DNA of 63,918 nt, counting the filler, from Acidimicrobiia bacterium (GTDB lineage: Bacteria > Actinomycetota > Acidimicrobiia > Spongiisociales > CAZKJJ01): assembly GCA_046759765.1 (NCBI GenBank). It is 7 parts of 7 records of this genome, joined end to end, with 100 filler letters (N's around TTAATTAATTAA, not from the genome) between each part and the next. Parts side by side here need not be neighbours in the genome. Positions count along the whole stretch, not along the records: positions 18,796 to 28,062 come from JBHICV010000097.1; 6 more parts are not named here. The stretch is one strand, 5' to 3'. The notes under the pieces are model-generated. The model ran no database searches. It saw only the letters and a program-made list of their open reading frames with translations, and was not told the origin of the DNA. The position numbers were made by a program, and so were the translations under genes. This document shows, piece after piece, positions 1 to 63,918 of this stretch; position 1 is the first letter of the stretch, and every line of letters starts with the position of its first letter.

Positions 1-852
1 GGAGGTGCTCACCCTCTTGCGCTCCCCGAAGCTCGTGCGAGCACGGAAGAGCTCGAGGTCGTCGAGCAGGTGGGAGCATCGGCCGTCGAGCGCCTCGGTC
101 ACCGGGACTTTGCGGAGCTGGACGACAAAGAGGTCGAAGACGTCAAGAGGCTGATTGGCCAGATGGTCTGGCAACCTGCGCTGACTCGGTCGCGCCGATG
201 GATCCCGGCCGCGGGTCGCGGTCCTCGGCCTGATCGCCGGCGATCCCTGCGAGGCCTGGTCGGACCGACCGGGGACCTTCTTCCTTTGGTCTGGTCGGAG
301 CGGCGCCGGCGACTTCGCCCACTTCTTGTGGTGGCGGACGTCAGCGGGTCGATGGAGCGTTACGTGGAGATGTTCCTTTACTTTGTCCACGCGGCTCGTG
401 ATCGCCTCGGTCGGCTCGAGGCTTTCGTGTTCTCCACCCGTCTGACGCGTATCACCCGCCAGCTGGCGGCTCGCGACGTCTCAGCCGCCTTGGCACAGGT
501 TGGTTCCAAAGTGGACGACTGGTCCGGAGGAACGAAGATCGGCGACGCGCTCGAGCAGTTCAACGTGAGATGGGGCCGCCGCATGTCGCGAGGAGGGCCG
601 ATCGGCCTGGTCATCTCGGACGGATGGGACTGTGGCGATCCGGTGTTGCTTGCCAAGGAGATGGGGCGCTTCAGCCGAACGATGCATCGCGTCGTCTGGC
701 TAAATCCCCTGGCCGGCCGTCATGGGTACGAGCCCAGCGTGCGCGGAATGCAGATCGTGCTGCCATACGTAGACGATTTCCTCCCGGCTGCGACCGTCGC
801 CGACCTCGCGGGAGTCGTTGAGCTACTGGAGTCGATCCCGGCTCGGGTTTGA
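1..852 (+). CDS. CoxE-like VWA domain protein (5'-truncated at window edge)
   Basis: Frame open from base 1; DVSGSM MIDAS motif, WSGGTKIG, ISDGWD and WLNPL motifs; upstream of xdhC-like genes. Confidence 0.88.
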   Translation, partial: GGAHPLALPEARASTEELEVVEQVGASAVERLGHRDFAELDDKEVEDVKRLIGQMVWQPALTRSRRWIPAAGRGPRPDRRRSLRGLVGPTGDLLPLVWSERRRRLRPLLVVADVSGSMERYVEMFLYFVHAARDRLGRLEAFVFSTRLTRITRQLAARDVSAALAQVGSKVDDWSGGTKIGDALEQFNVRWGRRMSRGGPIGLVISDGWDCGDPVLLAKEMGRFSRTMHRVVWLNPLAGRHGYEPSVRGMQIVLPYVDDFLPAATVADLAGVVELLESIPARV

Positions 853-890
853 ACCGATATGGCCGATAGAGTCCCCTAGGAGGAACAACC

Positions 891-1196
891 ATGGACGAGC
901 TGGACATCTACGAGCATTGGAGCGACCAAGGCAAGGACGTTGCCGTCGCCACGGTGGTCAAGGTCATGGGCTCGGCCCCGCGTCCCGAGGGAGCCAAGTT
1001 CCTTGTCTCGTCGGCCGGCGACATGGAGGGCTCGGTAAGCGGTGGCTGCGTCGAGAATGACGTTTTCTTGCACGCCCAAGAGGTCATCGACTCCGGCGAG
1101 CCCCGCCTCGTGACCTACGGCATTGCCGACGAGGAAGCGTTCGAGGTCGGTCTGGCGTGCGGGGGAACCATCCAGGTATTCATCGAGAAATGGTGA
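891..1196 (+). CDS. XdhC/CoxI family protein, N-terminal domain
   Basis: [25 protein letters not shown] motifs; AGGAGG RBS. Confidence 0.9.
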
Positions 1197-1978
1197 GGCC
1201 CGTCCCTTCGGAGATGCGGCGCCTCGTTGACGAAGAGCGCCTTGGATCTGTTATCACGATCGTGTCCGGGCCGGACGCGGGGGCCAAGTCGGTGATCGAT
1301 GACGAGAAGGGCTATGTTCTCGACTCCCTGCCTGCCGAGATTTCCGAGGATGTCTTGGCGGATGCCCGGGAGCTGATGCGGCACGAGCAGAACCGCACGC
1401 TCACGTATGGGGACCGCGACGTCTTCATCGAAACCATCGCTCCGGCCCCTCATCTGATCATCCTTGGCGCGGTTCACGTGGCCCAGCCCCTCGTCCGTAT
1501 GGCCAAAGAGCTCGGCTTCGTGGTGACAGTCTCCGATGCCCGAGAGACCTTCACGACGCGGGAACGCTTTCCCGAGGCCGACCGGATCCTGGTCGGCTGG
1601 CCGCAGGATCTAATGGATGACCTGGAATTCGACGCTCGGACCTATGTCGTCATCCTGAGCCACGATGCCCGTTTCGAGGATCCTGTGTTCCCAGTGCTAC
1701 ATGAGAGCAAGGTGCGCTACATCGGAGCCATGGGAAGTCGACGGACCCATCGTAAGCGGGCCGAACGTCTGTCCGCGGCGGGATGGTCCGACGACGAGAT
1801 CGCCCGCATTCACGGCCCGGTGGGACTGGACATCGGAGCAGAGGCGCCGGCTGAGGTTGCGGTTTCGATTCTCGCCGAGATGATCCAGGTGCGTTACGGG
1901 TTCGGAAGTGGGGTCTCGCTCCGGGGGCGAGAGGGAAGAATCCACCTCCAGCGCACCGAGGACAAAGGCGACCTTTGA
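1190..1978 (+). CDS. XdhC family protein, C-terminal Rossmann-like part
   Basis: [44 protein letters not shown]; start (ATG 1190 or GTG 1193) overlaps upstream stop. Confidence 0.88.
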
Positions 1979-3156
1979 TCTCGTTTCGTCTGGGAACGCT
2001 TCCGATTTCGGTTCGACCCGTTTTCTTTCTGACCGCCGTGTTTCTCGGGCTCGTCGGGTTCCGACAGCCGGCGAGCCTGGCGATATGGGTGGCGGTCGTG
2101 TTCGTCTCTGTTCTCGCGCACGAACTGGGCCATGCCCTAACCGCCCGGCGCTACGGGGCTGAGGCGGAGATCGAACTGTTCGCGCTGGGTGGATTGACCA
2201 AGTGGCATCGCGATCCTCCAGTCTCTGCCGGCGGTCGTGTAGTGATCGCAGCCGCCGGATCAGCCGTAGGGATAACGATCGGCCTGGTGGTGCTGGCTCT
2301 GTTCGGGGACGATCTGCGCAGCTTCTCGCCGATCCTCGGAACGGCGCTGTTCGACTTGATATGGGTCAACCTGGGCTGGGGCATTCTCAATTGGTTGCCG
2401 ATTCGGATGCTCGACGGGGGCCACATCCTGGGCGGGGTCCTCGAGATCTGGTTTCCCAAGAACCACGCGCGGATTGCCGATGTCGTGTTTCTTGCCTCGG
2501 CGGTCGCCTTAATCGGAATAGCCATTTACCTACAGCTGTTCTGGCTTGCCTTCCTTTTCGCCCTTTTCGGGTTTTCTGGGCAGAGCTCGCGGGCGAAAGC
2601 CGTGCGGCGCGACGACGATCTTCAGGCTCGCCTCGTGACAGCCCGACAGGCCCTGTCTTCTGGTGAGTATGAGACGGCGGAGCGGGAAGCCCGCTCCCTG
2701 CTTCGCGCCCTCAGCTCCGCCGACGCTCAGACCACGGCCAGCCGAATTCTGGTCCGGGCGCTGTTGTCTCAGGGCAGGGTCTCGGAGGCGGCCCAGCTGA
2801 TCGAATCGCCTCCCGACGGTTTTCATCCGGGGCCAGCGGACACTGGCCGCGTTCTGCTCGCGTCTGGCCATCTCAAGCCGGCCATCGAGATGCTTTCGGT
2901 GGCGGTCGCCGCCGGCAACACAGACGCTCTTCCGGTCCTCGTTGATGCCTACGGGCAGGCTGGCACCTTCACGGAAGCAGTGGCCTTCTTCGAGCAAGTC
3001 GCACCGGAAGCGCTGCGCCCTGAACCCCTCCGGGCCCTGGCTACGGAAGCCGATCGGGCTGGATGGTCGACGGATGCGGCCGAGCTCCGCCGACTGGCCG
3101 ACTGGCTCCCTATCTCCCAGACGGAGCCGCCTGCTCCCTATCCCTCAAGCGAGTAG
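1975..3156 (+). CDS. Site-2 protease (M50) family membrane protein with C-terminal TPR-like region
   Basis: HELGH motif in TM segment, NWLPIRMLDGG motif, helical C-terminus. Confidence 0.85.
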   Translation: MISFRLGTLPISVRPVFFLTAVFLGLVGFRQPASLAIWVAVVFVSVLAHELGHALTARRYGAEAEIELFALGGLTKWHRDPPVSAGGRVVIAAAGSAVGITIGLVVLALFGDDLRSFSPILGTALFDLIWVNLGWGILNWLPIRMLDGGHILGGVLEIWFPKNHARIADVVFLASAVALIGIAIYLQLFWLAFLFALFGFSGQSSRAKAVRRDDDLQARLVTARQALSSGEYETAEREARSLLRALSSADAQTTASRILVRALLSQGRVSEAAQLIESPPDGFHPGPADTGRVLLASGHLKPAIEMLSVAVAAGNTDALPVLVDAYGQAGTFTEAVAFFEQVAPEALRPEPLRALATEADRAGWSTDAAELRRLADWLPISQTEPPAPYPSSE

Positions 3157-5147
3157 GACAGCCAGTCGATCTCGTCGAGGGTGTCAAGGTCATTGGCCTT
3201 GAGGCCCAGATCGGAGACCGTGTAGAGCACGTCGCCGATCACGATTGACCTGCGGATCTGAGCACCCCAGTCGTAGCCCTTGGTCTTCTCATGGGAGATC
3301 ATTCCGACCTCGGAGATGCCGTCGTTGCGGTCGACGGTGAAGCCGATAGCCCCGAGGAAGATGTCCTCGCCATGCTTCTCGTCCCATCGGTACCGCTGGA
3401 TCGGAATCACCGTCAGCCCCGTCTGACCCCAATGGAGGAAGGCTTTGTGATCCCACTCGACCTCAGAGTTACCGTCTGAGATCGTCCTCTTGAAAAGGCG
3501 GTCAGGGTCGCTGAGATCGGACACGTCGAACACCGAGATCTGGGTGCCGAGGACCCGACCCTGCTCGGTGGCGTCTTGGCCGATTCCAAGCAGCAGGCCG
3601 TCGCCCAGCGGGTGCAAGTAGGCCGAGTAGCCGAGGATCTTCAGCTCACCCTCTACCGTCGGTCGTGAGGGATCGGAGAGATCGATCGTGTAAAGCGGGT
3701 CGGTCTGACGGAACGTTACGACGTAGCCAACGTCGTCGATAAAGCGAACTGCGTAGATCCGCTCTCCTTTACCGAGGCCCCCCACCCGGCCAACCATCAC
3801 GAGCTCACCGTTGCTCTCCCTGAGCACGGTGACGAAACTCTCGGACTCGCCGCCCCAGCCCCACCAGTCGGGCTGATTGGTGGAGGCAACCCGTAGGTGG
3901 CCTTCGTGCTCGGACATGGACCACTGGCTCAGGAGAAACCCGGGTACCTCGCCGCTCGCCCGATACAGGGTGCGGTTCGGATCCGAGATATCAAAGCGGT
4001 GGATCTGACTCGTCAGACTGTCGGCATGATCGCGTGCATCGCTTTCTTCCAGGAACGCCCACGGCCTCCATGGCGTGGTGGCCACGTACAGGCTGTCGGC
4101 GGAGGCGTAGATCGTCTCGCCATCGGCCAGAACCCCGGCCGTGCCTGACGGCCGAAGCCGCCTCTCGAGGTCGACCGTGATGACACTCACCATGTTCAGT
4201 CCCGAGAACTCCTTTGGATGAGCGGCGCTCTCGCAACTAACGAGCGTGCCCTCGAAAGAGCGGCCGGTGACTTGGTCGTCAACGACGTAGTAGGGGATCC
4301 AGTTCTCGACCGTCGAGTTCCGAATGATCTCCTTGTTCTTCTCGAGCGCCTCGCGCTCGGCTCGCAGGCCTCCGCCTTCGGGGTACACGAACTCGAGTCC
4401 GGTCGGTACCGAGCGAACCACGATCCGCGCAATGTCGTCGACTAGACGGGCGCTGAGGTAAGCGCCGTCGATACGCAGCGTGCGCACGACCTCCATACCC
4501 TCAGGATCGGAGAGATCGACTTCCTGTATCAGGGTGATCGGTGTGGCCGGGTATGGACTCGGCGCGATACCGATCTCGGCGGCGGGATAGATGTCGTAGC
4601 TGTGGAGCGTGGCCATGAGCAGGAGGCGGTCGCCGGAGAGAAGCATCTGCTGGCCCCAGCCCTGCTCGAGGTTTAGTGATCCGCGGAGCCGAGGCTTGCT
4701 GCCGGTGACGTCAATGTAATGCAGACGCCCCTGGGCTATGGCCAGGATCCTGTTTCCGTCCGTCTTGACGAAGTCCGGTTCATCGACCCCGAGTTCCTGC
4801 ACGTTGGTTCCCGAGAAGTCGACTCCTTGGACGGGCGCGGAACCGCGGGCCGCTTCCTCGGCTACCGCGGCAAACGGAAGGGCCATGTCGTCAGCGATGA
4901 AGAATGGGCCTCCGTAGTAGTAGCCGGGCAGGCCATAGGGCGTGACCAGCTCAAGTGCGTGCTCGACCACGTAGTCGAGGAAGTCGTCGCACGCCTCGAA
5001 ATTCTGGAGGCCGGATCCCGCAAAGAGCAACAGCGGGTGATTGCGCCGAAGCTCGGGGCTGATGGTTGGGTTCGATGTGATTGGCTCGCTGGTGCAGGCG
5101 GCTGTCAGGACAGCCAGTCCCAGAACTGCAACGATGGCTCGTCTCAT
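3138..5147 (-). CDS. Secreted beta-propeller domain lipoprotein
   Basis: Lipobox LTAAC; TNVQELGVDEPDFVKTDG and YVVTFRQTDPLYTIDLSDP...GELKILGYSAYLHP motifs. Confidence 0.85.
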   Translation of the reverse strand: MRRAIVAVLGLAVLTAACTSEPITSNPTISPELRRNHPLLLFAGSGLQNFEACDDFLDYVVEHALELVTPYGLPGYYYGGPFFIADDMALPFAAVAEEAARGSAPVQGVDFSGTNVQELGVDEPDFVKTDGNRILAIAQGRLHYIDVTGSKPRLRGSLNLEQGWGQQMLLSGDRLLLMATLHSYDIYPAAEIGIAPSPYPATPITLIQEVDLSDPEGMEVVRTLRIDGAYLSARLVDDIARIVVRSVPTGLEFVYPEGGGLRAEREALEKNKEIIRNSTVENWIPYYVVDDQVTGRSFEGTLVSCESAAHPKEFSGLNMVSVITVDLERRLRPSGTAGVLADGETIYASADSLYVATTPWRPWAFLEESDARDHADSLTSQIHRFDISDPNRTLYRASGEVPGFLLSQWSMSEHEGHLRVASTNQPDWWGWGGESESFVTVLRESNGELVMVGRVGGLGKGERIYAVRFIDDVGYVVTFRQTDPLYTIDLSDPSRPTVEGELKILGYSAYLHPLGDGLLLGIGQDATEQGRVLGTQISVFDVSDLSDPDRLFKRTISDGNSEVEWDHKAFLHWGQTGLTVIPIQRYRWDEKHGEDIFLGAIGFTVDRNDGISEVGMISHEKTKGYDWGAQIRRSIVIGDVLYTVSDLGLKANDLDTLDEIDWLSYSLEG

Positions 5148-5295
5148 GTCGCTCCGTCCCTGTCGGTTGTGGTTGGGACGCAAGTGACTCCCCGTGAGGT
5201 TCCCACCGCTTTCCGTGCTCGGCTTCGATCCTTCGTGTGACGTTCACTGGTCGTATAGACGTGTGGGCGTCACGAAAACGCGAAAGGACGGCCTC

Positions 5296-6483
5296 TCAGC
5301 GGTAGACGACGAAGATTCCCGACCGCGCCTTGGGGTCGAACCAAGTCGACTTGGGAGGCATGACCTCGCCGGCATCGGAGACTGCCATTACGTCCTCGAC
5401 GCTGGTGGGAGCCAGCACAACGCCGGCGGCCCCTTCGGCGCGGCAGCGCTGTTCTAGAGCTGCCGGTCCGCCGACCCCCGGCACGTAGCTGACCCGAGGG
5501 TCAAAATCGGGATTGGGACTCTCGAGCAGGGGGCCCAGGACCTCGCGATGGAGAATCGAGACATCCAGATCTGCAGCTTTGGCGATAGGTTGCACGAGCT
5601 CGGTTCGAATGAGCCTCCACCATCGCCCCTTCGAGTAGAGGCCGAACTCTCCCCGGCGGCGGGGCCGTGCATCCTCATAAGTGGATGCCGACTCCACCTC
5701 AAAGTGTCGCCCGATGACCTCGATCAGGTCCGGCCGGCTCACCTTCACACAGCGGTTGTAGGGAAGGATCCGGAGCTGGTCGGCGGGGAAGAGCACCGCC
5801 AGAAACCTTCCTGCCTCAGGACGCTCTGCGGCAAAGCGCGCCGCGGCGGCGACTCGATGGTGACCGTCGGTCAGATACAGAGCATCGATGGAGGAAAAAG
5901 CCTGCACCAGCTCATCACCGGTTGCGCCATCGACCCGCCAGATTGTGTGCCGGACCTCATCGTCTGTCTCGAACTCGAGCAGGGGCAGTTCCTCGGCGCC
6001 GGCCGCCACAGCCGCGTCAACAGACCCGAGGGCTCGGTGTGTGAGACAGACAGGGCTCGAGTTCACGCCAACATCGCGCAGGAAAGCGACGAGCTCCGCC
6101 TCCTTCTCCTCGCGGGTGTTCTCGTGACGTCGTACAACACCTCGCTTGTAGTCCGAGACGTGCAGATCGGCCACTACTCCGGTTTGGATGTGCCCGTCGG
6201 AAGAGAGCCGATAGAGATAGAAACCAGTTGGCCGTGCTGGCTCGAACACGCCATCATCTATCCAGGTGCGGAGAAGTTCGGCGCTCTCGAGTCGAGCCGC
6301 GGCCGGGTCGGTCCCCGGCGGTAGGTCGCTTGCCGACCTCGTGATTCTCAGGAAGCTCAGGGGGTTCTCTTCCGAGATACGCCGACGCTGTTGGGGGGTT
6401 AGCACGTCGTAGGCGGGTCCGACGACGGACGCGGCCTGGCTCGCGCCAACCAGGTGGGCCGACACGGGTTCGATTCGGGTCAC
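5296..6483 (-). CDS. DUF1015 family protein
   Basis: PAYDV, HENT, LYLTDGHHR, MPPKSTWFDPK motifs; GTG start overlaps serC stop (GTGA). Confidence 0.88.
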   Translation of the reverse strand: MTRIEPVSAHLVGASQAASVVGPAYDVLTPQQRRRISEENPLSFLRITRSASDLPPGTDPAAARLESAELLRTWIDDGVFEPARPTGFYLYRLSSDGHIQTGVVADLHVSDYKRGVVRRHENTREEKEAELVAFLRDVGVNSSPVCLTHRALGSVDAAVAAGAEELPLLEFETDDEVRHTIWRVDGATGDELVQAFSSIDALYLTDGHHRVAAAARFAAERPEAGRFLAVLFPADQLRILPYNRCVKVSRPDLIEVIGRHFEVESASTYEDARPRRRGEFGLYSKGRWWRLIRTELVQPIAKAADLDVSILHREVLGPLLESPNPDFDPRVSYVPGVGGPAALEQRCRAEGAAGVVLAPTSVEDVMAVSDAGEVMPPKSTWFDPKARSGIFVVYR

Positions 6484-7556
6484 CTTGTCGACCGAAACTC
6501 GCCCATGAACTCTGCGAGGGCTTCCACACCTTCCGTTGGAATGGCGGCATAGAGACTGGCCCTGCATCCGCCGACTTTGCGGTGCCCCTTGAGGGAAACC
6601 ATGCCCCGTGTCTCAGCGTCGGCTAGAAAACGGGCCTCGAGTTCTTCAGTCGGCAGCCTGAAGACGACGTTCGTGACCGATCGGCTTTCCTCCGATACCG
6701 GTGACCGGTAGAAGCCTTCGCTCTGGTCGATAGCGTCGTAGACCAGCCCGGCTTTGTACTCGCTTGCGTTCTCTATCCCGGGCACGCCCCCCTGCGACTT
6801 GATCCATCGCAGCACTTTGCCCATCAGATAGATCTGGAATATCGGTGGCGTGTTGAACATCGAGTCGGAGTCGGCATGGGTCGAATACGAGAGGTAGGCG
6901 GACAGTTGCGGAGCCTCGCCAATCGCGGATCGCCGTACAAACACGAGGGCGAGTCCCGAGGGTCCGAGGTTCTTCTGGATGCCACCGTAGACAACGCTGA
7001 ATCTGTCCCACGGAAGGGGCCGTGAAAGGAACTCCGACGAAACGTCTGCTACGAGCGGCACGTCGGCCTCAGGCCACGTCGGGTAGCGAATGCCGTTGAT
7101 CGTCTCGTTCGACGTGATGTGGAGGTAGCGCGTGTCGGATGCCAGTTCCAGCTCCTGCGAGGAGGGAGTCCGCGTGAACCCTGTCGGCTCACCGTCCCAG
7201 GCGGAGTAGACGTCGCCGTGATATCGGCCGTCTTCCAGAGCGCGCTGGGCCCAGGCACCCGTCACGGCATACGCACCGGTCCCGCCACCTCCCAGGAGAT
7301 TCAGTGGAACCATGGCGAACTGGAGCGTGGCGCCGCCCTGGATGAAGAGCACTTCAAAGTCGTCGGGGGCGCCAGAAATCTCACGCGCCAGTTCCATCGC
7401 CTCGAAGTGCACTCTCTCGTAGGGAGGAGTTCGGTGGCTCATCTCGATAATCGACATGCCCGTGTCTTGGTACTCGACGAACTCGCGTTGGGCTTCTTCG
7501 AGGACCTCGAGGGGAAGCGTGCACGGCCCGGCCGAGAAGTTGAACACCCTGCTCAT
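6480..7556 (-). CDS. serC: Phosphoserine aminotransferase
   Basis: FNFSAGP, EMSHR, QGGATLQF, QKNLGPSG, NTPP, KGHRKVGGCRASLY. Confidence 0.95.
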   Translation of the reverse strand: MSRVFNFSAGPCTLPLEVLEEAQREFVEYQDTGMSIIEMSHRTPPYERVHFEAMELAREISGAPDDFEVLFIQGGATLQFAMVPLNLLGGGGTGAYAVTGAWAQRALEDGRYHGDVYSAWDGEPTGFTRTPSSQELELASDTRYLHITSNETINGIRYPTWPEADVPLVADVSSEFLSRPLPWDRFSVVYGGIQKNLGPSGLALVFVRRSAIGEAPQLSAYLSYSTHADSDSMFNTPPIFQIYLMGKVLRWIKSQGGVPGIENASEYKAGLVYDAIDQSEGFYRSPVSEESRSVTNVVFRLPTEELEARFLADAETRGMVSLKGHRKVGGCRASLYAAIPTEGVEALAEFMGEFRSTR

Positions 7557-8767
7557 CCCGATGCCTTCTCCGTCATAGATACGTTGATGACCGGCTTGAT
7601 CGCTTCGAGCTCGGCGAGAATCTCTGGCGTCACCTCACCCGTCACATGAATGGTGGCTACTGCCGCCCGAGCGCCGGAAAAGACCCGGTTCTCCATCTGC
7701 TCCACGTTGATGTTGGCGGCGCGTAACACCGCGAAGACATCAGAGAGGACACCTACTTCGTCGTGGTGGCGAACCGACAGGGTGGTTGTCCCAAGTAGTT
7801 GGTCGGCGAGGTTGACGCAATTCAGCACTGTGCCCTGCTCGAACAGTTCGACGATGCGGACCACCTCGTCGGAGATCGCCTCCTGAGCTTGTCGCGTAGA
7901 GGCGCCGATGTGGTGAGTGCCGTACACGTTCGGGTGTTCGGTCAGCTGCGAACGAAACTCCGACTGTCCCTCCTCTGGCTCATCCGGGTACACATCGAGT
8001 CCCACGCGAATACCCTTGTTGTCCATCGCCGCGATGAGTGCCTCGGAGTCGACGAGCTCGCCCCGCGAGGTGTTTATGACGATGGCTCCGGGACGGAGGC
8101 GCTCCAGGAAGCCGGCGCCAATGATGCGGCGCGTGCTCTCGGTGGCCGGTAGATGGAAACTGACTACGTCGGCGCGTTCCGCGATCACTCGAAGATCAGA
8201 GACCATCTCGATCGGGACCGACTCGGCTCGATCTAGGACGTCAGGCGATCGGTCGAGCTGATCGATAGCCAGCAGCTTCATTCCGAACGCCGCCGCTCGC
8301 TCTGCCACAGCAAGTCCGATCTCGCCTAGACCCACGATGCCGAGCTGGCGCCCATAAAGGCCGTCGGCCTGGGAGAAACGCGTCTTGTCCCAGCGCCCGT
8401 TGCGCAGCTCCACAACACTTTCAGGAATGGAGCGATCGATCGCGAGGATCAAGCTCATGGTGAGTTCAGCAACCGCAGCCGCGTTGCGTCCGGGGACGTT
8501 CGATACGTAGATGCCTCGGCGGGTGGCTGCGTCGGCATCGATCGTATTAGTACCGGCGCCGGCCCGAACGATGAGAGCTAGGTCGTCTGAGGCGTCGACG
8601 GTGGCCGCGGTGACGGGGGTCGAACGGACCACAAGCACTTCGTACCCCGATATGGCGCCGGGGAGGTCTCGGCCGGCTAGGTCGGGGCTCTCGTCGACTG
8701 CATGGCCTAGCTCGCGCAGGCGCGCGATAGCACTGGGGGAAATGCGATCGGCAAAGAGAACGCGCAT
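7553..8767 (-). CDS. serA: D-3-phosphoglycerate dehydrogenase with C-terminal ACT domain
   Basis: RAGAGTNTID, GIVGLGEIG, INTSRG, HIGAST motifs; coupled to serC. Confidence 0.85.
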   Translation of the reverse strand: MRVLFADRISPSAIARLRELGHAVDESPDLAGRDLPGAISGYEVLVVRSTPVTAATVDASDDLALIVRAGAGTNTIDADAATRRGIYVSNVPGRNAAAVAELTMSLILAIDRSIPESVVELRNGRWDKTRFSQADGLYGRQLGIVGLGEIGLAVAERAAAFGMKLLAIDQLDRSPDVLDRAESVPIEMVSDLRVIAERADVVSFHLPATESTRRIIGAGFLERLRPGAIVINTSRGELVDSEALIAAMDNKGIRVGLDVYPDEPEEGQSEFRSQLTEHPNVYGTHHIGASTRQAQEAISDEVVRIVELFEQGTVLNCVNLADQLLGTTTLSVRHHDEVGVLSDVFAVLRAANINVEQMENRVFSGARAAVATIHVTGEVTPEILAELEAIKPVINVSMTEKASG

Positions 8768-8926
8768 GACCTGAAGTTAATTGGGTCCGGATGCGATAGG
8801 ACCCAGAGATACTTCAGCGCTCGCGCGCCGCTGCGAGAGGACTAGCTCGCAGATCTCCAGGTCCCGGTGGTCCGAGTTGGAGTCGCCACCTGCTCCCGAC
8901 TGGGGAGGAGCGGCTCCAGCAGCCGC

Positions 8927-8971
8927 TCAGCGCTCGGCCACCTCCCGAGTCCTATGAATACTTTCACTCAC
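8927..8971 (-). CDS. Putative 14-aa leader peptide (MSESIHRTREVAER)
   Basis: Strong SD AAAGGAGGTG upstream of GTG; embedded in a structured region upstream of serA. Confidence 0.35.
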   Translation of the reverse strand: MSESIHRTREVAER

Positions 8972-9078
8972 TGTCGGACCACCTCCTTTCTCGGTGATCT
9001 GATTCTGCCACAGCGCCGGGGGCATTGGCGCGTACTCAGTGGAATTTCGGGGACCGGCCGGCGGTTGATCTCGTCAGC

Positions 9079-9309
9079 ATGCCGCGTGCGACATGGAACG
9101 GAGCCGTCCTCGCCGAGAGCGACGAAACGATCGTCGTCGAAGGCAACCACTATTTCCCACCCGACGATCTCAATTGGGATTACTTCTCGCACAGTGACCG
9201 TCACACCACCTGCTGGTGGAAGGGGGTCGCCAGCTATTACGACGTCGTGGTGGACGGTGAGACCAACCCCGGCGCGGCCTGGTTCTATCCGGATCCGAGC
9301 AAGAAAGCC
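9079..9309 (+). CDS. DUF427 domain protein (truncated by contig end)
   Basis: ATWNGAVLAESD, VEGNHYFP, CWWKGVASYY, AAWFYPDP. Confidence 0.9.
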
Positions 9310-9409
9310 NNNNNNNNNNNNNNNNNNNNNNNNNNNNNNNNNNNNNNNNNNNNTTAATTAATTAANNNNNNNNNNNNNNNNNNNNNNNNNNNNNNNNNNN
9401 NNNNNNNNN
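9310..9409. other. Artificial contig linker
   Basis: 100 nt: N-run, TTAATTAATTAA (stops in all frames), N-run. Confidence 0.99.
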
Positions 9410-10269
9410 GTGTTCCAGCGGGAGGGCTTGCCCACCGGTTCCATCCGAAACCACTCCCGGCCCTTGTAGTGGTTCTGTAGCGGCCAACGGCCGTCCTTGG
9501 CCTTCTTGGTGACTAACTCGATAGCGCCAGCGGCGCGGTCGTCCCTCGGAGCGTCGACGTTTTGGAAGTGGTCGAGGCCGCGTAGGACGTCGTAGTGCCA
9601 GCGAGGAGGAAAGGAGAACCGGGTGAACTCGGGTTTGGAGACCTCGCCCGTGCGGTGGGAGCGATACAGCCGGTGTTCAAGGAGAAACTCGCGGGCCGCA
9701 TCGGCCAAGTATCGAACGGCGGGTGCTCGGTAATCGTCGAAAGCCTCGAGCACGGTGATCGTCGTGTGGAACGAACCGTGGCGGCTGCCCCACGGCCGCT
9801 CGCAGTTCCAGCCCGCGTCCGGCTGTATCTCCTCCAGGAGCCAATCGACGAACCGGTCGACCTCGGCGTTTCGAATCCCGAAGTAGCTGCCGAGCATCAC
9901 CATCATGCCGGTTACGCAGGCATCGCCCAGCTTGGAGGACGGTCGGAAGGCCACCCCGCCCTCGATTAAGCGGGCTCCTTCGAGCAGGCGGGCCACACCC
10001 GCATGTGCCTGCGCATTGTCGGGCGCAAGGCCCATCCGTCGTAGGAGAAGCAGGGTGTACGTGGTCGAGATCCACTTGGGGTTGTAGAGGCCGCCGGCCC
10101 ACGTTCCCTCCGGGTCCTGGTGGCCCAACAGCTCGGCCCCCCAGCCCTCCTTGGCGACCTTGGCCCGTTCCTCAGCCGCGCTTTCCTGGTCATCAAGCAG
10201 ATCGGCGAACACCTGCCAGCGCACGGAGGGGTCCCCCTCGAGAAGCCAGCTAAGCGTTTCTTCGCTCAT
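9410..10269 (-). CDS. Prenyltransferase/squalene-cyclase-like alpha-barrel protein (3'-truncated)
   Basis: WLLEGDPSVRWQ, QDPEGTW, QPDAGWNC, FPPRWHYDVLRGLD. Confidence 0.75.
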
Positions 10270-10325
10270 GCGCGCGTTTCTGTCAATCGCAATGTCGCCA
10301 GGCGGTATTCAGATTGACAGAAAAC

Positions 10326-11231
10326 CTATCCGTCCGTTCCCAGCTCCGCGTCCCGGCCCCAGAACTCGATCTCCTGGATGGCGAGCTCCAGGTAGGGCAC
10401 CTCCCCGTTGAAGGCTTGAGCCGGCCAGGTGCTGACCACCTCGATCGTGACTCTGGTAGTGCGAACGCTCTGAAACGACACGCGTTGCTCACCGGGTACG
10501 TCCTCGAGCTCGCCGGGCAAAGGCTGATCGGGCAGATCGTCGGCTGTTATCAGGAATCCGCGGACCCGGAAGTTACGGAAGAAAAGCTCGTCGTCCTGGT
10601 AGTGGGCGACATTGACCCAGTGAATCTCCACCGGGGAGATGAACGTGAACGTTATCGACGCGTCCTTTCCTCCGAGCGAGTCGTCGTTCCAGGCGGTCGT
10701 CGGATCACGGTCGGTGAGGTTCTCGGGGCTCCACTTCTCTCCGAGGCTGCTCGATGCGGTCACCGTGAGGGGCGTTATCAGACGTGCTCTTCCACGGCTC
10801 GTTGTCGTAGTGGCAGCAATGGTGGTCTGCGCCGCCGAAGGCTCCTCCTCCCCACCGAATGCCCGAAAGACGAAAGCCGCTACCACGACCAGAAGAATCA
10901 CCACAAACGCAGCTACGAGTGCCCTGGCTCCCGCACTGGAACGGAGGAGCGGAGGCGGAGCCACGGGAAGCATCTCCTGGCTTAGGCGGGCTCCGCATTC
11001 CTCACAGTGGCGATTGTGAGCCGGATTGGCCGCGCCGCAAGACGGGCAAGACACGTAGTCGACGTCCTGTGGGACTGGCGTTATCGGCTCATCCTGAGAG
11101 GGAGGGCCTTCGTCGAGGCTGAACTCCTCGAACATGTCGTCGCCGAGCGGATCGACCCATTGCCCACACTCGGGACAGAACTGCGAGTCTTCAAATGAAG
11201 CTCCGCAGTTCGAGCAGGTGTGTTGGGTCAA
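10326..11231 (-). CDS. Zinc-ribbon membrane protein with C-terminal discoidin-like domain
   Basis: Two CxxC..CxxC ribbons, one TM helix, ASS..ENLTDRDPTTAW motif; GGAGG before TTG. Confidence 0.75.
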   Translation of the reverse strand: MTQHTCSNCGASFEDSQFCPECGQWVDPLGDDMFEEFSLDEGPPSQDEPITPVPQDVDYVSCPSCGAANPAHNRHCEECGARLSQEMLPVAPPPLLRSSAGARALVAAFVVILLVVVAAFVFRAFGGEEEPSAAQTTIAATTTTSRGRARLITPLTVTASSSLGEKWSPENLTDRDPTTAWNDDSLGGKDASITFTFISPVEIHWVNVAHYQDDELFFRNFRVRGFLITADDLPDQPLPGELEDVPGEQRVSFQSVRTTRVTIEVVSTWPAQAFNGEVPYLELAIQEIEFWGRDAELGTDG

Positions 11232-11309
11232 GACTCCTCCGTGGACGCTCGGTATTGTGCCACGCCCATGATGCTGGGGGACATCCGCCAAGCAGAGCCC
11301 TGGACGTTT

Positions 11310-11393
11310 ATGAACATCCTGGGCCTCATCGTTCTGATAGCCATTGTGGCCGTGGTGATATGGCTGATCCTCCGTGTCATTGCCCGCAAATAA
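11310..11393 (+). CDS. 27-aa single-TM small protein (MNILGLIVLIAIVAVVIWLILRVIARK)
   Basis: Translated by hand; hydrophobic helix with basic C-terminus; fills gap upstream of disA. Confidence 0.55.
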   Translation: MNILGLIVLIAIVAVVIWLILRVIARK

Positions 11394-11458
11394 CGTCGCA
11401 AGCCTGTCCGTCGTTCCGCATGAACCGACGTCAAGGCCACGAGTAGCCTACGGCCGGA

Positions 11459-12511
11459 ATGAACCGGCTCACGATGCACGAGGCTCTCGAGCGAGTAGCA
11501 CCGGGCACGCCTCTTCGCCGGGCTTTCGAGCGGATCATCCAACAAGGCAACGGCGCCTTACTCGTGCTGGGCAACGGCCCTGAAGTTGTCGCATTGTGCA
11601 ATGGAGGCTTCGTGCTCGACGGCGTCGATTTCGCACCGGCCCGGCTGGCCGAGCTGGCCAAGATGGACGGAGCGATCATCCTCGATGACGAGTGTCAGCG
11701 TGTGTTGAGAGTGAACGTCCATCTGACGCCTTCTACAGACATACCGACCAGGGAAACGGGCGCTAGGCACCGCACTGCAGAGCGCGTGGCCCGGCAAGCG
11801 GACACCGCGGTCGTAGCGATCAGCGAGACACGACGAATCGCCACTCTGTATCTCGGAGATGAGCGCCAAGAGCTGCAGCTACCCACCGAGGTGGGAGCCC
11901 GCGTCAACCAGTCGCTGCAGACGCTCGAGCGGTTTCGGCGGCGACTCGACGAGGCCGTCGAACGTCTGACGAGATACGAGGTGACGGATGTAGTCGTTTA
12001 TCGCAATGTCCTCGAGGTGCTCCAGCGTGCAGAAATGGTTCGAAGAATGGGCGTTGACATCGCAGAAGAGGCGGTGGCGCTCGGTCGGGAGGGCGAGCTG
12101 GTCAACCTCCAGCTCGCAGACCTAACCCAAGGAATCGACGAGACCACTCAGCTGGTGCTCCGCGATTACGTCCGGGGCCGGGGCCGAAGGCCGGAGAAAG
12201 CTCTCGCCACGCTCCAAGCATTGTCGACCGACGAGTTATCTGATCCGGAGCGCCTGGCGACGAACCTGCGCCTCGGCCATCCGGATTCGTCGGCCGAGCC
12301 TCTTGGCTATCGCCTCCTTGCCCAAGTGCCCAGGCTTCCGACGAACGTGCAGGAAGCATTGGTGCAGAGGTTCAACGGTCTGCACGGTATGGTCGAGGCG
12401 TCGGTAGATGACTTCGACTCGGTCGCCGGCGTGGGTTCGACGAGAGCAGGCCAGCTGCGTAGCTACTTCGATCGTCTCGGGGCGGCATCCCACGGTTGGG
12501 AAGGTTCTTAG
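11459..12511 (+). CDS. disA: DNA integrity scanning diadenylate cyclase
   Basis: VAPGTPLR, AKMDGAIIL, GARHRTAERVA, C-terminal HhH. Confidence 0.95.
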   Translation: MNRLTMHEALERVAPGTPLRRAFERIIQQGNGALLVLGNGPEVVALCNGGFVLDGVDFAPARLAELAKMDGAIILDDECQRVLRVNVHLTPSTDIPTRETGARHRTAERVARQADTAVVAISETRRIATLYLGDERQELQLPTEVGARVNQSLQTLERFRRRLDEAVERLTRYEVTDVVVYRNVLEVLQRAEMVRRMGVDIAEEAVALGREGELVNLQLADLTQGIDETTQLVLRDYVRGRGRRPEKALATLQALSTDELSDPERLATNLRLGHPDSSAEPLGYRLLAQVPRLPTNVQEALVQRFNGLHGMVEASVDDFDSVAGVGSTRAGQLRSYFDRLGAASHGWEGS

Positions 12512-12562
12512 GAGCTCTGACGGCTGCTTCGGTTCGGTACACTCGTGATCGGTAGGTGATCA

Positions 12563-13420
12563 ATGGCAACCAAGAGCAGCAAGGCCGCGTCCAAGAGCAA
12601 GTCCACGTCGGAAGCAAAGAAGGTACCGGCGAAGAAGACCAGCGGGAAGAAGACAACGAAGAAGGCCACCGCCAGGAAGCCGGCTGCGAAGAAGACGACA
12701 GCTAAGAAGCCGGCGGCGAAGAAGACGACAGCTAAGAAGCCGGCGGCGAAGAAAACGACAGCTAAGAAACCGGCGGCGAAGAAAACGACAGCTAAGAAGC
12801 CGGCGGCGAAGAAAACGACAGCTAAGAAGCCGGCGGCGAAGAAGGCTCCGGCGAAGAAGAGCGCCGCCAAAACGGCAGCCAAGAGGCCTCCTACCAAAAA
12901 GACCAGCAAGAAGAAGGCGCCGGCGTACGGCGTTGGCGACCGGGTCGTGCACCCCCACCACGGCGCCGCCACGATCGTCAAGAAGACCCGCCAGGTCGTT
13001 GATGGCTCCCGTAAGGATTACTTCGAGCTCGAGATCGCCACTGATCAGCTGACTGTGTATGTCCCGATTGACAAGATCGATGTGGCGATTCGACCCGTCA
13101 TCTCCCAAAACCAGGCTCGAAAGGTTTTTTCGCTGTTCAAGGACGAACCGCAAGAGGCAGGCGCCAATTGGAGCCGCTGGTACAAGGTCCTCAATGAGAA
13201 GATGACGAGCGGCGATATCTATCAGGTGGCAGAAGTAGTAAGAGACCTCACCTTCGCCCAGCAGACCAAGGGCATCTCGCCTGCCCTGAAGCGAATGCTC
13301 TCTCGGGCCAGGCTGACCCTCACGAGCGAGCTTCAGTTCGCGCTCGACATCTCGGAAGAAGACGCCGTCAAGCGGCTGGATCGAGCACTGCCAAAGGTCG
13401 AGGTCGTCGAGACCGAATAA
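12563..13420 (+). CDS. carD: CarD family regulator with N-terminal Lys/Ala-rich histone-like extension
   Basis: YGVGDRVVHPHHGAA, NWSRWYK, SGDIYQVAEVVRDL; position upstream of ispD-ispF. Confidence 0.9.
   Translation: MATKSSKAASKSKSTSEAKKVPAKKTSGKKTTKKATARKPAAKKTTAKKPAAKKTTAKKPAAKKTTAKKPAAKKTTAKKPAAKKTTAKKPAAKKAPAKKSAAKTAAKRPPTKKTSKKKAPAYGVGDRVVHPHHGAATIVKKTRQVVDGSRKDYFELEIATDQLTVYVPIDKIDVAIRPVISQNQARKVFSLFKDEPQEAGANWSRWYKVLNEKMTSGDIYQVAEVVRDLTFAQQTKGISPALKRMLSRARLTLTSELQFALDISEEDAVKRLDRALPKVEVVETE
12659..12868 (+). repeat. 30-bp coding tandem repeat (KKTTAKKPAA x5 plus two degenerate units)
   Basis: Unit AAGAA(G/A)ACGACAGCTAAGAAGCCGGCGGCG repeated in frame. Confidence 0.95.
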
Positions 13421-13429
13421 GAGGGAGTC

Positions 13430-14479
13430 GTGCTCGTAGAAGCAGTGCGCCTCCTGATCACGTTGACCGCCACTGCCATTGGCCTCGCGATCGGTAACGC
13501 GGCAGGAGAGGGTGACACCAGCAGCGCTCCCATTCTCGGCGCGGTTATCGGCGCCGGAATCGGGTATGTGTTAGGCGGAGCCGTTGGTCGCGCCATCCGC
13601 AGCCGGCTCGACCAGGCTCCTCAACGCTTCGCTCCCAACCGATCAGGCTCGGAGCTATTTGCCGGAGCGTTCGGCTTACTCATCGGTCTCGTCTTCGGCG
13701 TAGTCGTGGCCGTTCCCCTTGTGATCTTTCTCCCCCCGATGGTGGGTTGGTCCCTCGGGGCACTGGTTGTCCTTCTCGCCACCGCCTTCGCGGCCCGGCT
13801 GTTCGAATCAAGAGCGGAGGATCTGGTGGGGGCGGCAGGACTTCGCGCCAGGCAGCCGCTCGTGACCAAGAGCCTCAACGGCGATGGCGCCGGATACATG
13901 CTCGACTCCTCCGCCGCCATCGACGGAAGGGTGCTGGAGCTTGCCCGCGCCGGTCTCGTCCAAGGGCGGCTGTGGGTGCCGGTGCTCATGCTCGATGAGC
14001 TGCAAGCTTTGGCCGACGCCGCGGAGGTCAGTCGGAGGCGCCGCGGCCGCCGCGGGCTCGATGTCGTGCACGCGCTGGGGGACGTGCCTGGACTCGAAGT
14101 GGCGGTTTTGGAGGAAACGGTGCCTGAGTTCGAGGACGTCGATGCCAAGCTGGTCGCGCTAGCCGATCGCGCGTCGGCATCGCTCATAACCACGGACCAC
14201 AATCTGAGCCGCAATGCCGAGGCGCGGGGCATTCGGGTCCTGAACCCCCAGTCGGTGGCCGAGTTGCTGCGGTCCCCCGTTTCCGTAGGCGACCACCTGG
14301 TGGTGCCGCTCAGCCGTTCCGGAACCGAGCCGGGACAAGCGGTCGGCTACCTCGAAGATGGCACCATGGTGGTGGTAGACAGCGGCACCGAATCGATCGG
14401 TCGGGAGGTGGCCGTAGAGGTGATAGGCGCAACACGAACCTCGGTGGGGAGGATGCTCTTCGCCCGACTCGACGAATGA
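13430..14479 (+). CDS. PIN/TRAM domain membrane protein (YacL-like)
   Basis: TM N-terminus, LDSSAAIDGR, RRRRGRRGLD, GQAVGYLEDGTMVVV. Confidence 0.92.
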   Translation: MLVEAVRLLITLTATAIGLAIGNAAGEGDTSSAPILGAVIGAGIGYVLGGAVGRAIRSRLDQAPQRFAPNRSGSELFAGAFGLLIGLVFGVVVAVPLVIFLPPMVGWSLGALVVLLATAFAARLFESRAEDLVGAAGLRARQPLVTKSLNGDGAGYMLDSSAAIDGRVLELARAGLVQGRLWVPVLMLDELQALADAAEVSRRRRGRRGLDVVHALGDVPGLEVAVLEETVPEFEDVDAKLVALADRASASLITTDHNLSRNAEARGIRVLNPQSVAELLRSPVSVGDHLVVPLSRSGTEPGQAVGYLEDGTMVVVDSGTESIGREVAVEVIGATRTSVGRMLFARLDE

Positions 14480-15081
14480 CCGCTTGGGGGGTCGTAGTGG
14501 CGGCTGGGGAGGGCCGCCGGTTCGGAGCTCCGAAGGCGAGCATCGAAATGGCGGGTCGCCAGCTCTGGCAATGGGCGCGGCAGGCACTGCTGGACGGTGG
14601 CTGCGTCGACGTTGTCGTCGTTGGTCCGGTCCAGGGTGGCATTCCCGGAGGGAACCGCCGGCGTGACTCCGTGGCGGCAGGGCTTGCCGCAGTACCCGAG
14701 GTCGAGTTTGTGCTCGTCCATGATGCAGCAAGACCGGTTGCCTCGTCCCAGCTGACGGAGCGCGTCTTGCGGCGGCTGCAGCGGGGAGATGCGGATGCCG
14801 TGGTTCCCGCGATCCCGCTAGCCGACACCGTGAAGGAGATCGAGGACGAGCGCGTACGTAGGACTCCGAACCGAGCGACGCTTCTGGCGGTGCAAACCCC
14901 GCAGGGCTTTCGAAGGTCGAGGCTGATCGAGGCACACGCGGCGACCTCGGAAGAGGCTTCCGACGATGCAGTTCTCATAGAACGCATAGGGGGAGTCGTC
15001 GCAGTGGTTGAGGGGGAGGTCGGCAACATCAAGATCACCTATCCGACGGACCTACAGATGGCGGAGGCTCTACTCACATGA
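14476..15081 (+). CDS. ispD: 2-C-methyl-D-erythritol 4-phosphate cytidylyltransferase
   Basis: AAGEGRRFG, VLVHDAARP, VQTPQGF, NIKITYP. Confidence 0.95.
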   Translation: MTAWGVVVAAGEGRRFGAPKASIEMAGRQLWQWARQALLDGGCVDVVVVGPVQGGIPGGNRRRDSVAAGLAAVPEVEFVLVHDAARPVASSQLTERVLRRLQRGDADAVVPAIPLADTVKEIEDERVRRTPNRATLLAVQTPQGFRRSRLIEAHAATSEEASDDAVLIERIGGVVAVVEGEVGNIKITYPTDLQMAEALLT

Positions 15082-15554
15082 GGGTAGGTCAAGGCTATGA
15101 CGCCCATTCCTTCGGGGGAACACCTCCGGTTGTCCTGGCCGGGATCACTGTTGACTCGGAACGAGGCGTTATAGCCACCTCCGACGGTGATGTAGTCGCC
15201 CACGCGGTAACGGATGCTGTCTTAGGTGCCGGGGCGCTGGGTGACCTTGGCGAGTGGTTTCCGTCAGACGACCCGGCCTCGGAGGGAGCCGACAGCATGG
15301 CCATCCTCCGTCTCGCTTGGGAGGAAGTTCGGCAAGCAGGCTTCGCCGTTTCCTCGCTCGATGTGACGGTGGTCGCGGAGACCGTGCGGGTGGCGCCTCA
15401 CCGGAGCGCGATGCGGAAAGCGCTAGCGGAGGCCTTGGAGTTGCCTGCGGCGGCGGTGTCGGTGAAAGCGACCTCGACGGACGGGCTGGGCTTCGTGGGC
15501 CGCGACGAGGGAATAGCCGCCCTGGCCGTAGCCGTCCTGGAGGAAACCTCTTAA
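15078..15554 (+). CDS. ispF: 2-C-methyl-D-erythritol 2,4-cyclodiphosphate synthase
   Basis: RVGQGYDAH, SDGDVVAHAVTDAVLGA, VSVKATS. Confidence 0.95.
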   Translation: MRVGQGYDAHSFGGTPPVVLAGITVDSERGVIATSDGDVVAHAVTDAVLGAGALGDLGEWFPSDDPASEGADSMAILRLAWEEVRQAGFAVSSLDVTVVAETVRVAPHRSAMRKALAEALELPAAAVSVKATSTDGLGFVGRDEGIAALAVAVLEETS

Positions 15555-15590
15555 GGCGAGGCTCGCGGGCCGCCACTTACAATCGCCCCG

Positions 15591-16991
15591 ATGCGCGTTT
15601 TCAACACCCTGGGTCGCCGGCTCCAGACGTTGGAGCCACGCGAGGAGGGCAAGATCTCGATGTACGTCTGCGGTGCGACTGTGCAATCGGAGCCCCATCT
15701 TGGCCACGGTCGCTATGCGGTCGTATTCGATGTCGTCCGTCGTTACTTGGAATGGCAAGGATTCGAGGTCACCTACATCCGCAATATCACCGACGTCGAG
15801 GACAAGATCATCCAAGCGGCCCGCGAGCGCGGAGTGGACGTGTCGGATCTGGTGCCGGAGATGATCAGGCGCTGGGACGAGGCTTATAGCGCGCTGGGCG
15901 TAATGCCGCCGACGGTCGAGCCAAAAGCCACCGATCACATCGACGGGATGATCGCCCTGATCTCCGACCTGATCGAGCGGGACTTGGCCTATCAGGCCAA
16001 CGGGGATGTGTACTTCGCGGTGCGTGAGTTCGAGCCTTACGGGCGTCTATCCGGCCAGAGTCTCGACGACCTCATCTCCGGAGCGCGCGTCGAGCCGGGC
16101 GAGCACAAGCGCGATCCCTTGGACTTCGCGCTCTGGAAGGCGGCTAAGCCAGGTGAGCCGCAGTGGGATTCACCCTGGGGCCAGGGCCGTCCCGGTTGGC
16201 ACATCGAATGCTCAGCGATGTCGCTCCACTATCTCGGCGAGGGTTTCGATATCCATGGCGGTGGCTCCGACCTCATCTTCCCGCACCACGAGAACGAGAT
16301 TGCGCAAGCTGAGGGCGCCGGGTCCCGGTTCGCCCGGTACTGGCTCCACAACGGGCTGCTTTCGCTGTCGGGGGAGAAGATGGCCAAGTCCACGGGCGTC
16401 CTCATCGATCTGCAGACGGCATTGCATCGGTACCCCGCCATGGGAATCAGGCTGTTCTATCTGCGAGCCCATTATCGGACTCCGCTCGAGTTCTCGGAGG
16501 CGCAGCTGGAGGATGCCGTCGCCGCGTATCAGCGGCTGTGGGCGTTTCGGCGTCGTGTGGGTGACGAGCTGTCCGCGGATTCGGACACCGAGGCGCTGGA
16601 GCGCTTCCGCGCGGCGATGAACGACGACTTCAATACTCCCGAAGCTCTGAGCGTCTTGTTCGATGTAGTCCGCGAAGGAAACCGGTCTCTCGACGCCGGC
16701 CAGGATGCAGATGCGTGGGCGGCAACGTTTGACGAGGTCTCCGGAGTCCTCGGACTCGAACCGCCGATCGGGAGAATCGAGGACATCGAGGACCAGCTCA
16801 ACGAGCTCGCTGATGAGTTCGGAATTGCGTCCGCGGATCCCGAGACCGTGGTCGAGGGACTGCTGACCAGACGTGAGGCGGCTCGCGACGAGGCTCGCTT
16901 CGAGGAGTCGGACGAGCTAAGAAGTCGGCTCGAGAGCCTTGGCATCGCGGTCGAAGACACCCCAGATGGCCCCCGCTGGCATCGGCGATAG
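15591..16991 (+). CDS. cysS: Cysteine--tRNA ligase
   Basis: [32 protein letters not shown]. Confidence 0.97.
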
Positions 16992-17694
16992 GGTCGAGGG
17001 GCTGCACGCAGTTCGAGCCGCCGTGGCTGCCGGACGGGTGACGCACCTCTTTGTGTTGGAGGCGGTGGCGAAGAAGGAGACCGAGCTTCTGCAGGCGGTC
17101 CAGGCACGCGAGGGCGTAGTCGACGTGCTTGACGATCTCGCCGGTATCGCCGAGACGTCCGCTCCGCAGGGAGTGGTTGCGCGAGCTCGTCCGATCCCAA
17201 CCGTAGAACTGAGGGCTCTAGTAAAGGATCGCCCTGCCCTCGTGGTCCTCGATCATCTCGAGGATGTGGGAAACGTGGGAGCAATCGCCCGTACAGCAAC
17301 GGCCGCTGGCATGACTGGCATGGTGGTCGCCTCGCGCCGAGCGGCGCCCTTGGGACCGGGTGTCTTTAAGGCTTCAGCTGGCGCGCTCGAGTCCTTGCCC
17401 GTGGCGACCTTGTCGTCGGTGGCCGATGCAGTTGTGGAGCTGCGCGACGTAGGCATCTGGACAGTGGGTCTGGAGGCACGTGCCGAGGCGTCGATCTTTG
17501 GGCTGGAGCTGCTGGCCGAGCCGGTGGCGCTGATCATCGGAGCCGAGGGGAGCGGGCTCGCCCGGCTGGTGCGAGAGCGCGTCGACGTACTGGCACGGGT
17601 CCCCATGGCGACCGAGACCGAAAGCCTCAACGCCTCGGTGGCAGCGGCCATTGCTATGTACGAGGTGCTTCGGGTCCGGAGCGAACTCGACTAA
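16966..17694 (+). CDS. rlmB: 23S rRNA 2'-O-methyltransferase (TrmH/RlmB family)
   Basis: LDHLEDVGNVGAIAR, GAEGSG, ESLNASVAA; follows cysS. Confidence 0.88.
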   Translation: MAPAGIGDRVEGLHAVRAAVAAGRVTHLFVLEAVAKKETELLQAVQAREGVVDVLDDLAGIAETSAPQGVVARARPIPTVELRALVKDRPALVVLDHLEDVGNVGAIARTATAAGMTGMVVASRRAAPLGPGVFKASAGALESLPVATLSSVADAVVELRDVGIWTVGLEARAEASIFGLELLAEPVALIIGAEGSGLARLVRERVDVLARVPMATETESLNASVAAAIAMYEVLRVRSELD

Positions 17695-17956
17695 TCAGTT
17701 CCTCGTTCAGGGTCCGGCGCCCTAAGTTGTTATTGATCGCCGGGTCAGCTCAAAAGCAAAATCGTCAATTTGGGAAAAGCCACGGCGCGTAGGTTGCTGA
17801 CCCCGATGAAACCGGTTCCATGGGTATTGCCACCGGGCACGGCAGGCTTCCCATCAGTCCGAACAGATCGGTGAATTGCTGGTGACTCTGGAAGAGATGC
17901 TCGCGGAGTCCGCGTAAGGAGAGTTCAATGCCGACTGAGATACCCTCTGGTCAAAG

Positions 17957-18029
17957 GCCGGGTTAGCTCAGTTGGTAGAGCACTGCTCTTGTAAAGCAGA
18001 TGTCGCCGGTTCGAGTCCGGCACCCGGCT
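17957..18029 (+). tRNA. tRNA-Thr(TGT)
   Basis: Acceptor GCCGGGT/ACCCGGC, D-arm AGCTCAGTTGGTAGAGC, anticodon arm CTGCT-CTTGTAA-AGCAG, GGTTCGAGTCC. Confidence 0.97.
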
Positions 18030-18055
18030 CTGGATCTACCTGGGGTTTTGCCCGC

Positions 18056-18595
18056 TTAGCTGGCGGCTCCACCAGTTCCTGTCCACATTTTGTCCACACG
18101 CGACCGCTGCCAGACGTCATCGAGAGCGTCAGCGGCGGCCTCGTCGAGACCGTCGTACAGGTGTCCATAGACGTCGAGAGTGGTCTTGATGGACGTGTGG
18201 CCCAGCCGCTCCTGGATCACCTTCGGGTGCTGACCGTTGGCGATCAGCATCGCGGCATGGGAGTGGCGATGGTCATGGAACCTGACCCCATGCGGGGCAG
18301 GCGGTCTCCAAACTCGTCGGTAGAAGTTTGAGCGACGAGGCGGTCGGCCCTCTGCGCTCGAGAAGACGGAGGCGCTTGGAAAGCGCTTGATGTGGAAGGC
18401 CAGCTCGTCGACCAGGAACGCTGGCAGTTTGATAGTTCGCCGCGACGACTTTGTCTTGAGGATCGGGCTTAAGGTCAGCTCCCCCTTGACCTCTGTGAGT
18501 TGGTTGACAACTCGGAGCTGGCGATGAAGCAGGTTCAGATTGTCGACCGTTAGCCCGGTCACCTCCCCAAATCGGAGCCCCGTGTAGCCGGCGCC
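18056..18595 (-). pseudogene. Tyrosine integrase, catalytic domain only (N-terminus lost)
   Basis: YTGLRFGE, KTKSSRR, FHDHRHSHA, RLGHTSIKTTLDVYGH; directly downstream of tRNA-Thr; similarity stops at ~18595. Confidence 0.85.
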
Positions 18596-18597
18596 GA

Positions 18598-18625
18598 ATG
18601 CTCCATATCGGCACGTATCGAGCGG
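18598..18625 (+). repeat. Degenerate 28-bp dif-like site
   Basis: ATGCTCCATAT-CGGCAC-GTATCGAGCGG. Confidence 0.6.
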
Positions 18626-18634
18626 TCGCTTCAA

Positions 18635-18649
18635 CCCGCCCATATGTGC
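18635..18649 (+). repeat. Half of dif-like site abutting IS end
   Basis: CCCGCCCATAT-GTGC, then IS terminal TG. Confidence 0.7.
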
Positions 18650-18695
18650 TGCGGTCTCAGGGGGTCATTGCAACGTTTCGGCGAGTTTCTCTGAG
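18650..18695 (-). mobile_element. IS30-family right end (contig breaks inside the element)
   Basis: IR TGCGGTCTCAGGGGGTCATTGCAACG resembles IS30-type IRs; minus strand reads SEKLAETLQ* like an IS30 transposase C-terminus. Confidence 0.75.
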
Positions 18696-18795
18696 NNNNN
18701 NNNNNNNNNNNNNNNNNNNNNNNNNNNNNNNNNNNNNNNTTAATTAATTAANNNNNNNNNNNNNNNNNNNNNNNNNNNNNNNNNNNNNNNNNNNN
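18696..18795. other. Artificial contig linker
   Basis: N/TTAATTAATTAA/N. Confidence 0.99.
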
Positions 18796-19291
18796 TGATC
18801 GACCACCGGACGACCGGTGTCAGCCATGAGACGCCTTCTCGATCGGCCCACGGCCGCACTAGATCGGCCACCACCGAGGCAACTGCGCCGGCTACCAAAA
18901 TGACGATCGCTGCCACGAACACGAGTGGCAGATACGCGATCAGCTCTCTCAGCAGCGCGGTCAGTTCACCGATGTCCAGAGTCTCCGCAGCCAGTAGCAG
19001 CGTGATCAGGACCGCGATCCAGTAGACCAAAAGCGCCAGCAGCCCGGAGACGGTGTAGCCCGCGTCGGTCAAGGTCTCTCCCATACCGGCGCGTTCGAGC
19101 AGCTTGTCCAGACCGATCGCCTTGAAAATCCTCTCGAACACGCGTCGTAGGAATCTGGCGATCAACCAGCCGACAAGCAGGATGATTAGCGCACCGACCA
19201 ACTTCGGCGTGACCTCGACAATGGCCTCCCAGGCGTCGTCTAGACCCTGTTGGACCCCGTCGAAGAAGCCCTCCTGAGCAAGGAGCAGCAT
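18796..19291 (-). CDS. Conserved TM-helix protein (CmpX/mechanosensitive-channel-associated; 3'-truncated)
   Basis: PKLVGALIILLVGWLIARFL and LIAYLPLVFVAAIVILV repeats. Confidence 0.75.
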
Positions 19292-19350
19292 GCAAACCCC
19301 CTTCGTGGTTTCCCCTTAGACCGTACTCCGTCCTTTAGGGTTTCTCCGGC

Positions 19351-19457
19351 TTCTTGTGACGTTTCACGACCACATAGGTAGTCAGGAGTCACACAAACGA
19401 GGTGATTCTGTTCTCGTGGCGTTTCACGACCGCATAGGTAGCTAGGCGTCACAAGAA
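19351..19457. repeat. Two 43-bp direct repeats (60-bp period) bounded by an 11-bp inverted repeat
   Basis: 19351-19393 and 19411-19453 near-identical; ends TTCTTGTGACG / CGTCACAAGAA. Confidence 0.85.
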
Positions 19458-19504
19458 CCGCTCGCTACCGCCTATAGGTCGCTGGGCGATAGCCTTCCGG
19501 GGAC

Positions 19505-20392
19505 ATGACGCCGGCCATCACCTATAGCCCCATACCCATCCTTGAGCTCGGGCCGCTCAATCTCTCACTGCACGGCGTGGCCGCCGCGGTGGGCTTCGCC
19601 TTAGGGTCGGTGTTAATGATCAGGGAGGTCAGGCGGCGGGGCTTCTCGGCGGAGCAGTATTGGTCTGTGCTGGCGTGGGCGCTGGTCGGGGCGATACTAG
19701 GAGCCCGGCTGTTAACCACCCCTGCGCACCTCGGCGATGCCGGCTTCGACCTGGCTGCCGCAATTAGCCCCAGCGGTTCATACTCGATTCTCGGAGGGTT
19801 CACGGGCGGAGTCCTGGGTGGTTGGCTGAGGGTCAGGATGCTCAAGCTCGACATCTGGGTATCGCTGGATATGGCCGCTCCCGGCATGGCACTCGGCACA
19901 GTGATCGGCCGGCTCGGCGATCTGGCAATCGTCGAGCACCTTGGTCGCAGCACCAACTTCTTCTTGGGTTTCACCATCCAGCCCGGCCACGACGTCGCTC
20001 CTCAGCATGACGTCTTGGAGTGCACTGTGGCCGAAGCCGTAGACGGAGTCTGCGGCACCTATCACCATACTGCTCTCTACGACATGCTCGGTGCAATCGC
20101 TCTGCTTATCTTTCTGCTTTGGATCAGACGAGCGTGGACCTCACTGCACTACGGCCAGGTCTTCGCTGTTTGGATGCTCTGGTACGGCACCCAGCGGTTC
20201 TTCATCGACTTTGCCCGCATCGGGGTCGCCAACGCGGACCGGATGGCGGGCGGCCTGACCTGGTCTCAGTGGGCGGCCCTGGCGGCAGCTCTAGGCGGGA
20301 TCGGTCTCTATTACTGGCTCCGGCGCAAGCCGCTTGTGTCGCCCGAAGAGGATCAAGCGCGGGGAGCCAAGGCGCTTACGGCCGACAGCTGA
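19505..20392 (+). CDS. lgt: Prolipoprotein diacylglyceryl transferase
   Basis: GAILGARL, SILGGF, IGRLGD, HHTALYD, RFFIDFAR. Confidence 0.85.
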   Translation: MTPAITYSPIPILELGPLNLSLHGVAAAVGFALGSVLMIREVRRRGFSAEQYWSVLAWALVGAILGARLLTTPAHLGDAGFDLAAAISPSGSYSILGGFTGGVLGGWLRVRMLKLDIWVSLDMAAPGMALGTVIGRLGDLAIVEHLGRSTNFFLGFTIQPGHDVAPQHDVLECTVAEAVDGVCGTYHHTALYDMLGAIALLIFLLWIRRAWTSLHYGQVFAVWMLWYGTQRFFIDFARIGVANADRMAGGLTWSQWAALAAALGGIGLYYWLRRKPLVSPEEDQARGAKALTADS

Positions 20393-20410
20393 AACTGATA
20401 AGTTCGGCCG

Positions 20411-21451
20411 ATGGACACGGCGCCGATCCGCTCCGAGGAGCGCTTCGACGAGTCCCGGGTCGCTGATTACCTCCGCCACAGCCTTCCCGACCTCGTCGGC
20501 AAGCACGAGATCAGCTTCGAGCAGTTTCCGGGAGGGCACGCCAACCTGACCTACCTCGCCCGGGCCGGCGACGTCGAACTGGTACTTCGGAGGCCACCGC
20601 TCGGGCCCGTGGCACCGAAGAGCCACGACATGGTCCGGGAGCACAAGGTCCTGTCGCGACTGCACCAGGCCTTCCCGGAAGCTCCCCGCGCTCTACTTCT
20701 CTGCACCGACGAGTCGATCATGGGCAAGCCCTTCTTCGTAATGGACCGCCACCGGGGCTTCGTGATCCGGGAGTCGTGGCCCGAGGGCCTAGCCGACACG
20801 TCCGCAGTGCGGAGGCAGCTCGCCGACACCTTCATCGGCGCTCTGATCCGTCTCCATCAAGTTGACTACGAGGCGCTCGAGCTCTCCGATCTGGGGCACC
20901 CGGACGGCTTCGTCGAAAGACAGGTAGCGGGCTGGACGAGCCGATGGGACCGCGCCAAGACCCGTGACCTCGAGGACATGAATGCCCTTAGTAGCAAGCT
21001 GTCGTCCAATCTGCCGGCGCCGCCCGCGGCGACCCTGCTCCACAACGACTTCAAGCTTGACAATGCCATGGTGGACGAGACGGGAAACGTCGTCGCAATC
21101 TTCGATTGGGATATGGCCACGCTGGGCGATCCCTTGATCGATCTGGCCACGGCCCTGGCCTATTGGTCAGAGCCAGACGATCCTCCCGAGCGCATCTTTG
21201 GTCCGACACCCATGCATCAGGGAGGCTTTCCGTCGCGGGCGGAGTTCCTGGATCGATACTCCGAAGGCACCGGCTTCGATCTGGGGTCACTTGCCTGGTA
21301 CGAGGCGTTCGCGTTCTACAAGGTGGCTGTGATCTGTGAGCAGATCTATGCGAGGTTCAAGGCCGGTCAGACCGGGGACGAGCGCTTTGAATCCTTTGGC
21401 GAAAAGACTGAACGCCTGGCAGCCGCCGGCCTAGAGCTTGCGAACTCTTAG
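20411..21451 (+). CDS. Phosphotransferase (APH/ACAD10-N-like) family protein
   Basis: QFPGGHANLTY, LVLRRPP, HDMVREH, LHNDFKLDN, IFDWDMATLGDP. Confidence 0.9.
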   Translation: MDTAPIRSEERFDESRVADYLRHSLPDLVGKHEISFEQFPGGHANLTYLARAGDVELVLRRPPLGPVAPKSHDMVREHKVLSRLHQAFPEAPRALLLCTDESIMGKPFFVMDRHRGFVIRESWPEGLADTSAVRRQLADTFIGALIRLHQVDYEALELSDLGHPDGFVERQVAGWTSRWDRAKTRDLEDMNALSSKLSSNLPAPPAATLLHNDFKLDNAMVDETGNVVAIFDWDMATLGDPLIDLATALAYWSEPDDPPERIFGPTPMHQGGFPSRAEFLDRYSEGTGFDLGSLAWYEAFAFYKVAVICEQIYARFKAGQTGDERFESFGEKTERLAAAGLELANS

Positions 21452-22186
21452 ACAGGAGGGCGGCTGAGGTCGCTCGGCTCGGATGATGGCGGCGTGCATC
21501 CCGTCCTCGACCTGCTGAGTTAGCTGAACAGAGACGTTCAACAAGCCCGTGTCTCTGAGCGACTCGCAATACTCACTGATAGACAGTGCACCGGCGGTGC
21601 ATTCCGCCCATGAGCCCCGCTCGGCTCGATCGGCCGGGGTCAGATGGTCCTCCGCCACTACGTCGCTGATGGCCAGCCGACCTCCCGGTCTAAGCACCCG
21701 GGCGATCTCTGAGAAGACTTTGGGCTTCTCCGGTGAGAGGTTGATGACGCAGTTCGAGATCACAACGTCGACGGTCGCGTCCGGCAGCGGAATCTGCTCG
21801 ATGTTGCCTTCGAGGAATTCGACGTTGTCGACCCCAGCCTCCGCGGCGTTCCTGCGAGCCAGGTCCAGCATCTCTCGGGTCATGTCCAGTCCATAGGCCT
21901 TGCCGGACAGTCCCACTCGCCGGGCCGAGAGCAGCACGTCGATGCCGCCCCCGGAGCCGAGATCCAGCACGGTCTCTCCCGGGGAGAGCTCGGCCATGAG
22001 AACCGGATTGCCGCAGCCGAGACTGGCCGAAACCGCAGCTTCCGGAAGCTCCGCCAGGTCGCCATCGTCGTAGCGGGTGGAGCCGAAGCAATCGTCGTCG
22101 GTGCAACACAAGCTGCCGGTCTTCACCTCCTGGGCGGCGCGGGCGTAGCGGTCCCGCACGTCTTCTCTGATCTGATGAGTGGTCAT
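21431..22186 (-). CDS. arsM: Arsenite methyltransferase
   Basis: SLGCGNP, VLDLGSGGGID, ISNCVINL, WAECTAGA; coupled to ArsR gene. Confidence 0.88.
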   Translation of the reverse strand: MTTHQIREDVRDRYARAAQEVKTGSLCCTDDDCFGSTRYDDGDLAELPEAAVSASLGCGNPVLMAELSPGETVLDLGSGGGIDVLLSARRVGLSGKAYGLDMTREMLDLARRNAAEAGVDNVEFLEGNIEQIPLPDATVDVVISNCVINLSPEKPKVFSEIARVLRPGGRLAISDVVAEDHLTPADRAERGSWAECTAGALSISEYCESLRDTGLLNVSVQLTQQVEDGMHAAIIRAERPQPPSCLRVRKL

Positions 22187-22512
22187 GCCCCTATCACCTC
22201 CACGAACTCGGATGGGACGGCTCCGCCCACGATGAGCTGGGCCGCCGAGGGAAAACACTCGAAGCAGAGGTCGTTGAACCGGTAGTAGCTGGCCGTGCCG
22301 ATGTGGTCTACGAGCACGAATCGCACCTCGCCGAGCTTCTTGAGGTGATGCGAAACAGTCGACTGGCCGACGTCGACGGCCTCAGTTATCTCCCCGACGG
22401 TGAGCGGGCGGCCGGAGATGGCGAGCAGGTGAAGGATGAGTATCCGCGTGGGATCGGAGATGGCCTGAAACCAGTCGGCCCACTCCTCTGCGTCGCCGCG
22501 CTGAACATTCAT
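22183..22512 (-). CDS. ArsR/SmtB family transcriptional regulator
   Basis: FQAISDPTRILIL, VGQSTVSHHLKKL, C-terminal CFEC. Confidence 0.9.
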   Translation of the reverse strand: MNVQRGDAEEWADWFQAISDPTRILILHLLAISGRPLTVGEITEAVDVGQSTVSHHLKKLGEVRFVLVDHIGTASYYRFNDLCFECFPSAAQLIVGGAVPSEFVEVIGA

Positions 22513-22550
22513 CGATAATCGACGATAATCGATTAATAGCGATACGTCAA
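22513..22550 (-). promoter_or_regulatory. Probable sigma70-type promoter/operator of arsR
   Basis: TTGACG (22550-22545), 17-bp spacer, TATCGT (22527-22522); overlapping ATCGAT-type repeats; near-leaderless start. Confidence 0.6.
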
Positions 22551-22559
22551 CAGCAGAAA

Positions 22560-22889
22560 TGAGCTCGACCCAACCCGCTCGCGATCACCCGCAACGACTC
22601 GCCGCGAGCCACACTCCGAGAGATCTCCTCTCGCTCATGCAGCCGACAAATGCCGCAGCGACCTTCTCCGCGGTGCCGGACGCACCCCACCAGCATCCTC
22701 GAACAGCCTCCGAATCGACGACGGGTTCCTCCCCAGCCGACGAGCTATCGATCGGGTCGGCTCGCCGGCCTCCCGTCGCTCCCAAACCTCCCAAACCTCG
22801 GCCTCTGTGAACCTTCTCGACACGCCACACCTCCCAACGAGACGACACAACTCTCGCCAAAGGTGTTGCGTTCACGCCTTGAGGCGGCA
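22560..22889 (-). mobile_element. IS30-family left-end remnant with frameshifted, truncated transposase (GTG at 22823)
   Basis: IR TGCCGCCTCAAGGCGTGAACGCAACA (22889-22864); VSRRFTEAEV...IARRLGRNPSSI...GGVRPAPRRRSLRHLS then, after a frameshift, EREEISRSVARGESLRVIASGLGRA. Confidence 0.85.
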
Positions 22890-22904
22890 GCACATATGCG
22901 CTAT
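22890..22904 (+). repeat. Right half of dif-like site abutting IS30 end
   Basis: GCAC-ATATGCGCTAT. Confidence 0.85.
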
Positions 22905-22917
22905 CTGCGGCGAACGG

Positions 22918-23604
22918 CTAAGGAGTTGGGCTCTCGGCTGTCAGCATGTAGAAGCGATCCCCCCGATGGTCCATCGAGGTCCGCCAGCCGCGGTCTTGGA
23001 AGATCGCAGCGACGCTGGCGGGATCGTGACTCACTTTGACAAGCCGATACCTCCGGCCGTCACTCACCGTCCGGTGAGACACCCAGGGATCCTCATCATC
23101 CGCACCAACGGAAAGGCCCGGATCATCGAACTGGTGCTCATCTACCAAGACAACCGAACCGCCAGGCCGGCAAAGGCTATCTACCTGGTCAACGAACCCC
23201 GGTATCAGATCAGGGGGGACATGGGACAGCCAAAAAGACGAGAAGACAACGTCATGACGACGGTCAGACTTCCACTCGAAGAGATCGGCCACCACGTACG
23301 AGACGTTTTCGCCTCCAAGTCGCTGACGGGCCAACTCCAGAGCTTCTCCTGAGGCGTCCACCAGTGTCACCGAGTTGGCTGTGTCCCTCAGCAGCTCGGT
23401 CCAGAGACCGGTGCCAGCTGCTAGATCGACGACATCACCTGTCAGGGTCTTTCCACCAACCTTGGCCCTCAGCTGCTGCCACTCAGCGGCGTCGGGATCG
23501 GATAGATCTGGCACCATGCCTGCGTCGTACTCGGGCGCTCTGGCCTCGAAGTACGCAATCTGCTCCTGCAGCAACCGTTCCTGCCGATCCCCAGCCTCGC
23601 CCAT
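22918..23604 (-). CDS. Class I SAM-dependent methyltransferase
   Basis: QIAYFEARAPEYD, VVDLAAGTGLWT, DVVFSSFWLSHVP. Confidence 0.9.
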   Translation of the reverse strand: MGEAGDRQERLLQEQIAYFEARAPEYDAGMVPDLSDPDAAEWQQLRAKVGGKTLTGDVVDLAAGTGLWTELLRDTANSVTLVDASGEALELARQRLGGENVSYVVADLFEWKSDRRHDVVFSSFWLSHVPPDLIPGFVDQVDSLCRPGGSVVLVDEHQFDDPGLSVGADDEDPWVSHRTVSDGRRYRLVKVSHDPASVAAIFQDRGWRTSMDHRGDRFYMLTAESPTP

Positions 23605-23655
23605 GAGAGCAGGCTAGATAAGCCGCCACCAGCCGAGCAGAGGGCCACTCACCCA

Positions 23656-23683
23656 TCCGCCCATATCGGCACATATGCGCTAC
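23656..23683 (+). repeat. 28-bp dif-like site (intact)
   Basis: TCCGCCCATAT-CGGCAC-ATATGCGCTAC. Confidence 0.9.
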
Positions 23684-23729
23684 CGGAGCCGGGCTGGGAT
23701 CGGGTCTGGGGGTCGGCGCGTCTGGGCGG

Positions 23730-24323
23730 TTATGTAAGCGCGGCGCAGACTTCTGACCAGTCCGCGACCCGGAGGGCGTTAGGTGGCAGTGGCTGAGTCT
23801 GGTTCCAAGGGTACCGACCGAAGAGCAGCGCGCGGAGGCCCTCCTCCGCCGCTCCAGTGAGGTGGGCGACTTGGTCGTCAACCAAGACTCCGGCCCTGAT
23901 CTGTCGGCAGACGCTCGCCTTGGTCACGGGCCTTTCTCCTCGCTCGGAGTGTCCGACCCCGAGAATCACTGGATCGAATACCCCTGCGAAGTACTTCTCG
24001 ATCCACGCTTCCGTAACAGCGGCGAAGTCCGGATCTCTGGCGCTCACCACCGCCAGCTGGTACTTCGCTTGTAGACCCTCCAGGCATTCAACGGCCCCAG
24101 GGATGGGTTTAAGGCCGAGAACGTCTACCTCCCGGAAGAACAGTGCCAACCGCTCGATCGCCTCTTCCTTAGTGCCGCCCCACGCCTCGAATAAGTACTT
24201 CGCCGTAGCAAGATCCTCAGGGGTGAGATCAGTCCCGTATCGACGGTTATGCCACTCGAAGAAGGGCGTGACGAAGTCAAACAACACATCATCGAGATCG
24301 AAAACTACGGTGATCCGCTCCAT
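23730..24323 (-). CDS. HAD superfamily 5'(3')-nucleotidase-like protein
   Basis: VVFDLDDVL, VVSAR, KASVC, VLVDD, PWN motifs. Confidence 0.85.
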   Translation of the reverse strand: MERITVVFDLDDVLFDFVTPFFEWHNRRYGTDLTPEDLATAKYLFEAWGGTKEEAIERLALFFREVDVLGLKPIPGAVECLEGLQAKYQLAVVSARDPDFAAVTEAWIEKYFAGVFDPVILGVGHSERGERPVTKASVCRQIRAGVLVDDQVAHLTGAAEEGLRALLFGRYPWNQTQPLPPNALRVADWSEVCAALT

Positions 24324-24520
24324 ACCTGGCACGGGTTTCCTTCGCCGTGGACGAACCTTCCAAGAGGAACCGGCTCGGGTTGGTTATACCCACCAACTCG
24401 ATGCCGCCACCCACTCAGATCACTGCAACCGCACCAAATATGGGTGATATCACTCGGCGGCAACAGTTCACGATACCGGCACATCGCAGGCGGCCAGGCG
24501 AGAACCTCGGGTGAGTGCAG

Positions 24521-24548
24521 ACAGCGCATATCGGCACATATGCGCTAC
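24521..24548 (+). repeat. 28-bp dif-like site (intact; 9-bp perfect inverted arms)
   Basis: ACAGCGCATAT-CGGCAC-ATATGCGCTAC. Confidence 0.9.
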
Positions 24549-24660
24549 TGATCTATGCGCAGCGGGGGGAGTGGCCAGCGCTATTGCATCTCTGAGGGCG
24601 CAGGTGCATGCTGGTCAGATCTGTCGAGTGGCGCCTCTGTCACGGTGAGGTGAGGAGCCG

Positions 24661-25119
24661 ATGCCTGACCTGTCCGTTCATATCGACCGCCCGCTGGAAG
24701 ATGTGTTCGCCTTCGTTATGGATATTCCCAGAACGCCTCTATGGCGGCCGCGGATTGTGGAAGCGGAATGGCTGGACAGCGGCGAAACCCGAGTAGGACG
24801 CCGGATAAATCTCGTCAGCAAGGTGATGGGTATCAGGTCCAGGTTCGTGTTGGAGATCACCAGGTGGGAGCCACCGCGGCGTTTCGCCTACGGCGTGGCT
24901 GAAGGCCGAGATCTGGGGCAGGTCGAGGACCGTTGGGACCCGGAGAACGGCGGTTGCCGGTTCACGATCGCGCTCGGGCAGGCCGCCCCGAACTTTCGTG
25001 GGGCCAAGTTGCTTATGCCATTGGGGAAGATGGTCTTGTTGAAAGAGAACTACGAGGACCTGGAACGGCTCAAGCGGATCATGGAGAGCGGAGCCGACCG
25101 GGATCAAAAAGCCGTGTGA
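24661..25119 (+). CDS. SRPBCC family protein
   Basis: IDRPLEDVFAFVMD...ITRWEPPRRFAY...DLERLKRIME; GAGGAG RBS. Confidence 0.85.
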   Translation: MPDLSVHIDRPLEDVFAFVMDIPRTPLWRPRIVEAEWLDSGETRVGRRINLVSKVMGIRSRFVLEITRWEPPRRFAYGVAEGRDLGQVEDRWDPENGGCRFTIALGQAAPNFRGAKLLMPLGKMVLLKENYEDLERLKRIMESGADRDQKAV

Positions 25120-25144
25120 GGGCCTTCGCGCCTAAACACTGAGC

Positions 25145-25172
25145 ACGGCCCGTATCGGTACCTATGAGCTAG
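25145..25172 (+). repeat. 28-bp dif-like site (degenerate)
   Basis: ACGGCCCGTAT-CGGTAC-CTATGAGCTAG. Confidence 0.75.
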
Positions 25173-25229
25173 GCGATCTGTCTAGAGCCAACCGCGGCTA
25201 GTTGATCATTCACGTAATGTCGCGGTCCG

Positions 25230-25697
25230 GTGATCCGCGAGCAGCCCCAGTTCGGCATCGTGATCCACCGTCCTGTTCAGGACGTTTATGACTTCGTGAT
25301 GGATCTGCCGAAGACGCCGCTTTGGCGACCGCGAATGTCGGACGTGGCTTGGGTGGGCGAGGGCGAGCCGGGCATCGGAAGCAGATTCCGAGTGACGGCG
25401 AGAGCACTCGGTTACAGCTTCAGATTCAGTTTCGAGGTCACAGAATGGGAACCGCCCGTCTGGTTTGCTTACCGTCAGGACCGAGGGCCGATCACGATGC
25501 ACTCGGGCATGCAATGGGTACCTGAGAACGACGGATGCCGGTTCCTCATCGGCGGAAACCCACAAGCCGGGAACTTCCTCGTCAAGCTCGCAGAGCCGCT
25601 TCTGTGGGCGACACTCATCAAGCAGAACGCCGCGGACCTCGTTCGACTTAAAGAAATCATGGAAAGCGGAGCCGCCAAGAATCACGAAGCCCGCTGA
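25230..25697 (+). CDS. SRPBCC family protein (paralog of upstream gene)
   Basis: IHRPVQDVYDFVMDLPKTPLWRPR...VTEWEPP...DLVRLKEIMESGA. Confidence 0.85.
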   Translation: MIREQPQFGIVIHRPVQDVYDFVMDLPKTPLWRPRMSDVAWVGEGEPGIGSRFRVTARALGYSFRFSFEVTEWEPPVWFAYRQDRGPITMHSGMQWVPENDGCRFLIGGNPQAGNFLVKLAEPLLWATLIKQNAADLVRLKEIMESGAAKNHEAR

Positions 25698-25721
25698 GAA
25701 CCTGCGCTCAGGAGTCTGCCA

Positions 25722-25752
25722 ACCGCCCATATCGGCTGCACATATGCGCTAG
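25722..25752 (+). repeat. dif-like site with 9-bp expanded spacer
   Basis: ACCGCCCATAT-CGGC-T-GCAC-ATATGCGCTAG. Confidence 0.9.
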
Positions 25753-25808
25753 CCACTCGGTTCAGCTGACAGTGTGGTGGCTTCTATGGAGACTATCGGT
25801 AAGCACAG

Positions 25809-25976
25809 TCACGGCAACCCGATTACGGCGCCGACGAGCATCAAGGCGAACCCCCCGCCGACAAACGCGGCTGTGCTCTGTCGGGATGTGATGCCCAGAG
25901 GCCGAATAGGGCGGGTCAGGCCCACGATGCCAACGATGAATCCGACCAGTCCCAACGGGATCAGCACTACGCCCAT
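25809..25976 (-). CDS. 55-aa two-TM small membrane protein
   Basis: MGVVLIPLGLVGFIVGIVGL...FALMLVGAVIGLP; AAGGGAG RBS; fills module between two sites. Confidence 0.6.
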   Translation of the reverse strand: MGVVLIPLGLVGFIVGIVGLTRPIRPLGITSRQSTAAFVGGGFALMLVGAVIGLP

Positions 25977-26093
25977 CGGCTCTCCCTTCGGAGCCACGCT
26001 AGCTGGAGGGTCCACGCCCGGAGCCGGTAGACGCTCGCTAGCCGAGAGTGTTCGCCAGTGGAAACACAAGCGGGTGGTCGATCCTCCTTCTGA

Positions 26094-26125
26094 GCCGCCG
26101 ATATCGGCATCCACATATGCGCCGT
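26094..26125 (+). repeat. dif-like site with 10-bp expanded spacer
   Basis: GCCGCCGATAT-CGGCATCCAC-ATATGCGCCGT. Confidence 0.8.
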
Positions 26126-26130
26126 CCAAG

Positions 26131-26158
26131 GCCGCTCATATTGCCGAGTATGGGAGGG
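26131..26158 (-). repeat. Inverted variant dif-like site
   Basis: Minus strand CCCTCCCATAC-TCGGCA-ATATGAGCGGC. Confidence 0.55.
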
Positions 26159-26294
26159 CTGCTCACTGGTTGCAAAGCGTTGCTATGAGCGGCCAACCCC
26201 AAACTTTGGGGTTCTGAGCTTGTTCGGATCGGAATCACCTCATAGCAGGCTGGATAGGGTTGAAGCGAAGGCATCGCTGTGACCTGTGCCACCT

Positions 26295-27341
26295 ATGGAA
26301 GGGGGAGGGTTGCGCTTGCTGGGAGGCTGGCTTCTTTCCGTTGCTCTGGTAGTGGCGGCCTGTGGCACAGCAGCTGGCCCACCTTCTTCTGAGGCGATCA
26401 GCTGGTCTCGGGTCCCCCACGACGAGGCGATATTCGGCGGAGCGGGTGTCCAGCGGATGGCGAGCGTGACCGCCGGGGGGCCGGGTCTGGTGGCAGTCGG
26501 ATCGGTGGGGCCGGTCGACGATGCCGATGCAGCGGTGTGGACTTCTCTTGATGGGCTCAACTGGTCCCGGGTCACCCACGACGAGGCGGCTTTGGGCGGA
26601 GAGCGTAGCCAGCGGATGACGAGCGTGACGGTGGGAGGCCCGGGCCTGGTGGCGGTCGGATGGGACCGGTCCGGCGGCGATCAGGATGCTGCGGTATGGA
26701 CTTCTCCTGATGGGATCGCCTGGTTTCGGATCCCCCACGACGAGGCGGCTTTGGGCGGAGAGGGTAGCCAGCGGTTGGCGAGCGTGACTTCCGGGGGCCC
26801 GGGCCTGGTGGCAGTCGGATCGGACCGGTCGGGCGGCGATGTCGACGCGGCGGTGTGGACCTCACCTGTTGGGATCGTATGGTCCCGCGTCCCTCACAGC
26901 GAGGCCGTTTTCGGAGGAGAGGACAGCCAGGATATGAGAGGGGTAACCGCCGGAGGCGAGGAGCTGGTGGCAGTCGGATCGGACCGGTCGGGCGGCGATC
27001 AGGATGCTGCGGTGTGGACTTCTCCGGATGGGATCACCTGGTCCCGGGTCCCCCACGACGAGGCGGTCTTCGGCGGAGAGGGTTTCGAGTTCATAGTGAG
27101 CGTGACTTCCGGGGGCCCGGGTCTGGTGGCAGTCGGACGGGACGGGCTCGGCGATGCCGATGCTGCGGTGTGGACCTCTCCCGATGGGCTCACCTGGTCC
27201 CGTGTCCCCCACGACGAGGCGGTCTTCGGCGGAGTGGGTCGTCATGGGATGCGCAGCGTGACCGCCGGGGGCCCAGGTCTGGTGGCAGTTGGAGAGGAGG
27301 GCAGTCGTGGTGCGGTATGGGTGATGGCTAGGGAAGATTGA
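26295..27341 (+). CDS. Lipoprotein with ~60-aa repeats (Asp-box/beta-propeller-like); exact start uncertain
   Basis: Lipobox VVAAC; about five repeats of WSRVPHDEAVFGG...SVTAGGPGLVAVG...DAAVWTSPDG. Confidence 0.85.
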   Translation: MEGGGLRLLGGWLLSVALVVAACGTAAGPPSSEAISWSRVPHDEAIFGGAGVQRMASVTAGGPGLVAVGSVGPVDDADAAVWTSLDGLNWSRVTHDEAALGGERSQRMTSVTVGGPGLVAVGWDRSGGDQDAAVWTSPDGIAWFRIPHDEAALGGEGSQRLASVTSGGPGLVAVGSDRSGGDVDAAVWTSPVGIVWSRVPHSEAVFGGEDSQDMRGVTAGGEELVAVGSDRSGGDQDAAVWTSPDGITWSRVPHDEAVFGGEGFEFIVSVTSGGPGLVAVGRDGLGDADAAVWTSPDGLTWSRVPHDEAVFGGVGRHGMRSVTAGGPGLVAVGEEGSRGAVWVMARED

Positions 27342-27464
27342 CAAGGGCGTATTTACTGGCGGACCCCCGCACCAGTCGACTGGCCGAGCCGGGGTCACAC
27401 TATGGGGAAGTGCGGGCTCGAACACTCATACATGCGCTCACAATCAGGCCCAGCGCGGTCACCA

Positions 27465-27495
27465 TCCGCCCATATCGGCAGCACATATGCGCTAG
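27465..27495 (+). repeat. dif-like site with 9-bp expanded spacer
   Basis: TCCGCCCATAT-CGGC-A-GCAC-ATATGCGCTAG. Confidence 0.9.
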
Positions 27496-27511
27496 GTCGG
27501 GAGCCTGTTAC

Positions 27512-27664
27512 TCAACCTCCGGGCGCTGTCTCGACCCGCACCCCGGCTGCGATCATCTTCTCCACTATTTGAGCGATGAGTTCCTCGGCGTCAAGGAAAG
27601 CGAGGCCGTATTCGCCGTCAGGCTCAAAGGGGCAAATAACCACTCCTCGGCGACTTCTCGCCAC
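27512..27664 (-). CDS. 50-aa hypothetical protein
   Basis: Hand-translated VARSRRGVVICPFEPDGEYGLAFLDAEELIAQIVEKMIAAGVRVETAPGG; AGGAGG upstream. Confidence 0.4.
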   Translation of the reverse strand: MARSRRGVVICPFEPDGEYGLAFLDAEELIAQIVEKMIAAGVRVETAPGG

Positions 27665-27704
27665 TCTCGGTCGACCTCCTAGTTACCGGGCCTGTCTGCT
27701 CAGA

Positions 27705-27917
<213 letters not shown>

Positions 27918-27942
27918 TCAGTGATCGGTTCGGGCGCTAGTA

Positions 27943-27970
27943 GCCGCTCATGCTGCCGTTAATGGGCGGG
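27943..27970 (-). repeat. Inverted variant dif-like site
   Basis: Minus strand CCCGCCCATTA-ACGGCA-GCATGAGCGGC; 22/28 identical to 26131-26158. Confidence 0.55.
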
Positions 27971-28062
27971 TGAATCGTAAGGTCCACTGGTGACGTTGAG
28001 CCTCATAAGTCGGTTTCGATTCCGAGTTCGGTGAAGATGCGGCGTCGCTGTTCCGTGTAGTC

Positions 28063-28162
28063 NNNNNNNNNNNNNNNNNNNNNNNNNNNNNNNNNNNNNN
28101 NNNNNNTTAATTAATTAANNNNNNNNNNNNNNNNNNNNNNNNNNNNNNNNNNNNNNNNNNNN
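28063..28162. other. Artificial contig linker
   Basis: N/TTAATTAATTAA/N. Confidence 0.99.
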
Positions 28163-28515
28163 ATCGCCGGGTCGTACTGCGTGTCCTTGATGACCAGCTC
28201 GACCTGACGCCCATCGGCTATGCCACCTTCTGCGTTGACCTTGTCCCAGAAGGCAATACTGGCGTTGACGATCGGCGCCACGAGCACGTCAAAGACACCC
28301 GACGACTGGTCGGCGAGCAGGCCGACCTTGATCGTGGTGTCGTCCACGCCGATGTCCGTTAGCAGCTCTGCCGCCGGTGGCTCGGTGGCGGGCGGCTGCG
28401 TCGCCGGCGGCTGCGTGGCAGGGGGCTGCGTCGTCGTTTCTGCCTCCCCGCCGCAGGCGGCGGCGACTACCGCTAGGCCGATCAAAGCAGGCAGCCACTT
28501 ACGTTTGGATCTCAC
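28163..28515 (-). CDS. ABC transporter substrate-binding lipoprotein, LivJ-like (3'-truncated)
   Basis: VAAACGG lipobox, GVDDTTIKVG, VNAEGGI..GRQVELVIKDTQYDP; AAGGAGG RBS. Confidence 0.85.
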
Positions 28516-28597
28516 TTGAATTCCTCCTTGCTCACCTGTCACATCAGGTGCGAACGCTCGAAGCCTAACCACGAGCCTGTCGCACATGCATGCCCGA

Positions 28598-29827
28598 TCA
28601 ATACGAGAACGGCCATGCCTTGAAGTAGTTGCGGATCCTGATCCAGATCCCAAACAAACCCAGGGGCTCGAAGATCAGGAAGAGGATGATGAAGAGCCCG
28701 TATAGCGCAATGTTGAGCTGGAAGAGGCTTAGCCCCGACCCTCCCGGCTGTAGCGAGATCAGACCGAAGTCGTCGCCCTGGGTGATGAGGAGATCGGCGA
28801 TCGGTTTGAGCGGTCCTCCCTCGTTCACCTGACCGACCAAGAACTCGGTGAGCTCTTCGACGACCTTCGGCAGCCCGATCAAGAAGGCGCTCCCGAGGAT
28901 CGCTCCGGTGGTCAAGCTGGCACCTCCGATGAGGATGATGGCGATCATCTGGACTGACAAGAAGAGGTTCCAGAACTCCGGGATGATGATCCTGAAGAAA
29001 GAGGCCAGCAGTGCCCCGGCGACTCCGGCAAAGAAGGAAGACATGGCGAACGCTACGGCCTTGTGCCTTGCCTCCGAAACGCCCATGATCTCGGCGGCGA
29101 TGTCTCGGTCTCGAATGGCCATGAAGGCTCGGCCTAGCCGCGTTCGGGAAAGATTCTTGGCCACGAGAGCGAAGAGGATGAGGAGCAGCAGGATCGGATA
29201 GAAGGCCTTGGCCCGAGCGCTGAGCTCGATTCCGAGCCAGGTGCCCTCGGTCGAAAAGTCGATGAGCGCCTCCTCCTCCTTCCAGACTCGAACTGCCAGG
29301 TCGGGCCAGTCCCGCCCCAGCCCCGGTCCTCCCGTAATGAATCCCAAGGTCCGGAAGAAGTGCTCGCCGATGAAGACGAGGCCCAGCGTCACGAAAGCGA
29401 GGTAGAGGCCACGGACCCGAAGAGCGGCTGGAGCAATGATCGCCCCGATAAGAGCCGGAACTAGCCCGGCGGCGGGGAGCCAGATCCAGATCGGCAATCC
29501 CAGGCCCCACAGGCTGTCGGTTCCCTGGCCTCCCAGAATGACGGCGGTGTAGGCCCCGACTCCCATGAAGAAGGCGTGACCGAGCGAAACCTGTCCGGCG
29601 AGACCCGTCAGCAGGGTGAGACCTAGCGCCCCGATACAGAAGATCATGGCTCTGACCAGCACGTTCAACCATTCGTCCTCGCCCAGAAACGACAACCCCG
29701 GAATCACCTGGAGGGGGATCAGCAACATGAGGACCAGGAGTGCGGCGAGTGCGAGCTTCTGCGTCCCCGTGGGGAAGATGGCCTGATCGGCTTCGTAGCT
29801 CGTGTAGAGGAGCGGCCGACCTCTCAT
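28598..29827 (-). CDS. Branched-chain amino acid-type ABC permease (LivM-like)
   Basis: GLAGQVSLGHAFFMGVGAY, LRVRGLYLAFVTL, GRAFMAIRDRDIAA. Confidence 0.92.
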   Translation of the reverse strand: MRGRPLLYTSYEADQAIFPTGTQKLALAALLVLMLLIPLQVIPGLSFLGEDEWLNVLVRAMIFCIGALGLTLLTGLAGQVSLGHAFFMGVGAYTAVILGGQGTDSLWGLGLPIWIWLPAAGLVPALIGAIIAPAALRVRGLYLAFVTLGLVFIGEHFFRTLGFITGGPGLGRDWPDLAVRVWKEEEALIDFSTEGTWLGIELSARAKAFYPILLLLILFALVAKNLSRTRLGRAFMAIRDRDIAAEIMGVSEARHKAVAFAMSSFFAGVAGALLASFFRIIIPEFWNLFLSVQMIAIILIGGASLTTGAILGSAFLIGLPKVVEELTEFLVGQVNEGGPLKPIADLLITQGDDFGLISLQPGGSGLSLFQLNIALYGLFIILFLIFEPLGLFGIWIRIRNYFKAWPFSY

Positions 29828-30819
29828 ACGCGTCTGATCTCCTCCGTGCCGAAGATCCCGTAAGGCCGAATGAACAGCACGACCAACATGAGGAGATAAG
29901 GCACGATCGTCGAGAAGCCCACCCCCAGGACATCGGAGAAGGGCAGCAGGTACACCGCGGCAAAGACCTCGATCGTTCCGACTCCAAACCCGGCCACGAC
30001 CGCACCGACAATGGAGTCGAGACCTCCGATGACGATCACCGGGAAGGCTCTCAAGGCGACGAAGGCCGTCGCCACCGTTGCCCCCGAGCCGCGGGGGGGA
30101 ACGGAGACGAAAACTCCTGCCACCGCCGCCAGGGCCGCACCGATCATCCAGGCGATGCCGAAGACCTTCCCCACGGAGATGCCCTGGGCCATGGCGGTCT
30201 CCTGATCGAATGCGGTCGCCCGCATGGCGATGCCAGTACGGGACCGGAAGAACAGCGCCACACCTACCAGCAGCAAGACGGCGGTGAGCACCGTCGCAAC
30301 CTGAGTATGGGGGATCGGAACGTTCCCCCAGCGGAAAACGTCCGCGACCAGGTCGTCGCCGAAGGGCGCTTTCAGAGGGCGGATCCCGGTGCCGATCAGA
30401 TCGTTGGTAACGGTCCGAAGGATCGCGTCGATGCCCAGGGTGATGATGGCCACCGAGAACAGCGGCTGACCGATCATGGGGCGGATGAACACCAGCTCGA
30501 GCAGTAGACCCACGAAGGCCGCCGCCACAATCCCCAGGATGGCCGAGGCAGCCCACTGAACCCCAATTGGGAGAAAGGTCAGATATTGGCCTGGAAAGTT
30601 GAGCACGACGGCGAAGTACACGACTAGATATGCCCCAAGCGCGGCCAGCGCGCCGTGAGCGAAGTTGACGACCTGGGTGGCCTTGAAGATGATTACGAAT
30701 CCGAGTGCCAGCAGCGCGTAGATCGCCCCGAGACCGAGACCTGATATGAGCGTGGCGAGGATCTTCTCGAGGCCGGTTGGGGGTCCGGCTTGAGCCAGGA
30801 CCAGGGACAGCTGGTCCAT
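29824..30819 (-). CDS. Branched-chain amino acid-type ABC permease (LivH-like)
   Basis: GAIYALLALGFVIIFKATQVVNFAHG, GIAMRATA, IGGLDS. Confidence 0.92.
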   Translation of the reverse strand: MDQLSLVLAQAGPPTGLEKILATLISGLGLGAIYALLALGFVIIFKATQVVNFAHGALAALGAYLVVYFAVVLNFPGQYLTFLPIGVQWAASAILGIVAAAFVGLLLELVFIRPMIGQPLFSVAIITLGIDAILRTVTNDLIGTGIRPLKAPFGDDLVADVFRWGNVPIPHTQVATVLTAVLLLVGVALFFRSRTGIAMRATAFDQETAMAQGISVGKVFGIAWMIGAALAAVAGVFVSVPPRGSGATVATAFVALRAFPVIVIGGLDSIVGAVVAGFGVGTIEVFAAVYLLPFSDVLGVGFSTIVPYLLMLVVLFIRPYGIFGTEEIRRV

Positions 30820-32685
30820 CTAGTACATCGACTCCACAAGGTCCGAGAACGTGTCTTCCATCGAGCTCCGCTTCAGCTTCTGCGTGGCTGTCAGCTCGCC
30901 GTCCTCATGGTCCAGCTCCTTGGGAATCATGCGGAATTTCTTTATCCCCTCTACCCGCGCGAATCTCTCATTGGTCCGGTCGATCTCGCCCTGGATCAAC
31001 TCGAGGACCTCGGGCTTCTCGGTGAGATCCCGGTAGGTGGTGTAGGGAATCCCCTTGCGTAGGGCCCAGTTGCCCACCGTGTCGTATTCGATCCCGATCA
31101 GCGCGGTCACGTATTTGCGCCGATCGCCGACCACCATGGCTTCCTTGATGTAGGGCGAGGTCTTGAGACTGTTCTCGATCTCGGAAGGGGCGATGTTCTT
31201 GCCACCCGAGGTGATGATGATGTCCTTCATTCGGTCGACGATCTTCACATGGGTGCCATCGACCCAAACGCCCACATCCCCAGTGCGCAGAAAGCCATCA
31301 TCGGTGAAGCTCTCCGCCGTCCTTTTGGGCTTGTTCCAGTAGCCCTTGAACAGCCCGGGATGTCGCAACTGGATTTCGCCCGTTTCCCCATCGATCCGAA
31401 GCTCGGTTCCCCTATACGGCTCCCCAATGGTCCCCAGCTTCATTCTTCCGGGGAAGTTGGCGGTGCCGACAGCGGTACTTTCGGTCAGGCCGTACAGCTC
31501 GTAAACCGGCACGCCGAGTCCAATGAAGAACTCCAGCACCTCGGGAGCGATGGGAGCGGCGGCGGACCCGGCCCAGCGACATCTGCGCAGACCGATTCGT
31601 TCCTGAAGAGGTCGAAACACCGGGTAGTACAACAGGGTGTAGAGCAACCGGCTCGTGAGAGTATGGTTACCGTCGTTGGTGATCTTGTCCCGTCCGATGC
31701 GCCGGGCGGCCTTCCCTCCCAGACCGAACCAGAACTTCTTGAAAAAGCTGGCGTCCTGCGCCTTGATTTGGACCGTGGCGGCCATCTTCTCCCAGATTCG
31801 GGGCACGGCGAAGAAGATGGTCGGTTGAACCTCGCGGAGGTTCTCCTGCACTGTCTCAATCGACTCGGCGAAGTTCAATACGACACCCTTCCCGACCATG
31901 TGAAAGGTCGAGAACGTCCGCTCGGCAATGTGACACAACGGCAGATAGGTCAAAACCATGTCGTCGGGGTTCGGTGGATCTATGCCCTGCTGTTTCCCGT
32001 CCACAACCTGGTCGATATCGAACGAGGCGTTCTCGTGGGTCAGCATTGCCCCTTTGGGAGGTCCGGTCGTGCCGGAGGTGTAGGCAAGAGCCATCAGCTC
32101 ATCGGGCTGCGCCTCGGCCATCAACCGCTCAACCGCTCCGGGATGCTGCTGGCGGTGTTCCCGGCCCAGGTCGAGAAAGTGATCCCAGAACATGAGGCGG
32201 GGATCGCTATAGGTACGGACACCCCGCGGTTCCACGTACAGGATCCTCTCCACCGTCGGGAACGCCTCGGGCCTCAACGCGAGGACCTTGTCAACCTGCT
32301 CTTGATCCTCCGCAAAGTGGACCTTGGCACCGGAGTCGTTGAGGAGGTACTCGACTTCCGCGGTCGGATTCGTGGGATACGCCCCAACCGTGATACCTCT
32401 GATTGCCACCGTGGCCAGATCCAAGATGATCCACTCCGGTCGATCCTCTGAATGGATCGAGACCCGGTCCCCGACGTCGACTCCCAGCGCCAGCAAACCA
32501 TGAGCCGCGTCGAGAACGAGCTCCCAAGTCCGCTCCCAGGTGTACTCCTGCCAGATACCGAGGTCCTTCTCCCGCATGGCAATGGCGTGTGGCGTCCGCT
32601 GGGCCCAGTCGCGGGCCCGCCAAGCAACTGTGCGGGTGGCATCGGTGAGATCGGGAACTCGAGCGGTCTCCGCAACGGTGGTCAT
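30820..32685 (-). CDS. Long-chain acyl-CoA synthetase
   Basis: YTSGTTGPPKG, YLPLCHIAER, YGLTE, TGDVG, DRMKDIIITSGGKNIAP. Confidence 0.93.
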   Translation of the reverse strand: MTTVAETARVPDLTDATRTVAWRARDWAQRTPHAIAMREKDLGIWQEYTWERTWELVLDAAHGLLALGVDVGDRVSIHSEDRPEWIILDLATVAIRGITVGAYPTNPTAEVEYLLNDSGAKVHFAEDQEQVDKVLALRPEAFPTVERILYVEPRGVRTYSDPRLMFWDHFLDLGREHRQQHPGAVERLMAEAQPDELMALAYTSGTTGPPKGAMLTHENASFDIDQVVDGKQQGIDPPNPDDMVLTYLPLCHIAERTFSTFHMVGKGVVLNFAESIETVQENLREVQPTIFFAVPRIWEKMAATVQIKAQDASFFKKFWFGLGGKAARRIGRDKITNDGNHTLTSRLLYTLLYYPVFRPLQERIGLRRCRWAGSAAAPIAPEVLEFFIGLGVPVYELYGLTESTAVGTANFPGRMKLGTIGEPYRGTELRIDGETGEIQLRHPGLFKGYWNKPKRTAESFTDDGFLRTGDVGVWVDGTHVKIVDRMKDIIITSGGKNIAPSEIENSLKTSPYIKEAMVVGDRRKYVTALIGIEYDTVGNWALRKGIPYTTYRDLTEKPEVLELIQGEIDRTNERFARVEGIKKFRMIPKELDHEDGELTATQKLKRSSMEDTFSDLVESMY

Positions 32686-32765
32686 CGTCTACCTCCTAGG
32701 TAGCTGCAAGGACCAGAGCCGTACCCTATAGCGTCGTCTAGGTCCACGCCGGGGATCAGGGGTTC

Positions 32766-33200
32766 TCACGCCCCCGGAGCCCACTCGGCACCTTCGGGCC
32801 AGTGTTCCTTCTTCCAGATCGGCGCCCGGACCTTGAGCTCGTCGATGACGAACCTCGCTGCCTCGAACGCCTCCGCCCGATGTACGGAGGACACGGTCAC
32901 CGATACCGAGGGCTCGGAGAGCTGCACGTCGCCCACGCGGTGCTCGACCGATAAGGCGATCAACTCCCACTTGTCGGTGGCCTCGTCGACGATTTCGGTA
33001 ATGCTTCCTTCTACCTCTTCCTGGTAGGCCTCATAGGTCAGATGGGAGACATCCGTCTTTCCCGGCGAGTGGTCTCTAACGGTTCCGAGGAACTGAACGA
33101 TGGCTCCCGCAGTGGGATCGGCGACCCAGTCTCGATGGGCGTCGGGATCGATGCGCTCCGAGCTGACCCGGACTTGTGTCCGTACAGCTTGGGTACCCAT
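32766..33200 (-). CDS. moaE: Molybdopterin synthase catalytic subunit
   Basis: GAIVQFLGTVR, HRVG, HRAEAFEA, LKVRAPIWKKE. Confidence 0.93.
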   Translation of the reverse strand: MGTQAVRTQVRVSSERIDPDAHRDWVADPTAGAIVQFLGTVRDHSPGKTDVSHLTYEAYQEEVEGSITEIVDEATDKWELIALSVEHRVGDVQLSEPSVSVTVSSVHRAEAFEAARFVIDELKVRAPIWKKEHWPEGAEWAPGA

Positions 33201-33213
33201 ACAATGACAGTCT

Positions 33214-34419
33214 ATGGACCCCTACCGGCCACCGCGCACCCCGGCGAATCCGCCCTCAGCTGAGGACATTCCTTCCGCTGACGAGCCCGCTGTCGTTGTG
33301 GCGCCGGTCTCTCGACCCGCGCGATTGCCGCGGCTGGCGGGACCTCTGCTCGGAGGTGTCGCCGGCGCGGCATTGACCCTCGCCGTTCTAGCCGCCGGGG
33401 GGGTCTTTGAGGATCCCGTGATTCCGGAGCCCCCTCCGCCGGGCACAACGGTGATCAGAGAAGTGGTGGAACGTCCGGTGATTGCTTCCATAGCCGACAA
33501 CCACGTCTCGGCCATCGCCGACAAAGTTCTCCCCTCCATAGTGAGCGTGAATGTCGGGAGAGAGGGGTCGGGAGGTTTCGCTTCCGCGGGTTCGGGCTCC
33601 GGAGTCGTATACCGCGAGGACGGCTACATCATCACCAACAACCACGTCGTAGAGGTCGGACCGGACGTCCAGGTCACTTTCCCCGACGGCCGGATCTACC
33701 CGGCCACCGTCGAGGGAAGGGATCCGCTCACCGACTTGGCCGTGCTCAAGGTGGGCACGGTTTCTGTGGTTCCCATCACCGTCGCAGAGCTCTCTTCCCT
33801 GTCGATCGGAGATCTGGCGGTGGCAGTGGGCAACCCGCTCGGACTTCGAGGTCGGCCGTCAGTGACGTCGGGCATCATCTCTGCCTTTGAGCGCGCTATG
33901 CAGGTCGACAGCGGGCTTCAGCTCTTCGGTCTCATCCAGACAGATGCTGCGATCACCCGTGGCTCCAGTGGCGGTGCTCTCTTGAACGAACAGGGAGAGC
34001 TGATTGGCATCACCACCGCGATCGGCACCAGCGGGATCGCCGCCGAAGGACTGGGGTTCGCCATTCCCGTGGATGTGGTTCAGCAGGTGGCCGACGACCT
34101 TATTGCCACTGGTTCGGTGCGCCACGCCTTCCTCGGTATCAAGGGACAACCCGCCTTTGAAGAGACGCCAGACGGGGCGTCGATTCCTCAGGGGGCGGAA
34201 ATACAGAATCTCGAAACCGGATCAGCGATCGGCGAGGCCGGAGCTCAAGTGGGTGACATCATCACCTCGTTCGACGGGCAGCCGATCGAGACAATGGACC
34301 AGCTGGTGGCGGTGCTACGCAACTACCGGGCGGACCAGATCGTTGACGTCACCATCCTTAGAGGGTCGCAGGTAATCGATCTGAGCGTAACGCTGGACCT
34401 GCGACCCAACGGTCTGTGA
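33214..34419 (+). CDS. HtrA/DegP-like serine protease with PDZ domain
   Basis: GSGSGVV, TNNHVV, DLAVLKV, IQTDAAITRGSSGGAL, PDZ C-terminus. Confidence 0.93.
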   Translation: MDPYRPPRTPANPPSAEDIPSADEPAVVVAPVSRPARLPRLAGPLLGGVAGAALTLAVLAAGGVFEDPVIPEPPPPGTTVIREVVERPVIASIADNHVSAIADKVLPSIVSVNVGREGSGGFASAGSGSGVVYREDGYIITNNHVVEVGPDVQVTFPDGRIYPATVEGRDPLTDLAVLKVGTVSVVPITVAELSSLSIGDLAVAVGNPLGLRGRPSVTSGIISAFERAMQVDSGLQLFGLIQTDAAITRGSSGGALLNEQGELIGITTAIGTSGIAAEGLGFAIPVDVVQQVADDLIATGSVRHAFLGIKGQPAFEETPDGASIPQGAEIQNLETGSAIGEAGAQVGDIITSFDGQPIETMDQLVAVLRNYRADQIVDVTILRGSQVIDLSVTLDLRPNGL

Positions 34420-35516
34420 TGTCGGACGAAGACCTATTTGCACGGCTGTTCGAGCTGTTCAACCAGCCGGGACCGGTCAACTGGTCCCTAGCAGCCGAAG
34501 CGGCCAAGAGCATCGCCGGCGAGGCGGATCCCGTTGATCCCTGGCTGGCCGAGGAATACCAAGAGCTCACCCGGGTCGCCCAGATGACTATCTCGGACGC
34601 CGCACCACTCCCGGTTCTCTCGCGGGACGCGGTTCCGGTCGACCGCAGGGGGTGGGCCCTCGAGAACATCCGTGGTTTCCGGTACCTCGTCGAACCGCTG
34701 GCGTCGAAGATGGAGATGGGCGACGTAGGCGAGGGCGCGGATGCTTTGGAGGCGATACTCAGACCGATGGCGCCGGCGCTGCTTGGACTCCAGGTGGGCG
34801 TCCTGGTCGGATTCCTGAGCCATCGTGTCCTGGGCCAGTTCGACATCGGTCTGCCTTCCGCGGAGGCCAGCCGGCTCTTTCTCATCGTTCCCAACATCGA
34901 AGGGTTCGCCATTTCCAACGACCTCGAGCCACGCCAGGTCAGGTTGTGGGTTGCTCTTCATGAGGTCACACACGACGCAGAGTTCGGCCGCGACTGGGTC
35001 CGCCCGCGGTTTATCGAGCTAATCGAGCAATACCTGGACGGAATCGAGCTGGACGTTGAGGGCTTGACGCGCCTCCAGACACTGCAAGACCCCGCCGCCC
35101 TCGAGGAGCTCCTCGATGAGCCGGGCGGTCTGCCGGGATGGATCGTGTCCGACGAGCAGAAGCCGATTCTGGAGAAGATCCAGGCCTTCATGGCGGTCAT
35201 GGAGGGATATAGCGACTGGCTCATGGATCGTGCCGCTCCGGATCTGCTGCCAGATCTCGCCCGGATGAGAGCGGCGATCGAGCGTCGGCGAGCTGAGCCG
35301 GCAGAGGGCGAGCAGATCCTCAACCGGCTGCTGGGGCTCGACCTCAAGATGCAGCAATACGAACTGGGCTCGAAGTTCTGCACCCAAGTGGAGAGTCGCT
35401 GGGGACGAGACGCTCTCGATCGCCTCTGGGAGCATCCCGACCACCTCCCGAGTCTGACCGAGCTGGAGGACCCGCTGGCCTGGGCGGCGAGAGTGCTGCT
35501 CGAGGACATGATCTGA
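34416..35516 (+). CDS. Zinc-dependent metalloprotease-like protein (DUF2342/zincin)
   Basis: VLGQFD, LWVALHEVTH, MAVMEGY, KMQQYELG. Confidence 0.85.
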   Translation: MMSDEDLFARLFELFNQPGPVNWSLAAEAAKSIAGEADPVDPWLAEEYQELTRVAQMTISDAAPLPVLSRDAVPVDRRGWALENIRGFRYLVEPLASKMEMGDVGEGADALEAILRPMAPALLGLQVGVLVGFLSHRVLGQFDIGLPSAEASRLFLIVPNIEGFAISNDLEPRQVRLWVALHEVTHDAEFGRDWVRPRFIELIEQYLDGIELDVEGLTRLQTLQDPAALEELLDEPGGLPGWIVSDEQKPILEKIQAFMAVMEGYSDWLMDRAAPDLLPDLARMRAAIERRRAEPAEGEQILNRLLGLDLKMQQYELGSKFCTQVESRWGRDALDRLWEHPDHLPSLTELEDPLAWAARVLLEDMI

Positions 35517-35540
35517 GCGTTGGGGCGTAGGGTTTCGGAC

Positions 35541-36158
35541 ATGTCGTTGGTCGTTACGTGCACGATGTGCGGGCTCGTCAACGACGGCAAGGCCAAGACG
35601 TGCGTTCAGTGCGGCTCCAAGCTTTCCAACCTCCGCTTCTACCGACCCCACCTCGAGCCGGGCATGAGGGAGGAGATCTCGAGAATCAAACCCAGCCTCA
35701 GGGTGATGCGGCGCCCGCCCGGCCGAGAAGTGAGGACGCCGGAAGGAGAGCTCCTTTACATACGACGAGCGTGGGGTAAGGAGCTGGATGATCGGCCGGA
35801 GCCGGATATCGGCGACGCCGAGGACGCGGCCATCGACATTGCTATGGACTTGGGGTTCTGGGAACGGTCGGCCGGCATTGTTGGACTGCTCCTCTACCCG
35901 GTGCTACTGGTTCTGGGACTGCTGGCCAGTGGATTGCGTCTGCTGGACAACGCGGGACGGATGTTGTTCGACGTAGTTGGGCACGTCGTGTTTCGGAGGC
36001 CTTGGATCATTCAGATATGCGGAGGCAACCCGCCTCAGGTCCAACGAACCTTCCGAGCCCGTGGTTACGGTCGTTCGGCGAGGGTGATCGAGGAGCTGAC
36101 ACTCGCCTACCAGGTCGGAGACATCGAGTTCGTTCCGGAGCAAGTCCTGCTGCCGTGA
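35541..36158 (+). CDS. Hypothetical zinc-ribbon membrane protein
   Basis: CTMC..CVQC, one TM segment; stop overlaps archease start. Confidence 0.6.
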   Translation: MSLVVTCTMCGLVNDGKAKTCVQCGSKLSNLRFYRPHLEPGMREEISRIKPSLRVMRRPPGREVRTPEGELLYIRRAWGKELDDRPEPDIGDAEDAAIDIAMDLGFWERSAGIVGLLLYPVLLVLGLLASGLRLLDNAGRMLFDVVGHVVFRRPWIIQICGGNPPQVQRTFRARGYGRSARVIEELTLAYQVGDIEFVPEQVLLP

Positions 36159-36562
36159 GCTACCGGGTGATCGCCCATACCGCAGATACCGGAATCGAAG
36201 CGAGTGGCACGACGATCGAGGAACTGTTCGTCAATGCTGCCCGGGGGATGTTCTCACTGATGTACGAGCCGGCCGACATCACGATGGAACCGCTACCAGT
36301 GCGGGCCACAGGGGCGACGGTCGAAGATCTGCTCGTGGACTGGCTTTCCGAGCTGCTGTTTGTAAGCGAGTCCAAGGAGGTCGCTTTCAGCCGCTTCGCC
36401 GTCCTCGACCTGTCCCACGGCACCTTGTCGGGCGAAGCCTCCGGGGTGCCTTACGGCTCGGCGCGGTTGAGCGGACCTCCGATCAAGGCGGTCACCTATC
36501 ACCAGTTGGAGCTGGCGGAGACCGATGAGGGCTGGCACGCCCGCGTGATCTTCGACGTTTAG
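36155..36562 (+). CDS. Archease
   Basis: YRVIAHTAD, LLVDWLSELLF, IKAVTYH, VIFDV. Confidence 0.93.
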   Translation: MSYRVIAHTADTGIEASGTTIEELFVNAARGMFSLMYEPADITMEPLPVRATGATVEDLLVDWLSELLFVSESKEVAFSRFAVLDLSHGTLSGEASGVPYGSARLSGPPIKAVTYHQLELAETDEGWHARVIFDV

Positions 36563-36607
36563 GTCCCCCAGCCCTGTTGGAGAGGAGCCCAGACGCCTAC
36601 AGTCGGC

Positions 36608-37357
36608 ATGATGGACTTGAAGAAGCTCAGGGAAGCGGTGTGGGAAATCCCCCGCCGCGGCGGCATGGTTGTGCCCGGTCGGGTCTATGGCGCGGGCGAG
36701 CTGTTGGAGAGCGCCAGGGAAGACCAGGCAATGAAACAGGTGGTCAACGTAGCGCACCTGCCCGGAATCGTGACCGCCTCGATGGCGATGCCCGACATCC
36801 ACTGGGGATATGGCTTTCCCATCGGTGGAGTAGCCGCTACCGAGGTCGGCGAGGGCGGCGTGGTGTCGCCGGGCGGGGTTGGCTTCGACATCTGCTGCGG
36901 GGTCCGACTGCTGGGGTCGGGTTTCTCGCAGGGGGAGTTCGAAGCTCATCGAGAAGCGGTAATGGGTGAGCTCGATCAAAGAATCCCGCGCGGGCTCGGA
37001 AAGGGAGCTATCGCCCGGCGCGGGCTGCTCAACGAGGTTCTGGAGCGGGGCGCCGCAGCCGCGGTCGACGCCGGCTATGGATCCGAGCCCGATCTAGAGC
37101 GATGCGAGGAGTCGGGAACTTCGGCGGGCTCAAACCCGGGAGCGATCTCGTCACGGGCGATAGAGCGCGGCGGAGGCCAGCTCGGGTCGCTCGGAGCGGG
37201 AAACCACTTCCTCGAGGTTCAGGTGGTGGATTCGATCTGGGACGCTGAAGCCGCCGAGGTTTACGGACTTACCGAGGGGATGATCTGCGTGATGATCCAC
37301 TGCGGCAGCAGGGGGCTGGGACATCAGACGTGCACCGATCAGCTCAAGCTGATGGGC
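36608..37357 (+). CDS. rtcB: RtcB family RNA ligase (3'-truncated)
   Basis: [47 protein letters not shown]. Confidence 0.95.
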
Positions 37358-37457
37358 NNNNNNNNNNNNNNNNNNNNNNNNNNNNNNNNNNNNNNNNNNN
37401 NTTAATTAATTAANNNNNNNNNNNNNNNNNNNNNNNNNNNNNNNNNNNNNNNNNNNN
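37358..37457. other. Artificial contig linker
   Basis: N/TTAATTAATTAA/N. Confidence 0.99.
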
Positions 37458-40400
37458 GCCGTCGCCGTAAACGTGATCAACGTCCCCTCATCACCAGACT
37501 GAGCCCCAATCGGATCTAAGACAGGCCGACTGTTGAGCAATATCACGGTCACCGCGCCTGAGAACTCTGAGGTGGCGTCGAAGGCGGTGCAGCCGGGGTT
37601 CGTGCAGTGAGTGTTGGTCGTGGTGATCACGTCTCCGGCCGAGCCCAGGAAGCTGTGACTGAAGGATTCCACGCCCGAGCCCGTGTGAGCGATGTTGACC
37701 GACGACACCAGGACTTCTCCCTCTCCGTTTCCGGAGGGGTCGGCGCCAGACGGGTTATCGAAGAACTCGACCCGGTAGTCGCCGGCGGCGAGATCCAGGT
37801 CGAAGTCGACTATCACGGTTCCCCCGGCTTCGCCGGCCGAGGTGATGACAGGGAAGTTCAGGAGGCCGTTCGGACCGCCGTCCACGTCCCCGGGGTCATT
37901 AGGAGTGATGCCGTTGGTGGCGAGATCGATCCCGAGCGAGCCATTCCCGTATATGGAGTTGCGCAGCACTGCCCCTGAGAGACCCGCAATGTTCCGGAAC
38001 GCGAGCCCGAGATCCCCGTTGTATGCGATCGTGTTCGGTTCGTTCGCTCCGAGGCCGCCGATCAGTGACCCGGCTGTTCCCGAACCGGTGTCGATGCCGT
38101 CGTCGGTGTTTCCAAGCGGACCGCTCCCCGTCGCATCGGTCCCGATGAGGTTGCCTTGCACGATGGCGTTGAGACGCTCGAGTCGGAGGCCATCGATGCC
38201 GTTGTCCGAGACGACATTGCCGTCGGCGGCGCCCGGCCCTCCAATAGTCACATTGTCGGCGTCGGCAAAGACGCCCTCGGCCGTGTTGCCGAGGCCGGCG
38301 AGTCCGGTGACGTCGGTACCGATGAGATTGCCGCGAATGATCGCTCCGGTGGCGTTGGTAGTGAGCGAGATCCCCGCCTGGCCGTTGGCCGAAATGACGT
38401 TGGGAGGCCCTGCCGGGTCACCGACAATCGTGTTGAGAGCGAAGTCCGTCAACTCGACACCTTGCCCGCCGTTGCCTAGCGGACCGGTCCCGGCGGCGTT
38501 CACCCCGATGTAGTTGCCGACAACTGAGTTGTCATCCGACCCGGCGTTGCGTATGGCCACTCCGCTCGAGGTGTTGCCGGAAATCACATTTCGGTCGCTG
38601 GGTCCGGTTCCTCCGATCATGTTGTTGGCCGAGGCACCGTTGAGGAGAACTCCGATGTCGCCGTTGGCCAGGGCGACGGAGCCGGTCACGTCAGTGCCGA
38701 TGTAGTTGCCGGCAATCGTGTTGCCGTTGGCGGCAAACAGGTCTACACCTTCGTCGGCGAACCGGTTGATTACGAAGCCGCGAATCGTGCTGCTGTCCGC
38801 TTGGAGGAGGAAGCCGTTGGCCCCGCCCATTGTGAGGCTGCCGTCGAGCTGGATGATGGGCGTGCCGGGAAAGTCCGGCTGGGTGGTGGCGTTGAGGGTG
38901 ACGGGATCCGTCAGGGACGGGAGTGCCGTCGCCGGCTGAATCGTGTAGGAGAGCGGTGCCGCTGAGTAACCGGGCTCAGTGGTCGGGATGTCGAAGCTGA
39001 TCGCGTTCGCACCCGCGTATGCGTTGGCTTCCTCGATGGCAGCCCGGAGTGTGCACTCCGTGGCGCCCTGGGAGTTGAGACCGCCGGTGTTGCAGGCGCC
39101 ATTGCCCGCAACGAGGTCAGCACCGTCGCCCGTGGAGTTAACAACTAGAGAGCCCGGCGTCACTGTGGCGTTGGCTCCGAACTCGGAGCTGTTACTGGAG
39201 GAATCTGTGGCGGTGGCAGTGACGGAATCCCCGGCCGCCAGGGGCACTGCGGCCGGCACCGTCAAGTCACATGCGAAGGTGCCGACGACGGCGAGCGTAC
39301 AGCTGTTGATGAACCACCGGCCCTCACCGTGGCGGACCGAGAGCAAATCGCCTGCCTCGATTTCTCCGTCGTCACCTGTTCCGGGATCGCCTGTGGTATC
39401 AACCCGGAAGACCTCGATGGTGAACGTGTCCGACAGCATGGAGGACGACGTACCCACGTAGCCCTCGATGTGCAGGTTGGTGCCCGAGAACTCCGCGACG
39501 GTCAGAACCGGGTAGTCGAGATCGATATTGGGCAGGGTGGCGTTGGTGGAGCCGTCGTTGGGGGTGACGCCGTCGCCGTTGGGGTTGCCGGACAGGTTGG
39601 TGACATCGATGTCGATGCCGGGTCCGCCGTTGCGGTAGATGGCGTTCTCCGAGATCCGGTTCTGGCTGTTGGTCGATGGGGCGGTCTCCACGACGGTGAT
39701 CCCGGCGCCTGCGACGTCTCGCACGACGTTGTGCCTGACCGTGCTCCCCTGTCCCATGACCCGAATCCCTCCAGTTTCGGGCCCTCCTCCGAAACCGGTG
39801 GCCACGACGGTGTTGTCTTCAATGGTGAAGGGGCCAGCCGAGTTCCAACTCTCGATCCCATAGCCATTGGCACCCTCGATGCGGTTGCCGCGAATAACAA
39901 TGGTCTCGGCACCGGTGGAGGTCAGAGCGATGCCATCGTCGCTCGCGCTCTGGAGGTTGGGCACATAGACATCGTTGCCTTCCACGGTCGATGTCTCGAA
40001 GATCCTGATGCCCATGTCCCGGGTGTAGTAGGCGAGGTTGTTACGGACATCGGCTTCGCCCCCGTCTGGGCGGATCCCGTGACCCCCGACTTCGTCGCCC
40101 ACCGCGGGAGCGGTTCCGTCGGCCCGGGCACCGACGAAACTCTCCTCGATCAAACCTCCGGTGCCAGCGCTGAACCGAATACCGATGCCCGGAGTGTTGT
40201 AAACACCGATCCGACGGATGGTTACGCTCGACGCGGCGGCGTCCAGCGCGATTCCCGTGTCGGCGGCGTTGATCTCCAACTCGGGGCGGTTGAAGGTACC
40301 CAGCGTCGGCTCGTCGCCTGTTCCTTCGATCCCGTCGGGACCGGTGCCTACCGCCGCTCCGGAGTTGCCGGCCGTCCCGGGGTTGGTTTCGCGAACCTGC

Positions 40401-42376
40401 GTGACGGCGGCGCATCCGCTCGTGCCGTCGTCCCAGGCGCAATATGCAGTTCCGTCGATAGTCGTGGATGACCCCGAAAGGGCGGGCATGGCACCCACGA
40501 CCAGATCGAGGCGCCACCAGGTGCCTCCGCCACCCGACCCGTTGGTGGGGCCGACGGGATGGAAGCGCATAGCGTTGGCGTCGGCAATGGCATTGGCGTT
40601 TTGGATCAACTGACGCACAGAGCCCTGCTTGGTTCGGTTGGCGCCGAGGTCGTCGTCGCTGTCCAACGCGGTAGTAACAACATTGAACGAGAAGCCGAAG
40701 TCGATGTTCGAGACGGCAGCCCCGGATACGGTTACACGGGCGTAGTGCTCGGCCGTGGCTGGGCCGGTGGCGTCATCTGAGATTCCTGCCGTTTCGCCGG
40801 CATAGCAGGAGCCGGCTGTGCCTCTGATGACAGGGGTAGCGCCGTCGGTACAGTGCGCACCGGCAGATCCGTAGGTCTGCTCCGCCCAGATATCGGTCTG
40901 TACAGCCGCCGGATCCTGGGCGGACGGAACTGTCTTGGAGTCGACCACCACGAAGTAGGTGCCGTCAGAAACGGTCGAGAACGTGTAGTTGCCGGAGCCG
41001 TCCGTGGAAGCAGGGTTGGGAGCAACGGCCGCCAGCGCATCGCCGGCGTCGAGCACGTTGTCGCCATCGTCGGCGTACAGGTAAACATCGACGCCGGAAA
41101 CGCCGGGGTTGTTGACGTCGCCGACGACCCCATCATTCAGTCCGTCACCCACCAAATCGTCGAACACCGTCCCCGAGATCGTGATAACGGGCGGTTCGTA
41201 TTCGAAGGCTCCGGAATCGCAGCTGGGACCCTGGGGACGGGTGATGCCTCTCTGGTCAGTCGCCGGGCAGGTTGGTGAGGCTGTGTCCAGAGCGGGGCTC
41301 CCGGCACCGATGGCGTGCGTCTGCGTCGGCCCGCCGTTGTCGGCCAGAGGGCCGAGCAAGGGGTCGGTGTTGATCTGGTCACCCGGGCCGGCGAAACCAC
41401 AGGTGTTGGCAGAGTCGATGTTGTAGCCGTCTGAGGTCATCGAGCCCTGGCAGTTCTCCGTCCCGTTGTCGGCAATGATCGTGTTCTCAAAGGTGGCGGT
41501 CATGCCGTTGAAAACTCCGTCACCCAAAGGGGCAGTGTTACCACTGATCGTCGAGTGGCGGACCTCGATCGATCCCGCGACGTTCTGCCGGATCCCACCT
41601 CCCTCGTCACCCGAGGTATTGCCGCTGAAGGTCGAGTTCGTAACGGAGACAACGCCGTTGCCGTTGAAGAGGCCTCCACCATCGCGGGTCGTGGCATCGT
41701 TTCCGCTCACGGTGACTCGATCGAGCGTCATCGTGCCGCCGGTCGTAAAGATGCCGCCGCCGTCCCTCGTGCTGGTGTTCCCGCTGACGCTCGAATCCGT
41801 CACATTCACGCTCGATCCAGAAGCGTGAATGGCCCCGCCGCGGTCGGAAGCAGCGTTCGCGGTAAATACCGTCCGGTCAAGGGTCAGGCTCGCCGAGGTG
41901 ACCCGTACGCCCGCCCCAAGGTCGACCGCGCCGTTCCGAATCGTCACGTCACTGACGACGATTGACGACCCGCCTGACACTTCGAACACGCGGTCGAGGG
42001 CTCCTCCGTCGATAATCGTCGAACTCGCGCCGGCGCCGGTGAGGGTGAGGACGCTCGAAAGATCCAGGTCCCCGGTTGCTGCTGCGTCCTCTCCCGGGCC
42101 TGCGATCGTCAGCGTGTAGGTCCCGGCGGGAATGTTGATCGTGTCCGCTCCCGCGAGAGCATTGGCCTCCTGGATGGCGGCCCGGAGCGTGCACTGACCG
42201 CCGCCGGTGGCACAGATGCCATCACCCGGAGCCGCATCGACCGCATCGGCCGTCGAATCAACGTTGAAGGTGGCTGCAAAGGCGGGGGCGACCCCTACTA
42301 CAGCCTGGGATGCCAGGACCATGAGGGTCAAGCCGGTGATGAAACCCGCCCGGCCCCGATGGCGCCCGCCCCGCAT
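37458..42376 (-). CDS. Large secreted CSLREA-domain/parallel beta-helix surface protein (>1630 aa, 3'-truncated)
   Basis: Signal peptide, two CTLRAAI motifs, LGPLADNGGPTQTH..DQRG, repeated GNYIGTD/NVISGN beta-helix motifs. Confidence 0.88.
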
Positions 42377-42381
42377 ACCCG

Positions 42382-43812
42382 TTACCGCGCCGCCTCGGCG
42401 GGATCGCGCTGGGAATCTTCGGCGGCCGCGGAAGGTAACACGGCCTCGAGCACCAGGGGTAGACGAATCGTGAAATGAGTCTCACCCCGTACTCGAGCGT
42501 GGGTGACGCTCCCTCCCATGCCTTGAGAGAGCGCGTGCACGATCGCGAGGCCCAGCCCCACGCTTCCCTTGACGGCCGGGGCCTGCCCTTGGTGAACGAA
42601 TCGCTCGAAGAGTCGATCAGCGACCTCCTCAGGTATCCCCTGCCCGTCATCAACTACCGAGCAGACGTAAGTGCGTCCCTCCACACTTCCCTCAACTCGG
42701 ATCTGGTCGCCTCCGTACTTGCGAGCATTCGAGAGGAGATTTCGCAGGATCTGGCGCAGCCGAAGGCGGTCCGCCCGGACCATACCGGCATGGCATTCCA
42801 CAGAAATCTCGACTCCGGCCCGCGCAAGAGGGACGACGACCTCGGCCACTTCGTCGCTGATCTCTACGTCCTCGAAGTTGTAGTGAAGGGCACCGGCATC
42901 GAGACGCGCGGTGGTCAGCAGATCCTCCACCATGCGTGACAGGTCACCACTCTCCGAGATGATCAGGTCCAATAGCTCTGCGGCCGTCTCGGACCCTGAG
43001 ATTGCAGTGTCCTCGGCTAGCAGCAACGCCAGCCCGGTGATCCCTGTAAGTGGCGTTCTCAGCTCGTGCGAGGCGTTGGCAATGAACTCCTCTCGAGCTC
43101 TGCTCAGCTCCCGTTCCGACTCCAGACGGCTTTCCAGCTCCACCTGGCGCTGCTGGCGGCGCAGAAGCTCCCGGTATATGAAGATAACGGCGGCCGGTAT
43201 CAGGAAGGCAACTAGGAAGCGGGCGATGTTGCCGATTCGGCCCAAGAGAGCATCGGACGCCGCCACCGAGGCGGCGAGCTCGTCTCTCACCCGCTCCAGT
43301 TCCCCGACGAGTGCCCTGAACTCGCCATCCAGGGTCTCGTTAGAGAGACGCTGGGCCGAATCGGGGTCGTCTTCTTTGAGCAGCTCGACGATCTGCATCG
43401 CGGTCATGTCGAATCTCTCGACCATGTGTCTCACGCCCGTGCCGATCAGCAGCTCTTCCTCTTCGAGCTCGAGAAGGCCTTGAGCCAGGTCCCCGAGTGC
43501 GGTCTCTGCCTCGCTGATCGAGAGATCGATTGCCTCTCCGGAATGGGTACCGAACACGCGGTCGACGGCCGCCATGTGGACCGCCAGAGCCACCTGGGCC
43601 CTGACCACGGTGGCAGCCCGAAGCGTCTCATCGGCGTTGTGCAGGCCAGCCGCATTCGTGGTGATCTGCTGACTTCCATGAGCAATCGAGAAGACCAGCC
43701 CGAGAATGAGAAGTAGGGCGATTCCCGACACCAGGGTGATCGCCAAAACGCGGTCGAAGCGAGACCGCGGACGCCGCCCGTCTGGGGTTCGGAGAAGGAG
43801 TCGGTCAGCCAT
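42382..43812 (-). CDS. Membrane sensor histidine kinase
   Basis: Two TM helices, ASHELRTPL, NLLSNARKY, DDGQGI, GLGLAI. Confidence 0.92.
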   Translation of the reverse strand: MADRLLLRTPDGRRPRSRFDRVLAITLVSGIALLLILGLVFSIAHGSQQITTNAAGLHNADETLRAATVVRAQVALAVHMAAVDRVFGTHSGEAIDLSISEAETALGDLAQGLLELEEEELLIGTGVRHMVERFDMTAMQIVELLKEDDPDSAQRLSNETLDGEFRALVGELERVRDELAASVAASDALLGRIGNIARFLVAFLIPAAVIFIYRELLRRQQRQVELESRLESERELSRAREEFIANASHELRTPLTGITGLALLLAEDTAISGSETAAELLDLIISESGDLSRMVEDLLTTARLDAGALHYNFEDVEISDEVAEVVVPLARAGVEISVECHAGMVRADRLRLRQILRNLLSNARKYGGDQIRVEGSVEGRTYVCSVVDDGQGIPEEVADRLFERFVHQGQAPAVKGSVGLGLAIVHALSQGMGGSVTHARVRGETHFTIRLPLVLEAVLPSAAAEDSQRDPAEAAR

Positions 43813-44091
43813 TCCTTATTGATCGGCGCCCCCTTGGGGTTCATTTATGTGGAATCGCTCCCAGCGGCCCCAATACCAGAGGGTTCAGGCGCCTCCCACC
43901 GGATCGTCGGGGAGCCACGCCAAACTGCCCGTCAAGCTGCAACCCCTGGGCACGTGCTGAGGACGAGTCAAGATCGATGCTGGCTGCCTGGCTTTATCTA
44001 GCTATCTCGATACAAAGGTGGATGCCGGGCTCGGCACGCGGAGACCAAGCGAGGGGTAGCTAGGCCGTGACTAGTGCGCCAGGAAACGGCG

Positions 44092-44115
44092 AAAACCCTC
44101 CCGCGGGGGGAGGGT
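44092..44115 (-). terminator. Intrinsic terminator-like hairpin
   Basis: ACCCTCCC/GGGAGGGT stem followed by TTTT on the minus strand. Confidence 0.6.
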
Positions 44116-44448
44116 CTTCGAGCAGCAAATGCAGTCTCAGGCTTCGGTGGTGCTAGGCGGCGCTGCGCCGCGGAGAGTAGGAGGAGCGTGAGTCAGAGCT
44201 GCCGCCCAGCACCATACGAAGAGGGACGACCATGCCCAAGACCACGCGGCTTCGCCGATCCAAAGCCTGGGTGCGGGGACGCACCCTGTGCCGTCTCGAA
44301 CATGGTCATCATGCCTGCAACAACGAAGGTCGCACCCCGCCGCTACCCGAACTGTCGCAAGGCCGACCTTCACACTCTTTGGAGTGAAGGCCACGCAGTG
44401 AGTTTTCCCTGACGGCTGAATCATCCGATAAGGTAGCCTCCCGAGTCC

Positions 44449-45399
44449 ATGTTCGTGGACGAGTCGGTGTTTTCTCTCGACGCGATCGCTCCCGAGGTTC
44501 GAGAGTTCAACGACGAGCTCGAGCGGCTGCTTGCAGAGGCACCCGACATCACGCGGCTGCCTCCACAGGACGTGCGTGACGCTCGGGAGCGTGGAGAAAG
44601 CATCTTCGGGCCTATCCGCCTCTCGGATCGGGCGGCCGATCGGTACATCTCCGGTCCGAGCTCCAGGATCCGGCTGCGCGTCCACGTATCCGAGGGAGCC
44701 CGCGGCGTCTATCTCCACATCCACGGGGGCGGTTGGGTACTCGGAGCCGCCCATCACCGCGACCTGATGCTTGATCGGCTAGCCGACGCCGCCTCGGTCA
44801 CCGTAGTCAGCGTCGACTACCGCCTGGCACCCGAGCATCCCTATCCGGCTGGCCCCGACGACTGCGAACTAACGGCTCTTTGGCTCGTCGAGAACTGCGT
44901 CGCCGAATTCGGTACCGATCGGCTGGTGATCGGAGGCGAGTCTGCCGGAGCGCACCTCGCGGTCGTGACCCTGCTTCGGTTGCGAGACCGGCACGGGGAT
45001 CCGGGGTTCCGGGGAGCCAACTTGGCCTACGGCGCCTATGACCTATCTGGAACGCCTACAGCTGCGAACTGGGGGAAACGCAATCTCATCCTCTCTGAGC
45101 CGATCATCCGCTGGTTCGCGGATCACTTCGTCCCGGCCGAGCTCAGACGTGAACCAGATGTCTCACCTCTGTATGCCGACCTTCAAGGTCTTCCTCCGGC
45201 TCTGTTCACCGTCGGGACACTCGACCCACTTCTCGACGACACGCTCTTTATGGCTCAACGCTGGATAGCAGCCGGCAATGAGACCGACTTGGCCCTATAC
45301 GCCGGCGGTGTGCATGCTTTCGACTACTTCGAAGAGCATCCCCTCGCTGAGGGGGCGCTCGAGCGAACCCATCGGTTCATCCAATCCCGGACTGAGTAA
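44449..45399 (+). CDS. Alpha/beta hydrolase (HSL-family esterase)
   Basis: HGGGW, DYRLAPEH, GESAG, DPLLDD, HAF. Confidence 0.93.
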   Translation: MFVDESVFSLDAIAPEVREFNDELERLLAEAPDITRLPPQDVRDARERGESIFGPIRLSDRAADRYISGPSSRIRLRVHVSEGARGVYLHIHGGGWVLGAAHHRDLMLDRLADAASVTVVSVDYRLAPEHPYPAGPDDCELTALWLVENCVAEFGTDRLVIGGESAGAHLAVVTLLRLRDRHGDPGFRGANLAYGAYDLSGTPTAANWGKRNLILSEPIIRWFADHFVPAELRREPDVSPLYADLQGLPPALFTVGTLDPLLDDTLFMAQRWIAAGNETDLALYAGGVHAFDYFEEHPLAEGALERTHRFIQSRTE

Positions 45400-45486
45400 C
45401 AGAATCTGTCGCCCAGCCGACAATCCCGGCCGTTCTCCAGCTCAAACGGGTTGAACGCGGTTGTAGTCGCCAAGAAGGAGGTCTTC

Positions 45487-46425
45487 ATGGCTACAGCACT
45501 ATCAACCCTCGTGATCCCGGCCGAAGGAGCCGACTATCGCGAAAAGACGGGTCATCGAAGGGCAGGGCTGGCTCTCGGTGTGGTCGGACTCGGACTGGCG
45601 ACGATCACGTTGATTGCCAGCATTGTCGCGGCCCAGCAACTCAGCGACGGCGAGGAAGTCGCCTCGACTCTGGCCTGGTCGTTCGGGCTGACAACAACCG
45701 CCTTCTCAATACTGAAGTTTGGGATCGCGGTGATCTTGGTCGGGATCCTCGTGCGTCTCTGGTTTCGTTGGGACAGCATGGACGTCACGCTCCCCAAACT
45801 GAAGGGGTCGGCGGAAGGCAAGGCTCCGGTCGGCGATTTCGAGTCACCGTTTGGGCCCGCTTTGGCGACGGACAAGGCACCGAAGGAGCTGCCGATTCAC
45901 AAGATGGCCAGGACCCTATGGGCTCCAATGTTGGCCATGGGAGCGATGGCCGTCGCCGCCGGACTTGTCGTGTCGATCGTCTGGGCGAATCAGGATGTCA
46001 CTTCGGCCACCGGGGCGGCGGCGTGGACGCAGGGCCTCCAGTTCTTGGGTGAGGCGTTCATTCTCTCCGGCATCTCGTTCTTGCTTGGGTCGATCGTGGG
46101 GCTGATCCGCAAGGGCGGCGGCGAGGTTCAGGAAAGCCTGGGCCTTACCGTGAAGACGCTCAAGATGCCGGTCAGTGCCAAGCTGTTCGTGGTGCTGATG
46201 ATGGCCGGCTTGCTGGTCGGTGTCGCCCAGTTCATCGGGTATCTCTTTGTGGCGTCGCTTAGCGATCTCACACAAGTCGCTTCGAACTTCGCCTGGCTGG
46301 GACCGTTCCGTGAACTCGGACTCGGGTTGCTGCTGGCCGGCATCGTGCTGGCGCTGGCGTCCATTGCTCGGGCGCTGGGTTTCCAGGCGTGGCGAGTGCG
46401 CGAAATCATCACGACCGGACAGTGA
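45487..46425 (+). CDS. Hypothetical multi-pass membrane protein
   Basis: About six TM segments; AAGGAGG RBS. Confidence 0.8.
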   Translation: MATALSTLVIPAEGADYREKTGHRRAGLALGVVGLGLATITLIASIVAAQQLSDGEEVASTLAWSFGLTTTAFSILKFGIAVILVGILVRLWFRWDSMDVTLPKLKGSAEGKAPVGDFESPFGPALATDKAPKELPIHKMARTLWAPMLAMGAMAVAAGLVVSIVWANQDVTSATGAAAWTQGLQFLGEAFILSGISFLLGSIVGLIRKGGGEVQESLGLTVKTLKMPVSAKLFVVLMMAGLLVGVAQFIGYLFVASLSDLTQVASNFAWLGPFRELGLGLLLAGIVLALASIARALGFQAWRVREIITTGQ

Positions 46426-46437
46426 AGGAAAGAAAAA

Positions 46438-46516
46438 ATGGCAAGCACACTCAGTAGAACCGAATTCGACGTCGAGCTCAGCGATCACCCGCTCCCGCCA
46501 AGTCTTCCTCAGAAGG
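46438..46516 (+). CDS. 5' fragment of a gene cut by contig end
   Basis: ATG after AAGGA; open to gap (MASTLSRTEFDVELSDHPLPP...). Confidence 0.5.
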
Positions 46517-46616
46517 NNNNNNNNNNNNNNNNNNNNNNNNNNNNNNNNNNNNNNNNNNNNTTAATTAATTAANNNNNNNNNNNNNNNNNNNNNNNNNNNN
46601 NNNNNNNNNNNNNNNN
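46517..46616. other. Artificial contig linker
   Basis: N/TTAATTAATTAA/N. Confidence 0.99.
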
Positions 46617-46671
46617 GAACCTCTGACCTCTTCCGCGTCAAGGAAGCGCTCTCCCCCTGAGCTAAGCGCCC
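46617..46671 (-). tRNA. tRNA-Val(GAC), 3'-truncated by contig edge
   Basis: GGGCGCTTAGCTCAG...CTTCC-TTGACGC-GGAAG...GGTTC. Confidence 0.9.
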
Positions 46672-46692
46672 GAGATCTGACACCCTATCAGT

Positions 46693-46767
46693 TGGAGGCG
46701 ACGCCCGGAATCGAACCGGGGTACCGGGTTTTGCAGACCCGTGCCTAAGCCACTCGGCCACGCCGCC
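46693..46767 (-). tRNA. tRNA-Cys(GCA)
   Basis: GGCGGCGTGGCCGAGTGG...CTGCAAA...GGTTCGATTCC...CCA. Confidence 0.96.
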
Positions 46768-46802
46768 ACACACGAAGCGGGACGACCGAAGCCGCCCCTT
46801 CG

Positions 46803-46875
46803 AGCGGAAGACGGGTATCGAACCCGCGACCTCAACCTTGGCAAGGTTGCGCTCTACCAACTGAGCTACTTCCGC
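46803..46875 (-). tRNA. tRNA-Gly(GCC)
   Basis: GCGGAAGTAGCTCAG...CAACC-TTGCCAA-GGTTG...GGTTCGATACC. Confidence 0.96.
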
Positions 46876-46896
46876 AGGCGTCACGAGTGTAGCCCT

Positions 46897-47325
46897 TCAG
46901 CTTCCCGTCGAACCGAAGCCATCAGCGCCCCTACCAGTGTTCGGGAGCTCGTCGGTTTCCACAAACTCGGCCAGGTCTACCGGCACCACCACTAGCTGAG
47001 CTATCCGGTCGCCGCGCTCGATCTTGACCTCCTCTGACCCGAGGTTGATGAGGATCACTTTGATCTCGCCGCGGTAACCGGAGTCGACCAAACCTGGACT
47101 GTTGACAACGCCGATGCCGGAGTGGGCCGCGAGGCCGCTGCGGGGCACGACCAGCCCTGCGAAAGCAGGTGGAATAGCGACGGCAAGCCCTGTCGGAACT
47201 ACCGCGCGCTCGCCGGGCGCCAGTCGTGCGGCTTCCCGCGCGCTGAGATCTACCCCCCCATCCCCCGGGTGCGCTCGGGCCGGCGGGGGTAGTTCCTTGT
47301 CCAGCCTCGTGAAGCTAATCTGCAT
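46897..47325 (-). CDS. dut: dUTP diphosphatase
   Basis: [37 protein letters not shown]. Confidence 0.96.
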
Positions 47326-47375
47326 TGCCAGTAGGTTTCGGGCCTCGCGGGTGGAGGCAATCAGAGAGGATTGGT

Positions 47376-48866
47376 TTGCCGCCCGCGTACTGTACCGTCT
47401 GCGACTCGGCCGTCGACCGAGACCACATCTGTCCCAGTTACACCCCCTCGCCTTCTCCGCGCCGTGGTGGCCGCCACCGAGCTCCGGGGCGCGTCAGGAG
47501 GATCTATGTGTGGTTCGGAGGCTTGAGGAGCCAGGGTCGCCATGCGGTGTCCGGGGCGCAGAAAACCGCCTCTCCCACAGCGGCGAGGACCGCCGACACC
47601 GTCGCGGCGCCGGCGGCTCAGCACAGTCCCCCGCCTGGTCCCAAGCCGGTCGGACCAATCCGCCAGGCTCCGCCTGGTAGACCTCTGCCGACTCAACGCT
47701 CTGTGCCGGCGTCGGCCGCGATGGCCGCCACGGCTACCACCCGCCGCTACCGAATTCCCGTTATGGAGTTGCTCGGCCTCTCCGACACGGCCGAGCTCAC
47801 CATCTCGCTCCCGGCCTCGCCGACGGATGATCTCTCGATCGATCTGCATGCCACCACTCTTGTCGTGGCGCCTCCCGAGGAACCGGTCACAGTCATCCCG
47901 GAGGTGGATCCTGAAGACTGGGAAGGCGTTCCCAGCCTGGCGGATGTGCAGACGAGCGACGAGACCGATACCGGCGCTCTGATCGGAAAACTCTGGGAGG
48001 CGACGGAGGAGTCCCTCATCCTCGAGGAGGAGTGGGCTCCCGAAGAACCTGAGTCCGCCAGACGCTCTTACGTTCCCTTTTGGATTGTGGGCGGTGCCGC
48101 GGTCCTGGTCGCCACGGTCGCGGCCGTTTGGGTCGCCACGGGCAGCAATACGCGCAGCAATGAGGACCTTCGTGTCGAATATGCAGAGGCTTCCGCACAG
48201 CTGCGCGAGACAACAGCACTAGTAGCAGGCACGCTCGATCCGATCACGAGCCTCGATGTTGAAACCGGCGACGTGTCGGGAGCCGCTGCAGCCATTGCCG
48301 ATCTGGAAGCGGCGGCACGCCGGGCAACCGGCGTCGCCTCAGAGGCACCACCCACAGGCCCGTTCCAGGAAACAGATCCCGACATCGAACCCATCAGGGC
48401 GAACCTTCGGACCGCGGCTGAACGTGCCGGCGAGCTCGAACTCCGTCTGGCGGAGGTGCTCACCTACCAATTGCTCCTGGACCGCTCCTTCCAGCTGCCG
48501 CCGTTGCCCTACGCCATCACACAGGACAACATCCCGGCCCTCGGAGTGGAGATAACCCTGGCCACCGCCGAGACCACAGAAGCGGTCGACCAGCTGCCTC
48601 GTGATCCGGCGCTGGCCAACCACCGCCAGCGAGTCGTCAACTTTGCAGAGCGGCTCGAGACATGGCAGGTCGAGTACCTGGAAGCGGTTCGAAATGACGA
48701 CCTCGACGCCACCTCGGCGCTCATCGAGGAGTTCGAGACCGGTGTCGCGAACCTGAGGAGAGACCTAGAGACGCCGCTCGAGAGGATCCGTGGGTGGGTG
48801 GACAGCGCCGTTGACTACGTGCTGGCGGCACTCGATCGGATCGACGACTTGTTGGCCGAGTCCTGA
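47376..48866 (+). CDS. Hypothetical membrane-anchored protein (start uncertain)
   Basis: Long ORF with Cys cluster, Pro-rich linker, TM helix and helical C-terminus. Confidence 0.65.
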
Positions 48867-49306
48867 GGGGCCATTTCCGCCACTTCCCTTTCGAAGTCTT
48901 CGGCGTCTTCGAAGTCCTTGTAGACCGACGCAAACCGAAGATAGGCGGGCTCATCCAGCTCTCTGAGCTGGAGAAGCACCAGCCTGCCAATGTCGTCTGA
49001 GTCGAGTCGAGGTCCCATCTCCACAAGCTCAGCCTCTATCCGGGCCACGACCTGGTTCACCCTAGAGGGGGCGACCGGCCGGTCGGCCAGCGCCTGCTCC
49101 AGTCCGTGCCGGATCTTCTCCGCGTCGAACGGCTCCACGCGGCCGTCGCGTTTGCGGACCGATAGCAGTACGTCGGCGCGTTCGTACGTAGTGAAGCGGT
49201 TGCCGCAGGCGGTGCAGCTGCGCCTCCGCCTAATCACCGTCCCTGCCTCGGTGGGTCGGCTGTCGACTACCCGCGTCGATTCTGCATCGCAGTAAGGACA
49301 GCGCAT
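48815..49306 (-). CDS. nrdR: Transcriptional repressor NrdR
   Basis: MRCPYC, VVDSR, IRRRRSC..CGNRFTTYE, AYLRFASVY. Confidence 0.96.
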   Translation of the reverse strand: MRCPYCDAESTRVVDSRPTEAGTVIRRRRSCTACGNRFTTYERADVLLSVRKRDGRVEPFDAEKIRHGLEQALADRPVAPSRVNQVVARIEAELVEMGPRLDSDDIGRLVLLQLRELDEPAYLRFASVYKDFEDAEDFEREVAEMAPQDSANKSSIRSSAAST

Positions 49307-49337
49307 CGCCAGCGAGCGTAGTGGACCCGCCACCGCC

Positions 49338-49640
49338 TCAGTCGTCCAGAGGCACAACGATGCGATCGCCGGCGTGGATCGTGCTGGTGGACAGCCCGTT
49401 CAGAGCCTTGAGCTCCCACACCACCGCTCGGATGTCTTCTGCCGGACCCACCAGGGACTCGGCAATAGCCCATAGCGTCTCCCCCGCCTGAACCACATGG
49501 ACCTCGTTGGACCGTGGCGCTCCTCCCGCCCGCACCCCCGAAGCGAGCAGGAGGAAGAACACCACGACCAGCGCAGTGAAGAGGACCGCGACCCTCGGTA
49601 GGGCGGTGTCGCCGCTCGTCATGCCCGTCGCCTCCTGCAT
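49338..49640 (-). CDS. TM-LysM protein (YneA/ChiZ-like SOS division inhibitor candidate)
   Basis: TM helix, HVVQAGETLWAIA LysM; divergent from lexA. Confidence 0.85.
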   Translation of the reverse strand: MQEATGMTSGDTALPRVAVLFTALVVVFFLLLASGVRAGGAPRSNEVHVVQAGETLWAIAESLVGPAEDIRAVVWELKALNGLSTSTIHAGDRIVVPLDD

Positions 49641-49676
49641 CGCTTCTCGGGACCTTTATACGTCGCCACTGTGACA

Positions 49677-49776
49677 CGAACGTATGTTCGTATAATAGTC
49701 GAACATGTGTTCGAGTCGAACATATGTTTGATTTAGGAGACCGTCGCCGGTACTCTGTCGAGGGAACACACGTTCG
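49677..49776. promoter_or_regulatory. Four Gram-positive-type LexA (SOS) boxes
   Basis: GAAC-N4-GTT(C/T) at 49677-49690, 49699-49714, 49716-49731, 49763-49776; TATAAT at 49691. Confidence 0.9.
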
Positions 49777-49785
49777 GGAGACGAG

Positions 49786-50403
49786 ATGGAGCCGCTCACT
49801 AACCGTCAGCAGGAGATACTCGACTTCATAGAAGAGATGGTCGAGGCTCGGGGCTACCCGCCCTCAGTGCGCGAGATCGGCGATCGAGTCGGGTTGCGGT
49901 CGCCGTCGACCGTGCACAGCCATCTTTCAACTCTCGTGAACACCGGTTACATCCGAAGGGACCCGACCAAACCACGGGCCCTGGAGATTGTCACTCGTCC
50001 GCCTGTCCGAGAGCATGACCGTGCGGTCCGCAACGTGCCGCTGGTCGGTCGGATCGCCGCCGGCGTTCCGATCCTCGCCGAGGAGGACATCGAAGCTACG
50101 TACCCACTGCCCACTGAGATCACCGGACCCGACCCGGTCTTCATGCTGACCGTGCACGGGGATTCGATGAAGGATGTTGGGATCCTTGACGGCGACTTCG
50201 TCGTAGTCCGTAGTCAGCCGAACGCTCGAGACGGGGATATCGTCGCCGCGCTGATCGACGACGAGGAGGCAACGGTCAAGCGTTTCCGCCGCTCCGGAAA
50301 CAAGATTGTGCTGGCACCCGAGAACCCGGACTTTGAGCCGATGACCTTCTCAGACGGAGTGCGGATCCTCGGAAAGGTGGTAGCGGTCTTCCGCAGCCTC
50401 TAG
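49786..50403 (+). CDS. lexA: SOS repressor LexA
   Basis: GYPPSVREIG, VGRIAAGVP, GDSM, ATVK. Confidence 0.97.
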   Translation: MEPLTNRQQEILDFIEEMVEARGYPPSVREIGDRVGLRSPSTVHSHLSTLVNTGYIRRDPTKPRALEIVTRPPVREHDRAVRNVPLVGRIAAGVPILAEEDIEATYPLPTEITGPDPVFMLTVHGDSMKDVGILDGDFVVVRSQPNARDGDIVAALIDDEEATVKRFRRSGNKIVLAPENPDFEPMTFSDGVRILGKVVAVFRSL

Positions 50404-51152
50404 CGCAGACCCCAAGACCCCTCGAAGACATAGCGGGCCGGGCCGGTGATCCACGTCGTGCCGGCATCAATCTCCACGATCAAATCCCCTCCGCGCAGTG
50501 AAACGACGGCAGGTGAATCCGCCATATCCCGGTCGACCGCGAGAGCGTGAGCAGCAGCTGCTCCGGTTCCGCAGGCGAGGGTCTCCCCGGCCCCGCGTTC
50601 GTAGACCCGCAAGCGAAGGCGATCGTGCCTCTCCACCGCCAGGAACCCGACATTGACGCCACCCTCGAATTCGGAAGCGATCTCTGGGCCGACGACGGCC
50701 ACGTCTTCTTCCTCAGGGTCGCCAACCAACACGACCGCGTGCGGGTTGCCTATCGAAGCGGTGTGAACAATCCGCCCTGCGAGTTGCCGCTCCCCCGTCA
50801 GCTTGACCCTTCCCAGCTCGGCTCGGTACTCGCCCGAGGCGAGCCGAGCGACTTGATGAGAGCCGGCCAACGTTTCAACGACCAGGCCGGCGGCGGGGGC
50901 CAACTCCCGGTCTGCTGCGTATCGGGCCGCGCATCTGAGTCCGTTTCCCGACAGCTCAGCTCTACTGCCGTCGGCGTTGAATACCTCCATGCTGATCCGC
51001 CCATTCTTCGGCGTAACCACCAGAACGCCATCCGCGCCGATACCCCTCCTTCGATCCGACCAGAAGGCGACCTCGCTCGGGTCGAGGTCCTTCGGACCCT
51101 CAAGGACAATGAAGTCGTTGCCCAGACCCTCCATCTTGGTGAAAGCAGTCAC
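50400..51152 (-). CDS. dapF: Diaminopimelate epimerase
   Basis: FTKMEGLGNDF, GIGADG, NADGS, GNPH, ERGAGETLACGTG; first catalytic motif reads SGNG rather than CGNG. Confidence 0.92.
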   Translation of the reverse strand: MTAFTKMEGLGNDFIVLEGPKDLDPSEVAFWSDRRRGIGADGVLVVTPKNGRISMEVFNADGSRAELSGNGLRCAARYAADRELAPAAGLVVETLAGSHQVARLASGEYRAELGRVKLTGERQLAGRIVHTASIGNPHAVVLVGDPEEEDVAVVGPEIASEFEGGVNVGFLAVERHDRLRLRVYERGAGETLACGTGAAAAHALAVDRDMADSPAVVSLRGGDLIVEIDAGTTWITGPARYVFEGSWGLR

Positions 51153-52042
51153 GACGTCTCGACACGCTCGAAGGCACTCCACACTCCGCGGTGCCGGGCA
51201 TCTTCGTCGTCGCTCCAGGGCAGCCAGGCGATGCGGGGGTCCCTGCGGAAGAACGTCCTCTGTTGTCTGGCCAAACTCAAAGTGGCTCTCCGAGTCGCCG
51301 CCAGGCCCTCTTCGAGAGACGAGTCTCCTCCGAGGACCGGAATTAGCTGGCGGTAGCCGACGGCCTGTGAAGCCGTTCTCCCCATACGCTCGGCGAGCGC
51401 CCCAATCTCAGCCATCAGCCCGGCGGCCATCATTTCATCGAGCCGGTCGTCGATTCGCTGGGCAATGCGATCTCCGGGATCGATTCCGACGGCCCGGAAC
51501 GCGAAGTGAGATTGATAGGTCCGCATGCCGCCGGAATCCCGGCCCGAAGGGACCTCACCGGTGATCATCGCGATCTCCAGGGCCCTGATCACTCGTCTCG
51601 CGTTAGCGAGGTCGATGTGATCTCCGGCCCCCGGGTCGAGACGAAGCAGCTCTGCCCGCTGCTCTTCCGTGCTCATCGCTTCGATGCCGGCTCGAAGCTC
51701 GGGATCATGAGGGGGAAAGCGAAGCTCATCAACCAGGGACCGAAAGTGAAGGCCCGATCCGCCGACGATGATCACCTGCTCGAGCGACTCGAGGACGGCG
51801 CGTCCGCGCTCTTGATAGTCAGCCACCGTGAATGTCTCCTCCGGCTCCACGATGTCGATCAGGTGATACTTCACCTCCTCTCTCTCTAGCCGCGTCGGTT
51901 TGGCGGTACCGATGTCCATGCTGCGGTATACCTGCATCGAATCCGCCGAGATGACCTGTGCGTCGAGCTGGAGGGCTAGTCGGTGTGCGATCCGACTCTT
52001 GCCGGAGGCTGTCGGTCCGACGATCGCCAGGATGTCTGTCAG
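51149..52042 (-). CDS. miaA: tRNA dimethylallyltransferase (probable CTG start)
   Basis: In-frame LTDILAIVGPTASGKS...ISADSMQVYRSMDIGTAKP extends 35 codons above the first ATG. Confidence 0.92.
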   Translation of the reverse strand: MTDILAIVGPTASGKSRIAHRLALQLDAQVISADSMQVYRSMDIGTAKPTRLEREEVKYHLIDIVEPEETFTVADYQERGRAVLESLEQVIIVGGSGLHFRSLVDELRFPPHDPELRAGIEAMSTEEQRAELLRLDPGAGDHIDLANARRVIRALEIAMITGEVPSGRDSGGMRTYQSHFAFRAVGIDPGDRIAQRIDDRLDEMMAAGLMAEIGALAERMGRTASQAVGYRQLIPVLGGDSSLEEGLAATRRATLSLARQQRTFFRRDPRIAWLPWSDDEDARHRGVWSAFERVETS

Positions 52043-53427
52043 ATGGCGCTCCCCACCAGGTAGTGCGTAAACGCTTCGGTGATCTGAGCCTTCACAAACA
52101 CACCCGGTTGGTGCTCTCCGGGAATGTGAACAGGGTGGTTGCCGCGGGTGCGCGCCGTTACTCGGGTCGGGTCTTTCTTCGACGGTCCTTCGACTAGCAC
52201 CTCCAGCCTGGCTCCGACCTGCGCTTCGTTCTTGTCCAGTGAGATGCGATTCTGCAGCTCGGTCAGGCGGGCGAACCGGTCGGCAATGACTTCCGGCGGC
52301 ACAAACTCATCCGTGAGGGTGGCAGCCTGCGTTCCCGGACGAGGCGAAAAGATGAACATGAACGCGGAGTCGTAGCGCGCCTCAGAGACGAGGTCCAGTG
52401 TCTGCTGAAAGTCCTCCTCGGTCTCGCCCGGGAACCCCACGATGAGGTCGGTCGAAACGGCCAGGCCAGGCAGGTACTGGCGGGCCAACTCGAGCTTCTT
52501 TAGGTAGCGGGCGGCGTTGTAGCCGCGGTGCATGCGAGCCAGGATTCGATCGCTCCCGCTCTGCAAAGGCAGGTGGAGCTGCTCGCAGACGGCCTCGGTC
52601 TCGGCCATAGCTGCAGCTACGTCTTCTCGAAAGTCGGCCGGATGAGGGCTGGTGAACCGCAGACGGTGAACCCCCTCGACACTCCCCACGCGTCTGAGCA
52701 GCTCGGCAAAGGCAGGCCGGCGGCGTCCGTCGAGGGCAAGGTCACGGCCGTACGTATTGACGTTTTGCCCCAGGAGCGTCACCTCCACCACTCCATCCTC
52801 TACCAGCCATTCGACCTCACGAACTACGTCGCCGGGTCGCCGGCTCATCTCCCGGCCGCGGACGGAAGGCACGATGCAAAACGTGCAGGTGTTGTTGCAG
52901 CCGATCTGGATGCTGACCCACGCCGAGTGTGCCACCTCACGCCGAACGGGCAGGTCGGAAGGAAGAGCCTCTAACTCCTCGGCGAATTCCGCCACCGGGC
53001 CCCACTCCTGGGCGTAGTCAAGCAAGGCCAGCGCACGATCCAGGTTGTGCGTGCCCAGGACCACGTCGACCCAGGGCGCCCGCTCTTGAACCAGCTCGCG
53101 GTCCTTCTGAGCAGCACACCCGCCGACCATGATCGCCAGGTCGGGATTGTCGTCCTTCAGCGCCTTCAGGTGGCCGAGATGGCCGTACAGCTTGTCATCG
53201 GCGTTCTCCCGAATGGTGCAGGTGTTGATGAAGATCACGTCGGCCTGCTCGTAGGTCGGAGCTGCCTCCATGCCGTCAGAATCGAACAGCCCGGCCAGGT
53301 GCTCGCTGTCGTGCTCGTTCATCTGGCAACCGAAGGTTCGGATGTGATACGTCCTGCCTTGCCGAGTCGGCCTACGTCGCTCGACCTTCCGCAGCCTCGG
53401 TTCCTCGAGCAGGGCCGGTTGGCTCAT
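52039..53427 (-). CDS. miaB: tRNA methylthiotransferase
   Basis: TFGCQMNEHDSE, CNNTCTFC radical-SAM motif, TRAM domain. Confidence 0.96.
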   Translation of the reverse strand: MSQPALLEEPRLRKVERRRPTRQGRTYHIRTFGCQMNEHDSEHLAGLFDSDGMEAAPTYEQADVIFINTCTIRENADDKLYGHLGHLKALKDDNPDLAIMVGGCAAQKDRELVQERAPWVDVVLGTHNLDRALALLDYAQEWGPVAEFAEELEALPSDLPVRREVAHSAWVSIQIGCNNTCTFCIVPSVRGREMSRRPGDVVREVEWLVEDGVVEVTLLGQNVNTYGRDLALDGRRRPAFAELLRRVGSVEGVHRLRFTSPHPADFREDVAAAMAETEAVCEQLHLPLQSGSDRILARMHRGYNAARYLKKLELARQYLPGLAVSTDLIVGFPGETEEDFQQTLDLVSEARYDSAFMFIFSPRPGTQAATLTDEFVPPEVIADRFARLTELQNRISLDKNEAQVGARLEVLVEGPSKKDPTRVTARTRGNHPVHIPGEHQPGVFVKAQITEAFTHYLVGSAI

Positions 53428-54980
53428 CAGCGGGCGTAGTCCGTAACTCGAAGCTCGCGAATGACGGTTACCTCGATCTGACCCGGATACTGCAGGTCCT
53501 CCTCCAGCCGCCGAGAGATCTTCCGCGCTAGATCCGCCGCCCCGAGATCATCCAGCGAGTCTGGATCGACGACGACGCGAACTTCACGGCCGGCCTGCAT
53601 TGCGAACACTCTGTCAACGCCGCTGAAGTCCGATGCCAACTCCTCCAGGCGTTCCAGCCTCCTGACGTATGACTCGAGAGCCTCTCGGCGAGCACCGGGT
53701 CGAGTGGCGGAAACGGTGTCCGCCGCCTGGACCAGCACTGCGAGCAGCGTGCGTGGCTCGACGTCGTTGTGGTGTGCCTCGATTCCATGCACAACCTCCG
53801 GCTCCTCGCCGAAGCGCCGTGCTATCTCCGCGCCTATGAGCGCATGGGCACCTTCGACCTCGTGCGACACTGCCTTTCCGATGTCATGCAGCAGCGCAGA
53901 TCGCTTGGCCTCAGTCGGATCGATACCCAGCTCGGAGGCCAGCATTCCGGCCAGATGGGCTGACTCGACCAGATGCTTCAAGACGTTCTGACCATATGAC
54001 GTCCGATACTTGAGACGCCCGAGCAGCGTCACTAGCTCAGGGTGAACCCGGGAAACGCCCACCTCGACCATTGCCCACTCGCCCGCGTCACGGACAGTCT
54101 GCTCGACCTCGGCCCGCGCCTTCTCGACGGCCTCCTCGATTGAGGAAGGATGGATACGGCCGTCGGTGACCAGCCGCTCGAGGGCCAGCCGGGCCACCTC
54201 GCGTCTGACCGGATCGAAAGAGGTTATCGAAACCGCTTCCGGTGTGTCGTCCACGACCAGATTGACTCCCGTGATTGCCTCAAAGGCGCGTATGTTGCGG
54301 CCTTCCCGGCCGATGATCCTGCCCTTGCGGTCCTCAGCTGGAAGCGGGACGACCGAGACGGTGCTCTCGGTTACTACCTCCGAGGCGAGACGTTGAATGG
54401 CAGTGGTGAGGATCCTCCGAGCCCTTCGGTCGGCTTCCTCTCGTGCTCTGATTTCGAGGTCGCGCACCAGAACCATGGCCTCGCGGCGCGCCTCCTCTTC
54501 TACTTCCGAGAGGAGTTCCTCCTTGGCTGCTCTGGGATCGAATCCCGCGATCCGCTCCAGCTGGTGCCGCGCGTCTTCCCGCAGGCTCTCGGTCTCAGCC
54601 TTCTGCTCCCTCACCTCGTCCTCGCGGTGGATCAAGAGCTGTTCCCGCTGAGCAAGGTTGCTGGCCCGCTGCTCCAGCGTCTGCTCTCGCTGGGTTACTC
54701 GTTCCTCTAGAGCCTTCATCTCGAGCTTTCGGTGCTCGAGCTCGGCTTCCTCTCGTTCGCGGTAGGCCTCTGCCTTGGCCCGCGCTTTCTCCTCCGCGCG
54801 TGTTAACAGCCGCTGAGCCTCAAGCCGCGCCTCCGCCACCACGGAGGAGGCATTCGCGCCCGCCGACTCCGCGGAACGACGATCTCTCACCCTCGAGATC
54901 CAGTAGCCGGCTACTCCAGCCAGGAGGAGCAGAACCACGACCGCGGCGGCACCTAAGACCGCTCCCATCGGTCCGCTCAT
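53427..54980 (-). CDS. rny: Ribonuclease Y
   Basis: N-terminal TM, coiled coil, KGRIIGREGRNIR (KH), LLHDIGK (HD). Confidence 0.96.
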   Translation of the reverse strand: MSGPMGAVLGAAAVVVLLLLAGVAGYWISRVRDRRSAESAGANASSVVAEARLEAQRLLTRAEEKARAKAEAYREREEAELEHRKLEMKALEERVTQREQTLEQRASNLAQREQLLIHREDEVREQKAETESLREDARHQLERIAGFDPRAAKEELLSEVEEEARREAMVLVRDLEIRAREEADRRARRILTTAIQRLASEVVTESTVSVVPLPAEDRKGRIIGREGRNIRAFEAITGVNLVVDDTPEAVSITSFDPVRREVARLALERLVTDGRIHPSSIEEAVEKARAEVEQTVRDAGEWAMVEVGVSRVHPELVTLLGRLKYRTSYGQNVLKHLVESAHLAGMLASELGIDPTEAKRSALLHDIGKAVSHEVEGAHALIGAEIARRFGEEPEVVHGIEAHHNDVEPRTLLAVLVQAADTVSATRPGARREALESYVRRLERLEELASDFSGVDRVFAMQAGREVRVVVDPDSLDDLGAADLARKISRRLEEDLQYPGQIEVTVIRELRVTDYAR

Positions 54981-55213
54981 GTTGCACCTCGTCTGAGACT
55001 CGGGCCCTGAGACGCGACATGCCGAGCGTCAACGCTCGGCACACACCACACATCCGGCTTTCCCCTCAGGTCGTGCCGGTAAGCACCCCCCTACATCTCG
55101 CGGTACCCGATCTCGTCATGTTGTGTTTCAGTTTCGTGCTCAGTGAATGTGTGTGCTTCCGCCATCGTACTCCATGGTTCTCGACCGTGGGCCTCTTCTC
55201 CTCCGAGCCGGTT

Positions 55214-55596
55214 TCAGGAGTCCTCGGCGACTTCCTCGGAGTCGTCGGGTACCTGCACCGGGTCCGCCAACCCGACCGCCTCCAGCACCTGAGCCTGCAG
55301 CTGCAAAGCGATTTCGGGATTCTCCCGCAGGAACTCCTTAGCCCGTTGACGGCCCTGCCCCAGCTGGTCCTCGTCGAACGTGTACCAAGCACCGCTCTTA
55401 CGTACGATCCCGCAGTCCAGCGCCACATCCAGCAGGCTCCCCTCCCGGGAGATGCCCTCTCCGAACATGACATCGAACTCTGCCTGGCGGAAGGGAGGAG
55501 CCACCTTGTTCTTGGCGACTTTTGCCCTCACCCGGTTGCCAATCGCCTCCTGGCCTTGCTTGAGCGTCTCGATCCGCCGAAGGTCGATCCGCACCG
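55214..55596 (-). CDS. recA: Recombinase A, 3' part (5'-truncated)
   Basis: [24 protein letters not shown]. Confidence 0.96.
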
Positions 55597-55696
55597 NNNN
55601 NNNNNNNNNNNNNNNNNNNNNNNNNNNNNNNNNNNNNNNNTTAATTAATTAANNNNNNNNNNNNNNNNNNNNNNNNNNNNNNNNNNNNNNNNNNNN
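55597..55696. other. Artificial contig linker
   Basis: N/TTAATTAATTAA/N. Confidence 0.99.
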
Positions 55697-55961
55697 GGGC
55701 TCGCCGTTCGTCGATGAGCCGCCGGTGAGCGATCACGAACACCCAGCTCCGGAACGCTGCCCGATCACCCTCGAATCGGTGAATGCTGCGCGCTAACTCC
55801 AAGAACACCTGACCTGTTACATCCTCCGCCTCGTACGCACCTCGGCTCCGCAAGTAGGCCGTCACTGGGCCGGCCAGATCGTGGAAGAGCTCCGCCCATG
55901 CCGATTCCGCACCTGCCTTGGCGGCGGCGATCAGCAGCTTGAACGAGTCACTAGAAGGCAC
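55697..55961 (-). CDS. ECF sigma factor (3'-truncated)
   Basis: AEDVTGQVF, FRSWVFVIAHRRLIDERR region 2. Confidence 0.85.
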
Positions 55962-56039
55962 AGAGCCTCGGAGGCTGGGGAGGTTGACGGGTCGACATCG
56001 GATGACCTGCGCTGATTCCGGCCACTTATCGAGGGCACA

Positions 56040-56843
56040 CTACCACCGAGAGTGGTCGTCATCGGTTCTGCCTGTCAGAACGAGTGGGCAGTCTCGGAAG
56101 GGATGATCGACCACCACCATTGGCTGCGCGTAGACGGTGCTGAGGAGGTTCTCGGTTAGGACTGCATAGGGCTGGCCTCGGGCGACGACGGTTCCTTGAT
56201 TCATCAGCATGATTCGGTCGGCGTGGATAGCGGCCGCGTTGAGGTCGTGGAGAACGACGATCACGGCCTTCTGTTGTCGAGAGAGGAGAACCGCTTCGGC
56301 CATGATGCGTTCCTGATGGCCGACGTCGAGCGCGGTGGTGGGCTCGTCGAGAAGCACAACCGGCGTGTCCTGAGCCAGAACTCGAGCCAGGGCGACACGT
56401 GTCCGTTCCCCGGCCGACAGCGTGGCGTAGATGCGACCGGCGAATCGCGCTGTGTCGGTTCGTTCCATAGCCTCGGCAACGGCTGCGACGTCCTGCTCAG
56501 CGGTGTTGTTTGCGTCGCGCCGATAGGGAAAGCGTCCCATGGAAACGACTTGGGCTGCGGTGTAGGGGATGTCGATCGGGGTGCGCTGGGTGAGCATCGA
56601 GCGCAGTAACGCAAGGTCACCGGGCAAGGCGCCAGCGGTGTGGATACCCTTGAGGGTGACCTGCCCCTCGGTGGGTTGAAGATTCCCCGCCAAGAGGTTG
56701 AGCAGGGTGGACTTGCCGGCTCCGTTGGGTCCGATGACCGCGATCAGCTCACCTTCGTCCGCTGCAAGCTCGACTTCCTGAACGAGTAGCGCCTCGCCTA
56801 CGCGGTAGGTGAGCGAGGTGGCGAGAACAGCAGGTTCAGCCAT
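56040..56843 (-). CDS. Heme/siderophore/B12-type ABC ATPase (HmuV-like)
   Basis: GPNGAGKST, LSAGERTRVALARVLAQ, LLDEPT, VLHDLN. Confidence 0.92.
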   Translation of the reverse strand: MAEPAVLATSLTYRVGEALLVQEVELAADEGELIAVIGPNGAGKSTLLNLLAGNLQPTEGQVTLKGIHTAGALPGDLALLRSMLTQRTPIDIPYTAAQVVSMGRFPYRRDANNTAEQDVAAVAEAMERTDTARFAGRIYATLSAGERTRVALARVLAQDTPVVLLDEPTTALDVGHQERIMAEAVLLSRQQKAVIVVLHDLNAAAIHADRIMLMNQGTVVARGQPYAVLTENLLSTVYAQPMVVVDHPFRDCPLVLTGRTDDDHSRW

Positions 56844-57876
56844 CTCGCCGTCTGGTGAGGAGCCACAGGAACACGGGTCCGCCCACCGCGGCAGTGACCA
56901 GTCCGACCGGGATCTCCACTGGTTCGAGTGCGAGCCGAGCGACGAGATCGGCTGTCACGAGGAAGAAGGCCCCGCCCGCGAGGGCTGCGGGCAGCAGGTA
57001 GCGGTGGGATGGGCCGGTGACTCGCCGGACCAGGAACGGCACCAACAGGCCGACGAAGGCCACTATTCCTACTGCCCCGACGGTGGCTCCGACGGCTGCT
57101 CCGGCGGCAATGAGGAGAACGGTCCGGACTAGGTCAACGTCGATGCCGAGATGTCTGGCGTCGGCTTCCCCGAGCCCCATAATGTCGAGAAGACGCGCCG
57201 AGGCGAGCATGGCAACGGTCATCACCGCGAGAAAGACGACGGCGGTGCCGAGGGCCCGCCAGGTCGACCCGGTCAGGCTTCCAAGGAGCCAGAATTCGAT
57301 CGGGGGCACCGTCGCCCGGTTGGCTGCGAACACCACGAACCCCACCCAGGCGCTGAGTGCTGCTCCCAGCGCAACACCCGAAAGGATGATCCTGGTGGGA
57401 TCGATCGATGCCCTCCGTGCAAGTCGTCTGACCGCAAACCCGGTCAGCACCCCGGCGGTTACCCCACCGGCGATGGCTCCCTGCACCCCGCCCGCGGCCG
57501 ACCCGATCGCGGCGCCGATGGCAGCGCCGGGACCGACACCGAGAAGATGCGGATCGGCGAGGTCGTTCCGTAACAGCCCCTGGAGAACCGCACCGACCAG
57601 GCCCAACGTCGCTCCTACCGCTAGGGCGAGGAGAAGTCGCGGCATCCGGATGCCCCACACGACGGCCTCGGCTTGATTCGTCGGCTCGGTGAAGAGGTTC
57701 AGACCGACTTTGTTGGTGAGTACTCCGAGCACTTCCGCAAACGGGACCGACACCGCCCCGAACGACAGCGCCGCTCCCGCAGTAACCAGGAGACCGAGTC
57801 CGACTGCTGGTGCCAGCCAGCGACGGCGTGACGCGTACGGATCGCTGCTCCGGGCGAGCACTGGCGGATTGGTCAA
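56836..57876 (-). CDS. FecCD/HmuU-family ABC permease
   Basis: IRMPRLL, QGLLRNDLADP, EADARHLG, FVGLLVP, GGPVFLWLL. Confidence 0.92.
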   Translation of the reverse strand: MTNPPVLARSSDPYASRRRWLAPAVGLGLLVTAGAALSFGAVSVPFAEVLGVLTNKVGLNLFTEPTNQAEAVVWGIRMPRLLLALAVGATLGLVGAVLQGLLRNDLADPHLLGVGPGAAIGAAIGSAAGGVQGAIAGGVTAGVLTGFAVRRLARRASIDPTRIILSGVALGAALSAWVGFVVFAANRATVPPIEFWLLGSLTGSTWRALGTAVVFLAVMTVAMLASARLLDIMGLGEADARHLGIDVDLVRTVLLIAAGAAVGATVGAVGIVAFVGLLVPFLVRRVTGPSHRYLLPAALAGGAFFLVTADLVARLALEPVEIPVGLVTAAVGGPVFLWLLTRRRDG

Positions 57877-58832
57877 CCGATATCCGGATACAGGTCGCGG
57901 ACAAACTCCTCGAGCGCCTGACCGGCGCGTGGACCCAGGTTGAAGAAGTAGGCCTCGTCATAAGCAAGGAAGGCCTCGTTTTGCCCGGCCGGGGTCTCCG
58001 CAACGCCTGGCAGCTCGAGGAAGGCCTCGATTCCCCCCAGGGCGGCCAGACCGGCCTCAGGCAGCACGATCACCTTCGGGGCTGCCGCCACCAGCGCCTC
58101 CGGCGTCAAGGGTGCCGGTCCGAACACCCCCGCCTCGGCGCCGGCGTCTATCGCGCCCGCTCCTTCGATCATCGCCTGCGTCGGCGTGCCGGCGCCGAAG
58201 AGGAAGACGATCTGGGGGCCACGAACATAGACGAAGGCCACCTTGGGATCGGAATCGTCGATCGCGGCCAGCTCGCGGGCGGCGGCGATCTCACCCATGA
58301 CGCGCAGTGCGAGCTGCTCTCCTTGATCGGGGACACCGAGGATCTCAGCTACTTGCCGGATCTTGGTCCCGACTCCATCCAGGGTGGTTTGCGTCTCCAG
58401 GATCACAACCGGTACTCCCGCAGCTCGTAGCTGCTCGATAGCTTCGGGGGGTGCTACCTGCTGGTCGCCGAGGACCAACGACGGCTCAAACCGCAGCACT
58501 GCTTCGGCGGCCAGCTGTTGCGCAAAGCCGACCGTCTGTCCCTGATCGTTCAGGGCCGCGGCCTCGGGTGGATAAGTCGTCGTGACATCGACCCCCACCA
58601 CGTTCGCTCCTAGCCCGAGCTCGAAGATGATCTCCGTCAGATCACCATTCAGCGACACGATCTTCGACACATCGCTGATCGTCGTCTCGATACCATCGGC
58701 ACCAAGGAACGTTCGCTCCTCCGTAGGAGTCGCCGCGGGTGTCGTTGTGGTCTGAGCTGTGTCATCGCCGCCGCAGGCAGCCAATACGACTGCTGTTAGA
58801 AGAGCCAATATCCGCAGGGCGCTTATTCTCAT
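57873..58832 (-). CDS. HmuT/BtuF-like substrate-binding lipoprotein
   Basis: LAAC lipobox, IVSLNGDLTEIIFELG, VGVDVTTTYP, LTPEALVAAAP. Confidence 0.88.
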   Translation of the reverse strand: MRISALRILALLTAVVLAACGGDDTAQTTTTPAATPTEERTFLGADGIETTISDVSKIVSLNGDLTEIIFELGLGANVVGVDVTTTYPPEAAALNDQGQTVGFAQQLAAEAVLRFEPSLVLGDQQVAPPEAIEQLRAAGVPVVILETQTTLDGVGTKIRQVAEILGVPDQGEQLALRVMGEIAAARELAAIDDSDPKVAFVYVRGPQIVFLFGAGTPTQAMIEGAGAIDAGAEAGVFGPAPLTPEALVAAAPKVIVLPEAGLAALGGIEAFLELPGVAETPAGQNEAFLAYDEAYFFNLGPRAGQALEEFVRDLYPDIG

Positions 58833-58834
58833 CC

Positions 58835-59578
58835 TCAGCTACCCGTCGTTCCGCTGACAGAAGGAACCGGCGCCTGCCGCTGGCCTCGATGGATCGAGAC
58901 TCTCTTGTCACCGGTGATCACCTGGTAGCCGGCCCAGATCAGCAAGAGCCCGATCAGCTCAGTGACGTACAACACCTCGACGATCCCTGCCCGTGCGAAC
59001 GCACCGCCTATGCCAGGCAGAATGGCTCCGACCGCGATCAGAATGTTTCCCAGGACCCGAGGTGACACCCCATCGTGACGCCAATACCGCCACGCTGACC
59101 AGATCGCCCCCCCGATCAGGAAGACCACCGCATACAGATTGACCAGCGGCGAGAAGAGCCTGACCCACTGCCAGGCCATAACTTCCCCAGACAGCCGGTT
59201 CGCCTCCACTAGCTCCGAGACGATCGGAGTCGACACCACAAACGCCGATGCAATCGCGACGTAGGTGACGAGAGCCACAGCAAACCGATCGGCCAGCCGC
59301 CTCGGAAGCAGCAAGTACACGGTGCCCTGTGCCAGAGGAGCGCCCCCAAGCAGTGCCCCGGCGACGTACCAGGCCCGGAAAACCGGTTCCTGCCAGCCAA
59401 ATACGGTCGTGAGCGCCTCGGTAAGGGTGCCGAGGCCGTAAAGGCCGACACCGATCATCCACCACAACACGTGGCGGGCCGACGGATTCCGCCGCCAGTG
59501 CCGCCACAGGACACGAAAGAACAACACCGCCACAACAGTCGTCACGATCGGCAGATAATGAACCAAGCTGCGTGACAA
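58835..59578 (-). CDS. Hypothetical seven-TM membrane protein
   Basis: Multiple TM helices; GGAGG before TTG; 2 nt upstream of binding-protein gene. Confidence 0.75.
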   Translation of the reverse strand: MSRSLVHYLPIVTTVVAVLFFRVLWRHWRRNPSARHVLWWMIGVGLYGLGTLTEALTTVFGWQEPVFRAWYVAGALLGGAPLAQGTVYLLLPRRLADRFAVALVTYVAIASAFVVSTPIVSELVEANRLSGEVMAWQWVRLFSPLVNLYAVVFLIGGAIWSAWRYWRHDGVSPRVLGNILIAVGAILPGIGGAFARAGIVEVLYVTELIGLLLIWAGYQVITGDKRVSIHRGQRQAPVPSVSGTTGS

Positions 59579-59890
59579 CCGACCCTCCAACGGCGCTTCG
59601 TCAGAGTGAAACTCGTTACACCGCCGACAGAAAGTCGATTCCAAACCGACGCAACGTCGGTAGAGCCCACAGCTGTCGGGAAGGCGCCCCGACCTGGCAG
59701 ATCACCGGGCGAGCGACCAGCGCTCTCCGACGATGACAGCGGGTGCTCCTACACGTCGCTCCAAGGCTGTCTGCTGACGGCCGGATTCGTCAGGCGGCCA
59801 CTAGAAAATCGCCCTCGGGAAAGCCCCGTGGGTCAATGGTTCGCGTCGCTCCTCCGACACTAAGAAACCCTTACAGAGCAAGGGTTTTGG

Positions 59891-59912
59891 GAAAGAGAGG
59901 CGGTGCCTCTCT
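59891..59912 (-). terminator. Hairpin terminator after adenylate cyclase gene
   Basis: AGAGAGGC-GGT-GCCTCTCT with short T tract on minus strand; second hairpin AAACCCTT/AAGGGTTT at 59865-59887. Confidence 0.5.
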
Positions 59913-59967
59913 CCTTGTGGTTCCCCAAGGGATCCCACCGGGCGATGGGGAGGCCTGAAACGACAGA

Positions 59968-62583
59968 TCAGGTGTCGAGTCGGTCGAGGGCGTAGGCGAG
60001 GGCTTCTTCGACTCCCATGGCCTGGCCTCGCTGCCACGCCACGGTGAATGCTCGCTTTCCAAGGGCGGCCTCGGCCTCTCCGAGGACTTCGTCTTTGGAG
60101 AGGAAGCTCTCGTCAATGGGATGGCGCACACCGCTGTCGGCTCTCAGGACATCGGTGGCTCCCAGCAGGACCGTGGCCGTTTCTGGGTCCCCGGTTCCGA
60201 GCGCCCAGGCGGCGGCGCTGTCCAGGCAGTGGGCGGTGCATTGTGGACTGACGATTTGGCGGTACAACCCCAGTGCCTCGCGGAGAAGGGGACCGGCTGT
60301 CTGGTAGTCGCCTCCGTACCAGCGGGCCGCTGCTGAGATCTCGGTGCCGTGAGCCTGAAAGTGGAGAGAGCCGAGGCGTCGATTCACCGCTTCGAGCTCG
60401 TCGACCAATTCCAGAGCGCGGGCGTGTTCTCCGTACTGCAGCTCCCAGTGCGCCAGCACCCAGAGGGAGGTCAACACCCCGACCAGGTCCTCGACCTCAC
60501 AAAACCCTGCGAGGGCGGCGTCGAACCCGGCGCGCAGCTCCCCCGGGTCGATCTGGCCCCACTGTGTCCGCACTAGGTAGTGGAGGGCGTAGGCAGCGCC
60601 GCGTGTCTCCCCAAGGCCTTGAAACAGCGCCAGGCTGCGTTCCAGCAGCTCGGCCGCCCGCTCATACTCGCGCTGGTCCTGCTGTGCCCTCAAGGCACCG
60701 CCGGTGAACACCGCCCAAGCCATGACCTCGTCCGACACCTGTGGTGAGGCGGCGAGGTACCGATCTACCCAGCGGACACCCTCCCGTACTCCATGGGACC
60801 ACCAGTACCGGTACAGCGACGCCACAACGCCCATCCCGGTGGCCGGGTCTCCGCCCTCTCGCGCCCACTGCATGGCGGCTCGGAAGTTGTCCAGCTCGGT
60901 CTCCACCCTGGCGAGCCAGGCCGCCTGGTCGGGTCCCTCGAGGTGGGCCGCCGCGGCGCGGGCCAACTCAGCGGCCCAGGCCAGGTGAGCGTTCCTGACC
61001 TCCGCGGCTCCATCGCCCAGCTGCTGCTGCCCAAACGCCGCCACCGTCTCCAGCATCCGATAGCGGATGTCTTCATCGTGGGGCTCAGCAATGAGGAGCG
61101 ACTTCTCGACCAGGGAGGTCACACCTTCGACCACCTCACCACCAGCAACTTGGTTAGCGGCCTCGAGGTCGAACCCACCGGCGAACACCGAAAGCCACTG
61201 CAGGAGGCGCTGCTCATCCGGGGAGAGAAGCGCGTAGCTCCACGCCACTGCCCCCTCGAGTGTTCGTTGCCGGGGAAGGGCGGCGCGGCTTCCTCCGGTG
61301 AGCAAGGCGAAGCGATCGTCAAGGCGGCTAGCGATCTGTTGTACCGAAAGGGCCCGTACGCGGGCCGCGGCCAGTTCCAGAGCCAGGGGCAACCCGTCGA
61401 GGCGCCGGCAGATCTGTGCAACGGCAGGAGCATCATCATCCCCTATAGCTAGATCGGGTCGGGCAGCCCGGGCTCGCTCGAGGAAGAGCTGCACCGCTTC
61501 GAACCCCATAAGCTTGTCGATCGAGGAGTCGTGAGCGTCTGCTGGTACAGCCATCGCCGGCACCTGCAATGAGGTCTCGCCCGACAGGTTGAGCGCCTCC
61601 CGGCTGGTAGCCAGCACCCGCAGCCTCGGAGCGGTCTCCAGCAATCTCAAGGTCAGGTCAGCGACCGGCTCAATGAGGTGCTCACAGTTGTCCAACACCA
61701 AGAGCAGCTCCCGGTCACTGAGGAAGCTACTGAGAACATCCGACCAGGTCCGCCCCGGCTTCTCCGCCAGCTGGAGAGATCCAGCTACTTCTCGGGGTAC
61801 CAGCTCGGGGTCTTTTAATGCGGCGAGGCCGACAAACCACGCCCCGTCTGGAAAATCGCCCAGCATCTCGGCGGCGACTTGCAGAGCTAATCGCGTCTTG
61901 CCCGACCCGCCAGCGCCGGTGAGTGTCAGCAGCCGGGTGGCTGCAAGCAGCCGGGAGACTTCAACGACCTCGACCTCGCGTCCCACGAAAGTCGATGCCG
62001 AAGCCGGCAGGTTGTTGGGAAACCCTTCGAGGGACTGCAACGGCGGAAACTCCTGGCGCAACTCCTCGTGCAGGACCTGAAAGACGCGCAGCGGCTGGGA
62101 GAGATCGCGCAGCCGGTGCATACCGAGATCCCGCAGCGAAGCCCCCTCCGGCATCTGGTCGCCGACCAGCTCACCGGTGATGCCGGAGAGTAGAATCTGG
62201 CCGCCGTGGCCTACGCTCATTAGCCGAGCCGCTCGGTTGACTTCCGGCCCGAAGTAGTCGCCACGCCGTGGAATCACTTCGCCGCGGTGGACCCCCATCC
62301 GCACCGGTAGCGAATCCAGCTCGCCCCACGGCTGGGCAGTGAGCGCCTGTTGGGCAGCCAACGCGGCGGCCACTGCGTGCCTTGAGTGCCCGAACACCGC
62401 GAACACGCCGTCGCCGGTCTGTTTGACCACCTTGCCCGAATGGGCCTCGATCGCTGTACGAAGGATGTCGTCGTGGTGGGCCAGCGCTGCCTTCATTTCC
62501 TCCGGCTGGGCTTCCCACAGCCGTGTGGAACCCTCGATGTCAGTGAACAGGAAGGTGACCGTGCCGGTAGGACGATCGGACAT
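59968..62583 (-). CDS. Class III adenylate/guanylate cyclase + STAND ATPase + TPR protein
   Basis: TFLFTDIEGST, VNRAARL, GAGGSGKTRLA, LVLDNCEH, LDGLPLALELAAAR. Confidence 0.93.
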   Translation of the reverse strand: MSDRPTGTVTFLFTDIEGSTRLWEAQPEEMKAALAHHDDILRTAIEAHSGKVVKQTGDGVFAVFGHSRHAVAAALAAQQALTAQPWGELDSLPVRMGVHRGEVIPRRGDYFGPEVNRAARLMSVGHGGQILLSGITGELVGDQMPEGASLRDLGMHRLRDLSQPLRVFQVLHEELRQEFPPLQSLEGFPNNLPASASTFVGREVEVVEVSRLLAATRLLTLTGAGGSGKTRLALQVAAEMLGDFPDGAWFVGLAALKDPELVPREVAGSLQLAEKPGRTWSDVLSSFLSDRELLLVLDNCEHLIEPVADLTLRLLETAPRLRVLATSREALNLSGETSLQVPAMAVPADAHDSSIDKLMGFEAVQLFLERARAARPDLAIGDDDAPAVAQICRRLDGLPLALELAAARVRALSVQQIASRLDDRFALLTGGSRAALPRQRTLEGAVAWSYALLSPDEQRLLQWLSVFAGGFDLEAANQVAGGEVVEGVTSLVEKSLLIAEPHDEDIRYRMLETVAAFGQQQLGDGAAEVRNAHLAWAAELARAAAAHLEGPDQAAWLARVETELDNFRAAMQWAREGGDPATGMGVVASLYRYWWSHGVREGVRWVDRYLAASPQVSDEVMAWAVFTGGALRAQQDQREYERAAELLERSLALFQGLGETRGAAYALHYLVRTQWGQIDPGELRAGFDAALAGFCEVEDLVGVLTSLWVLAHWELQYGEHARALELVDELEAVNRRLGSLHFQAHGTEISAAARWYGGDYQTAGPLLREALGLYRQIVSPQCTAHCLDSAAAWALGTGDPETATVLLGATDVLRADSGVRHPIDESFLSKDEVLGEAEAALGKRAFTVAWQRGQAMGVEEALAYALDRLDT

Positions 62584-62671
62584 GGCGCCTCCAGGCTGAA
62601 CCGTACTCCGACGAGAGCAGTAGTGACAGGCCAATTAGAGCGCGCGCCGTGGCCTCAGACTCCCAGACGAG

Positions 62672-62708
62672 ACCACCCATATCGGCTGCCGCCTCAAGGA
62701 TGAACGCA
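62672..62708 (+). mobile_element. Left half of dif-like site fused to a solo IS30-family end
   Basis: ACCACCCATAT-CGGC then TGCCGCCTCAAGGATGAACGCA, near-identical to the IR at 22889-22864. Confidence 0.8.
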
Positions 62709-62740
62709 GGACACGCAACCCCACTGGGCCAGTCGCACTC

Positions 62741-63580
62741 TTACGACGAGCCTTGCGCCTCTCGTGAGGCCTTCCACTCGTCTAGGTGCAGGTTCAGGAA
62801 TTCGGCGCAGCGGGGGGTGGCCCAGTCAGGAAAGGGGTCGCGTCCACAGGCTTCGATCCTCTCGGCATCGTAGTTTTCGGCGAGCCACTGAGCGAGCGCA
62901 TCTGCGGCCTGGGAGTGTGGGGTCGAGAAAAACGCTGGTGGGTACGTGTTTTCGGTGATGATCCCGTCGTCGATAACGAACTGGGCTTGTTGGGGCCGGT
63001 CCTCGGTACCGAAGGCCCTGTTGATGTTGGTGTTGACCATTAGCTGGCAGAAGACGACCTGCCCTTCGTAGGCGGTTGCTGGCGGAGCCTCGCAGTCGGT
63101 GATGACCCATTCGGCTCCGATCAGGTACTGGAAAAGGAAGGCATCCCTGACCGCCTGCTGTGACAGGGGCGGCTCCCCTGGTAGCGGCTTGACCACTGCC
63201 CCTTCGGCGTGCAGGGCCATGAAGGTTTCCACGTCGCCCGCGTTCCAGGCCGCGTACAGGGCCTCAACCACCCCAATGGGATCAACCACTTGCCTAGACA
63301 CCGGCGCGGTTGTTGAAGGAGCAGGCGGCTCGGCTAGCGGAGCCTCTCTGACCCTCGGTTGGGAAAACACTACGAGCAATCCGCCGAAAACGATCACCGC
63401 CGCCGCAGCCGCAGCCGCGATCAACCATTTGGGCCGCTTCCTTGGTTTTTCGGGCGGGAGCAGTTGGATCGGAGTCGTATCGGAGACCGTGGCGAGCACA
63501 TCCTCTAGGTCGAGGGTGGGGAGCTCCTGTTCGAAGAACTCGGTATACGAGCGAAGCTGACGGTCAATTGATGCGGTCAT
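62741..63580 (-). CDS. Membrane-anchored SnoaL/NTF2-like protein (putative anti-sigma)
   Basis: TM helix, Pro-rich linker, VEALYAAWNAGDVETFMAL; start overlaps sigma stop (ATGA). Confidence 0.7.
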   Translation of the reverse strand: MTASIDRQLRSYTEFFEQELPTLDLEDVLATVSDTTPIQLLPPEKPRKRPKWLIAAAAAAAVIVFGGLLVVFSQPRVREAPLAEPPAPSTTAPVSRQVVDPIGVVEALYAAWNAGDVETFMALHAEGAVVKPLPGEPPLSQQAVRDAFLFQYLIGAEWVITDCEAPPATAYEGQVVFCQLMVNTNINRAFGTEDRPQQAQFVIDDGIITENTYPPAFFSTPHSQAADALAQWLAENYDAERIEACGRDPFPDWATPRCAEFLNLHLDEWKASREAQGSS

Positions 63581-63918
63581 CTTTCCACTCCTAATGCTCT
63601 TCGTAGCTTGCGTTCGCCACGTTCCAGATGCTTGCGCACCGTCGAGACAGAGACCCCCAGCACCGTGGCGGTTTCTCCCAGTGTCCACTCGAAACCGTGC
63701 ACAAGCCAGACCGCGGAACGTTGCTGTTGGGTCAGCCGACCCAACGCCTTGGGCAACCCCGGTTCCACCCAAGGAAACCGCGCAACTGGCGCCTCCGGGA
63801 ATACCGGCCGGGACCGATTGCGGGACCGGGCCCGGGATCTACCCACCTGATACAGATACCCCGCCGGGTTCTCCATCTGACGGACCCTTTCCCAATGCTC
63901 CCAGCCATAGGCCAAGGC
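63577..63918 (-). CDS. ECF sigma factor, 3' part (5'-truncated)
   Basis: NPAGYLY, LTQQQRSAVWLVHG, ETATVLGVSVSTVRKHLERG region 4. Confidence 0.88.
   Translation of the reverse strand, partial: ALAYGWEHWERVRQMENPAGYLYQVGRSRARSRNRSRPVFPEAPVARFPWVEPGLPKALGRLTQQQRSAVWLVHGFEWTLGETATVLGVSVSTVRKHLERGERKLRRALGVER

Follow-up and report, generated by a model that had tools for sequence, protein, structure and literature searches.

The stretch of DNA considered here, called the window below, covers 63,918 nucleotides of a draft assembly of an Acidimicrobiia-like metagenome bin. It raises the question of why ends of an insertion sequence (IS) stand directly against halves of a 28-bp palindromic site at three places, and whether the element attacks such sites or builds them. 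An earlier sequence-only reading had pointed out the three contacts and had proposed both roles for the element.

Data Sets and Scoring

The window consists of seven contigs of about 9.2 kb (1-9309, 9410-18695, 18796-28062, 28163-37357, 37458-46516, 46617-55596 and 55697-63918) joined by N44-TTAATTAATTAA-N44 linkers, with a G+C content of about 63%. IS ends were scored with a 27-nt inverted repeat (IR) pattern built from related elements (ungapped, maximum score 35), with 20 shuffles as the null, and the register of the tips was fixed by the GCAAC motif conserved in the IRs of related elements. An alignment of 16 of the 120 listed relatives served as the query against 185,579 species-representative genomes. 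At least 603 stretches matched, at least 598 of them encoding relatives; of these loci, the best 80 were retained. A FastTree tree of 95 rows was built from the best match at each retained locus and 15 listed proteins; five loci in it have one internal stop written as X. Junctions were counted in the flank test when the tip score was at least 28/35 and the flank at least 12 nt long. The junction sample of the clade of interest is small, comprising seven junctions from four assemblies, all metagenome bins; one of its loci, L001, is a 4.2-kb contig. A strict site pattern had no match in the 80 loci, and looser arm patterns recovered intact sites in loci L001 and L002.

Insertion Sequence Tips at Three Half-Sites

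At 22877-22889, CCTTGAGGCGGCA is followed by GCACATATGCGCTA; at 62675-62699, ACCCATATCGGC is followed by TGCCGCCTCAAGG, and at 18638-18662, GCCCATATGTGC by TGCGGTCTCAGGG. The strings named by the sequence-only reading lie exactly at 22889, 62687 and 18650, and each of the three IS tips abuts one half of the 28-bp site. These had been called three independent loci; they do lie on three contigs (3, 7 and 2, respectively), but the contigs belong to one draft assembly. The 13-mer TGCCGCCTCAAGG has two exact copies in the window, at 22889 on the minus strand and at 62687 on the plus strand. With up to three mismatches it matches 32 times in the window against 30.8 expected, which is uninformative; loose matches being about as frequent as expected, only exact or near-exact copies are informative. 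The IR score exceeded that of the best shuffle (29) only at 22889 (34/35) and 18650 (33/35). The ungapped score misses the tip at 62687, which contains a 1-nt indel; the IRL-type alignment of this tip extends over about 23 nt and then diverges. By the IR pattern score, the window contains no further tip of this kind, the 14 contig ends included, and no IR-IR junction, only the two tips being marked. No intact copy of the element lies within the window.

All three window tips have CATAT at positions −9 to −5, i.e., exactly 4 nt separate the arm of the site from the tip. The background frequency of CATAW at the tip offset is 4.9e-4 to 6.3e-4 overall, the lower value being that of the window (62 of 127,818 positions), and the chance that three of three window tips would carry it is about 1e-10.

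The window holds three relics of the element, at 22562-22889, 18650-18695 and 62687-62709 (Table 1). The first was described as a left end of the IS, and its IRL tip agrees with this, but the tip closes a truncated and frameshifted copy. On the minus strand, from 22889 to 22562, the IRL is followed by a short leader, 62 codons, the frameshift, about 30 codons and a break. Similarity to loci L064, L001 and L002, both in DNA and in translation, extends down to 22562, and the transposase part of the window comprises the N-terminal 95 or so codons only. The tip at 18650 is not a left end but the IRR, as the minus strand encodes SEKLAETLQ-stop, the C-terminus of the transposase. The segment 18650-18695 matches the right ends of L001 (94.9% over 39 nt) and L002 (91.5% over 47 nt). 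Contig 2 ends 46 bp into this element, which is expected of a multi-copy repeat that breaks the assembly. At 62687, an IRL tip is present, but only as a solo remnant with no transposase or IS body behind it, the downstream ORF being of the SnoaL type; positions 726-762 of L064 match window positions 62673-62708 at 84%.

Table 1. Sites, IS remnants and neighbouring genes in the window (positions along the whole window).
Feature	Position	Strand	Sequence, evidence or context
tRNA-Thr	17957-18030		recombinase fragment lies between tRNA-Thr and occupied half-site; context, not part of the IS
Tyrosine recombinase, N-terminally truncated, 195 aa, catalytic domain only	18056..18643	-	PF00589, E = 7.5e-16, profile 33-169 of 172
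Left half-site, cccGCCCATAT + GTGC	18632..18649	+	abuts IS tip
IRR, last 9 transposase codons and stop	18650..18695	-	translation SEKLAETLQ-stop; IR score 33/35
ArsR-type gene	22183-22512		HTH_5 match; its upstream region is fused to the inner end of the IS at 22562
Truncated, frameshifted 5' part of IS30-family element	22562..22889	-	homologues, translation, IRL
About 30 further transposase codons after the frameshift	22562-22648	-	three-frame translation
Transposase codons 1-62	22638-22823	-	three-frame translation
IRL of the 5' part	22863-22889	-	23 nt identical to IRL of L064
Right half-site, GCAC + ATATGCGC + TA	22890..22903	+	abuts IRL tip; first site of the contig 3 array
Intact 28-bp site	23656..23683	+	GCCCATAT CGGCAC ATATGCGC
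Intact 28-bp site	24521..24548	+	GCGCATAT CGGCAC ATATGCGC
Degenerate 28-bp site	25145..25172	+	GCCCGTAT CGGTAC CTATGAGC
Site with 9-nt centre	25722..25752	+	CGGC-T-GCAC
Site with 10-nt centre	26094..26125	+	CGGCATCCAC
Site with 9-nt centre	27465..27495	+	CGGC-A-GCAC
Cyclase/NB-ARC/TPR gene	59968-62634	-	half-site at 62675 lies in the intergenic space upstream of the gene
Left half-site, ACCCATAT + CGGC	62675..62686	+	abuts IRL tip
Solo IRL remnant, about 23 nt, 1-nt indel	62687..62709	+	13-mer in common with 22889
ORF with SnoaL_2 domain, downstream of a sigma-70 fragment	62741-63772	-	3' end adjoins the remnant at 62687

Assignment of the Element to the IS30 Family

The 62-aa piece of the window transposase matched 145 proteins at E ≤ 1e-3 among 322 candidates, and the 120 listed are 77-92% identical to it. 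The listed full-length relatives are 378-381 aa long and contain HTH_38 (PF13936) and rve (PF00665) domains; some are named IS30 family transposase. The closest relatives, proteins with 85-92% identity, mostly lie on contigs of 1-3 kb. Pfam returned no family for the 102-aa ORF at 22585-22893 (minus strand), and NCBIfam returned only a weak IS21 match (E = 0.058) for the 62-aa piece and nothing for the 33-aa piece; the window copy is therefore assigned to its family by way of homologues and IRs. The full copies in L001 and L002 contain HTH_38 and rve domains and measure 1218 bp from tip to tip. Across the 80 loci, IRs of about 27 nt follow one register (7 nt, then TCAA or TCAG, with GCAAC at position 21), which the window tips fit. 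The features of the IS30 family are found together, namely an HTH and DDE (rve) transposase, known via the relatives, IRs of about 27 nt and a length of about 1.22 kb. From the homologues, the common register and the full copies in L001 and L002, the IR-like strings can be recognised as termini of a transposase-coding IS30-family element, as the sequence-only reading had presumed.

The transposase is 52-57% identical to the fetched proteobacterial relatives. In a plasmid collection, the best protein identity was at most 57.6% among the 25 matches listed, and 11 records fell in the 60-80% band. At the DNA level, no plasmid record covered at least 80% of the L001 element; the matches listed were 65-68% identical and added no members to the clade.

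The 28-bp Sites

The sites have the form cc-GCCCATAT / CGGCAC / ATATGCGC-ta, which corresponds to an 11-6-11 arrangement. Six intact sites lie on contig 3 between 23656 and 27495 in one shared orientation, with single ORFs between them. Together with two intact sites in L001 (411-432 and 1255-1276) and one in L002 (8105-8126, other strand), all three with the centre CGGCAC, nine intact sites were found. The centre is CGGCAC or CGGTAC in six of them and 9-10 nt long in the other three, all in the window (CGGCTGCAC, CGGCAGCAC and CGGCATCCAC). Centres of 9-10 nt are odd for a Xer-type site.

A dif site of the form CACGCCGATAA TGCACA TTATGTCAAGT has been proposed for Frankia alni (PMC3025954). By manual count, 7-9 of 11 positions in the left arm of the window sites agree with the XerC arm of this reference, which is not the dif of the host. 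Agreement with the XerD arm is limited to 4 of 11 for the common right arm and reaches 8 of 11 for the right arm of the occupied site in L001 (manual counts, PMC3025954). The common right arm looks more like a second, inverted XerC-type arm. The copy number, with six intact sites within 4 kb and three split ones, departs from the single copy of a true dif. Judged by arms and copy number, the sites are best classed as dif-like sites and not as the dif, and we infer that a Xer-type tyrosine recombinase acts on them.

The truncated fragment on contig 2 (Table 1) is the only tyrosine recombinase in the window, where no full recombinase gene stands beside the sites; its XerD/XerC-type NCBIfam matches are weak and far below the cut-offs. 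Inspection of ORFs and domains in L001, L002 and L064 revealed no recombinase gene linked to the occupied sites. The protein P0041, a fusion of an IS30 N-terminus with a tyrosine recombinase, shows only 34% identity over 162 aa to the window recombinase fragment and is thus a different gene.

Related Insertions and Their Target

In the FastTree tree, the window clade is a group of 18 rows (SH-like support 97) made up of L001, L064, L002 and the 15 listed proteins, which are near the window fragment. Its sister is L047, the flank of which is unrelated to the site. The fetched loci nearest to the 62-aa piece are L001 (67%), L064 (62.5%) and L002 (59%). With a slash marking the insertion point, the junction of L064 reads gcccGCCCATAA CCGG/TGCCGCCTCAAGG, and its IRL is identical to that of the window over 23 nt. 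The junctions of L002 read acccGCCCATAA CGGC/GGTGG ... CCCCGCA/GC, with the contig end directly after, and those of L001 read agccGAACATAT TGCC/TGTG ... GACA/GGCA TTATGTTCgg.

All seven clade junctions, three in the window and four in L001, L002 and L064, read arm-CATAW-NNNN/tip. The flanks of copies and homologues, once aligned, place the clade in the middle of the 28-bp site: CATAW occupies −9 to −5 in 4/4 clade junctions of the fetched loci versus 0/139 junctions from the other 77 loci; the target is restricted to this single clade. Similarity between the window and L001, L002 and L064 is confined to the IS parts and the sites, and since nothing else is common to these loci, the insertions are independent. 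The IRL faces the left arm at 62687 and in L064, L002 and L001, the IRR faces the left arm at 18650, and the IRL faces the right arm at 22889. As both IRL and IRR are seen facing left arms, the element enters in both orientations.

The other clades are mostly found at a different palindrome of the type TGTCCGCTTT...AAAGCGGACA. Among 64 loci with 18 nt on both sides, the mirror match of the flanks averaged 7.16/16 versus 5.20 for shuffled partners (maximum 6.02, 200 shuffles). Palindromic targets are a family-wide habit.

Target Duplication

In the wider group, 66 loci have both tips and flanks. A 2-bp direct repeat is present in 34 of these and a 3-bp repeat in 16; three show an inverted dinucleotide and 13 show none. 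For the clade itself, a 6-nt centre of which 4 nt are kept by each half-site (4 + 4 − 6 = 2) argues for a duplication of 2 bp. By putting left and right junctions together, the sequence-only reading had arrived at CG[GC]-IS-[GC]AC, a 2-bp duplication of GC. The geometry fits this proposal, and so does L002, in which GC stands on both sides of the IS (the right flank being only 2 nt long) and the intact site of the same locus has the centre CGGCAC. L001, the sole insertion with both flanks fully visible, does not fit: CC before the IS and GG after it form an inverted, not a direct, repeat, and both flanks are arm-TGCC/tip when read toward the IS. This arrangement could be read as an inversion between oppositely oriented copies or as a chimeric assembly across a repeat. 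In the window, no insertion has both junctions visible. The duplication of GC is likely.

Two other placements of the tips were considered and rejected. If the tips were extended by one base (C-TG...CA-G), L001 would have a GC duplication, but L002 would no longer fit. Tips shortened by two bases, together with a duplication of 3 bp, disagree with the 2-bp repeats found in 34 of 66 loci at the register tips (TG/GG...CA/CC).

Proposed Mechanism and Alternative Explanations

It is highly probable that one clade of the IS30 family, with elements of about 1.22 kb, targets the centre of the dif-like 28-bp palindromic site and splits it, duplicating the central two bases. Such an element would encode a 379-aa HTH and DDE (rve) transposase between IRs of about 27 bp starting with TG and ending with CA, and its target would consist of an 11-nt arm that ends in CATAT or CATAA and, beyond a 6-nt centre, an inverted counterpart of the arm. 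Both arms would be recognised by the N-terminal HTH region of the transposase, a region reportedly implicated in the hot-spot targeting of IS30. The clade-specific palindromic targets argue for the transposase itself reading the arms, and the variable four nucleotides (CGGC, GTGC, CCGG and TGCC) next to the conserved arms fit such reading. By analogy with IS30, the element would be copied out as a circle or as a dimer with abutted IRs (copy-out-paste-in) and cut at the IR tips, the target strands would be attacked 2 bp apart, and repair would produce the 2-bp repeat. For IS30, insertion into nearly palindromic hot spots, strand transfer at positions 2 bp apart and a 2-bp duplication are described in PMC9333248. 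Insertion at the middle of the 6-nt centre would leave each half with its arm and 4 nt and would duplicate the central GC of CGGCAC. The arms would end up 1.2 kb apart and the site would be destroyed. Entry would be possible in either orientation because the target is nearly symmetric.

The choice of position could instead lie with the host, if the transposase were drawn to DNA bent or synapsed by a tyrosine recombinase bound to the site, or to a hairpin or cruciform of the palindrome. Variable nucleotides beside conserved arms would suit this, since they imply that the arms or their binder set the insertion position; the site is also dif-like, and another IS family hunts dif sites according to PMC10132070. 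However, the other clades of the IS group use other palindromes with arms at other distances, as transposase-borne specificity predicts, and PMC9333248 attributes the choice of hot spots by IS30 to the element itself. The lack of a linked recombinase gene at the occupied sites of L001, L002 and L064 also speaks against guidance by the host, which we consider rather unlikely.

The second role proposed by the sequence-only reading was that of the enzyme building the array: an IS30-type transposase would make or spread the 28-bp sites, which would be relics of IS ends or of IR-IR junctions. The IS tip (...CGGCA) does resemble the site centre CGGCAC, and the centres CGGC-T-GCAC and CGGC-A-GCAC can be written as a duplicated GC to which the first or the last IS base is added. 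Yet apart from those few bases nothing of the IR is present in the intact sites, and an IR-IR junction would read ...GGCGGCA-NN-TGCCGCC..., unlike the arms. Sites without any IS occur in three assemblies, the arms, the left one in particular, resemble dif arms, and sister clades insert likewise at unrelated palindromes, all of which renders this role very improbable. The location inside a dif-like site might equally suggest that the element entered by site-specific recombination, like a dif-integrating element, and not by transposition. Such recombination leaves two complete hybrid sites, whereas each junction here has one arm and an IS tip unlike an arm; moreover, the tips have the canonical form of IS30-type IRs, and duplications of 2-3 bp accompany the insertions of relatives. 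Entry of this kind is extremely improbable. Chance, or repeats collapsed by the assembler so that IS ends were joined to sites, has a next to negligible probability: the window does come from a draft assembly, and one of its junctions is found where a contig ends, but the chance value given above holds for the window alone, the other two window junctions lie within contigs, and the same type of junction occurs in three other assemblies. The data favour the first role proposed, parasitism of the sites, which are dif-like and presumably recombine, and we conclude that this IS30 clade is a target-specific parasite of dif-like sites.

A broader proposal, to which we give little credence, is that the sites are attachment sites of an undescribed Xer-driven cassette system in Acidimicrobiia-like bacteria, with single-gene modules between directly repeated dif-like sites, that the IS30 clade is its specialised parasite and at the same time its regulator and that the long centres are scars of IS loss. 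Insertion would then split a site and freeze the neighbouring cassettes, and scarred sites with centres of 9-10 nt would no longer recombine. The strings CCCATATCGGCTGC and CGGCAGCACATATGCGCTA are common to the sites with 9-nt centres (25725 and 27468) and the occupied junctions (62675 and 22881), and CGGC-A-GCAC could arise by deletion between CGGC of the left flank and CGGC of the right IS tip. Excision of the IS30 type is not expected, as copy-out leaves the donor unaltered (PMC9333248). Identity between the two sites with 9-nt centres is 94% over 34 nt, so that they may represent a single variant that was copied, not two separate events.

Implications

The lineage and its target are new; the habit of IS elements to hit palindromic or Xer-type sites was already known. 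If the targeting of the dif-like sites by this clade is true, the IS1202 hunters (PMC10132070) are joined on Xer-type sites by another transposase family, unrelated to theirs, in a case of convergence. The geometry is distinct: the element enters the spacer itself, in either orientation, and the site is destroyed. Elements that choose safe, repeated and often mobile landing places show how transposases read DNA, and they can in turn mark the sites. In addition, a conserved dif-like site is flagged in uncultured genomes of the Acidimicrobiia type, where arrays between single genes may mark a cassette system. The IR tip of the clade and the arm combine into a short signature with which metagenomes can be searched for such sites.

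Comparison with Known Systems

A literature search covering titles and abstracts, with few subscription journals, found no description of an IS30-family element targeting dif-like sites, nor of arrays of dif-like sites in Actinomycetota. IS1655 of Neisseria meningitidis and the REP/BIME-specific IS1397 likewise strongly prefer to insert at the centre of short palindromic repeats. Both differ from the window clade in their targets, and IS1397 also in its family; to our knowledge, neither is linked to recombination sites.

The "dif site hunters" of the IS1202 family, the ISAjo2 / ISAba71 group (PMC10132070; bioRxiv 10.1101/2022.12.17.520857), are similar in that the IS lies beside Xer-type sites flanking mobile gene modules and at chromosomal dif-like sites (PMC10132070). 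As described in PMC10132070, these elements are about 1.5 kb long with a TnsB-like transposase of 441-457 aa, in contrast to about 1.22 kb and an IS30-type transposase of 379 aa in the window clade. They sit outside the XerC arm at a distance of 5 bp, always in the same orientation, leave the site intact and make a 5-bp duplication (PMC10132070), whereas the window clade inserts inside the central 6 nt in both orientations and splits the site, with a duplication that is probably 2 bp. The window element falls outside the definition of the IS1202 dif hunters.

The dif/pdif modules of Acinetobacter likewise have inverted 11-nt arms, a 6-nt spacer and copies that flank single genes or small groups of genes (PMC10132070; PMC12907356). 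The pdif sites are labelled C/D or D/C by orientation (PMC10132070), whereas all six window sites point one way. The window sites further differ from those of Acinetobacter in that both arms are XerC-like, three of nine spacers are 9-10 nt long and the source is a metagenome bin of the Acidimicrobiia type.

IS30 of E. coli, according to PMC9333248, likewise has a DDE transposase with N-terminal HTH domains, terminal IRs and nearly palindromic targets. The window element differs in its hot spot, a dif-like 11-6-11 site also present in cassette-like arrays. Its transposase, IRs and size nevertheless assign it to the IS30 family, and its insertion appears to work like the hot-spot targeting of IS30.

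Array of dif-like sites

The ORFs separating the dif-like sites of contig 3 encode a methyltransferase, an NT5C-type nucleotidase, two SRPBCC paralogues, a 351-aa protein with 53-aa repeats and unknown products. Over 411–3660, locus L001, one of the fetched loci whose IS30-type elements share the clade of the window element, is arranged like the contig 3 array: two sites lie at 411 and 1255, and a further, occupied site at ~2415. In L002, another locus of this clade, two inverted sites enclose a cyclase gene. The site arrays of contig 3, L001 and L002 may represent a cassette system. The ORF at 26286–27341 contains six tandem copies of a 156–159-bp unit (53 aa) at 26356–27298, and no Pfam match was found for this ORF.

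The centres of three of the six array sites measure 9–10 nt, the remaining sites having 6-nt centres. In two of the three long centres, the sequence matches the duplicated GC together with one terminal base of the IS, the first or the last; these may be scars of a lost IS or simply variants. The positions of these and other features are listed in the table.

Features of the window and their positions
Feature	Position	Remarks
tRNA-Thr, then tyrosine recombinase	17957–18643	Recombinase without N-terminal half
Second site-like string	18601–18616	CCATATCGGCAC, with TAT two bases further
Array of dif-like sites	22890–27495	Contig 3; same direction, single ORFs between sites
Long centres	25733–25741, 26105–26114, 27476–27484	
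Linkers	9310–9409, 18696–18795, 28063–28162, 37358–37457, 46517–46616, 55597–55696	

Composition of the window and further repeats

The window comprises seven contigs of ~9.2 kb, joined by N44-TTAATTAATTAA-N44 linkers, and the order and distance of features are therefore defined only within a contig. Two further repeats were observed. Thirteen copies of a repeat with a 15-bp spacing (12627–12900) code for a Lys/Ala-rich N-terminal tail in a CarD-family protein, with an HC2/histone H1-like match. A 48-nt palindromic-looking repeat is present upstream of lgt as a tandem pair (19351–19398 and 19411–19458), with a weaker third copy in contig 1 (5232–5279).

Recombinase fragment adjoining the occupied half-site

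A tyrosine recombinase directly after a tRNA gene, here tRNA-Thr, is an arrangement typical of islands integrated at a tRNA; in the window this arrangement is truncated at the site/IS junction. The CCATATCGGCAC string is located 37 bp off the occupied half-site, within the first codons of the truncated recombinase (...DTCRYGA...). This string may be a vestigial site, or its resemblance to one may be coincidental and favoured by the conserved RY codons. In P0041, a metagenomic protein of 488 aa listed among the relatives of the window transposase fragment, the N-terminal ~137 residues of the IS30-type transposase treated here are fused to a complete tyrosine recombinase, which shares 34% identity over 162 aa with the recombinase fragment of the window. 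P0041 adds a case in which a truncated element from this clade adjoins a recombinase gene.

Flanking sequences of other IS30 clades

For elements of other clades within the same IS30 group (L015–L080, mostly from Pseudomonadota), the flanks form another palindrome, which follows the pattern (A)TGTCCGCTTT-N|IS|N-AAAGCGGACA(T). Among 138 junctions, C occupies position −11 in 100 and G occupies position −13 in 84.
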